This document shows, piece after piece, positions 1 to 64,000 of a DNA stretch of 64,000 nucleotides. Origin of the DNA: Bigelowiella natans CCMP2755. Taxonomy: Eukaryota > Protista > Cercozoa. The notes beneath the pieces were generated by a model that saw nothing but the letters and a program-made list of their open reading frames with translations, made no database searches and had not been told where the DNA came from. Each line of letters begins with the position of its first letter. Position 1 is the stretch's first letter. The DNA is taken from the NCBI GenBank assembly GCA_000320545.1, contig ADNK01000140.1:124001-188000 (forward strand). The letters run 5' to 3'. Both the position numbers and the translations under genes were made by a program.

Positions 1-612
1 AATGCCCTGGGATGAGCAAATGATTAAATGTAGTATCGCCGGAATGACGGCAGAATAATTTGTGAAATTATCTAATGAATAAGCTTTTCTTCGAAATGAT
101 GCGATGTGACTACATGTACGTACATGCTAGCATGCATGCACTGCACGTGCGAGTCATGCATATGTGCTGCTTTACGTACGATGCGTTCAATGTCGTACCT
201 CTGCATGTACTAGTGTAGACTACTACAAGGTAACTTGACACCTTGTCTATCACCTGGTGCGGCGAAACACTATGCGTGCTGTGGCCAGTCATGTACGTCT
301 ACTAGATCGACGTACTTGCACGATGCAACGATATGACGATCACTATTAACTATACATGATAACTACATGCACATGCATGCATGCCTATCATACCGCACAT
401 TATTATTCGCAAAGCTGCGGTATAGCAGCGACCGCGTTCTCACGCACTAGAAACATATAAACATGTGATGTCAAAGCTTATGTAAGTGATACAACTATCT
501 CATGAACGTATCGTACTCTATATAGTACTGCTCGCAGTGCATGCACAGTCTATCGCACATCTAGCTGGAGATGTACGTGCTCCATGTAGTGTGCGATGAA
601 ATACGTCATATA

Positions 613-619
613 TGTGTGT

Positions 620-657
<38 letters not shown>
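613..657. repeat. (TG)n microsatellite
   Basis: Visible directly. Confidence 0.9.
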
Positions 658-661
<4 letters not shown>

Positions 662-748
662 CTAGGCATGACACCACGACATCCCACGACTGCTGCATGA
701 AATTACACTTGTTTACCTCATTTCCGTCCTATATATGTGTTCTCCTGT

Positions 749-2278
749 TCAACGCTGTTTGTTATCCTTGGTGTGATTATTCATTTGGGACAGAACCTCG
801 TCAACTACCTGCACAATTCTTTTCGTGCTGTTAGAGTGTAGATCTTGCAATTGGATCTCAAGGTCATTCTTCTCAGAAGTTAGATTTTCGTTTTCCTTCA
901 GTAAAGATGTTAAGTGTTGCTGCATGAGTTTCCTTCCAGCTTTGAAAAGTCTGAACTGTTCTTTCAAATCGTTGTGTTTAGATTCTAAATCTTTGTGGCT
1001 TCGTTGATTTATTTCATTCTCTGTCAACACAGACTTTGCCCATGCCCCCACCCGTCTAATTTCCTTCTTCGATTGTAAGAGCTCCTTTTCAAGACTCTTT
1101 TTATGCGTAGAAATCCTTTCTAATTTCAATCTTTTAGTGTTATCTAAGCGTTCTAATTGGCTCAATTTGGATGATACAAAGGCAAGTTGCCTCGTCATGT
1201 CTTTGCGAAATACTAATACATTGGACTTCATTCTCACCGCGACCCGTCTCATACCCTCAAGGCCCTTCTGTACCCTCTCTAGTCCTTTTGCAAGCCTATG
1301 AATATCGTCCGCATGCTTTCTACAACATCGTGACCAATCCGCGCTTCTTTCGTGCGCCTCTTGCCGGAGCCTCCGTGTCAGACTATAAATCTCTTCGTGT
1401 GTTTTGAACAGCTTCGTCGTACTATCCTTCCTTGTGTCAAGTGAGCGCCGCAGATGTTCGCACTCAGCTTTAATCTGCTTCTTTTCCCATTCAAGATTGA
1501 CTATCTTTGCATTCGCTTCTAAAATATCCAGATGGAGCACCGCACCCTCGATACTATCGTGTCCCATATAAGGAATTACGTTTCCAGTCTGCGATGAATT
1601 GACTTGAAGGGATTCTTTAATGGAGCGTTTATCGAAACCTGAGTTTCTATTTGGAATCATATCACGTAATGCTCTAGCAGCATTCATTGCTGTCTCTGCC
1701 TTTTTTTTTTCATGATTAGCGCGCTCTCGGGCACTAGCAAGTTCCAAGCGTAGCCGTCTGATTTCTTCCTCGTACTGTTTTTCCTTCGCCCCATTGTTTC
1801 CTGCCTCGAGGATTTGAGCAGCTGGAGCAGATAGTTTTTGGTCGCTCTTATTAAAATCATCCTTGTCGTCCATAGGCTTAGATTCGTTAGAGATATTCGA
1901 TGAAGTTGGCGGGACTCCAAGGTTCTCATGTCTCGTCTCGATTCTGGACTCGACCTCTTCCAAGTTATACGATAAGCTATTGAGATCTTCTGTTTCCATC
2001 CTAGGAAAGGATTTATCTTGAATGAGTGGAGATGTTGACAGAGGAACTCTCCGCTTCCTTCTGGAGTTCGTGTCGTCTTCATCATCGATTTCTGAGAGGA
2101 ACTTAATAACGCAGCATCTCAGGATGATGTGTTGGATACGACGTGTTTGACACCAACCTATCACTGTTATACCTTTACTGCCTTTAGTCTCCATTGTGTC
2201 CAAGCGCCACCAAGGGGCGATTTGGTAGCTCCATCTATCCTGGGGGAGGCAGACAGCAGGGGCGGATCCGCCATGCAC
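749..2278 (-). CDS. Uncharacterised long coiled-coil protein (start uncertain; ATG 2194 plus a short in-frame intron is plausible)
   Basis: 509 aa ORF. The C-terminal ~350 aa are E/K/L/R-rich heptad-like sequence (e.g. EEEIRRLRLELASARERA). A GT donor follows METKGSK and a ctcag acceptor lies near 2090. Confidence 0.7.
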   Translation of the reverse strand: MHGGSAPAVCLPQDRWSYQIAPWWRLDTMETKGSKGITVIGWCQTRRIQHIILRCCVIKFLSEIDDEDDTNSRRKRRVPLSTSPLIQDKSFPRMETEDLNSLSYNLEEVESRIETRHENLGVPPTSSNISNESKPMDDKDDFNKSDQKLSAPAAQILEAGNNGAKEKQYEEEIRRLRLELASARERANHEKKKAETAMNAARALRDMIPNRNSGFDKRSIKESLQVNSSQTGNVIPYMGHDSIEGAVLHLDILEANAKIVNLEWEKKQIKAECEHLRRSLDTRKDSTTKLFKTHEEIYSLTRRLRQEAHERSADWSRCCRKHADDIHRLAKGLERVQKGLEGMRRVAVRMKSNVLVFRKDMTRQLAFVSSKLSQLERLDNTKRLKLERISTHKKSLEKELLQSKKEIRRVGAWAKSVLTENEINQRSHKDLESKHNDLKEQFRLFKAGRKLMQQHLTSLLKENENLTSEKNDLEIQLQDLHSNSTKRIVQVVDEVLSQMNNHTKDNKQR

Positions 2279-2560
2279 GAGTGTTTGTTGCTGTAACGAG
2301 GAGGCTTATTCCGAATGCTGTTGTCTGAGAAGAAGATGGCCGAACAGTGAGAATAATGAACAGAATCTACTTGTCGCATGTAATATTTCTCCGGACAAAT
2401 TGGGAATGATAGAATATTTGAACAACGTGGTCGTAGAATGAGAATGGCATGTGTTTTTGATAGTATTTCCTCAAGCACACACCTATCGGCAATCGTGGAT
2501 CGATCTACGAGCAGCTTTTTAGAGTCCCGACCCCTTCCCGCATCAACACAACAACTCACT

Positions 2561-3513
2561 ATGGCGTCGTCTAACGGCATGCCTCCTCTTCCTCCGTCCC
2601 TTCTTCAAGCTGCAAAATCCCATAACTTTCCTCCAGACAAGGCTTTGACATGCGAATTCGCAACTCTTCTGGACAGCAAGGACCCCCTCAAGTCTTTTCG
2701 CTCGGAATTCTACATCCCGAAAGATGCGAAGGTCGGATTTAATTCAAGATTATGCTGATCTTGGTGTGAACCTTCACCCAAATTTACTGTTATTCTCCCT
2801 CTTCCCTGATTCTGTCGTATCTGTCCAGCGCGAAGGCGTAGATCCTGAGTTCGGAGAAGCTCCTGGATATTCCATTTATTTCTGTAAAAACGCTAATCAC
2901 ACACCCCACTCACTAGGGGAGCGGCATTGGTGTGACACAATTATGGTGGTTGAGTAACCAGTGACCTTTACTTTCAGGTGGAAATTCTTTGGGTTTGCTT
3001 AGTAAGCGTGCGGAGAGCTACGTTCAGGAAGAGTGCCAGAAGTGGAAGGTGGTCTCAAAACGACGACGAGCAGCAGCAAATCTTTGAAGATTAAGTTTCA
3101 TCCTCAACTCTACATTCTTGTCGTAGAAACTGGGGGTGGAAGGTCATTTTAACGGCAAGCGTCCCTGGGCGACTATCGATGAGGTTGATAGAAGCACTTT
3201 GTATACGTTGTCATTCGAAATGTAATCATATCACCCAACCCCTGCTGATTATTAGGAAGTGACAGAAAAGCTTGTGGATATTGTTGGTAAGAAATCCTAG
3301 GAAAATAATCGAATTCAAGAATCTGTTTCGTGTAGTGCAATTCATCGATGATTCATTTGTTGTGGAACAACATAAATAAAACCGACGAGCAGGTGCTACA
3401 GACTCTTCTGAAGTAGCTGTCATGAACTCGTTGAGGTTATAATACTACTCTGGTGCTTGTTATAGTCCTAGTAGCAGGGGTAGTAAGTGCGTTTATGTAG
3501 CGAACCATAGGCC

Positions 3514-3549
<36 letters not shown>

Positions 3550-5052
3550 AAGTTGTTTATTAGAATGATGATACACCGTTGTAAGCAGCCTTGGGGGCTA
3601 TTCATTGTGTTATGTTTCTTTTTTACCTAAGTTTCGCACCTATTAACCAAACAGCTGCAACCTTCACATGCTCCTCACAAGCTTCTACCAGCCAAGTAAA
3701 GAACGCTTCAAGATAATTATGGAAGATGCTGGTCGCTGATAGTTTCTTCTTCACTGCATCTTTTTCCCCATTCCTAATCTTCACTCTTTCCGTTGTTTGC
3801 CTGTCCATTGTCTAGCTTTCTGTTCAGATCACCACGTCATTCAATCCCAAGTGGAACTGCGTGGCCTTGACAAGAAATCAACGATCATCACGGTTAAACC
3901 CCGAGAGGGCAGTCACACGCTTTTAACAAAGGTGCCATCATCGCCTCACTGCCGTAATTTGCCTCTGCTCCTATTAAATCCACGATTCACTGACAAAATA
4001 TGACGTTGCTGATCGTCGTTCAGGACATTCTTGACTGCATAGAGGAGCACAGTGAGGAAGTTGCTTTGGTGTTCTTGGGAGGTATGGTTACGGATGATTC
4101 GTAGACAGAAAAGAAGACACTTAGCAGCCAGAGGGAGGAGGGAGAGAGATGATAACCAAGTACAAAAAACAATAAGAAGGGAAGAGGAAATAACATCACT
4201 ATGCTTCCTTGCGTCATAGCTGTCGCTGTCACTGAGTATTGATGATCCGTTCACCCTCTCGAATAAGTAGTAACACAATAATACCTATTTATTGGAAACC
4301 CTTTTTTCCCATCATTAATTACTTCAGGGGTTCAGTACTACACCGGACAATTCTACGATCTCGCAAAGATAGCAAAAAAGGTGCTGGTGGTAGTGGTGGT
4401 GGTGGTGCAAACGATGACCTAGTAAAAGTAGTAGTAATAGTGGTCGCAATAGGGACATCATATCACGCTGGCGACTTGACACTTACTTCGGAATTGAAAT
4501 GCCAATGTAGGAAATAGCTGCTTCCCCGCTTTCCTCGCCCTCTTCTTCAAATCCTCATCGTCGTTATTTGCGCTCATAATGTCATTCTCTCTGCATGCAT
4601 ATAGGCGCATCATCACGGAGCTCTGATGGGTATCGATTATGTGTTTTCGTGGTAGTCGTAGTTGCAGTTCTAATGGTAGCTTTTGCGAAAAGACTGCCTT
4701 TCTTCGCATTCTATTCAAGTAACATGAGCGTGATTGTGGAGAACCTAATGCTTATTATCGGTATCATGACTGCTGCTTTTATGACTATTGTTCTATTGAC
4801 CGGTATGCTTTTAAAAAAAAAACCCTTTGGTTGTTCACAGGTGTGGATCTCGCACATGCCGCAGGAAATGTACCTCTCAGTCTTCACGACTGGGAAATCG
4901 ATTTCGCAGCTTGGTGCACATACAAGTAGTATTCATTCATGAACAACCAATCATTCAGTGTGGTTAATATCCTGCTCCTTGTCACAATCTTCAAATATCA
5001 CAATTCTTGTAGTTTTCGTGCTGTCTACCTCCCATCTCTCTCACCCCCCCTC

Positions 5053-5103
<51 letters not shown>

Positions 5104-5604
5104 ATGTGTGTGTGTGTGGTGCTTGTGTGTATCTCTTCCTCCGTGATGGAGCATAGAATTTTACTTCTCATTAGCACATTAACTGACTGTTGTTGTCAGG
5201 TATCTAAATGCAGGACCTGGCTCAATCGGCGGTATTTTCGTGCACAAGTAAGTAATCGTAGTGATAGTACCAGTTGTTTTAGCTGTAACAGTCGCAATAG
5301 TTATAGATAGAAAAAGGTAGGAGGAAGAAGAGCTCGAGTAAATAGAGATGGATATTCTATCGTTGCCTCGAGCAGCTATTGAGATGTTGATGCTGATGAT
5401 GATGACGATTATGATGACACTGATACTGACCAGGAGATTTCACGGGAACAAGAATAATAATCTCAAAATTATGGCTGGTTGGTGGGGACAGAAACCCAAA
5501 ACGCGCTTTCAAATGAAACACGAGTGGGAGGTGAGGGATCTAGGAGGAGGAAGGATGCATTGTTAGTATGTATTTTGACATATATATAAATATTTTCACA
5601 TATA

Positions 5605-5650
<46 letters not shown>

Positions 5651-7084
5651 GTATATTTATGTGTGTGTACGTGTGTGTGAAGTAAAGACACAATGTATAA
5701 TATTAGCGACTACTTCGGCTACATAAATAATTAGGGAATAGAAGGTGCTCAGGCTTGGCAAGTATCTAACCCAGCGGTACTCCCTACAGTCTGCCTCCAA
5801 GCCTCCCTCGATATATTCAAGTAGTAGTCGTAGTAGTGCCACTATACTAGTACGAGTCATTGACTGCTGCTAGTGGTGCTGGTCTCGCATCAACAAAATG
5901 GTTTGTTTTTTCAGTATGTTATATGATGATGAGGATGATGATGATGACGATGATAATAATAATAATAATTATGCTTTTATAATGACGACAACTTTTCAGG
6001 GATGCTGGTGGTATGAAAGCAGTTAGGAAAAAGTCTCTTCTTCTCACTGGGCTGTTGGAGTACCTAATTGAATGTAAGATCGAGAAAAAGCTGGTGCGTT
6101 GTAGAAGAAGGGAGAATTGTGGACCGATTCAGGGGTGGAATGACTGAGAAATGCGTAGATTTCCTTTTCACAATGAAAGGGATGGGGAGGGAAATGAGGA
6201 GGGACTACAACAATCCCAGATGCCTCTGACACTAGTGTTACTACTACTACTACTACTACTACTACTGTTTCTGCTTTCTCTGCTGGACAAGCACGAGCAT
6301 GAGAACTGCTTATCTGAACATTATGTTCCTTCTTCTTTTAGTTGACATAATCAACCTTATTCTTCCGCTCCTTCCCTCGTTACAATGATGTACCTCCTAA
6401 GGCTCATATCATAACTCCAAGAGATCCAGAGAGACGCGGTTGCCAGTTGTCATTGCTTACGACGATGCCTGTGAAACCCGTCCATGAAAAGTAGTAGTAG
6501 TAAGACTATGTATTAGTGATGAATGATTAGTTGATGATGATGATGATGATGATGATGCTGAGAATAGTGTTAAAATTGGAAAATGAGCGGTAATTTTTCG
6601 AACCATAAAGAACAAGTAGTAGTAGAATCAAAAAGAAGAAACAACCGCTAAAAGATAGATCTGATATTAAAAAATGATGATTTATGGTGGCAAATAGTAC
6701 ATGCATGCATGCATGCATGTATGTATGTATGTATGTAGAACAGCACCTTTAGTTGTTGGTTGATTATTTTATAGATGTTAGATATACATGGTTTTTCTCA
6801 TATCCTCCTCATCCTCTCCTCAATCTTCATGTTGATGTTGCCTATGTCATGCATGTTTACAGACTCGAAGCAAAAGGGGTCATTGTAGACGTACGAGAAC
6901 CAAACGTAATACGCTTGGCACCCTGTCCCCTCTACAACACTTTCTCTGAGGTTTTCAGGTCACGACATCAGAGACTCGCTTGGATATAATTTATTATCTT
7001 CTAACATGAGTAACATATGTATGTAAATAAAAACATATATATGTAAATACACATGTATATATTAATAAATTTATGTATATTTAT

Positions 7085-7140
<56 letters not shown>

Positions 7141-7371
7141 TTATCTACATGTGTGTGTACATACTTCATCAAAATTTGCTCATCATTACTCAAACATCTA
7201 TTCAAAAGGTTATCATAGTACATAAAAATCTCATTACATGTGTTGAAGTGTGCGTAAATCACAAATGAATAAATGAATATTTTTGAGTCACATGAGACAA
7301 ATATTCTTCATTCATTTATCAGATTCGTAGAAATGCTGCAGAGAGCTCTTGTATCTACGTCAAAGCTCTGA
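2561..7371 (+). CDS. KYNU: Kynureninase (PLP-dependent), multi-exon
   Basis: Spliced exons give [74 protein letters not shown] (PLP lysine motif), [43 protein letters not shown]. Stop TGA at 7369-7371. Confidence 0.95.
5580..5680. repeat. Intronic (TA)n/(TG)n microsatellite
   Basis: Visible directly. Similar tracts lie at 7085-7140, 43925-43976 and 57265-57342. Confidence 0.9.
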
Positions 7372-8887
7372 GAGCAAATGGTTTAGTTGTGTGTCAGCAT
7401 GGTGTACATGATAGTTTCTGCTTCTGAACCACCACTGTGTGTTCGAATGTACCTGCTTGTGTTTGTTTCTGATGCTCAGTGTAAGCAAGTGTGTGAGCAT
7501 GCTAGCATGACATGTGTGAGCATGGCATGTGTGGATCATGCAATGTGCATGCTGCTGCAACGTGACATCCAGCAGCAGCACCCATGATCTAGATGATACC
7601 TGACACAAAATTGTTCTCGCCGCACGCTAGCATCTGCTGCACACAAAAATCCACCCAATATGCTCCTCGTGGCGCATCACGTCCAACAACGCACTGGACC
7701 ACAATTGTGTGTCACTGCAGCGCGGACTGCAGACACAGTTGTGCATGCGCACATGCACCTCTAGACCTGCGCTAGCCTGTACGTGCGCACATTGGCTCAT
7801 GCGCTAGCGTGCAGCCTTCCGTGGGCCTTTCATCTTCTTGTTCATTTTGCTCTAGCTAGTAGTGCAATGCTGGCTTGCTGCACATCTCAAGCTTTCGTGG
7901 TGATCTCACTGATGAGTGAGGAGGAAGTCTAGAAGTGGTGAGTTGGCACTTCTGACGATCCTCCGCCAGCTGCACCGCCGTTCTAGCGTTGGAACTTCTA
8001 GACTTCTTGTTCATGCATGTGTTCACTCATGCATGCCAGCATCGCCAACGCTAGAACGTGCACTTCTAGACTTGTGACAGATGGACAAGATTGCACCACA
8101 ATCGATCGACCCTGCGCAGAGCTCTGCTGGCGGATCAGGCACGTGCTGTGCTGTGCCTTCTCCACGCGTTTGCATCAGGTACGTTGTGCTCGCGGTGATG
8201 CGCTATGCACGCCTGCTAGCTGCTAGCAGGGAGCTAGACAGCGGCGCACACGTTCAAGCAAGGACAGAAGGCTAGAAGGCTGTTGACACCAACTCCATTG
8301 TTGCACGTTCCTGATGAGCAGGCAGCTCTTTGTCACAGTGATTTCATCCAACGCTAGAACGCAGAACGCGTGCTGATGAATGAGTGGCCCATGCATGCTA
8401 GCATGCTTGCCATCACTAGCTAGATCATGCTAGCATGCTATGGACAACGCACATGACACCACTGTGTCCATTCTTGCTAGTCTAGTAGTCATTGTGGACG
8501 CAATGTTCTTTGCACGATCAACAATGGACTTGTTTCATCGCTCTTGACAACAAGCTCAATGATCCAAGTCTTTGAAAAAGCTATAAAGATGGACACAATA
8601 CACACCGCACATGCAATGCATTCTAGCATAGAACATGATTTGTCTGTTCCTCTGAAACTGTGCTGAAAGTTAAACTTCTGTCTTGTCTTCAACATCGTGT
8701 TCGAGAGAGCGAAGGCCCACATGCACAAACTCTGGCCCAATTGATGTAATGAATGCATACTCGTATCATCTTGGAAACTTTCAGGGTGGAGAACAGTATG
8801 TAACAATCAGAGAAATACGGTATCTGTCTGTGTGGCTAAATTAGAGTGACCTCATAAGTTTCGCCTAAGCATCTCGACTATTCACAA

Positions 8888-11800
8888 CTATGAAAGAGTT
8901 AATTTCGAAGCTATTTTTTGAATGTCCGCCGGCTTGGCTCCTATGCATCCCGCCACAAACTTCTTAGCCTTGATTGCTAGCAAGAAGAATGAGCTTTTCT
9001 TGGAAGCAAATTTCTGATACAGAATTGCTAGAGCAAGTAATGTCGCAGCGGCACTTCCCTCATTGCCTGATTTTGAGGTAATTGCAGTAAAACCAGCATC
9101 TTTCCAAGCTCCAGTCACGACTGACTTAATTTTGGTCTCATCGGTGACATTCTGAAGTCCAAGCGTTGATGCTATTTGGAGCAGGACATTGCTCAGCTCC
9201 CAAGATCCATCTGACTTTTGAAGCTTAACAAGCTCACTAAACGCTTGTTCCGCCCCCTGAATTGTCACCACTTGCTTACCTCGCTTGCCTCTGCTCATCT
9301 TTTTTTCTTCCTTTTGCAGGCTCCGGAAACCTCCCAAACCTCCGATTAGCTCATCTTCAGCAGCATTATCATCGTCATCATAATCTTCTTCGCATTCCAT
9401 ATTCTTATCAAGCTTGACCTTCTCTAACATATTTTTAGGTTGCTGCTGTTGTTGCGATTGAGCAGGCATAGCACTAAACAAATCTAGTGATTCTCCTGCT
9501 GAAGGAGCGGGGGGTGGGGGAGCTGCTGAACCAGCAAATCCAAAGCTAGAAATATTACTTGAAGGCTGTGACCAAGATGAGTTCATAGCACCGATAGGAG
9601 CTCTTCCTCTTCCTCGAGCTCTTCCTCTTCCTCCTCCTCCAGGAGCTCTTCCTCTTCCTCGAGCTCTTCCTCTTCCTCCTCCTCCAGGAGCTCCTGGAGG
9701 AGCTGGAGGAGCTCCTCCGCTTCCTCCTCTTGATAAACGAGAACGACGGCCTCCTCCGTATCCTTGCATCCCATTCGTTGCTGAGTTACGAAAAGCTGAA
9801 CGAGGAGCTGCAGCCATTCTAGACCGCTCTTTATATAAGCACTTCCTGGGAGATTTACTCTTCTTCTTCCTACTCATCCTCATTAGACCTCTTGCTGGAC
9901 TCCTACTAGGACTTACACTTGTGCTTCTTGTGATCGCATCCTGACCATGTGCAATCGGTATCACATGCTTTTGTGACTTGGGTGCTTTTTGTCTCTCCTC
10001 CTGATTATCGTCGTCTTCCTTCTCCATGACAGCGACGAATGAGGTCTCTGATGACGCCAGGTTGTACTGAAGAGCGAGACGGCGAATCTCGTCTTTGTCC
10101 CGTTTAGTAGTGTTTGGCATGTTTTCGAGTTCGCGTATTCGAGACCGAGCTGCGAGTACATGCAATAACGTGCCCTTTCTTGGCTTAATGCTTTTGTCGA
10201 TCTGCACCTCAATCGTCTCATCATCTTGGTTTGCTGTGGACTTGAGGAACACGGTTGCTCCATCCCACTTTCCTTCCGTTGCTGCTACATGCGTAGCATA
10301 GACGAATTGACGCCCTGGATACACAGGTGGCGTGATCTCTGGGACCTGCTTGAAGCCCTTACTTTTGAGAGCTATGTCACCCCAGTCTACCTTTGTGTTG
10401 CACAATGGCGGCTGGAGGGCAGCGCATATGCTGCGCATGACCTGCTCGCTAATCTTCTCGGTTTCTCTCACCATTTCACACGTCCCGCGAGACTTGCGTG
10501 CGATGCCTTTGCACAAAGCTACAGACGCACCACTCCCAATTCCGAATGTGAAGATTCTTGTATCATGCGCATGCTCGGCAGCCATTCTGACGATAAGATC
10601 AGTGTTGCGGACCTCTCCATCGGTGAGGAGAAATACCTAATGTATGTTTAAAGCGATGGATGCAGCAGCAGCAGCAGGTAATCAGCTGAAAGAAGAGAGA
10701 GACATGGAGATTCTTTATCTCTGTCACCGTCTTTCGTTCTCATTATCCAATTCAAATGACAACAACAACAACTACAGCTACAACTAACAAACCTGCCGTG
10801 GATATCCTGGCGTTTGTTTCTCTGCCAATATATCGCGTAAGGGGTTCATAATGTTAGTCCCCCCCCTCGCATACATTCGTGATACGAAAGCTTCGGCTTG
10901 CTGCATAGTTGAATCGTCGTACTTCTGCGAGCTTTGGAAAAGTTTCTGGTAGTTCTTGTTGAAGGATACCATGTTAAAGATGCAGTTGGTTGGGAGTGAG
11001 CTAAGGAACAGTTGGAGCGTTTGCTTCGTTTGTTCCATACGTGAACCTGACATAGATCCTGAGACATCTACAAGGAAAATTACCTCGCAGAACATATCGG
11101 TATCTGGCTCCACCTGATGATAAACATAACAACAGATGATTGCGGTAATATTTATTAAGTCTTGCTATAATATCCTCGCTATCATTCGTTTGATCGGTGT
11201 ATTCCTTAGTAGATGAATGTATTTATCATTACCATCTCCCGGTTAAAGCTAATTTGCACAACGCGGGATTCTGGTGACGCTTGTTCCGCCTCCTCCTCTT
11301 TACCATCATTCCCTTTTTTCTTTTCTTTTAAAGTTGGAATCACGAATGTCCCATCGTTTGTTGAGTCATAGTCTTCAACAGCTGCTCTGGTGCTGTATGG
11401 TTCTTCTTGCTCTATGAGGAGAACGAACTCCTTCGTCAGCTTCTCCTTCTTCTCCAGCTTAATTATCTTGCGCATTGCTCCATCGTAAGCAGTTTTTGTT
11501 GAATGGGATGGCGTAGATATAGACGTAATGTTGGATGGCATTTGAATGTCAGCAGTCAAACTGAGCTCATAAGGAAGATCTTCATCATCGAGTCGTTCAA
11601 TTTGCCCCTCTTTTGCAGTAGGCTTTGTTTTCTTTTTCCTTCTTTCATTGTCCTTCTTCTCCGATGCTTTGCTTTGCCTTAAGATGTACTCTAGCTGCTG
11701 AGCTTCTGTCATGCGAGAGAGCTGTGATGCAGATAAAGTTCCCTCTTCTTGCTTCTGAACTCCCCTTTTCTCGGGAGCCGTCCAAGGGGCATAGCCGTTG

Positions 11801-12840
11801 GAGACGACTATAAATGGAAGTGAAGGGCACAATCGAAAAAAGGGTTCGAAAATCAAGTTGATGTGAGTCTGTTCAACTTATTTCGCCGGTGTTTGTGCAC
11901 ACGAAAATCTACTACGACGCAACTGAGATACGAATCTATTGAACAGAGCTACTCCTCCTCCTATCTATCTTATGCTCTTATGACTTGACAATGATAGCAA
12001 AGCAAGAACCATCGAAGCACTTACCAGTTGGAAATACAAAGCGGGCAGCAGGTCCTTCGGAATCGAGCTCGGAGACATATATTATTTTGATATCACAGGT
12101 TTCCTGGAAGGTAATATGTGAAGTAAATGATTCTGATGGCTCGTCATGATTGAATCACTAGTATTATGAGTTGTGTTAAGTGCCTTCGAGAGCAGATTTC
12201 CGATCTCGCAAACAAATACGTTTTCCGATTTGTCTTCTTTCTCGAGAAGAGCTGCTACTTGCTTGTTATTAACCGCGGTGTTATAAGTTTGCTTGGCTTC
12301 TTCGCGGCCTTGTACTTTCCCCTATAACACATGTGTTTTGTTTCGGTATTATACCCTGCTAACCTTTATTTTATGATATGCACCACCTTGATCGATTTCT
12401 TGCCTATCTTAGCTTCGAAACCGCACACGGCAGCATCTTCTTCCAATGGGAAGATATACTTCACCTTTCAGATTCCATAATTAACATGATGAGTGGGCAT
12501 ACATTAGATGTTAATAAATCTCTAACCTCCAGAGGTTTGTCGCCGTAGTTTGTGAATTTCTGCTTGACTATTGTTCTCGTACTGAAGTGAACGATTTCAA
12601 CCTTTGCCTGCACGCCCACGAGTGCAATCTAACATAAACAATAGAAGAGTTGTGATAGGAGTATCTTTCAAACAAACGAAGAGTTAGCATCTTTAAAACA
12701 AACGAACACCTTCGGCCTTTCTTTTGTCGGAGCTGTGACAAAAAGTCCGCACTTCCTTCGTAAGTTCTGCAAAGTGGAAAGAGTTAAAGATAAAGATCTC
12801 GATGATCCCACTCATTCAGCAGTACCTCAAATATAGTCAT
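8888..12840 (-). CDS. VWA5A: VIT + von Willebrand factor A domain protein (VWA5A/BCSC-1-like), multi-exon
   Basis: N-terminal exons give a VIT domain (QKFTNYGDKPLEVKYIFPLEEDAAVCGFEAKIG; GNLLSKETCDIKIIYVSEL). VWA MIDAS motif FLVDVSGSMSG, LLTDGEV and RIFTFGIG. Downstream LHVLAARSRIRELE, YNLASSETSFVAV and C-terminal LVKLQKSDGSW are typical of the family. Confidence 0.9.
9597..9692 (-). repeat. Tandem ~45 nt coding repeat encoding (APGGGGRGRARGRGR)x2, an RGG/RG-rich low-complexity segment
   Basis: Two near-perfect copies of ggagctcttcctcttcctcgagctcttcctcttcctcctcctcca on the + strand. Confidence 0.85.
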
Positions 12841-13050
12841 TTTGGATTCTTCGATCGTTGGATTCGATCGTTGGATTGTTCCTACTCGCTTCGATCGAGC
12901 TTTCCAACACTCAGAAATGCGGTGTGAATTTACTCATGTGACAACCAAATTTACATGCAGCACAGAAATAAATCGACGGCGTTCTTCCTTCGAGCAGAAT
13001 CAGAATGGGAAGGCTCTCAGAAATATCTAGGTTAGATTTAGATTGCAAAA

Positions 13051-15118
13051 ATGTGGCAAAATTCCTTTGAGAAGAAGGCGTTAGTGTTGCAACGAGCAAC
13101 CGGCAACAACAAACCGCAACAACGACAACAAGAAGCAGTTTCTCGAGCTTTGAGGCATTTCTTTGTCGCTATCATTTTTAGCCATGCATTCATCGTGTCA
13201 ATTTTTTGCAGGGATTTGTCGTTGTGTGTGCCTTCTCAGCCATGTCTTCACATGACAAGCTCTGCCTTGCTTTGGGGGCCAGATCTGGTTGTTCCTTCGA
13301 CTGACAAAGAAATCGACAGGGCTTTCCGTCGAACCATTGTCCTGCTTGACAATTTTGCTGCTGTTCGCCATTCCAATTCCTAGTGTCAGTTGCAACCTGG
13401 TCACACTTCAACTGCACCAACAAACAACATCCATGCCAGCATGGCAACTTCATCCTTCGTGCGGCTCCGGCGCTTCAGATGGGTTGTCAACTGGTTTTTC
13501 ATGTCTCATCACCAACAGGGTGCTGACAAGTCCTTGCAACGAGTGTTGTTGAGGCTCTGCTGCACGCAAACGCCTGTCTCCCATGTGGTTCTGGCGCACG
13601 TGGATTTGATCAACGCTTTGTTCATTCTTCATTGTTCATTGTCAGGATTTCCTGGAGGATTTCCGAACTTTCTTCTTGGACTCTTTCATTCATGAAACGC
13701 AAAAAAGCAGAAATGGAAGTGCAATTCGCTCCGTCCAGGACGACCCCGGACAAAGCTGCCACACTGGCACACGTCACGCTGGCACGTGCACGCATGTGAG
13801 CCAACCCTGCTGGCTGTGATGGTCTGCAGCACGTGGACGCGCGCGCGCCCGTTGGAAAAGGATTGGCCGTCAGCTCGGTGTTTGTTGTCACGCGTGCTTC
13901 AATTGACCCCTGTTTGTTCCGACGAATCGATTGCGCGTGCGTGTTTTTTGCCCCTTCTTGTTCTGGCCTTCCCGCTCGACCAATTGTGAACAGCACGTGC
14001 AACGCAAGCACAAACAACGCACTGAGTGAACAAAGCGCTCGATGTCATCAGAGGAAAAGAAAGTGGAACGAACGAGACGGAAGCCACTTGTCAAAGTGAA
14101 GTGCGAGCTGGGTGCGCCGTGGCAATGCACGGTGAAATCAGCTGCACGCATTCCTGCCCATCAACCGACACGTGCGATGAAGGTTGGCATCAACGATGTT
14201 GCGCACTTTTGCCCAGAACGCGGGATTTGACAAAGCCCATTGCGATTGCAAAAGTTCAGAGGTCCAGAGCTGGAGAGGTGAGTCTGAGTCACAACTGGAA
14301 AGGAAGGACAGTTTTTCTGGGGTGTCCGGGATTGGACAAACCACCGGCTGCTGTCCGGCGTTTGAGCAAGAAGTGCTTCAAGACCGCCCACGTCCAGACG
14401 TCCTCGCACCCCACGTTCCTTTTGAGGAATGGACAGGAGGAGCTTGAGGTGCAGAACAGGTGCGAAACACCCGCACGTTGGTGTGGGTGACAGGGTGTGT
14501 GTGACCCCACGGATCCGGATGGATTCTGGGCGGACGACGGGGGTCATGGTCGGGAGTGTGCGGACCCCGCGGTGACCTGGTGGATGGTCAAAATCATCGG
14601 GTCCGGATGAGGTGCTTGCGACTGGGGGAGGTGTCATGCGTGAGGCAACAGCCATGGCCAAATCCCTTGCAGCATGCCAGCGTGCTGCTGGCATGGTTGA
14701 GTCGCGCGCACTTCGGGAGGCGACGACAAGGATTCAACAAGTCGCCTCCGAGGAACGCAGTGGGATCAATCAGGTCAGATTTGGCACGCAGCTAGACAGT
14801 TGTCGCACCAACACGAATGGCTGCCATTGCGTGCGCATTGTTTTGCAGGTGCTGAAACGTTCAACGGCTGTCAACATGCACCAACCATTTTGCCATCGGC
14901 AGCCATCGCATTGCCACGCAGCTCAAAATTGCAAAAATCCGCAACGTGAAAATTTGCCCACTGACGATGCACTGCTGCTGAGCGAAATTGCTAGAATGAC
15001 ATGGCAAAAATCATGGGCACAGCACGTGTCTTTCATCCAAATGATTTGCATCTTTGTCAAAACGACATCGCGTTTGCTCTCCACCTGCTGCATCAGGATG
15101 ACCATTGAAAATTTTTGA
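13051..15118 (+). pseudogene. Degenerate spliced gene relic, almost devoid of TpA
   Basis: + strand splice-like signals (ttttttgcag ~13211, ttgtcag ~13645, GAG|gtgagt ~14278, CAG|gtcag ~14774, ttttgcag ~14848). Exon-like reading frames contain no Tyr and are rich in His/Cys. It occupies the slot where strand alternation predicts a + gene. Original product not recognised. Confidence 0.5.
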
Positions 15119-15375
15119 TCACTTCGTTGCATCTGTCTGATTGCATGCACGTTTGATCACACATCAATGGACATGCTAGCATGGGTGTCCAAGTGTGTCA
15201 CATTGATGGAGAAACAATCTTCTCGCGAGAGGCAGAAAGCAAAAGAAATTCACAGCAGGACAAAACGTGAACGAAAATTCCCAAGTTGCAAAGTTGTGCA
15301 ATTTCAAACTCACATAGCTCCATGGCCATGTGATGTAGATGTGCGTCTTGCATGACTCCATCATCACCACTGTTT

Positions 15376-18300
15376 TTATGAACAAATCTTTTGGTCTGGA
15401 TCATCATATTTTCCCGCTTTGTCTTGGACGGAGGGCCTCCTTTCATCGTTAACTTTGTTTTCATCTTTTACAGCATCATTTTTTTTGCTGAATCTCTTTC
15501 TCAGCATTTGTTCGATTGCTGGCCAAAGGCCTATTGCGGACCCCACTGAAAGCAAAAGTTTGAGCAGCCAATGATTTTGCCACTGTCAACAAAATAGGGT
15601 GAATACATTGCATAGTTCTAGTACTTCTATGTTATTTTGAAGCTTCAAATGGTCATTAAACGCTTCAAATTGCGTAAATTATAATGAGCAACAATGTGCT
15701 GTGGTGGGCATAATGCCTGACTTTCGAAATTGTAAATTTTATGATTTTTTTTTAATGTTTCTTTGCTGTGAAATTGATTTTACATTTAAAGCAATTTCTT
15801 ACCTTTTCGACAATAGAGCTCAAAGTCCATGGCTTGTGTATTCGTTTATCTTCCACTTCTAACAATAGCTTGAGACAATCCCGCACTTTATGGAGTTCTG
15901 GGAGAGGATTTGAATTGGAATTCGAGGTGCATCCAGTGCAATAGCGAGAGGCCTCGTATACTCGTTTCACAACAACCCCGTTTTCAATTGGAAAGTCGGG
16001 GTAATTCCAGATCGGTTTAGCTCCTTCATTCTCCAAACAATTATTGCATTCCCCGATGTAACCCTGAAAACAATAAAGGTGTAATGGATGTGATGCCTGT
16101 TGTTGATGGCATTGGTAATGGTGGCGGTTGTGACAATTGTGATTGTTTGGATGTGCTTACAACCTTCAATCGTAGCAGCAGTTGGTAGTAGAAATTATGC
16201 AGGCCCTCATTATCTGCATCATGACATAGCCAAGAGCGAGCTGCTTCAAGCTCGGCTTTAATGTCATACCATGGGATATTGTTACTTTTGGCACAGATAT
16301 CACTACTGCACCACTCGCTACCACCATTGATGTTTTCGTAAATTTCATTGTCGTCATTCTCAGGAGACTTAAATTTAATGTCATCACTCACATCTCCTTC
16401 CTCGACTTCCTTTTCCTCTTCTTCACCTTGCTCTCCTCCATTCCATCCCCCCCTCATTTCGTCTTTTTCATCTTTTTTGTTGTCATCCCCTTCCCATTTT
16501 ATTGTTCTCCATTCTTCTTCCTCACCCATTAATGACTCCGTTTCACTTGCTAAACTAATAGGCATAAGAGTACGACGTAGCCACTGTAGGGCCTCGCCAT
16601 TTCTCGGGTTTCTAAATGCCGTATGCGTGGTTGGTGTCAAATGTTCATTCATCAGCGTGTCGTGCATCCCAAATAGAAAATCATTGAACTCTTTCTCCTT
16701 TTTGCGCAATGTATCAATTGCAATGTGCAATTCGTCATGTTCTTTCCCAGTATCGTCGTTGCGTACAGTGTTTGCCAATCCAAGAACCTGCGTTTCCGCT
16801 TCACGAATCTGATTAAGGTGCCCGATGTACCATTTGCAGTACCACTCCTTTTGGTACAAAGGATTTTTGCTAAGAGCATTCATCACTAGATTCATGGCGT
16901 CCACGCGCCACTCTTTCACAAAGGTTTCAATCTGCTCGTCGGGCATCTGTAGGAACTTTTGTTGCAGCATTTGGGACGTCAGATAACGATGCAAAAACAT
17001 GTCAAATACAAGGTGATGCATACCGTCACCGTCAAGAACCATATCATCAAATGCCTGGCCCACTCTTCTCTCTTTTACGGCAACATGTACTGGTAGTAGG
17101 TCTCTCCACAAGATATCCCATTTTCGTTGGGACATTAGTGAAAGCACATTCTCCTTTTTCCAAGGATCAGAATTCATGGGCACCATATAGTCACGATCAG
17201 ATTTTATATTCATCCGGTCGATCACAGTTCCTAACTGTGTCAAGATTCGAAAATCTGCAGCACATCCGTTGTGAGTTTCTATGGCTACATGTCTATTTTC
17301 TCTAGGAGCTAATCGCCAGTCTTGAGGATACGTGCATCGTCGATCTGAATGTTTTTGCACTATATGTACAAAACAAACGTTACGTGTCCAATAATCCTTA
17401 TATGAGTCAACCATCTCACACCCAACATTACATGGGCCGGTGTCGCCATCTTGTTTGCCAAAAAAATCGAGAATGGCTCCAGCTCCCATAGTCTGGACTC
17501 TATCACTAATTGCTGTGATTTTCTTCTTTATGAGCTTATTTGATTCTGCTATTGAATGTGCGCAGTCACTAACCTTTCGACCAAAAAAAAAATTCATCAT
17601 GTGTACATACAATCGAGGTTATCAAAACAGTTATAAATTTTAATTATTTTTTTATTGAATCACACAACTTGTGCAATTTCACAACGCGCATTTAGTTACC
17701 AGTTTGCTTGGTTGGAAGTGACTGCGTTTGAGTCCTCGTGCTTCCCACTCCTTTTTGAAACCTTTCTCAAGATCTTTGCCTTCCTTCTTAGTGTGCTTCC
17801 CCCTGTTCTTCTCCTCTCTGATTTTATGAGCATGATCTAGAGCCTTTACGCGGGTAAGCTTCTTTTCTCTTTCAATGCGTTGCATGATCGGCTGGAAATA
17901 GTGGACAGCATCTTTTAGATGCCCATTTGAACGCAGCAGATCTATTTCTACATCGATGGAGGATTCCTTTAATCCCTGTTCTCTTCTCTTCCTATGGAAA
18001 ACTTCAGTTTGTTGAGCGAAACTGCTATCTTTGTATGCAGCTGCAGGCTCTGTGATGACAAGCCGCATGAATTTGATTTGTTCCACCTCCTCTCTGTTCA
18101 TCGGAGCAACGCATTTCCCGTTTGGCCAGGAATCTGCGCAATTCTTTGAGCTTTGGATCACGCCAAAACGACCTTGGCCATCCTTGCAAGTTGGGTCCGG
18201 GATACCGTCTGCATCACAGTCCCTGCATTCGAACAGCTTTGGTAAGTGCATGTTGATTCAAACAACGCTCTTGGAACATCAAACATGGGGTGAAATTTGT

Positions 18301-18424
18301 CTATGAATGCTTGGCACCTTATTTCGAAGTCAGCTCCTTCGTGTGAGCACCATCCATTAGCTACCTTACATGTCTTTGCTAGCAGTGCAACTGGAAGGAT
18401 TGCGACGAGGATTAACCTTGCCAT
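15376..18424 (-). CDS. Secreted hypothetical protein with an N-terminal small Cys-rich domain, multi-exon
   Basis: Signal peptide MARLILVAILPVALLA. GT-AG introns join ORFs 18158-18424, 17679-18251, 16041-17612, 15752-16036 and a last exon ending ...DQKICS* (TAA 15376-15378). Confidence 0.7.
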
Positions 18425-19212
18425 GGTGTTCAGACCTTTCGTGTGAATTCCCCCAAGATGTGTAACATCGCAGCTGATATCCTGTTATCTAGTCTGTCTT
18501 AGAAGTGATGCACAAAAGAGGAATATCTGACGTTAAAGAGATATGCAACAAGAATTTGATTACAATACGTGAAGAACAACTGCAATTCCCTGCATACCTT
18601 GCTGTTCAACAATAATGGTCCACTCTTCTCGTACAGACTCTCTCTCTCTCTCTTTCATTTATTCTCTGGAAATCCTAGGAAATCCTGTTAGATCTAGATA
18701 TCTGTTATTATTTCCAGGAAATCTCTGTTAGCTTTTTGCCCAAACAACATCATCGATCATTTTTTAGGCAAATTTGCCTGAAATCACGCTACCTGTCAAT
18801 CAAACGAAGAGAAGGAGCTTTTCCTGTGGTCGGTTGCTTTTGACGCTGATGTAGCAAATATTCGAGAGACAAGAAGAATAAGGTAGACTCTTATGTAAAA
18901 TGGCCTGGGTAGAGCAGACACCATCAGCAATCCCTCCATTTATGCAAGATTTGTTTATTTGGCATCATTGTTCCGGCAAGGAGTAAATGTACCGGTAGGC
19001 ATCGATCTCTACATAGCAGATCATGTGCATGAAAAGCCGTGCTGCAGAAGCCGTGCTGGATATCTTTTTCGGAAATCAATTTCAAGATCCGAGAAGCCTT
19101 AATCTGCGCTAGCAGGTAGGGTGCACGTAGAAGGCATTGTGCTGCTGCAGTTTACCTCATCTCCGGAAGGTGAATTTTGCAATTGTAGGTCGAAGCATCT
19201 GAAGAGACCACG

Positions 19213-21647
19213 ATGTTCAATGAAGGCAACAACAACAACGATGACAGTCCCACATTGCTCTCCAAATCATCATTTTTTGAATCCAACACAGTCAAGGCTG
19301 TCGAAATCATCCACAATAGCTCAAATGTGAAAAACGATGGCATGGTCCAATGTAAGAAAAGCCCCCCCGGTTTCCTTTCGGATGTTACAATATTCCTACA
19401 GCAACTCGACCTTGGACATCACGCGGAGAATCTTAAGAAAATAGGCTACTCTACAATGGTCAGTTTGAAGAGTCTCACGATACGACAATTGCTGGGTTGG
19501 GACTGGTAAGAATGAAGGAGTATGAGACTTTACAATATCCGCTCAATCCTGATTCCATAAGCCATTGTAGGTGCTACGCAGAGGCCCATCGTCTCCTTGC
19601 CGCCATCAGGGCGTATATACACAGTACTTTAATCCAGAAAATACTACGGAACCAATTTTCGATATGAAGGAGTTACCCATGTTTCTTTTGCAGATCACGA
19701 TGAGAAGGATGGAAGTGGAAGTCCCAGCGGGGGAAATCCAAGTTCTCATCGAAATATACGAAATGATGGTGATGAACCAAACAATACTCGCAGCGACAAC
19801 AAAAGAAAAAGAGCTGCTTCTACATATCCCCCTCGAATCCAGGAAACAAACTCTCAAAATTCTTCACCTCCTATAGTAACTTTTCATTCCGAAAAATCAA
19901 TTTCGTCTTCTATTGGGCAGGAAATGAAGAATGTAGAGGCGACGAGGGCGGATGTTACTAAAAAGAGAAAACTAGAAGATGAAAGAGACTTTGAGTCACA
20001 AGAATTATTAGAATCGAGACATAAACAGATAAATTATGAAGTTCACATTAGCAAAACAAATCAAACGAATTCAAACAGCAACACCAATTGCTCCTTATCC
20101 TCCGCCTCAAAGCCCAGTGAAAGTAGTAGCAGTACACGGAATGACGAAATAGGGCGAACTTTCCATGGCCACAATGAAAGAAAAAGACTAGAGTGAGTAT
20201 TTGTAATATGTATGTGTACGTAATACCGTCGTACATTCTTTTCTTGCTTTCACTGTTCAATCTGTCCAAATGAAGTAAATACCATCATATAGAAATGAGA
20301 TGACATAGTAGAGTCTTTGTTTAGGACGACTGAGAATTATTCTTTACTTTTCTTATTGTGCCTATGATTTGCTGTTATTTCGTCGGTGTGATGATTACTA
20401 AAAACTTGTTCTATTGCTAGATATGCTCTGGACGTACTAGGGGCGAATACGATTAAGGCAATTCTCAAAGTTCACGTGGCATCAGGCAGTGAGGGAGTGA
20501 GAAAAGTATTTTTAACATTTAGTCATCAGTATTTCCTTTTCCTTCTTCCGATGAGCATCATCCTACACTCCTACTGACAGCAACGCAAGATTTGCTAGAT
20601 TGCTAATTGTATGCGTCATCATCGTTATCATTATCGTTGCCATCGCTGTCATCATTATTATCATTTATATTGTATTAGGTAGCAGCTGTTCTGACACCTG
20701 AGCTTGCTCCTGCTGTTTCAGAACCTTTAGCTCTTTGTTTTCGATGTGGAAATCGGTGGGTCAAGCTAACTAATTATGACAAGAAGACAAAAACATAGTC
20801 AAGAATCTTGATCTGCTCGGTCAATACTTCTCCGAGTAATACGGATGATTCTCTCAGTATTGCTTGACATATCACATGTTTACACCAGGTTCGATCCGCA
20901 GTACAAATCTAAATGTGTTATGCCACACCCTACTGAAGCGGTATTAAAGTAGGAAGAGATAAAGAATTATTTCCAGAATCCTTTTTCCTCTCACTATACC
21001 GCATTTTTTGGTCTAATTACAGGTTGAATATGAAGAAGTAGATATTACATTAGGTAATGAGATCAACAAATTTTCTTTTTTAAGCTGCCTCTATACTAGA
21101 AGTTATCCCAACAAAGAAGTATGTGAAGAAGTATGTGACATGATATACAGGAGACAAACGCTTCGACTTCAAATGTAGTCTCTGTTCAAAGAGTTGGCAA
21201 TCTGCAAGGTGTCGATCAGCATGACCGTTTTCTGTTCTTGTTTCTCGTTTTCAAACCTTCCTTGAAAATACATCTTCATTTCTAGTTTTTCATCCTGGTG
21301 TGCACATGCTAAGAATATTTTGTACTTCAATGCATATAACCCAGCAATCAGTATAGAGAACAAATTACTTCCAATGAAGAGTCTGTATGTTGGAGGGGAG
21401 CTCATGATCCGTACGATGAAGAGGTATTGCACGTGTTATTAATTAAAAATGAGTACAAAATAAAAATGAGTGCGATAATGCACGTAAAAACAATAGCATT
21501 ATTGAGTAAATATCTCCAACTCCGCCGAACTAGTGCTACCATGCATACATTCAGGTTCGCCAGAGGGAGGGTTGGGGAGATCCCTTAATCTTGGGTGAAG
21601 ATGCGACGAACTATGTAGAACTATTAAAGAAATCAAAGGTAGGATGA
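19213..21647 (+). CDS. SAM-domain protein with C-terminal Cys/His (putative zinc-binding) region, multi-exon; 5' end uncertain
   Basis: DVTIFLQQLDLGHHAENLKKIGYSTMVSLKSLT...AHRLLAAI fits a SAM fold. Later exons give CFRCGNRFDPQYKSKCVMPHP, FKCSLCSKSW and CWRGAH. NLS-like KKRKLE. Confidence 0.65.
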
Positions 21648-22683
21648 CAAAAATAACTTGTTGATTCAGCTGATACCAGTACATAACAGGAAAAGGCAGC
21701 AGGCGTCGGTCAAGTGGCATTTGATGTCAAGCAGCCCGAATACAGGTCACGAATTTGAAATATAGATGTACATTGCGTACGAGTCATGACTGTCATGACT
21801 TATTCTACGAGCGAAGCAGCAGTGAAAATCTGTGCTGATTAAGAGCTTTGGACGTACATTACGATGTAACACCTTCTTATTTTACTTGCAAGTATTTAAT
21901 AAATTGGCCAATTTCATAGTTACTCTGGGCTTGTGTGTGCATTGCTGTGCTACTCACATTTCTAGCGTTGTCTGCATGTATGTAGACGACGCTTTGCAAT
22001 AGCTCCATATATTAGGACATCACGACTGTTACGTTGAAAAACACAATAATTTCATTGCATCTGTCTATTTCACATTTGTTATGTCGTGGTGCATTGCATA
22101 TACCATCGCACGTTGTGCTTAATTGGCTTGCGTGTTCCCTGCTAGCAACTGCAACGCTACACTAGGATGACAATTCCAAAATTTTGACACATTCATTACA
22201 TCTGTCTCTAGGTCGATCTGCACTATAGTGCAAACGCTGTGCGCATGCATAGCACACAAGCGTGACGTTCTTCTAGTCTTGTTGCTGCCATTTACATTTG
22301 TAATTTGTCTTTGTACAGTTCATTAGCACAGTCATGCGCGCGAAATTGGCATTGCACCATGAATTTAAATGTGTGTCAAGTCATGACCTGCACATGCGCG
22401 TGTACACATGCATGCACAAAAGCACACATTGTGTGACTATGTGAATGTGTGTGCATTGTTGTTGTTCTTGATGTTTTTGCTGTTGCTGTACGTTGTTGTT
22501 GTCATTGATGATGATGATGAGGAAGATGTAACGTGTGCGGCGCGTGTGCAGAGACTTGCAGCTTGATTCAGGACTGCTGCTGTGCAATTTATAAAGTTCA
22601 GAGTTCGTTCTCAGGAAACAAAAAAAATGTTTGCTTAAGAATATTGTAATATTACAAGAAAGTGTGCGCGTGTGTAAAAGAAT

Positions 22684-23391
22684 TTAATGCTGCTTGGTCG
22701 CCATGGTAGAGGCTAGGGCAAGTATTCCTAATTTCATAGCATCGCCGAACTCTGCCATATCAAGGGTGCCGTTTTTATCAGCGTCCACCATCTTCATGAC
22801 CTCATCAGTGGCGGTTCTCTTCTCTTCATCTGTGAATTTTTCCCCCAGTTTTGCCATTGCAGCCATCACCTGAGACATATGATAATCCGTGTAACGGGTA
22901 TTTGTGTTTTAAAATGATGGTATGGTAAGCAGCGAAACAAAGCTTCACGAGACTAGAGCACCTTTTCAACAATTGGAGTCAATTCCTTCTTATCTATAGC
23001 CCCTGATTTATCAACATCAGCATCTGCGAAACCTGCCTTGACTTCTTTCTCAAAATCCTCTTTGCTTATCCCAAATATCTTTAAAGCACTCTGGAACTTT
23101 TCACCTACATGATACAAAGGGAAGGGGGGAAAAGTAAGCAAGGAATTAATAGATTTGTGGATACGTAGCACATTCTTTTCTGGCAAACCCAGAATGAAGA
23201 CTCAAACATGGCCGTAGGGAGTGTGGTCATCAAAAGAGGCACTCATCACGACCTGCGGACTCCGACATTTTCGTGTCTGATTTTGTTGCATCGGAAGAAG
23301 CACATTTCCGGGATTGATTTCGAGGCTGCGTCTTGAACCCTGACATGTCGCACAGGGATATTGTACGATGATACTCGTACTGCTCAACAAC

Positions 23392-23424
<33 letters not shown>

Positions 23425-23498
23425 GACAACCATAATCCACACAACCCACAACGCCAGACGACGACGACACCACCCGAAACTGGAGTAGGTCGAGCCAT
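22684..23498 (-). CDS. Two-EF-hand calcium-binding protein with a bipartite (signal + transit-like) leader
   Basis: EF loops DVDKSGAIDKKE and DADKNGTLDMAE. N-terminal poly-Leu hydrophobic stretch followed by an R/S/Q-rich segment. Three exons. Confidence 0.8.
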
Positions 23499-23593
23499 GC
23501 GACGCACATTCGGTTGAGGAGAGCGCACTCAGTTTCTTATTTTCCAGCTATGACGCACTATTACGAATCATAGGTCGAATATGGGGGTCGTTG

Positions 23594-24939
23594 ATGGGAA
23601 CCAAGCCTCCAGAATCGCCAGTCATACCTACCAAACCGCAGGTGCCATATGAACGTAACGAAACAGATCTTGAGGATTTTTTAATGTGCTTCTATGATCT
23701 CGACACTTTCAACAAGCAGAATTTGGTTGGGTCGACTGTTTCACTGTGTTTGCATTCGATTGCTATTTTCAGTAATTGCCTGGGAGAGTAATTGTCGCCC
23801 ATTCATTCAAGATAATTACTGTAGTATGGCAATCATCAAGCTTATCGAACGATAATCTGTGTTGATGTTTCAGGCAACTCCAGCGCAGTCCTCTGCTTTC
23901 AAGGCCTCTAGAAGTATCCCCCGAAACTCAGGTGACTCCTTTTAAATGGTAGTCGATTCTCCTATCTCATAGAGTCTACTCAGTTCTACGGACACGTGCG
24001 GTTTCCGTGACAAGTTTTGACCTACCACATATCCAAAAATTATTTCAAGACCTAAAGAGGATAGCGGTGAGCTATTCTTTGAAATGGCCTTGCAACCAAT
24101 CAATTGACAAAAGATGAATGCGCATTTTTATTCTTGAAACTTATTCCAGAAACGGGAGAATCTTCTATCTCTCGCAGCTCCACAAGTAGGTCTTTCATTC
24201 CGAGTATTTGTCTTGGATCTTTCAAATAAGCCCAAAGGTGTAAAACATTCAATGTGTTTTGCGAGTCATGTTTGAATTTCCTCTGCTTTACTAAGACGGC
24301 GAATTGAGCATTATCGTGAATCCTGAAGTTCTTGAGCAAAGCAAATTGAGAGTGGCGGCAGATGAGTTTTGCTGCAGCTTGCCAGGGTGCGTTCGGTTTG
24401 TGTCGAGAAAGACATATACTTTAACTATATGGTTCATTAATATAGATAACATCAGTGGGTTGGTTGTCTGCTAGGTTCACAGTGAGTGTTCCACGTCCTC
24501 AGGAGATCGAGGTTTCTTACCAGACCGAGGTACAAAAATAAAATGAATATAATTTCGTATTTCTTACCAATTTTGCAACCTCTCTCAGCAAGGGGAACAC
24601 GTGGAGACCAGTTTAAAAGGATTGATGGCTCGTTGTTTTTTGGTGAGTTAGATTGTACTTACAGCGTCACAACCAATATACATAACTCTTTCATTTCAGC
24701 ATGAGCTTGATCACCTTGAAGGAAAGATGCATACTGACTACGCGAAATCGCCTTATGATATCTCTGAGCGAAGGAATTTGGTAACAATTTTTGTTTATAG
24801 CAAATTGTCATTGAAAAGGCATATTTTTCACCTTATATTTCAGGATTTGATCAGTGAAGAAGGCCTTGTCACTCTTCTTAAGCAACAGCAACGGATTTTA
24901 ATAAAGGAGAGAAAGTTGCAAAAGAAGCTTAAACGATGA
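23594..24939 (+). CDS. def: Peptide deformylase-like protein (atypical motifs), multi-exon
   Basis: Spliced product: VLRTRAVSVTSFD...LLSLAAPQVGLSFRVFVLD...IVNPEVLEQS...DEFCCSLPGFTVSVPRPQEIEVSYQ...GLMARCFLHELDHLEG. All three PDF motifs occur in the correct order. Confidence 0.85.
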
Positions 24940-25682
24940 ACGTACTACATTTCTGGTTCATTATGAGTTTAGTCGATGAGAGTAAGTGACATACGACACA
25001 CTGTGTCACAGAAAAGCATACTATGTACCATAGTGGTTCCCACAATGCCTCCATGTGTTCGTTCTACATGCACAGATTTCACATTAAGTCTTCTTCTTCA
25101 TTCCACATCATCGCATGCAATTCTCTCGCATTGCATTGCATATCATGGCAGTGACCTACTGCTAATTTGTTTTGCGCTGCTTAAACATTATCGCAGCCAG
25201 GATAATCATCAGACCGACTGGAAATATGCATGGAGCACATACACGTATGATGTTCACTGCACATATGGCTATGGATTTTGTGATATGTACAAGAATGAAT
25301 GTGTCGTGCATTGATGTATGTAGTGGTAACTGAGCAATGGCGCGCCAAAAAATTTTTTTTTCGCAGCTTATTACGAACATAATAAACGCACGAGATGGCA
25401 TAAGCGCGTCGATGCATCATTGCATCGTATGCCACTGTTGACATTCAATGGTGCATCTGCATGTAACTATGTGGCATCACGCGATGCGTTATGCCCGTGC
25501 AGCATGCAGAAGCCTGGGATACTTCCTTTTCTGATCCATAATTCACGCCATGTTGTGCCAGAATACAAATATATCACACAGCGCGATTTCTTAATGACAA
25601 GTTATCGACATCGCGTGAAAACCATGCATAAATTTGAGTCAGTGCCGTTAACCTTGTCAACAGACCGTGTGCATTATAGCTG

Positions 25683-26276
25683 CTACTGTGGGAAAAAACT
25701 TCTTCTCGACTGCGGGGTTATCTCACCATCTAAAGATTTACGATTTGCTGCTGTGAGTAGTCCTGTGGATGCTGGGCTTCCAGTTAGGTATCTACACATG
25801 TGAAATTGCAGCGATCATTACGGAATTACATTTCACCTGATAGTTACCTATCTCTACTAGTTACAGGAAAAATCGTATAAGTGATCTGCATGAGTAACCT
25901 TCTACTTTCTGGAATAGTTCCTTTGTAAATTCCGTCCTTCCATGTTGCGGCAAACTCTTTAGCTTGTGCCGGGAATGCTGCATCTGTAGAGGTTTGTATT
26001 GTTTAAAATTCGAATGATCACACTTGAAATGAAAAATGAATGCCAAAATAATTTAGAAATGATAATCTCTGATACATACATGCTGGTGGGATTGGTAGTT
26101 TTTCCGTGACTCGAGCAGTTGTATTGTGACGGGGCAACAATAAATCTATGGGACCTGAAATAGGACACAGTTGTGTAAAATGATCAGTTCAAACCTATCT
26201 AAGATGTCTTACTCGACGCGGTCATTCCAACGATTAAGACGAGGAGGACCGAAGACGTCCTCCCTAAGAAATCCAT
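25683..26276 (-). CDS. Small hypothetical secreted protein, multi-exon
   Basis: MDFLGRTSSVLLVLIVGMTAS signal-like first exon with gtaaga donor. Phase-compatible downstream exons (SPIDLLLPR..., YAAFPAQAKEFAATWKDG...). No family recognised. Confidence 0.4.
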
Positions 26277-26889
26277 TTTATAGTTCACAGGTCTCGGTCT
26301 GTAACAGGTTTTGCAAATCATTCATCCATTCTGTTAATTTGAAAGGTGCGCTGACATTATTCAAATTGCAGCCCTCAACAGCGACATAGCTTTTTGCGTT
26401 GTCGTAGCTTCTTACCCCTTGGTCATCACTTATCATTTTTGCCAAAATCGTTCCTATGTCGCACGATGAAAGCGCAGTGATAAATTCCACAATCGAGTTT
26501 TCTAACGAATATGCTTCGAATCTTCTGTTGGAAGCATGTCAACGCTTCCAGGCAAAGTAATTTCATGTCCTAAGTTACTGGAACGACATCTTCTCAGCCC
26601 CGAAATTACATAGAAACAGCGACATTACACGATTTTAACAGCCATTGGTCTTAAATTTTCCCGCACTTCGCGACTTCCGTACAAAGCCACATGTGCTCAA
26701 TGAATATACGAGTATTAAAAATAATATATTATTAGGAAATATTTCATGTATTACTTCAATACGACATGTATAAATTATTGACGTTCATTCATATATCTGG
26801 ATTCAACCCTGCTCATGTGAGATGTTTCAGCATTAACTAATTCTCCTTCCAAACCTCGCATTCAAGGGATCCTTCAGCTAAACATGTAG

Positions 26890-27689
26890 GCTTTCATTCG
26901 TGGAGGTAGAGGAGAATAATGAGTGCATATTTTGGTTGATTTCTAATTAGGTCCAAAAAAAATCCACAAGCAGAATTTAAGGTGGTCGACACTGTACAAA
27001 ATTTTACTTGCCGCTGTACTAACTCGAAGCTTTCTTCCTTAGACCAGTATGGGAACTTTCACAGTAGAGTTCTTCGCTGACAAGGTACAACAATTTGCCC
27101 AACACGTGTCTGTTAGATCTCAAATGTAGACTCTCGTACATTCTCCAGATGCCATACACTTGCGCTGCTATCATTGATTTGATCGAGAAAAAGTACTACG
27201 ATGGCCTCCATTTCCACCGTAAGCAAACTATCTGACTGTGTGAGACATTCGTTAAGAATCTTCCTTTAAGGTGTCATCAAAAACTTCATGCTCCAATTCG
27301 GATGTCCAAAGAGTAAGGATCCGAAGTCTCCATACGCCGGAACCGGTGGGCCAGCTCCTAACTCCGAATTCAAAGGCTTCGACGGCAAGACCTATTCTAG
27401 GGATTCCGGTGGGAACATTCAAGATGAACACACTGCCCAAATCAGTAACAAGCCATACACCCTTTCCATGGCTAACACGGGACAAAAAAATTCTGGAGGA
27501 TCTCAATTTTTCATCAATTCTGTTCACAATGCATACCTGGACTGGTTCTCCGCTGGAAAATCCCAGCACCCAGTGTTCGCTCACGTAATCAAAGGCAAGG
27601 ATGTCATCGATAAGATTGGTAATGTCCAGACCAACCAACGCGACGGACCCAGTACTCCTGTGAAAATGGTCAGCGTCACTATGCTTTAA
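26890..27689 (+). CDS. Cyclophilin-type peptidyl-prolyl isomerase, multi-exon (5' boundary uncertain)
   Basis: Exons TSMGTFTVEFFADK, MPYTC..YYDGLHFHR, VIKNFMLQFGCP...GTGGP...TLSMANTG..SGGSQFFIN...LDW...HPVF. Confidence 0.93.
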
Positions 27690-28606
27690 GGAAGGACGGC
27701 AAAAATCAATTGTCTGTCTCCTCCGACGAACACATAGACGACAAAGAGATACCAAGTCTGATGTAATCCTAAGCAACACATGAGGCATTCGTCGAAATTT
27801 TGGAATCGAGAATGACGCAATTTGTCGTTGCATTGTGCTTCATCACATCGCATCTCGATCAAAGCTCTGAAATGTGAACGTGCGATTATGAGCACATCTT
27901 GACATGCATGCTAGCATGCATACACTAGTGCATGTTATTTGCACCTAGCTTTAGACACAGCCACAACTGTGCATCGCATCATCATCGCATTCTAACATTG
28001 GATAGCTTGACAGTCTAGCAGTACTTGCATCACATACATAGCTAGCTAGACAGATGAGATGTGATTGCGGTCATCACGCATTCGGGACGAAGACACAATC
28101 CAGAACGCTGCGCAAGCTAGTTGCATCAGGCAGGACAGACTAGCAGAGGACATGCACGTGCTAGCGTGCTAGCGTGGCAAATGCATGCATGCTAGCATGG
28201 CAGACACGTGCACCGCCACACGTGAAACAAACAACATTACGACTAGATTGGTCCGACATCACTGTGCTAGTGTGGTCTATCTAGTGGTTCAAGTTTGCAC
28301 ACAGCAGTAGACTAGTTGACAATGTGCTGGCATAGATGTGCCACAACGAATGACCCAGTCTAGCAGTGTGTCTAGATGATGTGTGAATGCTCTGGTGCAT
28401 AGCATGTACAATTGTATGTGCATTGGAAAGAGGAAAGCACATTTGACTTTGACATGCATCCTTTCTCGGGCACATGGTCATGACAAATTGCACCACAATA
28501 ATGTCCAGACGGTCAGTGTAGGCTACATATGAATGATATTACCTCAAGCTTTGTGCATACTGTGCAGATCAGGGCACGCGCTGTGTTTTCGCTTAGCTTC
28601 ACTTGT

Positions 28607-29414
28607 TTACTTGTCATCCTCCTTTAGATCTTCTTTCCAGAATGAATTTTCGTCACCTTAACACAAAAGCATCGTTGTTTAATTTGGACTCAGTGGTTTA
28701 TGAAATAATTAGATGACATACATCAGTGCTATGTTTTACCTCCACTCTGCTGCTTTCTTTCATCATTCATTTGTTGCTGGCGGTTAATGACTATGCTCTG
28801 TAATCAACCAAACTGCTTATTTTAGAGCCTCATCAGGTCATAGATTGAACATGATGGTAGCAAATACTGTAAAACAATTGCTACAAAAAGCTCGAGGGTT
28901 ATATCTTCAATTACCCTTGTTGGAGAAGGTTTGACTAACCACTTGTTCATAATAAAGTCCAGGAGTCCACCATCAGCAGGCACAAGATCTTTGTCAGGCT
29001 CGTTGTAGTCTGGAACCATGCCTGGCTCTGTCTCTTTAGCATATTGACGGAATTCACGACGATGGGGAGTCACCATGCGTTTCTAAACAAAAATAACATC
29101 TGGCGGATTCCGGGTGGAACGAAGAAAATATCTACCTGACAAGGGACTACAGCGCGAAATCCTGTGCGAGGAGCCACGAATACACCATGTTGGAGCATTC
29201 CTTTGAAATGCAATTGTATTCTTACAAGTTGCTTGATAGTCGTTGTGCCATGAAACCATCGAAGACAATTACTTCCAATCTTACACTACATTAAATCGAT
29301 GATTTTGCGACCTTGGCTAGGCGTAGACAATGTAGCTATTGTGAATGCCATTGTTGCAATCACAAAAAATGTAAGAGACATCGTGACGTTCTTGGAAAGA
29401 TGCGAGGCAGCCAT
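28607..29414 (-). CDS. Small hypothetical protein with a bipartite organelle-targeting-like leader, multi-exon
   Basis: Hydrophobic N-terminus (SLTFFVIATMAFTIATL), an R/S-rich second exon, acidic later exons and a last exon DENSFWKEDLKEDDK*. GT-AG junctions. Confidence 0.5.
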
Positions 29415-30084
29415 GGGATTGCTTTTGTTTTCTGGCGGCAAGGGGCTTAAAAGAGCAACCCAACCGGTATGAGAGACAACCCACGAGAGGACTACAGCCG
29501 GTACTCCAACTTTGAAACTAAGCATGGCACGATTCCTTGTCTTTTACACAGATTGCTTGTCATCTCTCCAGAAATGCTAAATCTACGACAAGGATTTTTT
29601 CTGCATCGTCGACTTTTCTCTTTCAAGCTGCCAAAAATCCTTGCGGTATTGAGTTCGTCAAGACGCAAGCAAGAAACATGTTCCATTTGTCCATTTGTTC
29701 ACACGGATAAGTGGTACCACTGTGCTCTTTGCTCAACCTTTTGACCGCAGTTGAATGTTCGCTTTCTGTGTTTCGTGCTTTGCAAATGTCTTGTGACGTT
29801 TTAGAATTAGCCTGAAATGTGTCCAGTCGCAATATATTTATGCCCTTTTACTTCAATATAAATGTATTCACATATTTTACCAGATGACAAGACGTTACAG
29901 CTTTTTTACTGAGAGTACTGTTAGTACTACATGTAAATAAGTTATAAATAAGGGCGTCCGATAACTTTCCATTTCGATCCCCTCCTCGATAGCCTATGGC
30001 GTAGTTGATTCAGCGATCCCAAAAGGGGGTAGGCAATCAGACGGCTGCAGTTTGTGGCGGTCATTGCGCTGCTGAGAAGGAACT

Positions 30085-31621
30085 ATGGAACGCTTGGCTC
30101 AATTTTGTCCAATTGTAAGTGTGCGATGCTGTGTGCTGGTTTATTCCTGTATCTGCTCTTAGCTCTTACCCATGCGACCATTGTTTTGCTTAATAGAATG
30201 CTTGCGATTTGAGTTTTCGCCAAAATTTCCTTCTTGACGGCCGCAAAGAGAAGTTCATTTTCTGGGGTATGCTGGTATGCGCCCTTTTTCTGATATCGGG
30301 AAATCTTTACGTGAACGTTCTTACGATCCGAGAAGCGTATGACAACCCGGGCACCATCGTGAGCACTGAATTCATGGATAAATACCAAGATTTCGGCGTA
30401 CTTCTATGTATGCGTAGGATGGGATTTACCAGTGAGTGCCCCAATCCCGACCTGCCGTTTCCAAGCCCAGACGGGAACGTTTACATTGGTGCTTCACGAC
30501 AGATGATTCGTCTCAACACCACACGCACGGAAATCAACGTATTTGACAATATACCCACAATCGAAATGGAGAAGAGTTTTCCAGGGACAATGGGATTTCT
30601 CCTCAAAACGTGCTGGAAGTTGGATCCATTTTCCAGCTCAAAGGGGGCTCGCTACGAGCTATCGAAGGACTACAACAAGGTTCTTTTGACACCCGAAGTC
30701 CTACAGTTCAACCTCGGTTGGATAAATGGTAGCTCCAGATTCGAGCGCAATTCACCGTGTACGCGGATGTACCTCATCGCCTACAGCAATGGTGTAGAGA
30801 ACTTAGAGTCGAGGATGCTCGAAGAAGCGAACACAGCCGTCCCGGTAGATGGATGGAACACGCTCGTACAGAGCCAGCCGAAAGTGAAGAAAACGATAAA
30901 ACTAGATGGAACTGAAACCTATCGAATCCAGCTCGAAACGATGGCCGTTTCCTCGTTACAGGTAGAAACTAATAAGAAAAATGAGCGTTTCTCTTGTTCG
31001 GGCGTCTAAAGAGTTCCGAATGATTTCAGGTTAAGGATGAAATTCTTGGTAACGGGGAGGTGCGACAGGGGTACAAGAAGGATATGAAGTTTTCACTCAT
31101 GATGTTCAGCCCTGGGGGCTTCGATTGGCAAGTAGAGGTTGAGCATTCGCTCCTCCATTTATGTATGTCTTTATGCTCGAGTGTTTCGTTCCGATACATG
31201 GTATTTTTTTAATTGGCATTGCAACTTTCTCCCTCAGACACTGACAGAGAGGCTTACATACACGTGGATGGACTTTCTTTCGTCATTCTTTGCCTTCCTC
31301 ACAATCATCACCGGCATCATCGCTTGGGTTTTTCCCAGGGATCCTTACACGGGCAGAGTGTTCTTCCAGTTTGGTAACCGCAACGAAACGCTCAAGACGC
31401 ACTTTACCCAAGCTGTCCCTATGCTGAACAAGGACTGGGATCAAAGCGAATTTGTTGTGCAGCCTCTACAAAATATGATCAAGGGTAGAGTACACCGTAG
31501 AGTCCAGAGTATATCTAGAGACCAACGAGTAAACATCCGAAGCGGCGTGGGAAGTGTGAGATCGAGAGGAAGACAAGGACCTTCTGGAGGGTCTTTTAGC
31601 AGTTGTTCAGTGGTTCTGTGA
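30085..31621 (+). CDS. Two-TM membrane protein with a large extracellular loop, PAC/TMEM206 (ENaC-like topology) candidate
   Basis: MERLAQFCPI|gtaagt first exon. TM1 FIFWGMLVCALFLISGNLYVNVL, a beta-rich loop with Cys and N-glycosylation sequons, TM2 WMDFLSSFFAFLTIITGIIAWVFP. Confidence 0.75.
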
Positions 31622-33444
31622 CCAGAATCGCTGAGACATCGCGAGTGCCAGAGGCAGGCGTGACGATGCAATGAAAAGGGCTTGGTGAAGAGTAATCTTA
31701 GTTTTAACTACTTCCCCGACTGTCACCGGATCGAAATTTAGTTGTGATGTCGCATGTGTCACAAGATCAGATCCACATTGTCGTGATAAATATACAATTG
31801 GCTATCTAGCTCTCCCTAATCTCCACGTTGGCTACTGGAGGCCACATAGGCACACTAGCCTGGCCTAGTTATAGTGGCTAGTTGCTGGGCAAGTGGGTGT
31901 AATTGCCTCATCCTCTTTTTGCTAGCTACATTGTAGTTATAGTCAAGTCACGTTACATGCAGCACAGCACGACTCGTTCTAGCGCCTGCTTTGTCCCTCA
32001 CCATTGTGCGCTACCAGCTAGCCAATGCTGATCATTGCCAGCGAAACTGATTGCGCACTCAAGATGATGATGACGATGATGATGGCAATGATGTTGAACA
32101 TGGCAGTGATGGTGATGGTGGTGATGAGCGTCCACAAAAGCAGCTGACATTTTGATGAACGCAAGACACTTCGTGGAACATTGATCATGATGACCAACAA
32201 CGCTTTGTGTTTTTTCATACCTCCAGATGAACAGGTGAAGGTGGTGATTGACCGCACCTCCTAAACGTTGCAAGACGTTTGCGTCGCACAACAGAAACAA
32301 CGACAATGAACTGCGTTTCCAAAACGTCTTGAACTAGCTTCAGTGAGGACTGACTGGTGAAACCAACATGATTTCAAAATTGGCATTCTGACCATTGTGG
32401 AAGTGGAGCTATGAAGGCCATGCTAGCATGTTCGTGCACGCGCGTGCGAACACATGCAGTCAGCACACACGTTCTTCGTTCTCACTACGTGCACACGTTC
32501 TTACACCCACAGCTGCACCAAATCAGCACACATGTTCTGTCACTTCTATGTGCACTTGCAGCACACGTGCTCCACACGTGCACACGTTGGAAAGCAAAGC
32601 GTCGTGAAAGAAGTTGCAGAGTAGGGCGCGCGCAGCGGAAAGTCGCGGCCACTAACGTGATCTAGTGATGTGCAATAGCCGCTTGGGCGTGCATGGCGTG
32701 GCGCAGCTAGGCAGCGGCGCTGTTGGGTCCTCATGTCCTTCGTGTGACCTGCTTGACTGCAGCGCTGTGCGTAACAAATGGGAATCGTGGGCAGTGTTTT
32801 GTTGTTTGGTGCAGTGAACGCATGCACGTGGTCGCTTCGATCGTGAGCCGCATGCACGCGTGCAACAATGGCGACAGTGATGAGCCCCAAAGCTGGAAAG
32901 CTAGAAAGCTGAAAGCGCCAGACTGGCAGGTCAGAGCCCGCGATCGATCAGGCGGCCGACGACCACACCATTGAACTTCCTCCCCTGTTGTGCACGCACA
33001 CGTGCGTGCACAACACGCATGGCAAGGTCCACACTCAGATGTCTCTGGACGTGGGCGACTGCTAGACTGACTGGGCACAACACGTACTGTGCATTTGCAA
33101 TTTCATAGCATTGTGCTTGTGCTGTGTGCACTTTTTGTTGACACTCTTGCATGTGTTGGTCACACGTGCAGCACACATGACTTGATTAGTTGAAGGTGAC
33201 ATTGCATGACCGCAGGCGTCCAGAGCCTGCATGCTGGCATGGCATGCATGACATGTCTAGCATGTCTAGATGCCTAGATCTAGAGATAGATGCATGTACA
33301 TGCATGTGACATGCGCTGGGTCTAGAGGTCTCTAGACATTGCTAGACTGGTCTGGCAGTCTGTTGGTGGTGCATGCCATGATGCCGCGCGCAGTGATTTG
33401 ATGACAGGCAGTTACACAATGATGTCTTGACTTTGCATGCGAAT

Positions 33445-35319
33445 CTATTCGCGCCTTTCTTTTTGAATTTTTTCTAGTTCCTCCCTAACTTCTTTCGGAG
33501 CGCCTCGCTCCTGGCCAGAGCCCCAGTCTAGCCATCGTGCAGCTCCTTGAATCTTCAGACCTAGGTTCGGCACACACTAGACTTTAGACTAAATGTAGCT
33601 TCAGGTTGCCACAGTCGAAAACATTGTGCAAATTTCTTTGTGTGTGACTATTACTGGCCCTCTTCGGTTCAAATATCTCTGTAATTACCCGATTCTCTGG
33701 CACTCTCTTCATCAATAGCAAGGAAAGCATAAGCGTACGATGCGGCGATGGCTACAACGTTTGCCAGCCTAACGTGTAAAATGTGCAACATTCTATTATT
33801 GTCCTTTACTCATTCGTTCGGATGATGTACCAAATCAAGCCAGGATCTTTAGCTACAAATGGAATGGCGATGTTAAGCACCGGTGTCAGAAGGAAGGCTA
33901 TGTTCAGAGCCTTGCAAATAAAAGATCACAGATAAAATTATCATTAGGGGAAGAACAATTAATATTCTTCTTTACCTCTTTTTCAACTGGAGCAGGCTTA
34001 CGTGCTCGGAGTGATGGAATCGTGAACAACCAGATTGTCCAAAATCCTATCAATCCCGTCATAAAGAGAAACATGAAATAGTTTTGCGGGTTGTATTTCA
34101 TACATTCGCTCACCTAAAGCCTGTGCTGATACCGGTAAATCAGGATATCCAGGAAAATGATTCGTTGCTAACATGCCTACATCCGAGATAAATGAATGGA
34201 ATAAACTACCATCAGCTTCTAACGATATCGACGTAAACAGTTGCATATCTGCACACCATTTGTTGAAATTCCAAAAACACACCACACTAACATACACATA
34301 TGGTTTGATTATTTATTTGTAATTGTAGTTGTAGCATCTTCAGCAGCAGCAGCAGCAACAACAACAACAAAAGAAGCAGTAATGGTAGTAATTATTTTTT
34401 TGATTATAATGGAGAGGTAATCATGATGCTGGCGCGTTTCACCAATGTTGGTGCATGTCCAATCAAAATCGGAAAATAGTGTAAGCGTACAACCGGAGAT
34501 GCCAATGGATAGTAGAGATTGAATGAGGAAGACTTGTTTAAGTTCTTCACGCATAACACTCCGTTTCTCAATCGCAAGCTAAGTAGTAATGGCTTTGTCA
34601 ATCACGTTGAAAGCTGCAGTAGTATCCAGCTCAATCTAATACCTTTGCTAAAGCAGTTTCAAGTTCCTCCTGCAGCAATGCTCTTGTTGACATGTCATCT
34701 ACATTCGCAATCTATTTTGAATCATTTCAAAATATAAGCAATCGTAAATAAGAAGATACCAGTAATCAACTTACTTGTTCCGTCTTTTCAGCAACTTCTT
34801 TGTATAAGCGAATGGCCTGAAACCATCTAAAGTTACCACAAGTAATCTGGATGTTTTGCAATTTTTCACCTTCATGGGGCTCATGAGTTGCTCCAGGTCA
34901 ACTCCTTGCTCTTCCATCACCTCTGAATCGTTTGATAATAAGTAATGGATCTGCATCACCGTATAAAATCACGTGTAATCATACCTTCAGCAAGTTGTCT
35001 TGCGTAGAACTGATCTTGATCTTGTTCCTCGTTTTCTGCAGCCATCATTGATAATCTCGGTACTCTTCGTCTAGTGTTCCTTTAAAATGATCATTCTAAG
35101 ATGAATGATGCGATCATTTTTCGGTGTACAATAGTACCTTAACTGGCCTGGAGCAAAACTAGCAAGGTTTGGTGCCCGTAACGGAATTCGATCGGAATTG
35201 CGACGAAAGTTCCTGACTGGTAAGAATTTGGAAGCTTCCCTGCTTCTGGCTTTGGTTACTGTTATGAGTGTTGAGCTTGCGAGCAGAAGCATCACTCCTC
35301 CATAGTATTTTCCAATCAT
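33445..35319 (-). CDS. Uncharacterised multi-pass membrane protein, probably plastid-targeted, multi-exon
   Basis: Leader MIGKYYGGVMLLLASSTLITVT followed by an R-rich transit-like segment. Exons EEQGVDLEQLM, VFLIQSLLSIGISG, GFWTIWLFTIPSLRARKP, ALNIAFLLTPVLNIAIPF and C-terminal WLDWGSGQERG. Confidence 0.75.
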
Positions 35320-35771
35320 CGTCTCCGACGTGTGACTCGATCTGACGACGCAATTTGGACCCAAACTTTAATTGTTTTCATATAGATGATGGCACAATCA
35401 TTCATTGGATTTCTCCACTTACAAGTAAATCATCAGGGTTTCGAAAACATGTCCCATTTGATCATCAGAGTCAGATAAATTTACTTTCCGATCGGTACGA
35501 GGGGGGTACGAAGTCAGCCCGAATGACGTTCTCTATGATCGTCTGTTGTCGTAGTGAATAAATACCATGTGTTTTGGAAAAATATCTTTACGATATTTCT
35601 CAATGTGAAAATGCACTCGAATTTTATTCTACGACATTAAAACTGACGGTGACGCAACAAAAAAAACGTATGAAGTTTGCAATTTTATGCATGTGAAAAG
35701 AGCAAGCGACGTGATCATTTGGTTGTCGTATTCCATAAATAGCACACAAAAGATGTACGGTTTCCAAACGA

Positions 35772-38363
35772 ATGGACGGTCGGCAGGCTTCCCTTCTCCT
35801 TTGCAGTAGTATGGCTCTGTTTGCCTCCTACTCATTATCTGGCACAACACTTCGTGCACCCATTCGGAGAACCATTACAAGAAATGCGCGAAATCCTCAG
35901 ACAAGACTAATTTCCGCATTGAGGTTGACTGGACCCTGCCGAGCACAAGCACGGTGTCGGCGTAGCATTCCTCTCGTAAAATGTTCCACCTCTGCAACGA
36001 CGACTGTTGACAGCATCCTCCAAACGGCAGACGATTTTCCAATGCTGATTGACGGTGAACGACCTCTGATCATATATTGTGAGTTACCGGTGGGTAGCCC
36101 TGACCGATGATGTGCATATGAATGTACGACGTATTCATTAGGAAAGCTTAGAACTAAGGGCTCCGCCGGAGTATCACCGGTTATCAATCCTGCGACTGAG
36201 GAGCCCTTTGCCTATGCACCCTCTGCTAGTATCGATGACCTTAACGACGCCGTGATGGCTGCTAAAGGCGCGTTCTCTTCCTGGAGTACTCTAGACTACG
36301 AAAGCAAGGTCGCTTATTTGGAGAGATTCGCCTTAGAGGTAAAGAAAGACGCAGAGAATATCGCAACAATTCTCACGAAGGAACAGGGTAAACCATACGC
36401 ATCTGCACTGGGCGAAATTAAAGCTTCGGCAGATCGCATTGCGACAGTTAGCGCTCTCGGGCCATTAGAAGCGGAGGTGTTACACGAAGATGAGAAAACA
36501 CGAACCGAAGTGCATCGAGTGCCTCGGGGAGTAGTCGCAGCTATTACTCCATGGTTTGTCATTATTAATCAATAAATAAATTCTGAATGTGATGCTATTT
36601 TCACTCATTATCCAACACAGATGATCTCATGTATACTTGCCACATCAGGAATTTTCCTGTGTTGATTGCTGCTTCGAAAGCAGCCTCGGCATTGCTGTCC
36701 GGCAACACAGTTGTTATCAAACCCTCACCGTTCACTCCATTGTCTACTCTTGCTCTCGGTAAGGCTGCAGAACGGGCAGACCTCCCTCCAGGTGTCATCA
36801 ACATTGTCTCTGGGGGAGACGACCTTGGAAAGGTTTTCAATGTCTTTGGTGGTCGCAATATGCATGCATGCATGCATGCATGTGTGTGTGTGTAATCTTT
36901 TTGGACTTAAACGGCATCGTAATTGCACGAGTATGTCATCAGGCCCTTGCTGAGCACAAAGATGTGAGACACATCAGCTTCACAGGATCCGTTGCTACCG
37001 GGAAGAAAGTTATGGCGACTGCAGCAGCTGGATTAAAGAGAGTGACTCTTGAGCTCGGCGGTAATGATGCGGCCATTGTACTGGAAGACGTTGACATCGG
37101 ACCTGCGGTAAGTAACCAGCGTAACAACTGCCGCACTGGTATTTGAAATGTAGATTATTCACAGTGAGGTTTTGGAGTTCTAAGTGCAGCAAAAGTGCTC
37201 GTGCAGCATGCATGTTGTTGAAAAATGTGTTGTCGTTTGTGCTAATGATTGTTCGAGAATCAATCATACACAATATGATGATGATGATGATGATGACGGC
37301 AGAGCCGCAAAATCTTCCAAGCAAGCATGGCAAATACAGGCCAGGTACCATTATCTTTAATCTTGTAGTCTAGTAACAACTCCAATGGAAGAGTTCTGGC
37401 TGTTGACTCATAGGTTTGCACCGCAATCAAACGATTGTACGTGCACGAAAAAGTCTTTGATCCTCTCGTGGAAGCACTGGTACGACATCATATTCAATTG
37501 TACAAAATTCCCTCCGATTATAATATCTGCGGATGTGTGATACTAACATCCAAGGTCGCACATGCGAAGAACGCAACGGTCGGTGATGGGCTTACGAAAG
37601 GTGCTTCATATTGTCATTTAAACTCAACCAGATACTCTTAGATTGCGTGCATTGCAAGAAGCAACGACTGCTTCACTACGGTAACCACAACTAACTACCG
37701 CGACATTCCTTTTCCTCCCCCTCTTCGTCGTTCTTCTCCTCTCCCCACGACAGGGGTAACACACGGTCCTCTAAATAACAAGATGCAGTACAATATCGTC
37801 ACAGGGCTCCTCGATGATGCCAAACAACAAGGTGATGATGGGGGTTCTGGGGGGGGTATACTTACCAATCAAGAATCGAAGTACGAGCAGCATGGATATA
37901 TATGTAATGCATGCATGCGTTGTATATCGTCCTAGGTGCGAAGGTGCTTTGTGGGGGCGAGGCACCAGAAGGGCCCGGTTACTTCTTTCCTCCGACACTC
38001 GTCACCGATGTGAAGGTGGGCTGATTAGCTGCTGCTGCTGCTGCTGCTGCTGCCTCATCTTAAGAACGACGTGTGCCCCTGGAACGAAGACGACGATGAT
38101 GTCTAATGCACAAATTTGAGAAGTGAAAAGTCGCGAAGATTGAAAATATCAACTGAATTACGATAATGACTATCATCTTCTCCAACGTGACTAGGAAGGG
38201 GTTCGCTTGGTCGATGAGGAGCAGTTTGGCCCTGTGTTACCTGTCATTCCCTTTACGGGTAGACAACAAGAAGAAGAACAAGAAATATCAATGATATGAT
38301 GAAAGTCTCTATCTCTTCTTCATTCCTGATTCGAACCGCTTATTATTACTGCCATTTCTAGCC

Positions 38364-38394
<31 letters not shown>

Positions 38395-39264
38395 CATTTA
38401 TCATTATTATTCTTTTGTCACAACCACCACCACCACCACCACTACTACTACTACTACCACTATTACCCTCCTCCCTCCCCCCTCTCCTCCTACTTCTATT
38501 ACTAATTCTACGGCTAACGCCCTGCAGACGTGGATGATGCTGTCACCCGTGCCAACGCATCGCCGTTCGGGTTAGGTGGGTCCGTATGGACGCGTGATTC
38601 TGAGAAAGGGGCCCAAATTGCAGCGAGGCTCGAGACCGGAGTTACGTGGGTAAGTGCGAGGACACATGAAGAAAAACAAGGAGGACAGCAAAAAACAAGC
38701 ACCCTAACCAAAAAATATAACTCAAACATGAAACGACGATCACGACGATATATGGCGTTGATTGAAAGGTGAATGCTCATATCACTGGCGACTTTGCTGG
38801 CAAACCGCCCCCTTTTGGAGGCGCGAAGATGAGCGGGTAGCTTGTTCCATGCACGCACGTTTTCCTTAGTTCATTTCGCGTCGTTTGTTTGTGTGTGGGG
38901 AGGAGCAATGAGCACATACGTCCTGCAAAAAGACGCCTTCCATCTAAATGCTACACGCGTTTTAATTTATTTTACATTATGTGTAAGTGTGTGTATCTGT
39001 GTGCGACATGCAGGGTCATTAGTGGATGTCCACTCGCGCTCTTATGTGAGCATGCATGCATTGTATATGTATATAAAGACACACACACACACACACACAC
39101 ACGAACGGACATAGTGTATATATCGATCAAATTATTGTCAATAACAATAGTATCTGCTGTTGGGTTGAATGGCACTTATATTCAGGATTGGAAGGGAACA
39201 TGGACGGGCTGGTCTTGAAGAATATACAGATTTGAAAACTATCAGAGTTGCGAAGAAGCTATGA
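35772..39264 (+). CDS. Aldehyde dehydrogenase with a plastid-type bipartite leader, multi-exon
   Basis: [50 protein letters not shown] (catalytic Glu), NTGQVCTAIKR (catalytic Cys), [30 protein letters not shown]. Stop TGA at 39262-39264. Confidence 0.95.
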
Positions 39265-40292
39265 CCACAGCAATCATGAACTACGGCTTGAGTAATTGAG
39301 GATCCCTGCCCCTTATGCCAAAGCATTAGCATGCAGGCTAGTTGCTGTGATCATGCTACCCCAATGTATAGCATTTGTATCTGAGAATGATTAAAGAAAC
39401 ACTGTAGAATAATCAATTTGTTCTATGCAAGCATAATTATATATAATGACTTTTTTAAAAGCGGCATACACATCAGCACTTGCATATTCAAGACTTGAAA
39501 TCAATCCGCTACTTTTTCTACATATGTACTACATGTATGAGATGGATGTATTGATTGATTTAAATTGGATTAACGGTCATCCTAATGTACCTATGCAACG
39601 TGGCGTGTACTACATGATGTATATGTATGTTTGTTGAAAAAATTTAATTTGTTCATTACATCCGTCTCATATGTATGTTTGTATAGTTCTGCTACTCGTT
39701 GCATCCCCTGCTGCTTATACGGCATCATCGTACGCATTTTGGCATAAAGCGCTACTTTTTAGCTGAATTTCACAAGTAGGCCGCAGCTTATGCATCGCGT
39801 GCTCTGAGTATACTAGTATATAAGTATAACTAATGCATCGCACGGCAAACACATAAGTCCCAGCCCACATCACATTGTCCGCTGTACTAGCTGTACGTGC
39901 AGGCAGCGGTACGTACGTAGCTCAAGCGATCATCTGCATTGTTGCGGCGCACTATGCACGAGTACATGCAAGTCGGTCGATTCGGCATCTAGGGCATAAT
40001 TACATTAGAAAGATAAGCTGCTAGCGTTGGCCAAGCAAGAGACATCGACAATGTTGGACTACACAATGCACGCATACTGTTTCCATTGCGAGCGTAGCGT
40101 TGGCGTTGTTGTTGTTGTTGTTGTTGTTGTGTGTTTGCGTGTGTGGCCGAGCGCTCGAGCCCATTCGTTTTTTGAGTGCGAGCATCATATGCTCGAGTCT
40201 CCTACAAAGACTTAAGGTACACACGCCGTTCATGCTTATGGATATCATTGACTATATACTAGTCTGTCCGAGGTTGTACATGCATATACCGC

Positions 40293-41107
40293 CTACATGC
40301 TTTTTGTCACTACATTCCCGGGGAGAGCAAAGATCTTCTTAACACGCTCCTGCACTTCCTGCACATACTCTATCATAACCTTTTGCTTGTTAGATCCAGC
40401 TGGCAAGCCGAATAGCACCTTTTGAAGGATGTCGTCCAACTAGGAGATCAGGTAGCAGTAAATCAACCAAAGTGATGCAAGGATACCAAGAAAACCACTA
40501 CTCTTCCACATCTTATACAATGGCGACTATATACTGCAGCACATACAACACAAAACAAGTTCAACAATGCGTGACCTCCATAAGCAGCTCGGTTCCAGCG
40601 ACCGTTTCCTTTGCAGATAAAGCTCCTACATTGAGCAGAAACGAGTTTATTGAAACATTTTTCACAAAGGGTTAAGACGATTTAGATGAGAGCGATTCTC
40701 AATAAATAATGAACACTTCAGCAATGTTAAGCGTTAGCCAACGAACACAATAGAAGCGAGGAAACATACCAAGGATTTCGTCCCATCTTTCCTCCTATTC
40801 AATAGACCAAAACAAGGAAGTCAGTTATAATAGTTGTACGTCGCAATATGTATGTATTTACTCTTCTTTCTCATTCAGATAGAAGAGATGTATATTGATT
40901 TGCAAGCTGATATTGCATGTTCCGTGTAACCTCGTCAATGTGATCGAACATTGGTGGATGCAGTGCCGTCATCATTATCATCATCATCATCGTTATCATC
41001 GTCGTCGTCGTCATTATCATGTTGTTGTTGCTGCTCCTGCATCGTCCTCACCCGTGCTTGTAATAACTGGTGAGTCAGCTGCTGGGGGATCTTGGCGTCC
41101 TGAGCGA

Positions 41108-41142
<35 letters not shown>

Positions 41143-42977
41143 AGCAGCAGTAGTAGTAGTAGTAGTAGAAGTAGTAGTACTAAAATGAGAAGCAAGAGGC
41201 AAACATATTTTAATCACCACTCAACGATAACAACAACAAGGATGGTGATGATAATGATAATGGTTGTGTGTGTGTGTGTAGGAGATCAAAGTTATCTTGA
41301 TAATACTGAATTGAAACTGACCTCTGGGCACTTAAAATCCCCTGTTTCTAACGTGACAGCACTCACTAGGTGCAGGACCTAGAGGAGGAGGAGGTGGAGG
41401 AGGAGATGGTAGGTGTCAATAGATCGATCGGTCAATAAGGGAACATTTAACAGCGAAAGCACCAAAGATGTCGTTTCAGTCTACGGTCTAAACAATAGTA
41501 TTACTATCGTTATCATCTTCATCATTATCGTCAATAATGATATGTTACAGCTCCAGTAATCATCTTCTAAGCTTAACCTTCTGTATAACCCCGACGACCA
41601 TAGCAACCTCTTGCTCCGAAGTCTCACTCGCCCTGATGGAAAGGGGGAGAGGGGTTACTGACGGGACATTTCGGACGCTCACGATAATAAGACTTCCATT
41701 TGATCGTTGTGTTGATCTTTGTAAAAAGCATCATAATCATCATCTTTGTCATTATTATCCCTACTTTTTCATCCACGCCATGGCCAATCCGACCTTGTAC
41801 AACATGATTACAAGAAGCGATCGAATTGAATAATAACGTCGATATAGTCAGAGATTGCAGCATGAAATGAAAAATCTCGCTGAAGTATGGATGTTGGGAA
41901 CAAAACCAATGTATTACATGACATCTTTGAAGTCAACTATCACTTCTTATCAATATCGATATTGTACTTTCGATGTTACATGCACATGCATAGAAAAGAA
42001 TTACCAGCTGATCTGAGCCTCCATCTTCTTCCTGAAGTACCTTTTCAAAGATGATTACAATAATGGTGATGATGATAGCAGAAAAGTAATTGACATCTGA
42101 TGATGATGATAATGATGATAATGATGTAAAATATCAACAGCAGCTATCGTCTTAGTGGCTGCATTAAGTAGCAAACAACCTTCCTCATACGTTCGAGCTC
42201 ATCATCATTTAATGGTAAAAACCATTCGCCCTGTCATGTTGATGACGATAATGGTGATGATGATAGGGATAATGATGATGATGATGATAATGATGATGAT
42301 GATGGTGGTGGTCAGATTAGCAGAGAAGTATTCACAAGACAATATTGAGTATACTATGAAAAGAGGAAATGAATAATAATTTGCTCTTAGAGTATCTTTC
42401 TTATCGGTAATCTTGATGACTGTTGCATTCACGATGAAACGGTTATGCTGCATTTCATCGCAAGTAGCGAGAAGAAGTGTGTATCATGAGTGCTTGATGT
42501 ATACATTCTCATTAGCCCCAGCAGCCATCACACTGAATCAATGAATTTAGACAAAGAAGTTGCAAGAAGATGATTATTCTAATAAGAAGAAGACGGATTG
42601 ACAGCCTCATCAATACAACATGGCTAGATTTACGATCGATTAGAAGAAAATGCTTGCAGAAGGAGTTAATAATCTCTTCCGTCTCTAGTTCCTTGCATAT
42701 ATCGTTGAGAAATGAAAATAGCAGCAAAGGGAACAACAAACATTATACCGTTGGAGAGAGGCTTCAGCTTGCTCTGCTGTTTGACCAGCCTAAAGATTAC
42801 GTCACGAATACATTCAATGCCACTCCTCCTCACACACCTACAACATTCTACCCAATTAATACCATAATAACTATGGAGATATAAATGATGATTGTCAAGG
42901 TTGCTGATCTTATAACTACAATGCAGCTACAACAAGAGATGTTATGGATAACACAAACCCAAAAGAGAGACATCATT

Positions 42978-43017
<40 letters not shown>

Positions 43018-43919
43018 GAATAAATAATACCTTTTCAGCTATATTTTTGCATATACTTTGGACGTCACTACGATATTGTCATCATCGAAGCAAAGGATGG
43101 AGATAGCAAGGAAAACACATATGAGAGATCAGCTTACACATACAACATGCACACATCAATAATATATGCATCATGATTGAACGTGTCACATATCTTCCAG
43201 CTATTGTGTTGTTGCTGAACGTCGTTACTTAGTTGCGAGCCTATCTTTTCTCTATATATGTATATACCATTTAAGTAGTACCGTGCCATTTGTGAAACTC
43301 TTGCCTTTTCTTCTTCAGTCTACGTCAATTCAGCACCATATCAGACCGAACTAAAAACAACTGCTATCCACTCTTCGCTCACTCTCTCCCCTCCTCCCCT
43401 CTCGATAATGATACGCTTTATTCGTTGTACCACTCTTACCCCTTTTCTCTCTCAAACATTCGTTATTATCATCAGCATATAAGATACATTTCTACTTTTT
43501 TTACGATTACCTGAGCACTGTCATATCTGGCAGCAACGCGAGACCAAAAGCTAAGAGCAAAGGCATTATTATCATTAGTATAATTATTATTATTGTTCTT
43601 TATTTTACACAAGACGACGAAGAAGGAGAATATTGTAGAGTGAGAACTACTAGACAGGAATCAAGCGGACAAAGAGTTCGCCGTGTTGAAGGCAATAACC
43701 ATCGGTTTCATCCTTAGATGGAGTTAAAACAACGTGGAATCATCGTCGTTTCATCATCATTCTCTAGATGAGATGAAATGTTCACGCCTTATTGTAGTCT
43801 TCTTCAGATTAAATTATTAATTCGAATTTAGACACATACAAGTAGTAGTAAATGTGGATTAATATAAGAAAACGAAGTAAGTCGTTACACCTCGTTCTCT
43901 CTTCCTATCCCCCTCCTCC

Positions 43920-43977
<58 letters not shown>

Positions 43978-45476
43978 ACTATCATGGTTGAATACTTGTT
44001 ATCTTGAGTTAACATCCCAATCTTCGATGAGACGGTCTACGAAAGGGGGGTTGCATGGCAGGGGTAAGGTGTTGTTGAATAATCTTTTTCTTGCTGCTGA
44101 AAATGATGATTGATGATGATGACAAAACGATGGTAAGTCGATTGGCAATATGATTACGATTGTTATGGGAGATCGAACAGTAGTAGTATTTACCTCCTTG
44201 AGCTGATTCTTATCACTTGCTTTTAGAAAATCCTCGACGAGACGATCGACAAGAGCAATTCGCTGCATCTGATTTGATGATGGCGTTCATATTTGTGGTG
44301 AATGTAATGATGATAGTGCTTGACGATAAGCGTCAATACTCTTTAAGAACTAATATTCTCTCTCTCTCTCCCTACTTACTACTACCGTTTCATCTTCACG
44401 ACGTTCCGCAACAAGCACCTCGACCATCTTCATCACCTGTAACAATCGTCAAACAAAGGTTTATCATCAACCATCACCCCTTTGCTTCTTCTCTATACTT
44501 CCTACCCTCCTATACCCCTCAGGTGTGAGTTAATTCGTCATCTTCTACTCCGTATCATTACCAACAGCATGAATACAACTGTATAGCACATATGTACTTT
44601 GTCCGCAATTTTTTGGAGATCATTTTTCTTCGCCTCGCTTTCAGCAGCATCGTACCGACCCATGTAGACCATCCAAAAGTCTTGATCTGAGCAGTATAGC
44701 GGAAGGTGATGATAATGATATATAAGCGTATTGTTATCAAGTGTGAAATGTTGATAATGATGGCTGCTGACCAAGAAGCTGGAGGTTCTCACGTAGCAGC
44801 TTGCCAAGCTCAGGACTCTCCGACATTTCGATTATCTACATTGAGAAGTTAGGAAATAATCATATCGATAATGATGACGACGACGATGATATTGATGATA
44901 ACCTGATCAACAACTTCTCCTTGTTCGACTCTTTTCTTCTCTAGATTTGCATCTGCCTCATTCGTATTCTGATCCCCCGTACTTGCTTCCATAGCAGATC
45001 CAATTAGAATAGATTTACGTCCGTAACGTTTGCTCATTAGGGGCAGTTGTGGGAGAGGAGAAACTAGATTGTTTGATAGGGATAACGACGGCAATGATGA
45101 ATACATAGTTGTCGCTGTTTTTCTACATTCTGGAAATTTGGAACTCATCCGATGGAGAGCACCTCGATTTTCTGTGGTAAAAAGAAGTAACACTTGAGAT
45201 AGTGGAGTAAGATTGAGTTGTAGACTACTTTGATAATAGACTGCCGTCACATGTATATGGAATTCTTAGTAAGGTACCTGGTAAGACATTTATGCTCCTC
45301 TGCATTTGAATTCGAGCGTTTCTCAAAGATGCTGCTGTTTGTTGCCTTTGTTGTCCTCTTTCACTTAATCGCACATTATTTATTCCCATGGTGGCAACGA
45401 AAACCAGGACTGCACCCAATATGATGGCTTGTTTCTTGTGGTTGCTTCGCGTCGTCGCGCATACTTTATCGAGCAT
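40293..45476 (-). CDS. Conserved uncharacterised alpha-helical plastid-type protein encoded by many very short exons
   Basis: Leader MLDKVC...IILGAVLVFVATMG. Exons FWMVYMGRYDAAESE, FWSRVAARYDSAQTEEEK, GEWFLPL, AWMKKA, VIQKVLHL, EERWDEIL, VLFGLPAGSNKQKVMIEYVQEV. This resembles (from memory) an uncharacterised plant/algal chloroplast family. Confidence 0.75.
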
Positions 45477-46289
45477 GATGACTCTAAGCAAAATAAATTC
45501 AACGTATGTAAGTTCAAATGTAAAGAGATAGCAGCCGTGGCAATTAGTCCCCACCTCCTCAGTGAGTGCGAGTAGTAGTGCGTATGCGTGTATGAGATGT
45601 GTTGCTGGTTGATCAATCAGACCACCCCTTGCGAGTACACAGCAGGACAATGAATCCGTAATGTTAGTAAGCCTGAAGTAATATTGACGATGATGATGAT
45701 TCTATAGGATATTACCCTAACAATTTCTTGCCTAAACAGAAAAGAAAGAGAACACGTGTCCAAGATTTGTGCGGAAAACAACTGTCGAGGAGGAACTTTA
45801 GTTGTTCGAACGGTCGATTGGCAGTCCACGTGGCTGCTACTGCAGAGTACCCTACTAGTACCAGACCAGTCGACAACAAAGCCAATCAATTCCACTACCT
45901 GCGACAGGAAAAAGGACAAGACGTACACGTGGTAACCAAGCGCCTTTTGTGCTTACGAGAAATCCTCCGATCGGAGTTCCTGGAATTTAATTTTCCTACG
46001 ACTTGATCTTGACGTTGTCGCAGTGAGGTTATATCCTGTGTTGTGTGTTTTCTTGAAAATGTCTGATTTCTCGAGATTTCTTCGGCGAAGACAAAGCCTG
46101 GCCGACAGAATTCATACACATCTTGCTCTTCTATGTGCCTCTGTATACCCGGCCACCCACATCCGAAGAAGGGGAACGGTATCTCTAGGTTGTGGGGGGA
46201 GGATTGCAATTTTAAGAAGCTGTAATACTAGTACCGTTGTCATTTCATCTAACGGGGAAGTAGTCGCAACGCTCAGCCCTTGGACGACA

Positions 46290-47165
46290 ATGGAACCGTT
46301 AAATCATCATCCTCGCCTCGGCACGGCAAGGTTGGTTGGGTTATTCATCCTTGCAAGTATGGTTGCTCGTCTTGCTTTAGTACGCTGTGCTGGGATACAA
46401 TTGCTTCAACGACCAGCAATGGAAAGCTCCCAGTTAATTGCTTCTTCTCTGTCGCTTCCAACTTCCCTTCACCATCGCAACCCAATTCACTCAAAAGTCG
46501 ACCCTCAGAATACGGCGTGCTGATTTGCCACGAATTGCACGCGATTCATATATATTTTCCCGAGTCAAAAACACGGTTGATGGAGAGATAAATAATGCCC
46601 CCCCTCATTCTCCGTATGATAGCTATCCAAAAGAACTCGGTAGCGTTAACACTAGAAAGCGCAATGGAGCTGAGGACATAGAACACATTTCACGAAGAGT
46701 TTCCACTCCAACCCGTCAGTGGTAATTTTCAATCTTCTAGGCTAAATTTTCAGTATATTTTTTACGATGGGTGTTGATTTTGTTGTTTTTCACAACAGGT
46801 ATATAGACTTAAAGGAAAATCGACGAGGCTTTTATTTGAAGATACGTGAAAGCAAATATACGGCCGTGAGTGTCCTTACATTCTTTGCTGCATGTACTAC
46901 TACACGGATAAAATATAGGATTAGGACGAATAGAGTTTCAAAGTGAAGACATGGTCAAGGTAGGGCGAGAGAGGTCTACAGCAGTGGCAGCAGCAAATAC
47001 GGTTTCTCATATATTGATGATTTTGGTAGCCTACATATTCAGATAATACGTGTCGTTAACGTCATATTCCACGTCTACGATTCAGTGGAAGTCTTTGGTG
47101 GAACCGAACTTGAGGGAAGGGCAATATTAATGCACATAGATACTAAATCTACAATTGCAGAATAA
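46290..47165 (+). CDS. Protein with an N-terminal signal-like peptide and a single PUR (PurA-like) nucleic-acid-binding repeat
   Basis: Spliced EHISRRVSTPTRQWYIDLKENRRGFYLKIRES...GRIEFQSEDMVKIIRVVNVIFHVY matches the PUR repeat pattern (..FYLDVKEN.RG.FL.I.E..). N-terminus LVGLFILASMVARLALV. First intron boundary uncertain. Confidence 0.65.
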
Positions 47166-47978
47166 GCAGGAGCACCATGACTTCACCCGCTTGCAACTGC
47201 TCGTTTGAACACAGAACTGGGATGTCAACTTCCGCGACTCGAACATTTCTCTGTGTTTGCTGTGCGAGTCATGCATGTCGTAGCATAGTAAAGCGATCAT
47301 CGTGAGCCACTCTGACGCAGCTGTCGTGTCGTATCAAGTACATAATCCCTCGTCTTGCATGCATGAACGTTGGAGTATTTTGCATGTACCACACGCACAC
47401 ATAAATACGAGACGCGGATGTAATGAATGTGTCAAATTCTTTCAACTAGCCATCATCCTAATGCAGGTTTGCAAAGGTGAATGTGGGTAGCTTTGAACAA
47501 CAGCTACATTGGGATGCGACCATTGAAAGAATTCAATTTGTTCATTACAACAATGGGATGCACAGTCATTATTTCCGTCTCACAATGACAACTGCATCCT
47601 ACGACTGCCTGTCGTCTACACCTACATGCTCATCATGCGCAGTAGCCATGCGTACGTGAGCACATAAGTGATTAATGTTGCAATTATACATCTAGCAGAT
47701 GCTAGCGACTGTGCTACTATTCTGTGCGTGCTTGTGTGACATTGCGGCTATGCAAATACACACTCAACATGCACGCGCCTCATAGGAACGACTATAATAA
47801 ACGCCTTCGGATGTTTCGAATGAGCAATCCTCTATATCATAGACATAGCATGTCACAGCAACCATTGGCCAAACTAAATCATAGTGTTTGCTGAGTAAAT
47901 GTTCCAGCGTCGTAGCCTCGTTTTCGACTCAAAGATGTAAGACTCATGCACACACATGCACAGTGAGTTTGTGAATAT

Positions 47979-48014
<36 letters not shown>

Positions 48015-48121
48015 TTATATATGAATCGAATCTTAGCTCCTGTAACGCATGCTTGTGTGGTTGAGCCATTTTCGATGCGATAATGTCCTCTCATATTCAG
48101 CTATAAGTCCTTGATCAAGTG

Positions 48122-48260
48122 TTAACCTTGTACATCAACTTCCAGATTATGTTTTTCGAAACAGCGCCCGCCATACATGCCCTCTCTGATAATACGTTAG
48201 AGTGACACAAACGCAGTGATGACAAAGAAGAAACTCATATCAATAAGCATGCAATTATTC

Positions 48261-48310
<50 letters not shown>

Positions 48311-49411
48311 ATGTGTGCGTGTGTGTGTGTGTACGTTGACCTGCTCCATAACATATTTCTCGCGTTCTGTTGCGACTCCTGTTGGGTTCTCACTAAGCCA
48401 TAGCCAAGATTTCTTTAATTCTTCAAGCACAGGATCCTTAGCATCTTCCTTGGACTCGCCATCATCATCATCGGTACAATCTTCGATCTTTTATTCAAAT
48501 ATTCAAGCATTCAGCTAAATTGACAGTAGTAACAGCGATAGGGATTACGTAGTTGTTGTATATTCCTATTGCTATGATCTATTTACCTTAACGGCTTCAT
48601 TGCACTTGTTGGTCACATCCACAAAGCTTGGGTTCTCAGCGAGTTGCCGGCGCATATCAATCGCAACTGCTTTTATGTCGGATTGGATGAAACATCCCCC
48701 CCCAACCTCCAAACTGTTCGCTATGGATTCAACAAGGTCGGTGTTGAACATCCTCCGTTTCTTGTGTCTTTTTTTGAACCATGGGTCAGGCATTAAGGCA
48801 GAGATGCCTGAAATGGGTCCTGGATATCCCTTAAGCACCTGAGTATCATCACGTCGAGATTACTAAGATCCAGACACTAATGTAGCCTTTCACATCGGGA
48901 GAACTAGCCCCCATTTATACCCTGTCCCAAGCTCCTTGTACGTTTATGTTCCCATCAAGGACGTATGCATTCCTGTTAAAATAATTGGATAATTGGCGAT
49001 GATGCACAAATCTGGCCTCCTAAATGTAGCTGCTATTACTTTACTCCGAACTCTTCGCGCCAGTGATTTGCTCGATGGGCAAGGGGAGCTCGAATCTCTA
49101 TCCCTAGGAAATTTGCCTTTCCCTTGTGTTTGAGTGCTAACTGAAGGAGAAATCTGCCAGAGCCTGACAAAGCAATGAATACACGATGATGCTAAATAAT
49201 CATCAGCTGGCTATTGTTGTCGCTTTGATGTTTACCGCATCCAAGGTCTATATAAAGCGGCAGCGATGGATCTTCAAATACACGGTCTTCGTCGCTCCAA
49301 GAAGGCAAATTGGGAAGCACCTTTTCCCATCCAGTAATTACAGCACATCAAGGAAGAATCGATCATTTTGTCGACACAATACTCCCCCCCGCCCACTCAC
49401 CCACACACATG

Positions 49412-49452
<41 letters not shown>

Positions 49453-49788
49453 GATTGAGGGGGGAGATGGACAAACAAACCTGGTGCATTGCAGCGAGGG
49501 GATTGACATGTTGCCTGCATCTGACTCTCTCGAATACGCGGCTAGGCTCCTCTACAGGCTGAATCTTCGAGAAAGGATTGTCCTAATCAAGTATAACAAT
49601 AATTACAGCTGTAAAACCGCTTAGGAGGAGGAGAAATATGCTCATCAGAGTGGGAATGGAAAGAATTGCAAGTTGATGAACCCCCGCCCTATGCTGCTAA
49701 GTACCAGTATAGGTGATCGGTCAAATCGGAACGGATCAAAGGAGGAGGAAGAGGCAACAGCAGGCCCACCCTCTCCACCTCCAGCCAT
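48122..49788 (-). CDS. trmB: tRNA (guanine-N7)-methyltransferase, TrmB/Trm8 family, multi-exon (start uncertain)
   Basis: RVRCRQHVNPL, LYIDLGCGSGRFL, NFLGIEIR, LMPDPWFKKRHKKRR, FIQSD, ENPTGVATERE, VWRALFRK. Confidence 0.92.
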
Positions 49789-50313
49789 AGTATTCACTCT
49801 TCTAGATAGTTGTCGAATGAAAGATTTACCTAAAGGTTGTCAGTTCAACATCAACTTCTCATTTCAGAGTGCAAGTAGAAAGTACCCCTTATTCCACGCC
49901 CAAGTCGTAGCATTGTGCTCTGCTTTCCAGGGGATGCTTCAAGTGACGTAGGCGGCAAAGAGGAGGCGGCAATGCCCGAGAGAAAGAAAAAAAATGAGTA
50001 GAAATTGGAGAAGTTTCGTTGCCTTTGTGGGACTGTATAGGTGTGAGGGTAGGTCATGGGGTTTGTTTATTCATTCATTCAGTAGGTCTCCATTATACGG
50101 ATTGTTTTCTGTTATTGTTTACTGACGATTATCTTTTCTGTCAATAATTAATGCTAAGAATTACGACTACTTTTATAATAAAAAAATAGTTGCTGCTTGG
50201 ATTCGCGTTTTCTTGAATTTCGATATTCCTCATCTGATAAAAAAATACCCTGGGAATATTGAAAGACAACAACAGCAACCACGAGCTGTACAGCAGGTAG
50301 TCGCCAACCGATC

Positions 50314-50820
50314 ATGGCTGACAAAGGACGACCAGTTGTCTTCTTTGACGTGAAGATCGATGGGAAGAGAGTTGGGAGGATAGAATTCGAGCTTCGGGCT
50401 GATGTCGTCCCGACGACGGCCGAGAACTTCAGGGCCTTGTGCACAGGGGAAAAGAAATTTGGGTATAGATACTCAACATTCCACCGTATCATACCGAACT
50501 TCATGGTACAGGGAGGGGATTTCACACACGGAAATGGAAAAGGAGGAAAATCTATTTACGGGAAGAAATTTCAGGACGAAAATTTTACTCTAAAGCATGA
50601 TGGGGAAGGAATCCTTTCCATGGCAAATGCTGGGCCAAATTCAAATGGAAGCCAATTCTTCATTTGCCTAAAACCAACCCCACATTTAGATAGAAAACAT
50701 GTAGTTTTCGGAAAAGTCATAAAAGGAATAGAAGTGGTGAGGGCTATGGCTTTGAATGTGGAGAAAAATGGGAATCAAGCATCTAAGCCGATAATAGATC
50801 TATGTGGTCAGCTGCGATAA
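50314..50820 (+). CDS. Cyclophilin A-like peptidyl-prolyl isomerase, intronless
   Basis: 168 aa ORF with [65 protein letters not shown]. Confidence 0.97.
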
Positions 50821-51198
50821 ACTCTCGTTCTCCTGGCTTTAAGTAAGCAATCATTACTTATTTGAATAATTACATGTACACATGTGCTATGTACACAGTA
50901 CACACAAAAAGATTACACCTAGCACACAGGGTATCTAAAATGTGTAGACGCAGTATTACCACATCTATAGCCTTGCATGAGACCAAGCTGGTTTTGCTTT
51001 CTTTCAAACATTCACATGAGACAGATGTAAGTTGTGAAGCGATTAAATTCCTAGCCATGCAAAGCAGCGGCTACAGCGCTCATGCTGTGTCTGTCATCTT
51101 TCTCCCAATGTAAATGTGATCATCGTCATGGCAGAAACATCACGTACTATAGAACTAGAACATCATTCTATTGTTTGTGTACGCAAGCCATAGCCATG

Positions 51199-51611
51199 GA
51201 GTTGATGACGGATCAGCAGCCCCCATTCCCTCTGATCCTGAGCAATGGCGACTTTGCAATGTGCCAGCACCACGAATTTTCATTTTTTTTTCACGCGGAC
51301 TTCGACATTCGCTTCTATCTCCTGCGCCTGCGTAGCTTGAAGTTTTGGGGGACTTGTGCAAGCATTTTTGCATCGCACATGCATTCAACGAGAGTTTCCG
51401 CCACACTTTCATGAAAATTCAATTTGTCTTGGCTCTTTCAATTTTCAAAGCCTGTGTTGTCCCACAAAGATGGACAATCAGCAGATGCAGAGCAAGCGAA
51501 TGCCGAAGTCCGTCCGCATAAAAAAAGAGTTGAAATTGAACGCGCTGGATTTTTCATGGAAAGTCGTTGTCTGCACTGCAAAAATGGGGCCTGCTGATCC
51601 ATCATCAACTC
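51199..51611. mobile_element. MITE-like non-autonomous DNA transposon (413 bp)
   Basis: Terminal inverted repeats 51199-51227 and 51583-51611 are identical at 27/29 nt (GAGTTGATGAyGGATCAGCAGsCCCCATT), with patchy similarity extending ~120 bp inward. Flanked by a direct ATG repeat (51196-51198, 51612-51614). Confidence 0.75.
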
Positions 51612-51974
51612 ATGCATCTCTAGATCTAAACATGCACAACACACATGTGCACGTGTCTAGCGTCGGCGACATCACCATGCTGCACATTATGCCTGCATGC
51701 TCGCTATGTGTGTGTGGCCACAATGTAGCGCATGTGTATACTCTACTACGACTTTGTCAATCAAATAGCGATTCACATCTCACATCTACATAGCTTAAGC
51801 TTGGGTAACGTAATGTAATCTAATCATAATGTTGTACATGGGCATCGTTTCATCCACCACAGTTGTCATCACTTTTCGTCTGTGTGATACATGATCTTTC
51901 ATTGCAGAGTCTACCTTGCAGTTGCCAGTGAAGTGTGTTAAACACACGGCAGTATAATTCTACTAATTTTGCTG

Positions 51975-53015
51975 TCATTTTTCGTCTCGTTGTCCTGCTT
52001 TTCTAACTTGCATCCAGTAGTAATCCACCGTCGGCTGAGACTCCTTCACCATACACGATCGAAACCTTCTTATGATGGATGGTAAGGTTAACCCAAGCGC
52101 AGCAACGGCACCCAGCTGCACGGAAGTTGAGGTGTTGACAATTTTCACCGATGAGAGATCTTGTAATATAATTCCTGCCCTGACTGCTAGGTAGTTGTAT
52201 GGAAGGAGCCCGATGATTAAGGACGGAATGAAGACAATAAGAGGTATTTCAAGGGTCGCTAAAGCGACATTCAAAAACCAGTTAGGCGTGAATGGAAATA
52301 TTCTTAGCGATGTCATATATATTATCAAATTAATGGTTGTAATCCCAGCGGTACGGGTCTGTACTAACAGCTTAAAACTTTCCATACGATCGTTCATATA
52401 CCGCTTCACTAATCGCCTCCCTACAGAACGCGAGATTAAGTACAAAAATATCGATCCCATCGTGTTGTAAAACATAGTAGCAGCGAGTCCCATCTTCATT
52501 CCGAAATTATTTCCAGCCAACATGTTCAAAATAGTTGCACCTGGGATCATAAAGGTTTGGATCCATGTACCCAGTAGGATCTGCACTGTGAGAGTCCGGA
52601 CAATATGTTGGTGTGAGTAGTTTGATAGCGTTTTGGCCAATTTCTGAATCTCCTCCAGGGTAAAAATTTTCCTTGAGAGATGGGATTTTAGCCCAGGAAT
52701 CGCAAATAGCATTCCAAGCAAATTTAGAGATACTACAGCTCCGCTAATAATCAATATTATTGCAACGTGTATGAGGTCCCTCCTAAGCTCAAGATCATCG
52801 TCACGATTCTTCTCCAACTCATACTTTTTTCCCAGTTCATCATCCTGATCGCTGCTGACGACATTACTGGCTCCTTCTTCAATATTTTCCAGAGTTATTG
52901 GCTTCAGAGCGCTTGTCGATGGTTTTCTTGAGAGAATTGGGATCTCGACCTCTATGTCGCTGTCACCCTCCTCCATTTTGAGTGAACAGTGCTTATCAAC
53001 GAGATGGACGCTCAC
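51975..53015 (-). CDS. TMEM41: TMEM41/VTT (SNARE-associated Golgi, DedA superfamily) membrane protein, intronless; true start probably MEEGDS at 52976
   Basis: QTFMIPGATILNMLAG..FG, GSIFLYLISR, LRIFPFTPNWFLN, IGLLPYNYLAVRAG. Confidence 0.9.
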   Translation of the reverse strand: MSVHLVDKHCSLKMEEGDSDIEVEIPILSRKPSTSALKPITLENIEEGASNVVSSDQDDELGKKYELEKNRDDDLELRRDLIHVAIILIISGAVVSLNLLGMLFAIPGLKSHLSRKIFTLEEIQKLAKTLSNYSHQHIVRTLTVQILLGTWIQTFMIPGATILNMLAGNNFGMKMGLAATMFYNTMGSIFLYLISRSVGRRLVKRYMNDRMESFKLLVQTRTAGITTINLIIYMTSLRIFPFTPNWFLNVALATLEIPLIVFIPSLIIGLLPYNYLAVRAGIILQDLSSVKIVNTSTSVQLGAVAALGLTLPSIIRRFRSCMVKESQPTVDYYWMQVRKAGQRDEK

Positions 53016-53813
53016 TTAGAGGCTGCTACCACATTTCCCGGGTGGGGGCGTCAATTGGTTGCAACTGAGGTGCGTCTCCAGAATTGAGCTGATCCAAGCG
53101 GCCCTGAGATGATGTCTGCCCCTTACAGGCAGCTGCGTCGCATGCACGTTGATCCTGCTGTCGAGAATAACAGCAGAGAACAACTAAATAACACCAAAAT
53201 AAGGAGAAAACCACTTCAAAACTCACCTCCAAATCGTTGGCAATTTCCCCGTTATCATCATCAGTTGATATCTAGGCATGTCGTAGGTAATAAATAGAGC
53301 CTTTCTTCGGTGAAAGGCTGCATGGGCGCTGCCGAATTTTTAAAATTGGAAAGTTAACCCTATCTGTTACCGACTTTTTCTTTTCCGTGACATATTATTG
53401 CGAAAAGCTACTCGAAGATGTCTCTTTTTGGCGCGCGGGAAAATAGCGCTTGGTCTGTGAAGTGTTTTAGTAAACAGTGTTGTCTTTACTTCAAATTGCC
53501 CCGCGTTTAGCCTCATGGACTCGGAGTTCCTGTGGAAGGAGACAGGATTCAGAGGTACAGTCACTTGCATCTTTGTTAGGTCGAAGCAAGATGTCAGGCA
53601 TTTTTAAACATATACTTACGTTGTAATAGGTCGTAGAAGTAAATATCATTGATTTTTGTAATATGCTAGGCTTTTCCCCCCATTTCCGTACGCTCACCAG
53701 CGTTATTGGCACCCTTCCGCGCGAATTCGTCCTCCCCAGCTGACCCGTCCCCCCAAACCTCCCCTTCCCCTCTTCGACAACCTTGACGCCCTCCGGTATT
53801 TAGTAGAGGGTAA

Positions 53814-55275
53814 ATGTCGAGTCGTAAAAAGAATAAACGCGCAGCTCCGAAAAGCACATTGTCCGATGAGCTGCAGACATGCATGGAGATAGTGCGTTCA
53901 ATCTCTGGACGGCAAGATGCCGAACCCTTCCGAGTCCCTGTAGATTGGAAGGTATGTATCATCCTTATTGAAACCTCTCGTTTCATGAACATGAACGGGA
54001 GAGTTCGATAATTTGTAGAGGGTCTTCGAGACAGCAGCACTCAATAAGACGTGTTCGCTCATCTTCCGGCACCGAACGCAGCATGATAAAGATTTACCCC
54101 CTCGTAGATTCAATTTCCATTAAATGAGAGATTTTGATTTCGAATACGAAAATAGCTTTCAATAAAAAAATGCGTTTCTATTCCGAATGGGACAGAGATG
54201 AGATTTGAATAAGGTGAAGCGAGGTGACACACTTTCCCGCGCATTTCCGAATATGTTCGGTGCTCCATTCCTTCGAAATGTTGCTCCACTTTTTGGATAT
54301 AGTCGATATGGAAATCAGTGGTTTATATTTTCTTAGTATAGGAGCAGTTCGCCTCAACGTCTATAGACTCCCCATCTTACATTAGATCCACCACTTAATA
54401 TCCAAATATATATTTGTCAGCGTCTTCAGATTCCGGATTACCCAAACATTATCAAGAAGCCTATGGACCTTGGCACGATTACGGTGTCTACTAGCTCTTG
54501 TATTGTGTCTCCAAAATAGATGCATATTTGTCACTTTTAAGCAAACGTTTTGATCTAGTGCTACCACACACAAAGCATATTCTTTGTATCGGCGAGATTC
54601 TCACTCCTTCTTTTCTAATCTTAACCCTCTCTTCCCCCTTTCCCCCCATCAGTCAAAATTAGAGAGAAATCTATACATGTCTGCTGATGATTTCGCGGAG
54701 GATGTCCGGCTGGTCTGGGATAATGCCAAAACGTACAACATGCAAGGCTCCCCCATTTACAAGACTGCCGTCAAATTGGGTAACGCTTTCGAAAAAAAGT
54801 TTGGGAAACTCAGGAAAAAACCTGCGAAAAGGTACAGCATACAAATAACAAAAGATTTATCTAAATAATCAATGAGAGCTTGAGACGTTATACCATCTCT
54901 TTGGAAAGATTCTCAGCCCTAAGATTTTATTTCCTTGGTTTCGAAGGAAAAGGACGGAAGTTAGAGAAGCACAGCGAAGCGATCGTGTTAAATTTAGCAA
55001 CCAAGTTAACAAGCTGTCGAGCGAAGAGCTTGGTCACATCGTGGATATTATTGAAAGTCGATGCCCGAATGCATTGAATGAGGTAACTTGATTCCGCGAA
55101 AAATCTAGAAAGAATAGCGGGGAGAGCAAGGTGTTTATAGATGATGCAGAGGTACAAAAGGATTCATCACACCGATAATCTTCGACTTGTGGTACAGCCA
55201 CCTTTCTGCCATAATGCGAGAATATCAATGTTGCAACGCATTTTTCTGAGGCGAATCTCGACATCCCTTTGAAAT

Positions 55276-55320
<45 letters not shown>

Positions 55321-55426
55321 GGATCAATCGGAGATAGAAATTGAGATAAATAATATCGACTCCAAGGTGCTTTTAGAGCTGAACCAGTACGCTGAGCAGT
55401 GTATTAACAAAAGCAAAGCGAAATAA
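53814..55426 (+). CDS. Single-bromodomain plus extra-terminal (ET/NET) protein, GTE/BET-like, multi-exon
   Basis: AEPFRVPVDWK|..PDYPNIIKKPMDLGTI|..FAEDVRLVWDNAKTYN..SPIY. ET domain VNKLSSEELGHIVDII...EIEIEINNIDSKVLLEL. TAA at 55424-55426. Confidence 0.93.
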
Positions 55427-55714
55427 ACGGAATGGGCATAAGCAATCACTTCTGGATACTTAATGAATACTTTTTATCTTCCTACTTCGTTTTCGAATCC
55501 GGATCTGCCTCCAGCACTGATGAGCATCAGTTGAGTTCTTGGCATTATGTAAATGACTCTAGTATTCTCTGATTCGATATATCTGAGTTACAGGGTACTC
55601 AAGAAGCACAATATTCAAATGAAGTACTAGCTAGCTAGGCTAGTAGTAGGCAAAAGCAAGCACACATAGCTACGAGAGGTGCTATCTAGATGTTTTTGGG
55701 CGGCTGCATGGCTG

Positions 55715-55753
55715 TGTAGATCTGCTGCCTATGTATGTAGATCTGCTGCCTAC
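55715..55753. repeat. Short tandem duplication tgtagatctgctgccta x2 (21 nt period)
   Basis: Visible directly. Confidence 0.8.
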
Positions 55754-56224
55754 GAGTAGGTAGAGGCATACATGCTTTGTTTAGACTAATGAATACACAT
55801 CTAGACATCGCGTCGCCATAGCATGTCTGCTATGCGCTAGCTGGCACGTGGTGGCGGCAGCATGTGCATGCGTACACAAGAACGTCTCTGCCACACGAGC
55901 GCTATATGCTAGCTACCACACCAGCGATTGGGATCGACTGCGACAAACGATCATGACAGCACAGCCTAATTCTAAATGCTGTACTTGCCAAGTATAATAT
56001 GTATAAAAATAATACGGTGATGATGCTATGCTGCGATAGCTGCGCGCTAATAATGATCGTGAGCTACCATGCAACATTGCCGATGGTCGCTCCTGAATGC
56101 TCGAGATATCATGCACTAGATCACTTGCAATGATGTATCGTAATGACTTTGATGCTGTGTTCTGGTGAATGCTTGTGTGCACTTCTATGACAGTAGATCA
56201 CGCGTAAGTAAATTTAATATACCG

Positions 56225-57265
56225 TTATTCGTCCCAATCTGGAGCCTGTAGAAGTACGTCATCTTCTGGTCCAGACTTCTTTTTGGGTTCAATGGGTGTA
56301 CCGTCATCGTTCAAACCCTTCATTCTGTTCTTCAAAACTTCTACATTCTTCTTCCTCGTCATCTCTATCGCCCATTCTGGGGCTTTGTAGTTGGAAAGGT
56401 CCACTGGTCCCGGCGGTCCTTCGAACAAATCGTAGACTATACCTCGCTCGTAGTCAACACGCATATACTTCTCTCCTTCGATTGACTTTAGAAGCGGTCT
56501 TACTCTTTGTTCTAGCGAGTCCTTCGCAGCTATTTGAGCCATGTGCTTGACCTCAAAAGCTCCCGCAAGTTTGCTGTCATTCAGTCCAGGGTGCCGCCGC
56601 TTCGCCCAGCCGTTAAACTCTGGGTCCCAATATACATCGCCCAACGCGAGCTTGCCTTCCGGTGTGAAGAAAGGTTCCTCAGCTTTCATGCGTGCGTGCC
56701 AGAATCGTTCCGCCTCTCTCTGTGCATCCTGTGGCGTGTCGATGTATTTCTTAGACTCCATGAGCACCAACTCGTCGCTCAGCTCTGCAGTATCGGGAGA
56801 CGCGACAGAAAACGGCGAGTCCCATCGAGACTCACGAGGAGAGAAGAGTTTGACTGCCTCCATAAGAGGCTCCTTGTAGCCGACTAGAGGCTCTTCCGGG
56901 TCGGGGTTCACCTGATCCGGAGAGAAACCCTCAGGCCATTCACCTGTTCTCTCATAATGTCCGATGGCGTTTTCCCACGATTTCTGGCGACACAGATATT
57001 AGAGGGGGGGGAGGAGGAGAAGTAGGAGGAAATAGAGTCGTTTATCCAAAATTATGAATGAATGCGGATAGCAGATAAAGTGCAACAATAGCTTGTATAT
57101 GGAGCGAGCACTACTGCTATTCCATTCAAATACCGTAATTGTCACAATACGCATCGAGAGTGGTGTGGTGTTAATACCGTGGCAGTATCATAGAATTCCT
57201 TCATTTTCTCCAACTTTGTCACCTCCCACTTCTTTAGGTGCTCCTCGTACTAAGTTCAACAATAA

Positions 57266-57345
<80 letters not shown>

Positions 57346-60300
57346 TGAATTAATAAAGACGAGTTATCTCTATATTTCGTCATTCTCAATAATCACTAAC
57401 GCCACGTTGGCGAATGAGCCTCAAGGCCAACTACTAAATAATCTCGCCCCCATCACCAACCACCAATACTATGATATCAGTCAAAGAAGAAGAAGTAGTG
57501 GCACCCTCTCGTCCTCTAGTCTTTCGCGCTCCACGGTAATCTCCTTGGCATGTTGGGCGAGGTCAGGATCAACCGTTTCTAGAAGTGCATATGCGGAAGC
57601 TGGGTGCTGTGTGGAGGACAACGATTCGTCGAAGGGCTTGAAAAGCTCTGCACCACCATCAGTGAAATCCTCGACCACTAAGTCGTTCAGAATCATCGAG
57701 AACCTTGCAGAGAAGAACAAGGGGGGAGGAGGGAGAGTGGGACAGAGAGTAGTTTAAGGACCAGTGACGGTTGTTATTGATAAAGCAAAGTCATGTTATT
57801 AAAAGAAAAAATGGATCGTCAAATCGCAATTATCCCTCTTCTTCTTCTTCTTCTTCATCTTTTTTTCTCCTAACTCCTTCATCCTGATCCAAATGATGGA
57901 AGCTAATTACTTTGATCTCACCACTACCAGTAGTAGTTTCTTCCTTCTCCTCCTCCTACTATTACTACTATCCCCCCCCCCCCCCCCCTCTCTCTCCCTC
58001 TCCTTCTCGGGTGTCATTGTTACCACATATCACTTTAATAATTGTTCAAGTAGCAAGTATCTCTTCTACCGTGTCGCTGTTTCGCCATGCCCCTCCGTGC
58101 TGCATGTACGGTGGAGCGCTCTACACAGGGAGAGGTTGGGATCACTAACGAGTGTCACGTAGCCAAGGAGCCCCTGCATCGCCGCCCATTCTGCCATGAC
58201 GAAGGGGTCTTGGTGTGACACGATGGCGACTTGGTCAAAGCTGGCATGAAGCGCTGGGAGAGCATCGCGCAGCTAAGAAGAATACGGATAGGGTCAATCA
58301 ACAACATTGCTGCTGCTACTACTACTACTAGTAGTAGTAGTGCTACCTCTGGGCCCCATCTATTCATTGTATCTGGTTCGAAGAGAGACGTGAAGCTGAA
58401 TACGGCGACTTTATCCCCTCCAAACTGGCTTCCGGTGTCAGATACTAAAATCCCATCTTCTCCTTCTTCTTCCGTTTTGTCCTCATCTGAATCTGCCGCT
58501 GCATCTTCTTCTCCTCCTGCCGAGGGTGTGCTTCCATGGAAACCACTGTAATCTCGTTTCTGAGGATTTTTATATTTATTAAGGGGGGGGGGGGGGAGAA
58601 GAACGGAGGGCATTTGAATCATGCAGATGTTGATGATCACTCTGCAACCAATATAATGTAGCGGAAACGATACAATTTTCCCATCAGCAACGACGATGAC
58701 GATTACTACGAGAAAGCCATGCGCACTGAGTCACTGACTAACTGACTGACTGACTCACCAAGTTTCCGTTTTCATCGGTTGCCTTTACGTAGGCCTCTTT
58801 CATGCTCTAAGAAAGTGTTGTTTTTTATTACCCAGCCGTCGGTAAAACAAAGGTCCAATCTTCGTGATCTACTTTCCTCTCTTCTCTCCTTCTGTCTCAC
58901 TAGTAATCATTACCAATGCCCACTGCATGCATCATATATAATTACACAATCTATGCACACATTGCTGCTTTCCTACACCACCACTTACCTCGATATCAAT
59001 GTTAGGCATGAGAATCTCGATTTCGGTGTCGAGCTTTGTATTAATTGGCTTCCATTCGAAGGTAGGTATGGGGGTGGGCATGGGAGTCGGGAGAGGGTAT
59101 GTTGGTGCGGGGGTAGGGGGGTCCAACGCCTCTTTCCAATCCTGCGCAAATTTCTGTGCCTTTACAAGCTTATCACGTGCCTCATCCAGCTTGGCGGTGA
59201 ATTCATCAACCTTACGCTCCTCACGCTCATCACCCTGCAAACCGAGCTCTTTCTCCACAGGAAGTGGATTGACCTTGTTAAATCCCTTCATTTTCCACTC
59301 CTCAGCGGTATTCCAATGTTCTGGGTCGAAGTACTCACGGATACCTTTTCTCACTCGAAGGTACCTCCGTCCATTCTCGTCTCTCCGCACCTTACGAGGA
59401 TCCACCCAAGAAGGCAATGTAGCATCTGAGTACCGTTCTGTCACGTTCTCCCACGGGAAATCAACCTGCGGCGATTGAGTGTCGAGGAAGTTGTCCTTGG
59501 CGACCTTAAGCGTAATGTTGGGATCTCTCCATTCGGCGTAGTACTTGGGGTTGATATTGATGATTTGATCAAGGGCCTGTCGCGCCCCATCGAGCTGCTT
59601 TTGGATCTTTGCGTTAGCCTCCTCTTTATACGCGCTGACATTCTTAAGGACATCAAAGTTCTCGTCGCCAAGGGCCTCGAGAATCAGATCCGCCACTGCA
59701 AAATAGAGGAGATAGATAGATGATGATAATATAGACGACGATGACGACCGGTGGACAGCAGAGTTCATCATAAACCCGTGAGAGAGTGAAAGAAAGAAAG
59801 AAAGGATGAAAACGGTAAAGACCACGGCTACAATCATGCATGACGGATGCACAGTTACTACTACTACTACTGCTTAGTCTTTTTTTCTTCTCTTACTTTG
59901 GTTCTCCGCATTCTTGTCCTTTTCGGGCATCTTTTCATTGTATTTAATGAGTTCTTTTGACATGAAAGCTTCCTTCGAGTACTTCAGTCGGTCTTCGATT
60001 CGGTTCTCCAAGAAGTCTATCCCTTCAAACCAGGCAGGATTTCGCCCTCCCCATTCCCACCAATTTTGGGTGTAATGGTGACCTAGTATTTTCCCAATAA
60101 CGTCGTGCTCCCATAGCAAAGGCTACAGACAAAAGAAGAGGAATGAGACCGTGATTGAAAGAAGGATCAAAGTAATAAGATTCAACTTAGGGGCGGTCTT
60201 CTCTCGATGTCATCATCAGGCAACAATCTCATCATCGTCGTCATTGTCATAACTTCAATGGTTCATTCTTCCTAATATGGCAATGGATGTCTTTTCCCTC

Positions 60301-61302
60301 CTCCTTCAACTGCTACTGCTACTGCTACTGCTACTGCTACTGCTACTGTACCATCGGGAACTTGGAGTTCTCTATTTCGTTGAATAGTGTTTGAGAATCA
60401 TTCATTGGAAGGGATTCAAAATACTGCACCACTTCTGGAAGGGTGAGATACGTGTCGATCATTTCTGTGGTCTCAGGATCCCATCCTTCCCGTCCAGGTT
60501 TCTATCATCATTGTGAGTGCTATTGATTAGCGCCACATAAAAAGGCCGATGCCGTAGCTAGATATTCGAATATTTGTTTCGAGTGGTGTGTCGATTTCAT
60601 CAACTATTACCACTTCATCATCGTCTTTAGTTGGCTTGAAGACGGAGTTGCGTATTTTGTAAGATCCACCCTGGAAATTAGTCACATATCAAAGGCAGCT
60701 TATCTCCCAAGAATCTCACAATGGGAATTTTGATTTTTATCCCAAGTCAATACATTGTTACAAAAAATTGTTTTGCTTAGTTTTTAATATTTTAACGAGA
60801 ATCATATGTCCGTAATTTTATCGTGGTTTTAGATACTACCGGCCCAAATGGAGTGTCCACAATATCTTCCTCTTCGTCGTCATACAGGGGGTCAAGTTGA
60901 TCTGATCTCACATTTGTCTTTAGAGTTTTATGCTGCTGTTGCCTTGATACTCTTCGAATCCTATATTCAAAGAAAATGTTCGTCCAAGAAAATTACTATT
61001 TCTGTAGTACAATAGATTATGTAAAATTGACAGCAAACCTTGGTATTCTAGCTGGAACCATGTTACTGATTTGAGATCCCACAGAGGAGGCCTGTGTCCT
61101 TGTTCTCGATCCAGGCTCTATCCCTAATGTTAAATAAAGCATGTTTGAAATTTTCACCCAAGTCGAATACGTATGCATGATTACCCCTGGCCATGAAGGT
61201 ATCCTTCCTCAGGGTTGCTGGAAGTAGCATTGCCATCAACACACCAGCAATGGTAAGGGTGCAGGCGGTCGTCGCATAGTGTGTCTTCCTCTTAGTGCCC
61301 AT
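56225..61302 (-). CDS. Large acidic hypothetical protein with an N-terminal signal/TM segment and a PT-rich linker, multi-exon
   Basis: Coding-like ORFs 56225-56911, 57481-57720, 58155-58560, 58990-59690, 59874-60119 and further exons to ATG 61302 (MGTKRK...IAGVLMAMLLP). Contains PTPAPTYPLPTPMPTPIPT. No family recognised. Confidence 0.65.
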
Positions 61303-62148
61303 GACTGATGATGGTAACAGCGATTCTGATGAAGAAGATGCTCTTGCCCTGAAGCATCCTCTCATCGTGAAGACTGAAAATCACAACACAAAACATCATC
61401 AACAACACGCGGTAATATTGATACGTGTACCGGAAACAAAAATTCTACATATTCAAGGTTATTTCGATGTAATCAATGAGATTACGACGATCAGTACTTT
61501 TAGGCCTAGAACGACCTTCGACGATGGGCACTAGAAGGGGAGCAATGCAACGGGGGGGATAGGGTACTCCAAATCTAAGACTTTGTGAGAAAACAGGCTT
61601 CCCAAAAAGTAATTTGGTTTGATTTATGCTATACGTCATACGCCAAATGGTGTCGTCTTCCTTTTTTGCAAGGAGTTCCATGTCATCAAAAGCCCTTTTT
61701 CACGGACACAGATTTCGCCGAGAAGAAGCCAGCGGAGAAATGGGAATTTGTCATTGTCGTTGTCAAAAAACATCAGGCATCTTGATGGAATTTCTCTGTT
61801 GGACAAGCAATTCCCTCGATAGCACGTGTCTGGTAAGCTCTAACCGGCGAAACATCTACGACAAAGATGTGAGTGAAACGTAGATTTTGAAAGTTTGTTT
61901 TCTGTAGTTCATTCCCCGTTGTCGGTGGTGTCGTAGCAGTCGTCGAACTGCGGAACCTAAAAGACAAAAAAAGATGAGAAGAAGAAACGGGGAGGAGGGC
62001 TGACGCGAACAACTAGAGCGCTGGAAAGCTTCTCGATATCTCTGTTCATCGTCTTCCCGCATGGCGTGGGGCAAGATATTTTAGTTTTATACAAATTTCG
62101 TGGATCCCCTTTATCATTGTTCCCCCTTTCCCCCCGTCCCCGTGCTAA

Positions 62149-64000
62149 ATGTCAACAAGGGATCCATTCGGACATGGCGAACTCTTGGATCAGATCAGGG
62201 AAAAACGGATGAAAAGTCTATCCTCTCTTTACAACTTCTCTGATGGAAGTAACTTGGAATCGACCATGGCTGTAATGCCTGGTAAAAGGCAGATGGGCCG
62301 CCACCGGACAAACATAGCGGAGGGGGACATGCTTCATACATCTGCCAACGAGCTAGATTCTACTACTACCAACACCTCAACAACTCGTATCGCTAGCTTC
62401 CAAACCCCTTTGCCCACAGCCCGCGACTTCGAAGTCAATGATTTTGTTATTGTTCCTGATAAGAGCCACAATCGGGACAATTGGGGCAAATATTTCGTGG
62501 CTACGAAGTGGTATCGCAATTCTTCGGTGCGTCGAGAAGCGTTGCGATTAAAGCGAGAGAAGCAGAGACGAGAAATGATTTGCGCTCATGGGGATAGAAT
62601 AGCAGTTGTAGCAAGAAATGCGGCAAGAAATTGCGCGAAAGCACCCACTTCTAGTGTTATTAGAGCGTATCTCCATCGAATTAGTCCCTCTGCATCCTCC
62701 CACTCCTCCTCCTTCTCCTCATCCTCTTTATCCTCGTCCTCCTCCTACCATTTGAAGAATTGTATGTCTCCAACACGTCCGTGCAGCAGTTGGCATAAAT
62801 CTGTTGCATCATTAGTTCCTTCTCCTTCTCAAAGTTATCCTATGAAGGCGAATGATAGAAAGATATCAAACAAAGTCCTTTTTACCAACGCTGGTAAGCT
62901 CTGCATTGGGGAACCTGCTGTTTCTCACCGAAAATATACTGCCAGGCATCGTAGACCTGTATCTATGTCATCTGTTCGGTCAAAAGAGGTGCAGCAGCAG
63001 CAGCAGCAGCAGCATCGCTGTCCCGATAACAGCAATGAACCACTGCAAGGTTTCGCAGTCAAATCGACGATGAAATATTCGTCAAAGTCACCTATGTTGA
63101 GGGGAAGAATTGGTCATTATCAGACCGTGCCGATATCTAAACCGCTATCTCTACGCAGATTCCAACAAAGGAGAAGAAAACCAAGAGCATATTTAAAACA
63201 CGGTCGTGCGTCTCCTCCGGTGCCTAAGACACCGTCTGATTCGAGCCAAATAGATAAAGTGTCCGGCACTAGGCATTACCCATCTCTTTCGAGGGTCTCA
63301 TCTCTACACAAGACACCTCGATCAGATGATATGTACTCTCTGTTTCCCAGATGCAGCTCGAAGGGGAGCTCCTCAACCTTTCTTCCTATTACAGCACATT
63401 CCTTCTACATTGAAGATGGCAGACCGGAAGAAGGATCACCTGCTGCTGCTGCTGCTGCTGATGGTGGTGGTGGTGGCGAGAGCTCAATGCAGCAGGGTCC
63501 TGTAGACTGGTCGAAGCCGAGAGCCCTTGTCATGGGGAGGGGGAAAGGAGTTAGGGCGACGAAATTGCGCTCGATATTTCAAGGGTGTAGAATACAGAAG
63601 ATCGAGCCGTGCGACATAATCGGAGAGGGGTTTGCGTTCATTCTCACATTTTCTTCCCACACCTCGCTCGAAACAGCCTTAGACCGGGATGGAATTGTTT
63701 ATGATGGATGCCGTATCTCGGTTATAGATGATGCCATGATGCACCAGCCCGGCACAAGAGTCAGCCTAGAAGAGCTCGAAATGAAGGTCATGCAGCACAT
63801 TCATGAGCGGCAGCAAGATCAGCGAAGAGTTGAGACCCCCAACTCTGTGCAATCAAATAGCAGGGGAGGCAACAGAACCAGACTTGGCACGAATCATGTA
63901 AAAGTAGTCATACCGGGCGGCTTGCATCCTCGCACAACTTCTACAACAACAACAACTACTACTACTACTACTATGCCAAAATTAGATGTCTCAATACCCA
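62149..64000 (+). CDS. Long low-complexity protein with an RRM-like domain, truncated by the window end
   Basis: Open frame from ATG 62149 (MSTRDPFG...) to the window end with no stop found, which explains its absence from the ORF track. ~63520-63730 reads ALVMGRGKGVRATKLRSIFQGCRIQKIE...GFAFILTFSSHTSLETALDRDGIVYDGCRISV, with an RNP1-like GFAF motif. Confidence 0.7.
   Translation, partial: MSTRDPFGHGELLDQIREKRMKSLSSLYNFSDGSNLESTMAVMPGKRQMGRHRTNIAEGDMLHTSANELDSTTTNTSTTRIASFQTPLPTARDFEVNDFVIVPDKSHNRDNWGKYFVATKWYRNSSVRREALRLKREKQRREMICAHGDRIAVVARNAARNCAKAPTSSVIRAYLHRISPSASSHSSSFSSSSLSSSSSYHLKNCMSPTRPCSSWHKSVASLVPSPSQSYPMKANDRKISNKVLFTNAGKLCIGEPAVSHRKYTARHRRPVSMSSVRSKEVQQQQQQQHRCPDNSNEPLQGFAVKSTMKYSSKSPMLRGRIGHYQTVPISKPLSLRRFQQRRRKPRAYLKHGRASPPVPKTPSDSSQIDKVSGTRHYPSLSRVSSLHKTPRSDDMYSLFPRCSSKGSSSTFLPITAHSFYIEDGRPEEGSPAAAAAADGGGGGESSMQQGPVDWSKPRALVMGRGKGVRATKLRSIFQGCRIQKIEPCDIIGEGFAFILTFSSHTSLETALDRDGIVYDGCRISVIDDAMMHQPGTRVSLEELEMKVMQHIHERQQDQRRVETPNSVQSNSRGGNRTRLGTNHVKVVIPGGLHPRTTSTTTTTTTTTTMPKLDVSIP

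Follow-up and report, generated by a model that had tools for sequence, protein, structure and literature searches.

Fungal RIP, which targets CpA, is a process by which the host marks repeats with a dinucleotide scar. The closest described system comes from Bigelowiella natans itself, where viral and transposon DNA undergoes TpA to TpG/CpA hypermutation at a rate about 1,000-fold above background, and where the preprint describing it proposes an ADAT2/3-like deaminase as the candidate agent (bioRxiv 10.64898/2026.01.13.699255). At the ends of genes, two other systems come close: in Leishmania, base J is reported to govern termination where gene clusters end (PMC4150806), and short inverted repeats are reported to cluster near poly(A) sites in yeast (PMC6420913). 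Here, we describe a 64-kb window of the B. natans genome (64,000 nucleotides, the single stretch from which all our results come), in which the gaps between tail-to-tail genes carry an alternation of purines and pyrimidines and, in part, a loss of TpA that appears to spare CTAG.

The window is intron-rich eukaryotic DNA (GC content, 43.6%) with 17 RNA-supported introns of 58-217 bp; an 18th RNA joint was dropped because of its non-canonical ends. One RNA-supported intron, at 12104-12183 on the minus strand, fits GC-AG ends. Intronic compound microsatellites at 6701-6737, 36860-36882, and 7085-7144 pass from (TATG)n into (CATG)n and from (TA)n into (CA)n, which is what a TA-to-CA/TG change plus slippage would give. 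A Pfam scan that covered 150 of the 607 frames of at least 50 aa named genes for kynureninase, a VIT/vWA protein, an EF-hand protein, peptide deformylase, two cyclophilins, aldehyde dehydrogenase, a methyltransferase, a VTT protein, and a BET protein. In the Gly/Arg-rich part of the VIT/vWA gene (9615-9724), a 45-bp tandem duplication is mostly missing from environmental transcripts, a length polymorphism. The leader peptides are presumably of the chlorarachniophyte type, and a Lotharella cyclophilin is 70% identical to a cyclophilin of the window, which is itself present in EukProt. Amorphochlora, as described in the source that we consulted, is unlike the window, with 27% GC and 546-bp introns (PMC12730881).

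Gene models comprise 19 from an ad hoc spliced predictor, which recovered 14 of the 17 RNA introns (all 17 being in its training set), and an open ORF at 62149, giving 20 host genes; those at 45.3-47.2, 56.2-61.3, and 62.1-64 kb are defined by ORFs and models only. Neighboring host genes lie on opposite strands at all 19 junctions (p = 1.9e-6 if the junctions are independent), a count that leaves out the intronless ORFs of an insert at 12.9-18.5 kb. This architecture, seen across 749-64000, may be genome-wide. An earlier note on this DNA had listed ten intervals as convergent spacers, and all ten are indeed stop-to-stop gaps between converging genes, with opposing strand-specific 3′ RNA reads (plus on the left, minus on the right) at seven. 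Pfam backs 50821-51974 on both sides and 47166-48121 and 55427-56224 on one side each; the remaining flanks of the latter two come from ORFs and gene models. Convergent gaps (743-1,823 bp) are longer than divergent gaps (91-844 bp; p = 0.0015), the limits of the latter being set by hand from ATG to ATG. The features discussed below are as follows (strand given where one applies; R/Y, purine/pyrimidine alternation; o/e, observed/expected).

1-748: convergent gap, cut by the window edge; R/Y 0.658, TpA retained (1.19)
7372-8887: focal spacer, a convergent gap between the kynureninase gene (plus) and the VIT/vWA gene (minus); Pfam KYNU_C, VWA, and VIT
7498-7509: 12-bp palindrome CATGCTAGCATG; exact copies also at 123, 8394, 8426, 15172, 27907, 28188, and 32419
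7500-8640: TA-poor, CTAG-rich core of the focal spacer, past both mapped RNA ends; 25 of its 37 TpA lie in CTAG
8640-8887, minus strand: 3′ UTR of the VIT/vWA gene; poly(A) at 8639 and 8645 (16 and 12 T-tailed reads)
13200-15300: insert free of TpA other than CTAG, in a non-convergent gap; 4 TpA in 2,101 bp, all CTAG
15755-18480, minus strand: intronless ORFs of 525, 192, and 134 aa, including the ORF at 16044-17618
21648-22683: convergent gap between a SAM-domain gene (plus) and the EF-hand gene (minus); MITE arm at about 22150-22207
24940-25682: convergent gap between the peptide deformylase gene (plus) and an unnamed gene (minus); alternating, with no CTAG
27690-28606: convergent gap between a cyclophilin gene (plus) and an unnamed gene (minus); TA-poor, CTAG-rich core at 27800-28500
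31622-33444: longest convergent gap; TA-poor core at 32000-33400
39265-40292: convergent gap between the aldehyde dehydrogenase gene (plus) and an unnamed gene (minus); TpA retained; MITE-like element at about 39539-39669
47166-48121: convergent gap between an unnamed gene (plus) and the Methyltransf_4 gene (minus); MITE-like element at about 47396-47549
50821-51974: convergent gap between a cyclophilin gene (plus) and the VTT-domain gene (minus)
51199-51611: TA-poor fold-back element within the preceding gap, whose ends are inverted over 29 bp (93%) and which has further inverted arms inside; TpA o/e 0.13, R/Y 0.47
55427-56224: convergent gap between the bromodomain-BET gene (plus) and an unnamed gene (minus); TpA retained
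39539-39669, 47396-47549, 22150-22207, and 15087-15138: MITE-like family with inverted arms of about 55 bp; six arms aligned

The spacers had been described as domains rich in palindromes, dense in CATG, TGCA, CTAG, GTAC, and GCATGC, and distinct from divergent gaps and exons. As to word density, the enrichment stands: compared with the rest of the window, spacers contain per kb 9.1 versus 2.0 CTAG, 14.5 versus 4.7 CATG, 16.1 versus 5.4 TGCA, and 4.9 versus 2.5 GTAC, a 2- to 4.6-fold higher density of the four tetramers in the gaps. It does not extend to every word in each spacer: CTAG is absent from 24940-25682, GCATGC occurs only once in three spacers, and GTAC is at 1.9/kb in the TA-poor spacers. 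We compared the 10 spacers with 9 divergent gaps and 14 per-gene intron pools, with microsatellites masked. The density of the four tetramers per kb (30.8-60.6 in spacers, 0-21.5 in divergent gaps, and 9.9-21.9 in intron pools), R/Y alternation (0.559-0.658, 0.445-0.522, and 0.464-0.539, respectively), and GpC o/e all separate the spacers from the other classes without overlap (Mann-Whitney p of about 3e-4 and 5e-5), and a profile common to spacers, divergent gaps, and introns, which would have refuted the earlier note, was not seen. A leave-one-out dinucleotide model called all 10 spacers positive and all 9 divergent gaps negative. When a model trained on all spacers was used in a 400-bp scan, 65 of 67 segments inside spacers were positive versus 23 of 493 outside, and 8 of these 23 fall in the insert, at 13.5-15.4 kb. 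The focal spacer itself has R/Y 0.573, CC 0.52, and 25 CTAG.

Pooled over the spacers, dinucleotide o/e is 1.58 for CA/TG, 1.52 for GC, 1.16 for AT, and 1.07 for AC/GT, and it is 0.84 for AA/TT, 0.78 for TA, and 0.54 for CC/GG. As a general label, "palindrome-rich" is only partly apt, since CACA/TGTG (log2 1.58) match CATG (1.63) and TGCA (1.58), and the palindromic words CCGG, TCGA, ATAT, and TTAA are depleted. A smaller palindrome excess is nonetheless real: against a per-spacer second-order Markov model, palindromes number 100 versus 71 ± 10 at arm 4 and 18 versus 6 ± 2 at arm 6, and the excess is about 2 to 3.5 SD once MITEs and the 12-mer are masked. Introns have no such excess beyond second-order composition. 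The core feature of the spacers is alternation plus CTAG.

Loss of TpA follows a distribution of its own. The grading among spacers that the earlier note had claimed is there; a general deficit is not, as pooled TpA o/e in spacers (0.78) is not below that of divergent gaps (0.72; p = 0.97). The loss is limited to the cores at 7500-8640, 27800-28500, and 32000-33400, the fold-back element at 51199-51611, and the insert at 13200-15300, where it is strongest (o/e 0.03) and lies outside any convergent gap. Nor do the data support the same mark in every spacer, because three spacers retain TpA (o/e 1.12-1.19) yet alternate fully. These TA-retaining spacers combine R/Y 0.617 with TpA 1.14, whereas the insert, which serves as an internal control, combines R/Y 0.513 and GpC 1.17 with TpA 0.03, that is, the TA-loss layer with little alternation. 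Alternation and TpA loss are two separable layers. When the published cut-offs are applied (over 1 kb, TpA o/e of at most 0.43 and CpA+TpG of at least 1.52), five 1-kb stretches at 13251-15750 and two at 32001-33250 are detected. The other nine spacers fall short, with non-CTAG TpA o/e of 0.33 and 0.45 in two of them, and it is the CTAG retained in the focal spacer that hides it from the TpA filter. The DNA runs X1 and X4 contained no TpA-type differences in the seven spacers covered, which is uninformative at this length; three differences between TA and TG/CA near 7356-7413 were not counted (one contig, depth 3.2).

CTAG accounts for 55 of 99 TpA in the cores (17 of 33 in the core at 27800-28500 and 14 of 30 in that at 32000-33400) and for 4 of 4 in the insert, compared with 35 of 1,417 in introns and 5 of 246 in divergent gaps. 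Its share of TpA climbs from 0.02 to 0.29 the farther one moves from the stop codon, and non-CTAG TpA declines with gap length (Spearman -0.67, p = 0.05, nine complete gaps). Judging from these counts, the TpA mutator appears to spare CTAG, although CTAG is not immune: the window reads CTGG at one CTAG of a repeat copy. The o/e of CTAG is 2.3 in pooled spacers, 4.4 in cores, and 0.5 in the insert; thus, sparing alone is insufficient for the cores. CTAA/TTAG is depleted (36 versus 67 expected), and one MITE arm has CTAG where its relatives have TTAG, hinting that these words may feed into CTAG.

The direction of TpA change can be read from the MITE-like family. Among its six aligned arms, two sites are TG in one copy, CA in another, and TA in the others, which fixes the direction as TA to TG/CA; for the TA-loss layer, the suggestion of a mutational mark therefore stands. 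The extent of conversion follows the location of the copy, with TA kept at 5 of 5 sites in the 39.5-kb arm and at 0 of 5 at 15.1 kb (alignment read by eye). The 39.5-kb copy, which shows multicopy depth at 39643-39673, is flanked by TA, which we take to be Tc1/mariner-like. On foreign DNA, TpA loss holds for the fold-back element at 51.2 kb and for the repeat-bearing insert. The repeat in the latter (13505-13642; about 140 bp, with a short tandem tail), which we label SINE-like, is found at several hundred times single-copy depth, with further copies at 1430-1589 of L001 and 135-270 of L002, and a metagenome copy retains TA where the window carries TG/CA. At three sites the window copy has CG, in contrast to the TG of many other copies, which points either to decay of CpG in those copies or to a second step from CA to CG. 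The long frames that 13200-15300 has on its two strands are likely artefacts of lost TAA/TAG stops, and Pfam returned nothing above cut-off for them. The intronless ORFs at 15755-18480 are likely a foreign fragment: the 525-aa frame shares 57% identity with the C-terminal half of an unnamed environmental protein of 648 aa, and Pfam, PHROG, Atlas, and viral contigs gave it no identity.

Recognizable transposon pieces make up 819 of the 10,719 bp of spacers (8%) and carry a weaker signature (R/Y 0.53, CC 0.82) than the spacers with these pieces masked (R/Y 0.598, CC 0.53); thus, alternation was not imported by transposons. Pfam found no match in the 20 core-region ORFs tested, which lends no support to the cores as relics of transposons. 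Rfam gave no matches at gathering score in the whole window. A metagenome scan for related DNA returned two short loci only, and one viral-contig scan returned none; the 49 loci from another viral-contig scan were set aside as chance, since only one of them matched the window by blastn at E ≤ 1e-3 (41 bp at 29766-29806, not the MITE). Helitron ends consist of CTAG followed by T, and we rejected them as a source of CTAG because only 36 of 186 flanks are ACTAG/CTAGT. Insertion of the hAT type produces 8-bp target duplications, and spacers have only two primitive 8-bp tandem duplications.

Transitions cannot alter the R/Y pattern, and therefore a TpA mutator cannot make alternation. In our simulations, which were rough random searches with 170-380 trials per model, TpA, CpG, CHG, or dipyrimidine transitions gave alternation of 0.49-0.51, never above it, and a deviance of 1,655-2,358. 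With one non-transition ingredient added (CC/GG transversions, dipyrimidine transversions, inverted microduplication, homopolymer contraction, or (TA)n seeding), alternation reached 0.56-0.60 and deviance 545-1,100; fitting a first-order model to the spacers themselves gave 583, and the sampling floor is about 150. Most fits preferred TAA-to-TAG changes. No ingredient was singled out and none came down to this floor; no simulation fits palindrome and tandem-duplication counts jointly, and CTAG o/e in the best one is 1.9, versus the observed 2.3 (pooled) and 4.4 (cores). Direct tandem duplication with transitions did not raise alternation, and inverted duplication alone overshot palindrome counts 2- to 4-fold. 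UV damage combined with transcription-coupled repair was also rejected: introns show the reverse of the predicted sense-strand dipyrimidine deficit, a comparison confounded by pyrimidine bias.

We favor the reading that the spacer composition is a neutral mutational scar beyond gene ends, produced in part by a TA-to-CA/TG mutator that appears to spare CTAG, and we give it a probability of roughly 55%. Since host genes alternate in strand, promoters share the short head-to-head gaps and 3′ ends the longer ones, an arrangement shown for most genes and predicted from models for three. Small transposon pieces, from two families or more, lie in these gaps and may have gathered there because this DNA is the least constrained. 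Composition and copy alignment show that TpA was changed to TpG/CpA locally, in transposon pieces and in the centers of the longest gaps, with CTAG surviving; the agent could be the A-to-G deaminase of the preprint, guided by silent chromatin or RNA. Alternation would need a process other than transitions that acts on untranscribed, unconstrained DNA; the most likely one is transversion that removes GG/CC, together with slippage or fold-back microduplication. No function would be required. On the other hand, laboratory mutations outside viral regions of B. natans are transition-dominated in the preprint's spectrum (Ts/Tv of 7; bioRxiv 10.64898/2026.01.13.699255); thus, high GG/CC transversion was not observed there, which counts against the scar reading.

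An unlikely alternative is that the spacers are selected two-way terminators or boundaries, at which a factor would bind or modify alternating DNA and CTAG palindromes such as CATGCTAGCATG and shield CTAG. The signature is present in 10 of 10 gaps, and at 100-300 bp past stops it is strand-symmetric (17 word pairs, all p > 0.1), as a DNA-level process also predicts; strict gene alternation would make two-way termination necessary, and the CTAG excess exceeds every neutral model tried. The 12-bp palindrome fits this idea in part. Its eight exact copies (seven in four spacers and one at 15172) and its 10 matches at up to one mismatch (0.26 expected) form a recurrence that composition does not explain, the seven spacer copies comparing with 0.04 expected under a third-order spacer model. 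One copy begins 6 bp past the end of the plus-strand RNA contig, which stops at 7492, and at the other end of the focal spacer the signature starts right past the mapped poly(A) site, where the next 299 bp have R/Y 0.59, GpC 1.70, and eight CTAG (one gene). The yeast inverted repeats near poly(A) sites offer a precedent. However, the exact 12-mer is found in only 4 of 10 gaps and also in the non-convergent insert, one gap has no CTAG at all, and junctions within alternating runs are near equal (AC 175, AT 176, GT 157, and GC 185), as in random mosaics. Converging polymerases also produce positive supercoils, which disfavor Z-DNA and cruciforms. Finally, the published ATAC-seq account of B. natans describes almost no open chromatin away from promoters (PMC8887012), which also agrees with the scar reading. 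It is also conceivable, if rather improbable, that defense is tied to termination, in that CTAG-centered palindromes may carry a mark or factor that halts polymerases and at the same time protects CTAG against the TpA deaminase.

It is equally doubtful that we are looking at the ordinary composition of any 3′ flank, i.e., distal UTR plus downstream cleavage region, unrelated to convergence. All host 3′ ends in the window are convergent, and therefore convergence is not separable here from being a 3′ flank. Furthermore, the signature sets in about 100 bp past each stop codon and peaks at 200-400 bp, and coarse RNA depth shows that some UTRs extend at least 150 bp into the gaps, as is clearest at 27871-28537, so that part of the signature is transcribed; RNA is near zero at 32540-33206 in the longest gap. 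However, the sense-strand bias expected of an RNA-level motif is absent, and the mapped UTR at 8640-8887 is without the signature (R/Y 0.48, GpC 0.83, no CTAG). The 300 bp after the non-convergent ORF ending at about 15755 likewise have R/Y 0.478, although this ORF is probably not a host gene. If its cause is mutational, this reading overlaps with the scar reading.

A modified base of the base J or dinoflagellate hydroxymethyluracil type, which would sit on convergent gaps, cause T-to-C change, and signal termination, is very unlikely. TpA-to-CpA change can be taken as T-to-C change of a T that is modified, and the Leishmania role of base J cited above would fit; however, TA loss peaks outside convergent gaps and is absent from three of them, and Bigelowiella is unnamed in the literature that we found on JBP, hydroxymethyluracil, and thymine. 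The base J analogy drawn in the earlier note also fails on gene architecture, as the genes here are single, alternating in strand, intron-rich, and separately polyadenylated rather than polycistronic. That the spacers all descend by decay from a single repeat family can be practically dismissed: a MITE-like family is common to three spacers and the 15.1-kb part of the insert, and some short words of the spacers are found again on other contigs in a DNA run, but the recognizable pieces are few and weaker in signature, only five pairs score above the null maximum (195) in transition-tolerant alignments, of which four do so by a narrow margin or owing to the MITE, and the focal spacer, with its opposing 3′ reads, has single-copy DNA depth.

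The TpA process itself is known. That it extends to spacer cores, that it follows a CTAG rule, that there is an alternating domain, and that genes alternate strictly are four points that we did not find in the literature searched, which was mostly open access and did not include the 2012 genome paper. If the scar reading is true, the B. natans TpA mutator reaches sub-kilobase patches between host genes and not only large viral inserts, and the sparing of CTAG would narrow down the candidate enzyme or protective mark. The alternating domain, together with gene alternation, allows a genome-wide test of whether DNA past gene ends has its own mutation and repair regime or encodes termination.

How does this locus compare with the systems described earlier? 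It shares with the published B. natans hypermutation the loss of TpA, the gain of CpA/TpG, and a local, patchy occurrence on transposon-derived DNA. Unlike there, the affected DNA here includes sub-kilobase cores between host genes, and CTAG appears to be spared; the main text of the preprint contains neither "CTAG," "trinucleotide," or "context" nor gene orientation (bioRxiv 10.64898/2026.01.13.699255). With kinetoplastid base J it shares a distinct DNA state where opposing transcription units end, as that system is described in PMC4150806; there, units are polycistronic, the modified base is proven, and JBP enzymes are known, whereas here genes are monocistronic and the evidence is compositional. 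The yeast inverted repeats likewise represent a palindrome excess at gene ends, but in the published description they are rich in ApT/TpA or A/T tracts and nucleosome-poor (PMC6420913), whereas in the B. natans spacers AA/TT is depleted, and GpC and CA/TG dominate. In comparison with fungal RIP, this would again be a host process scarring repeats, in the opposite direction: C-to-T change in RIP raises TpA, whereas here TpA falls and CpA/TpG rise.
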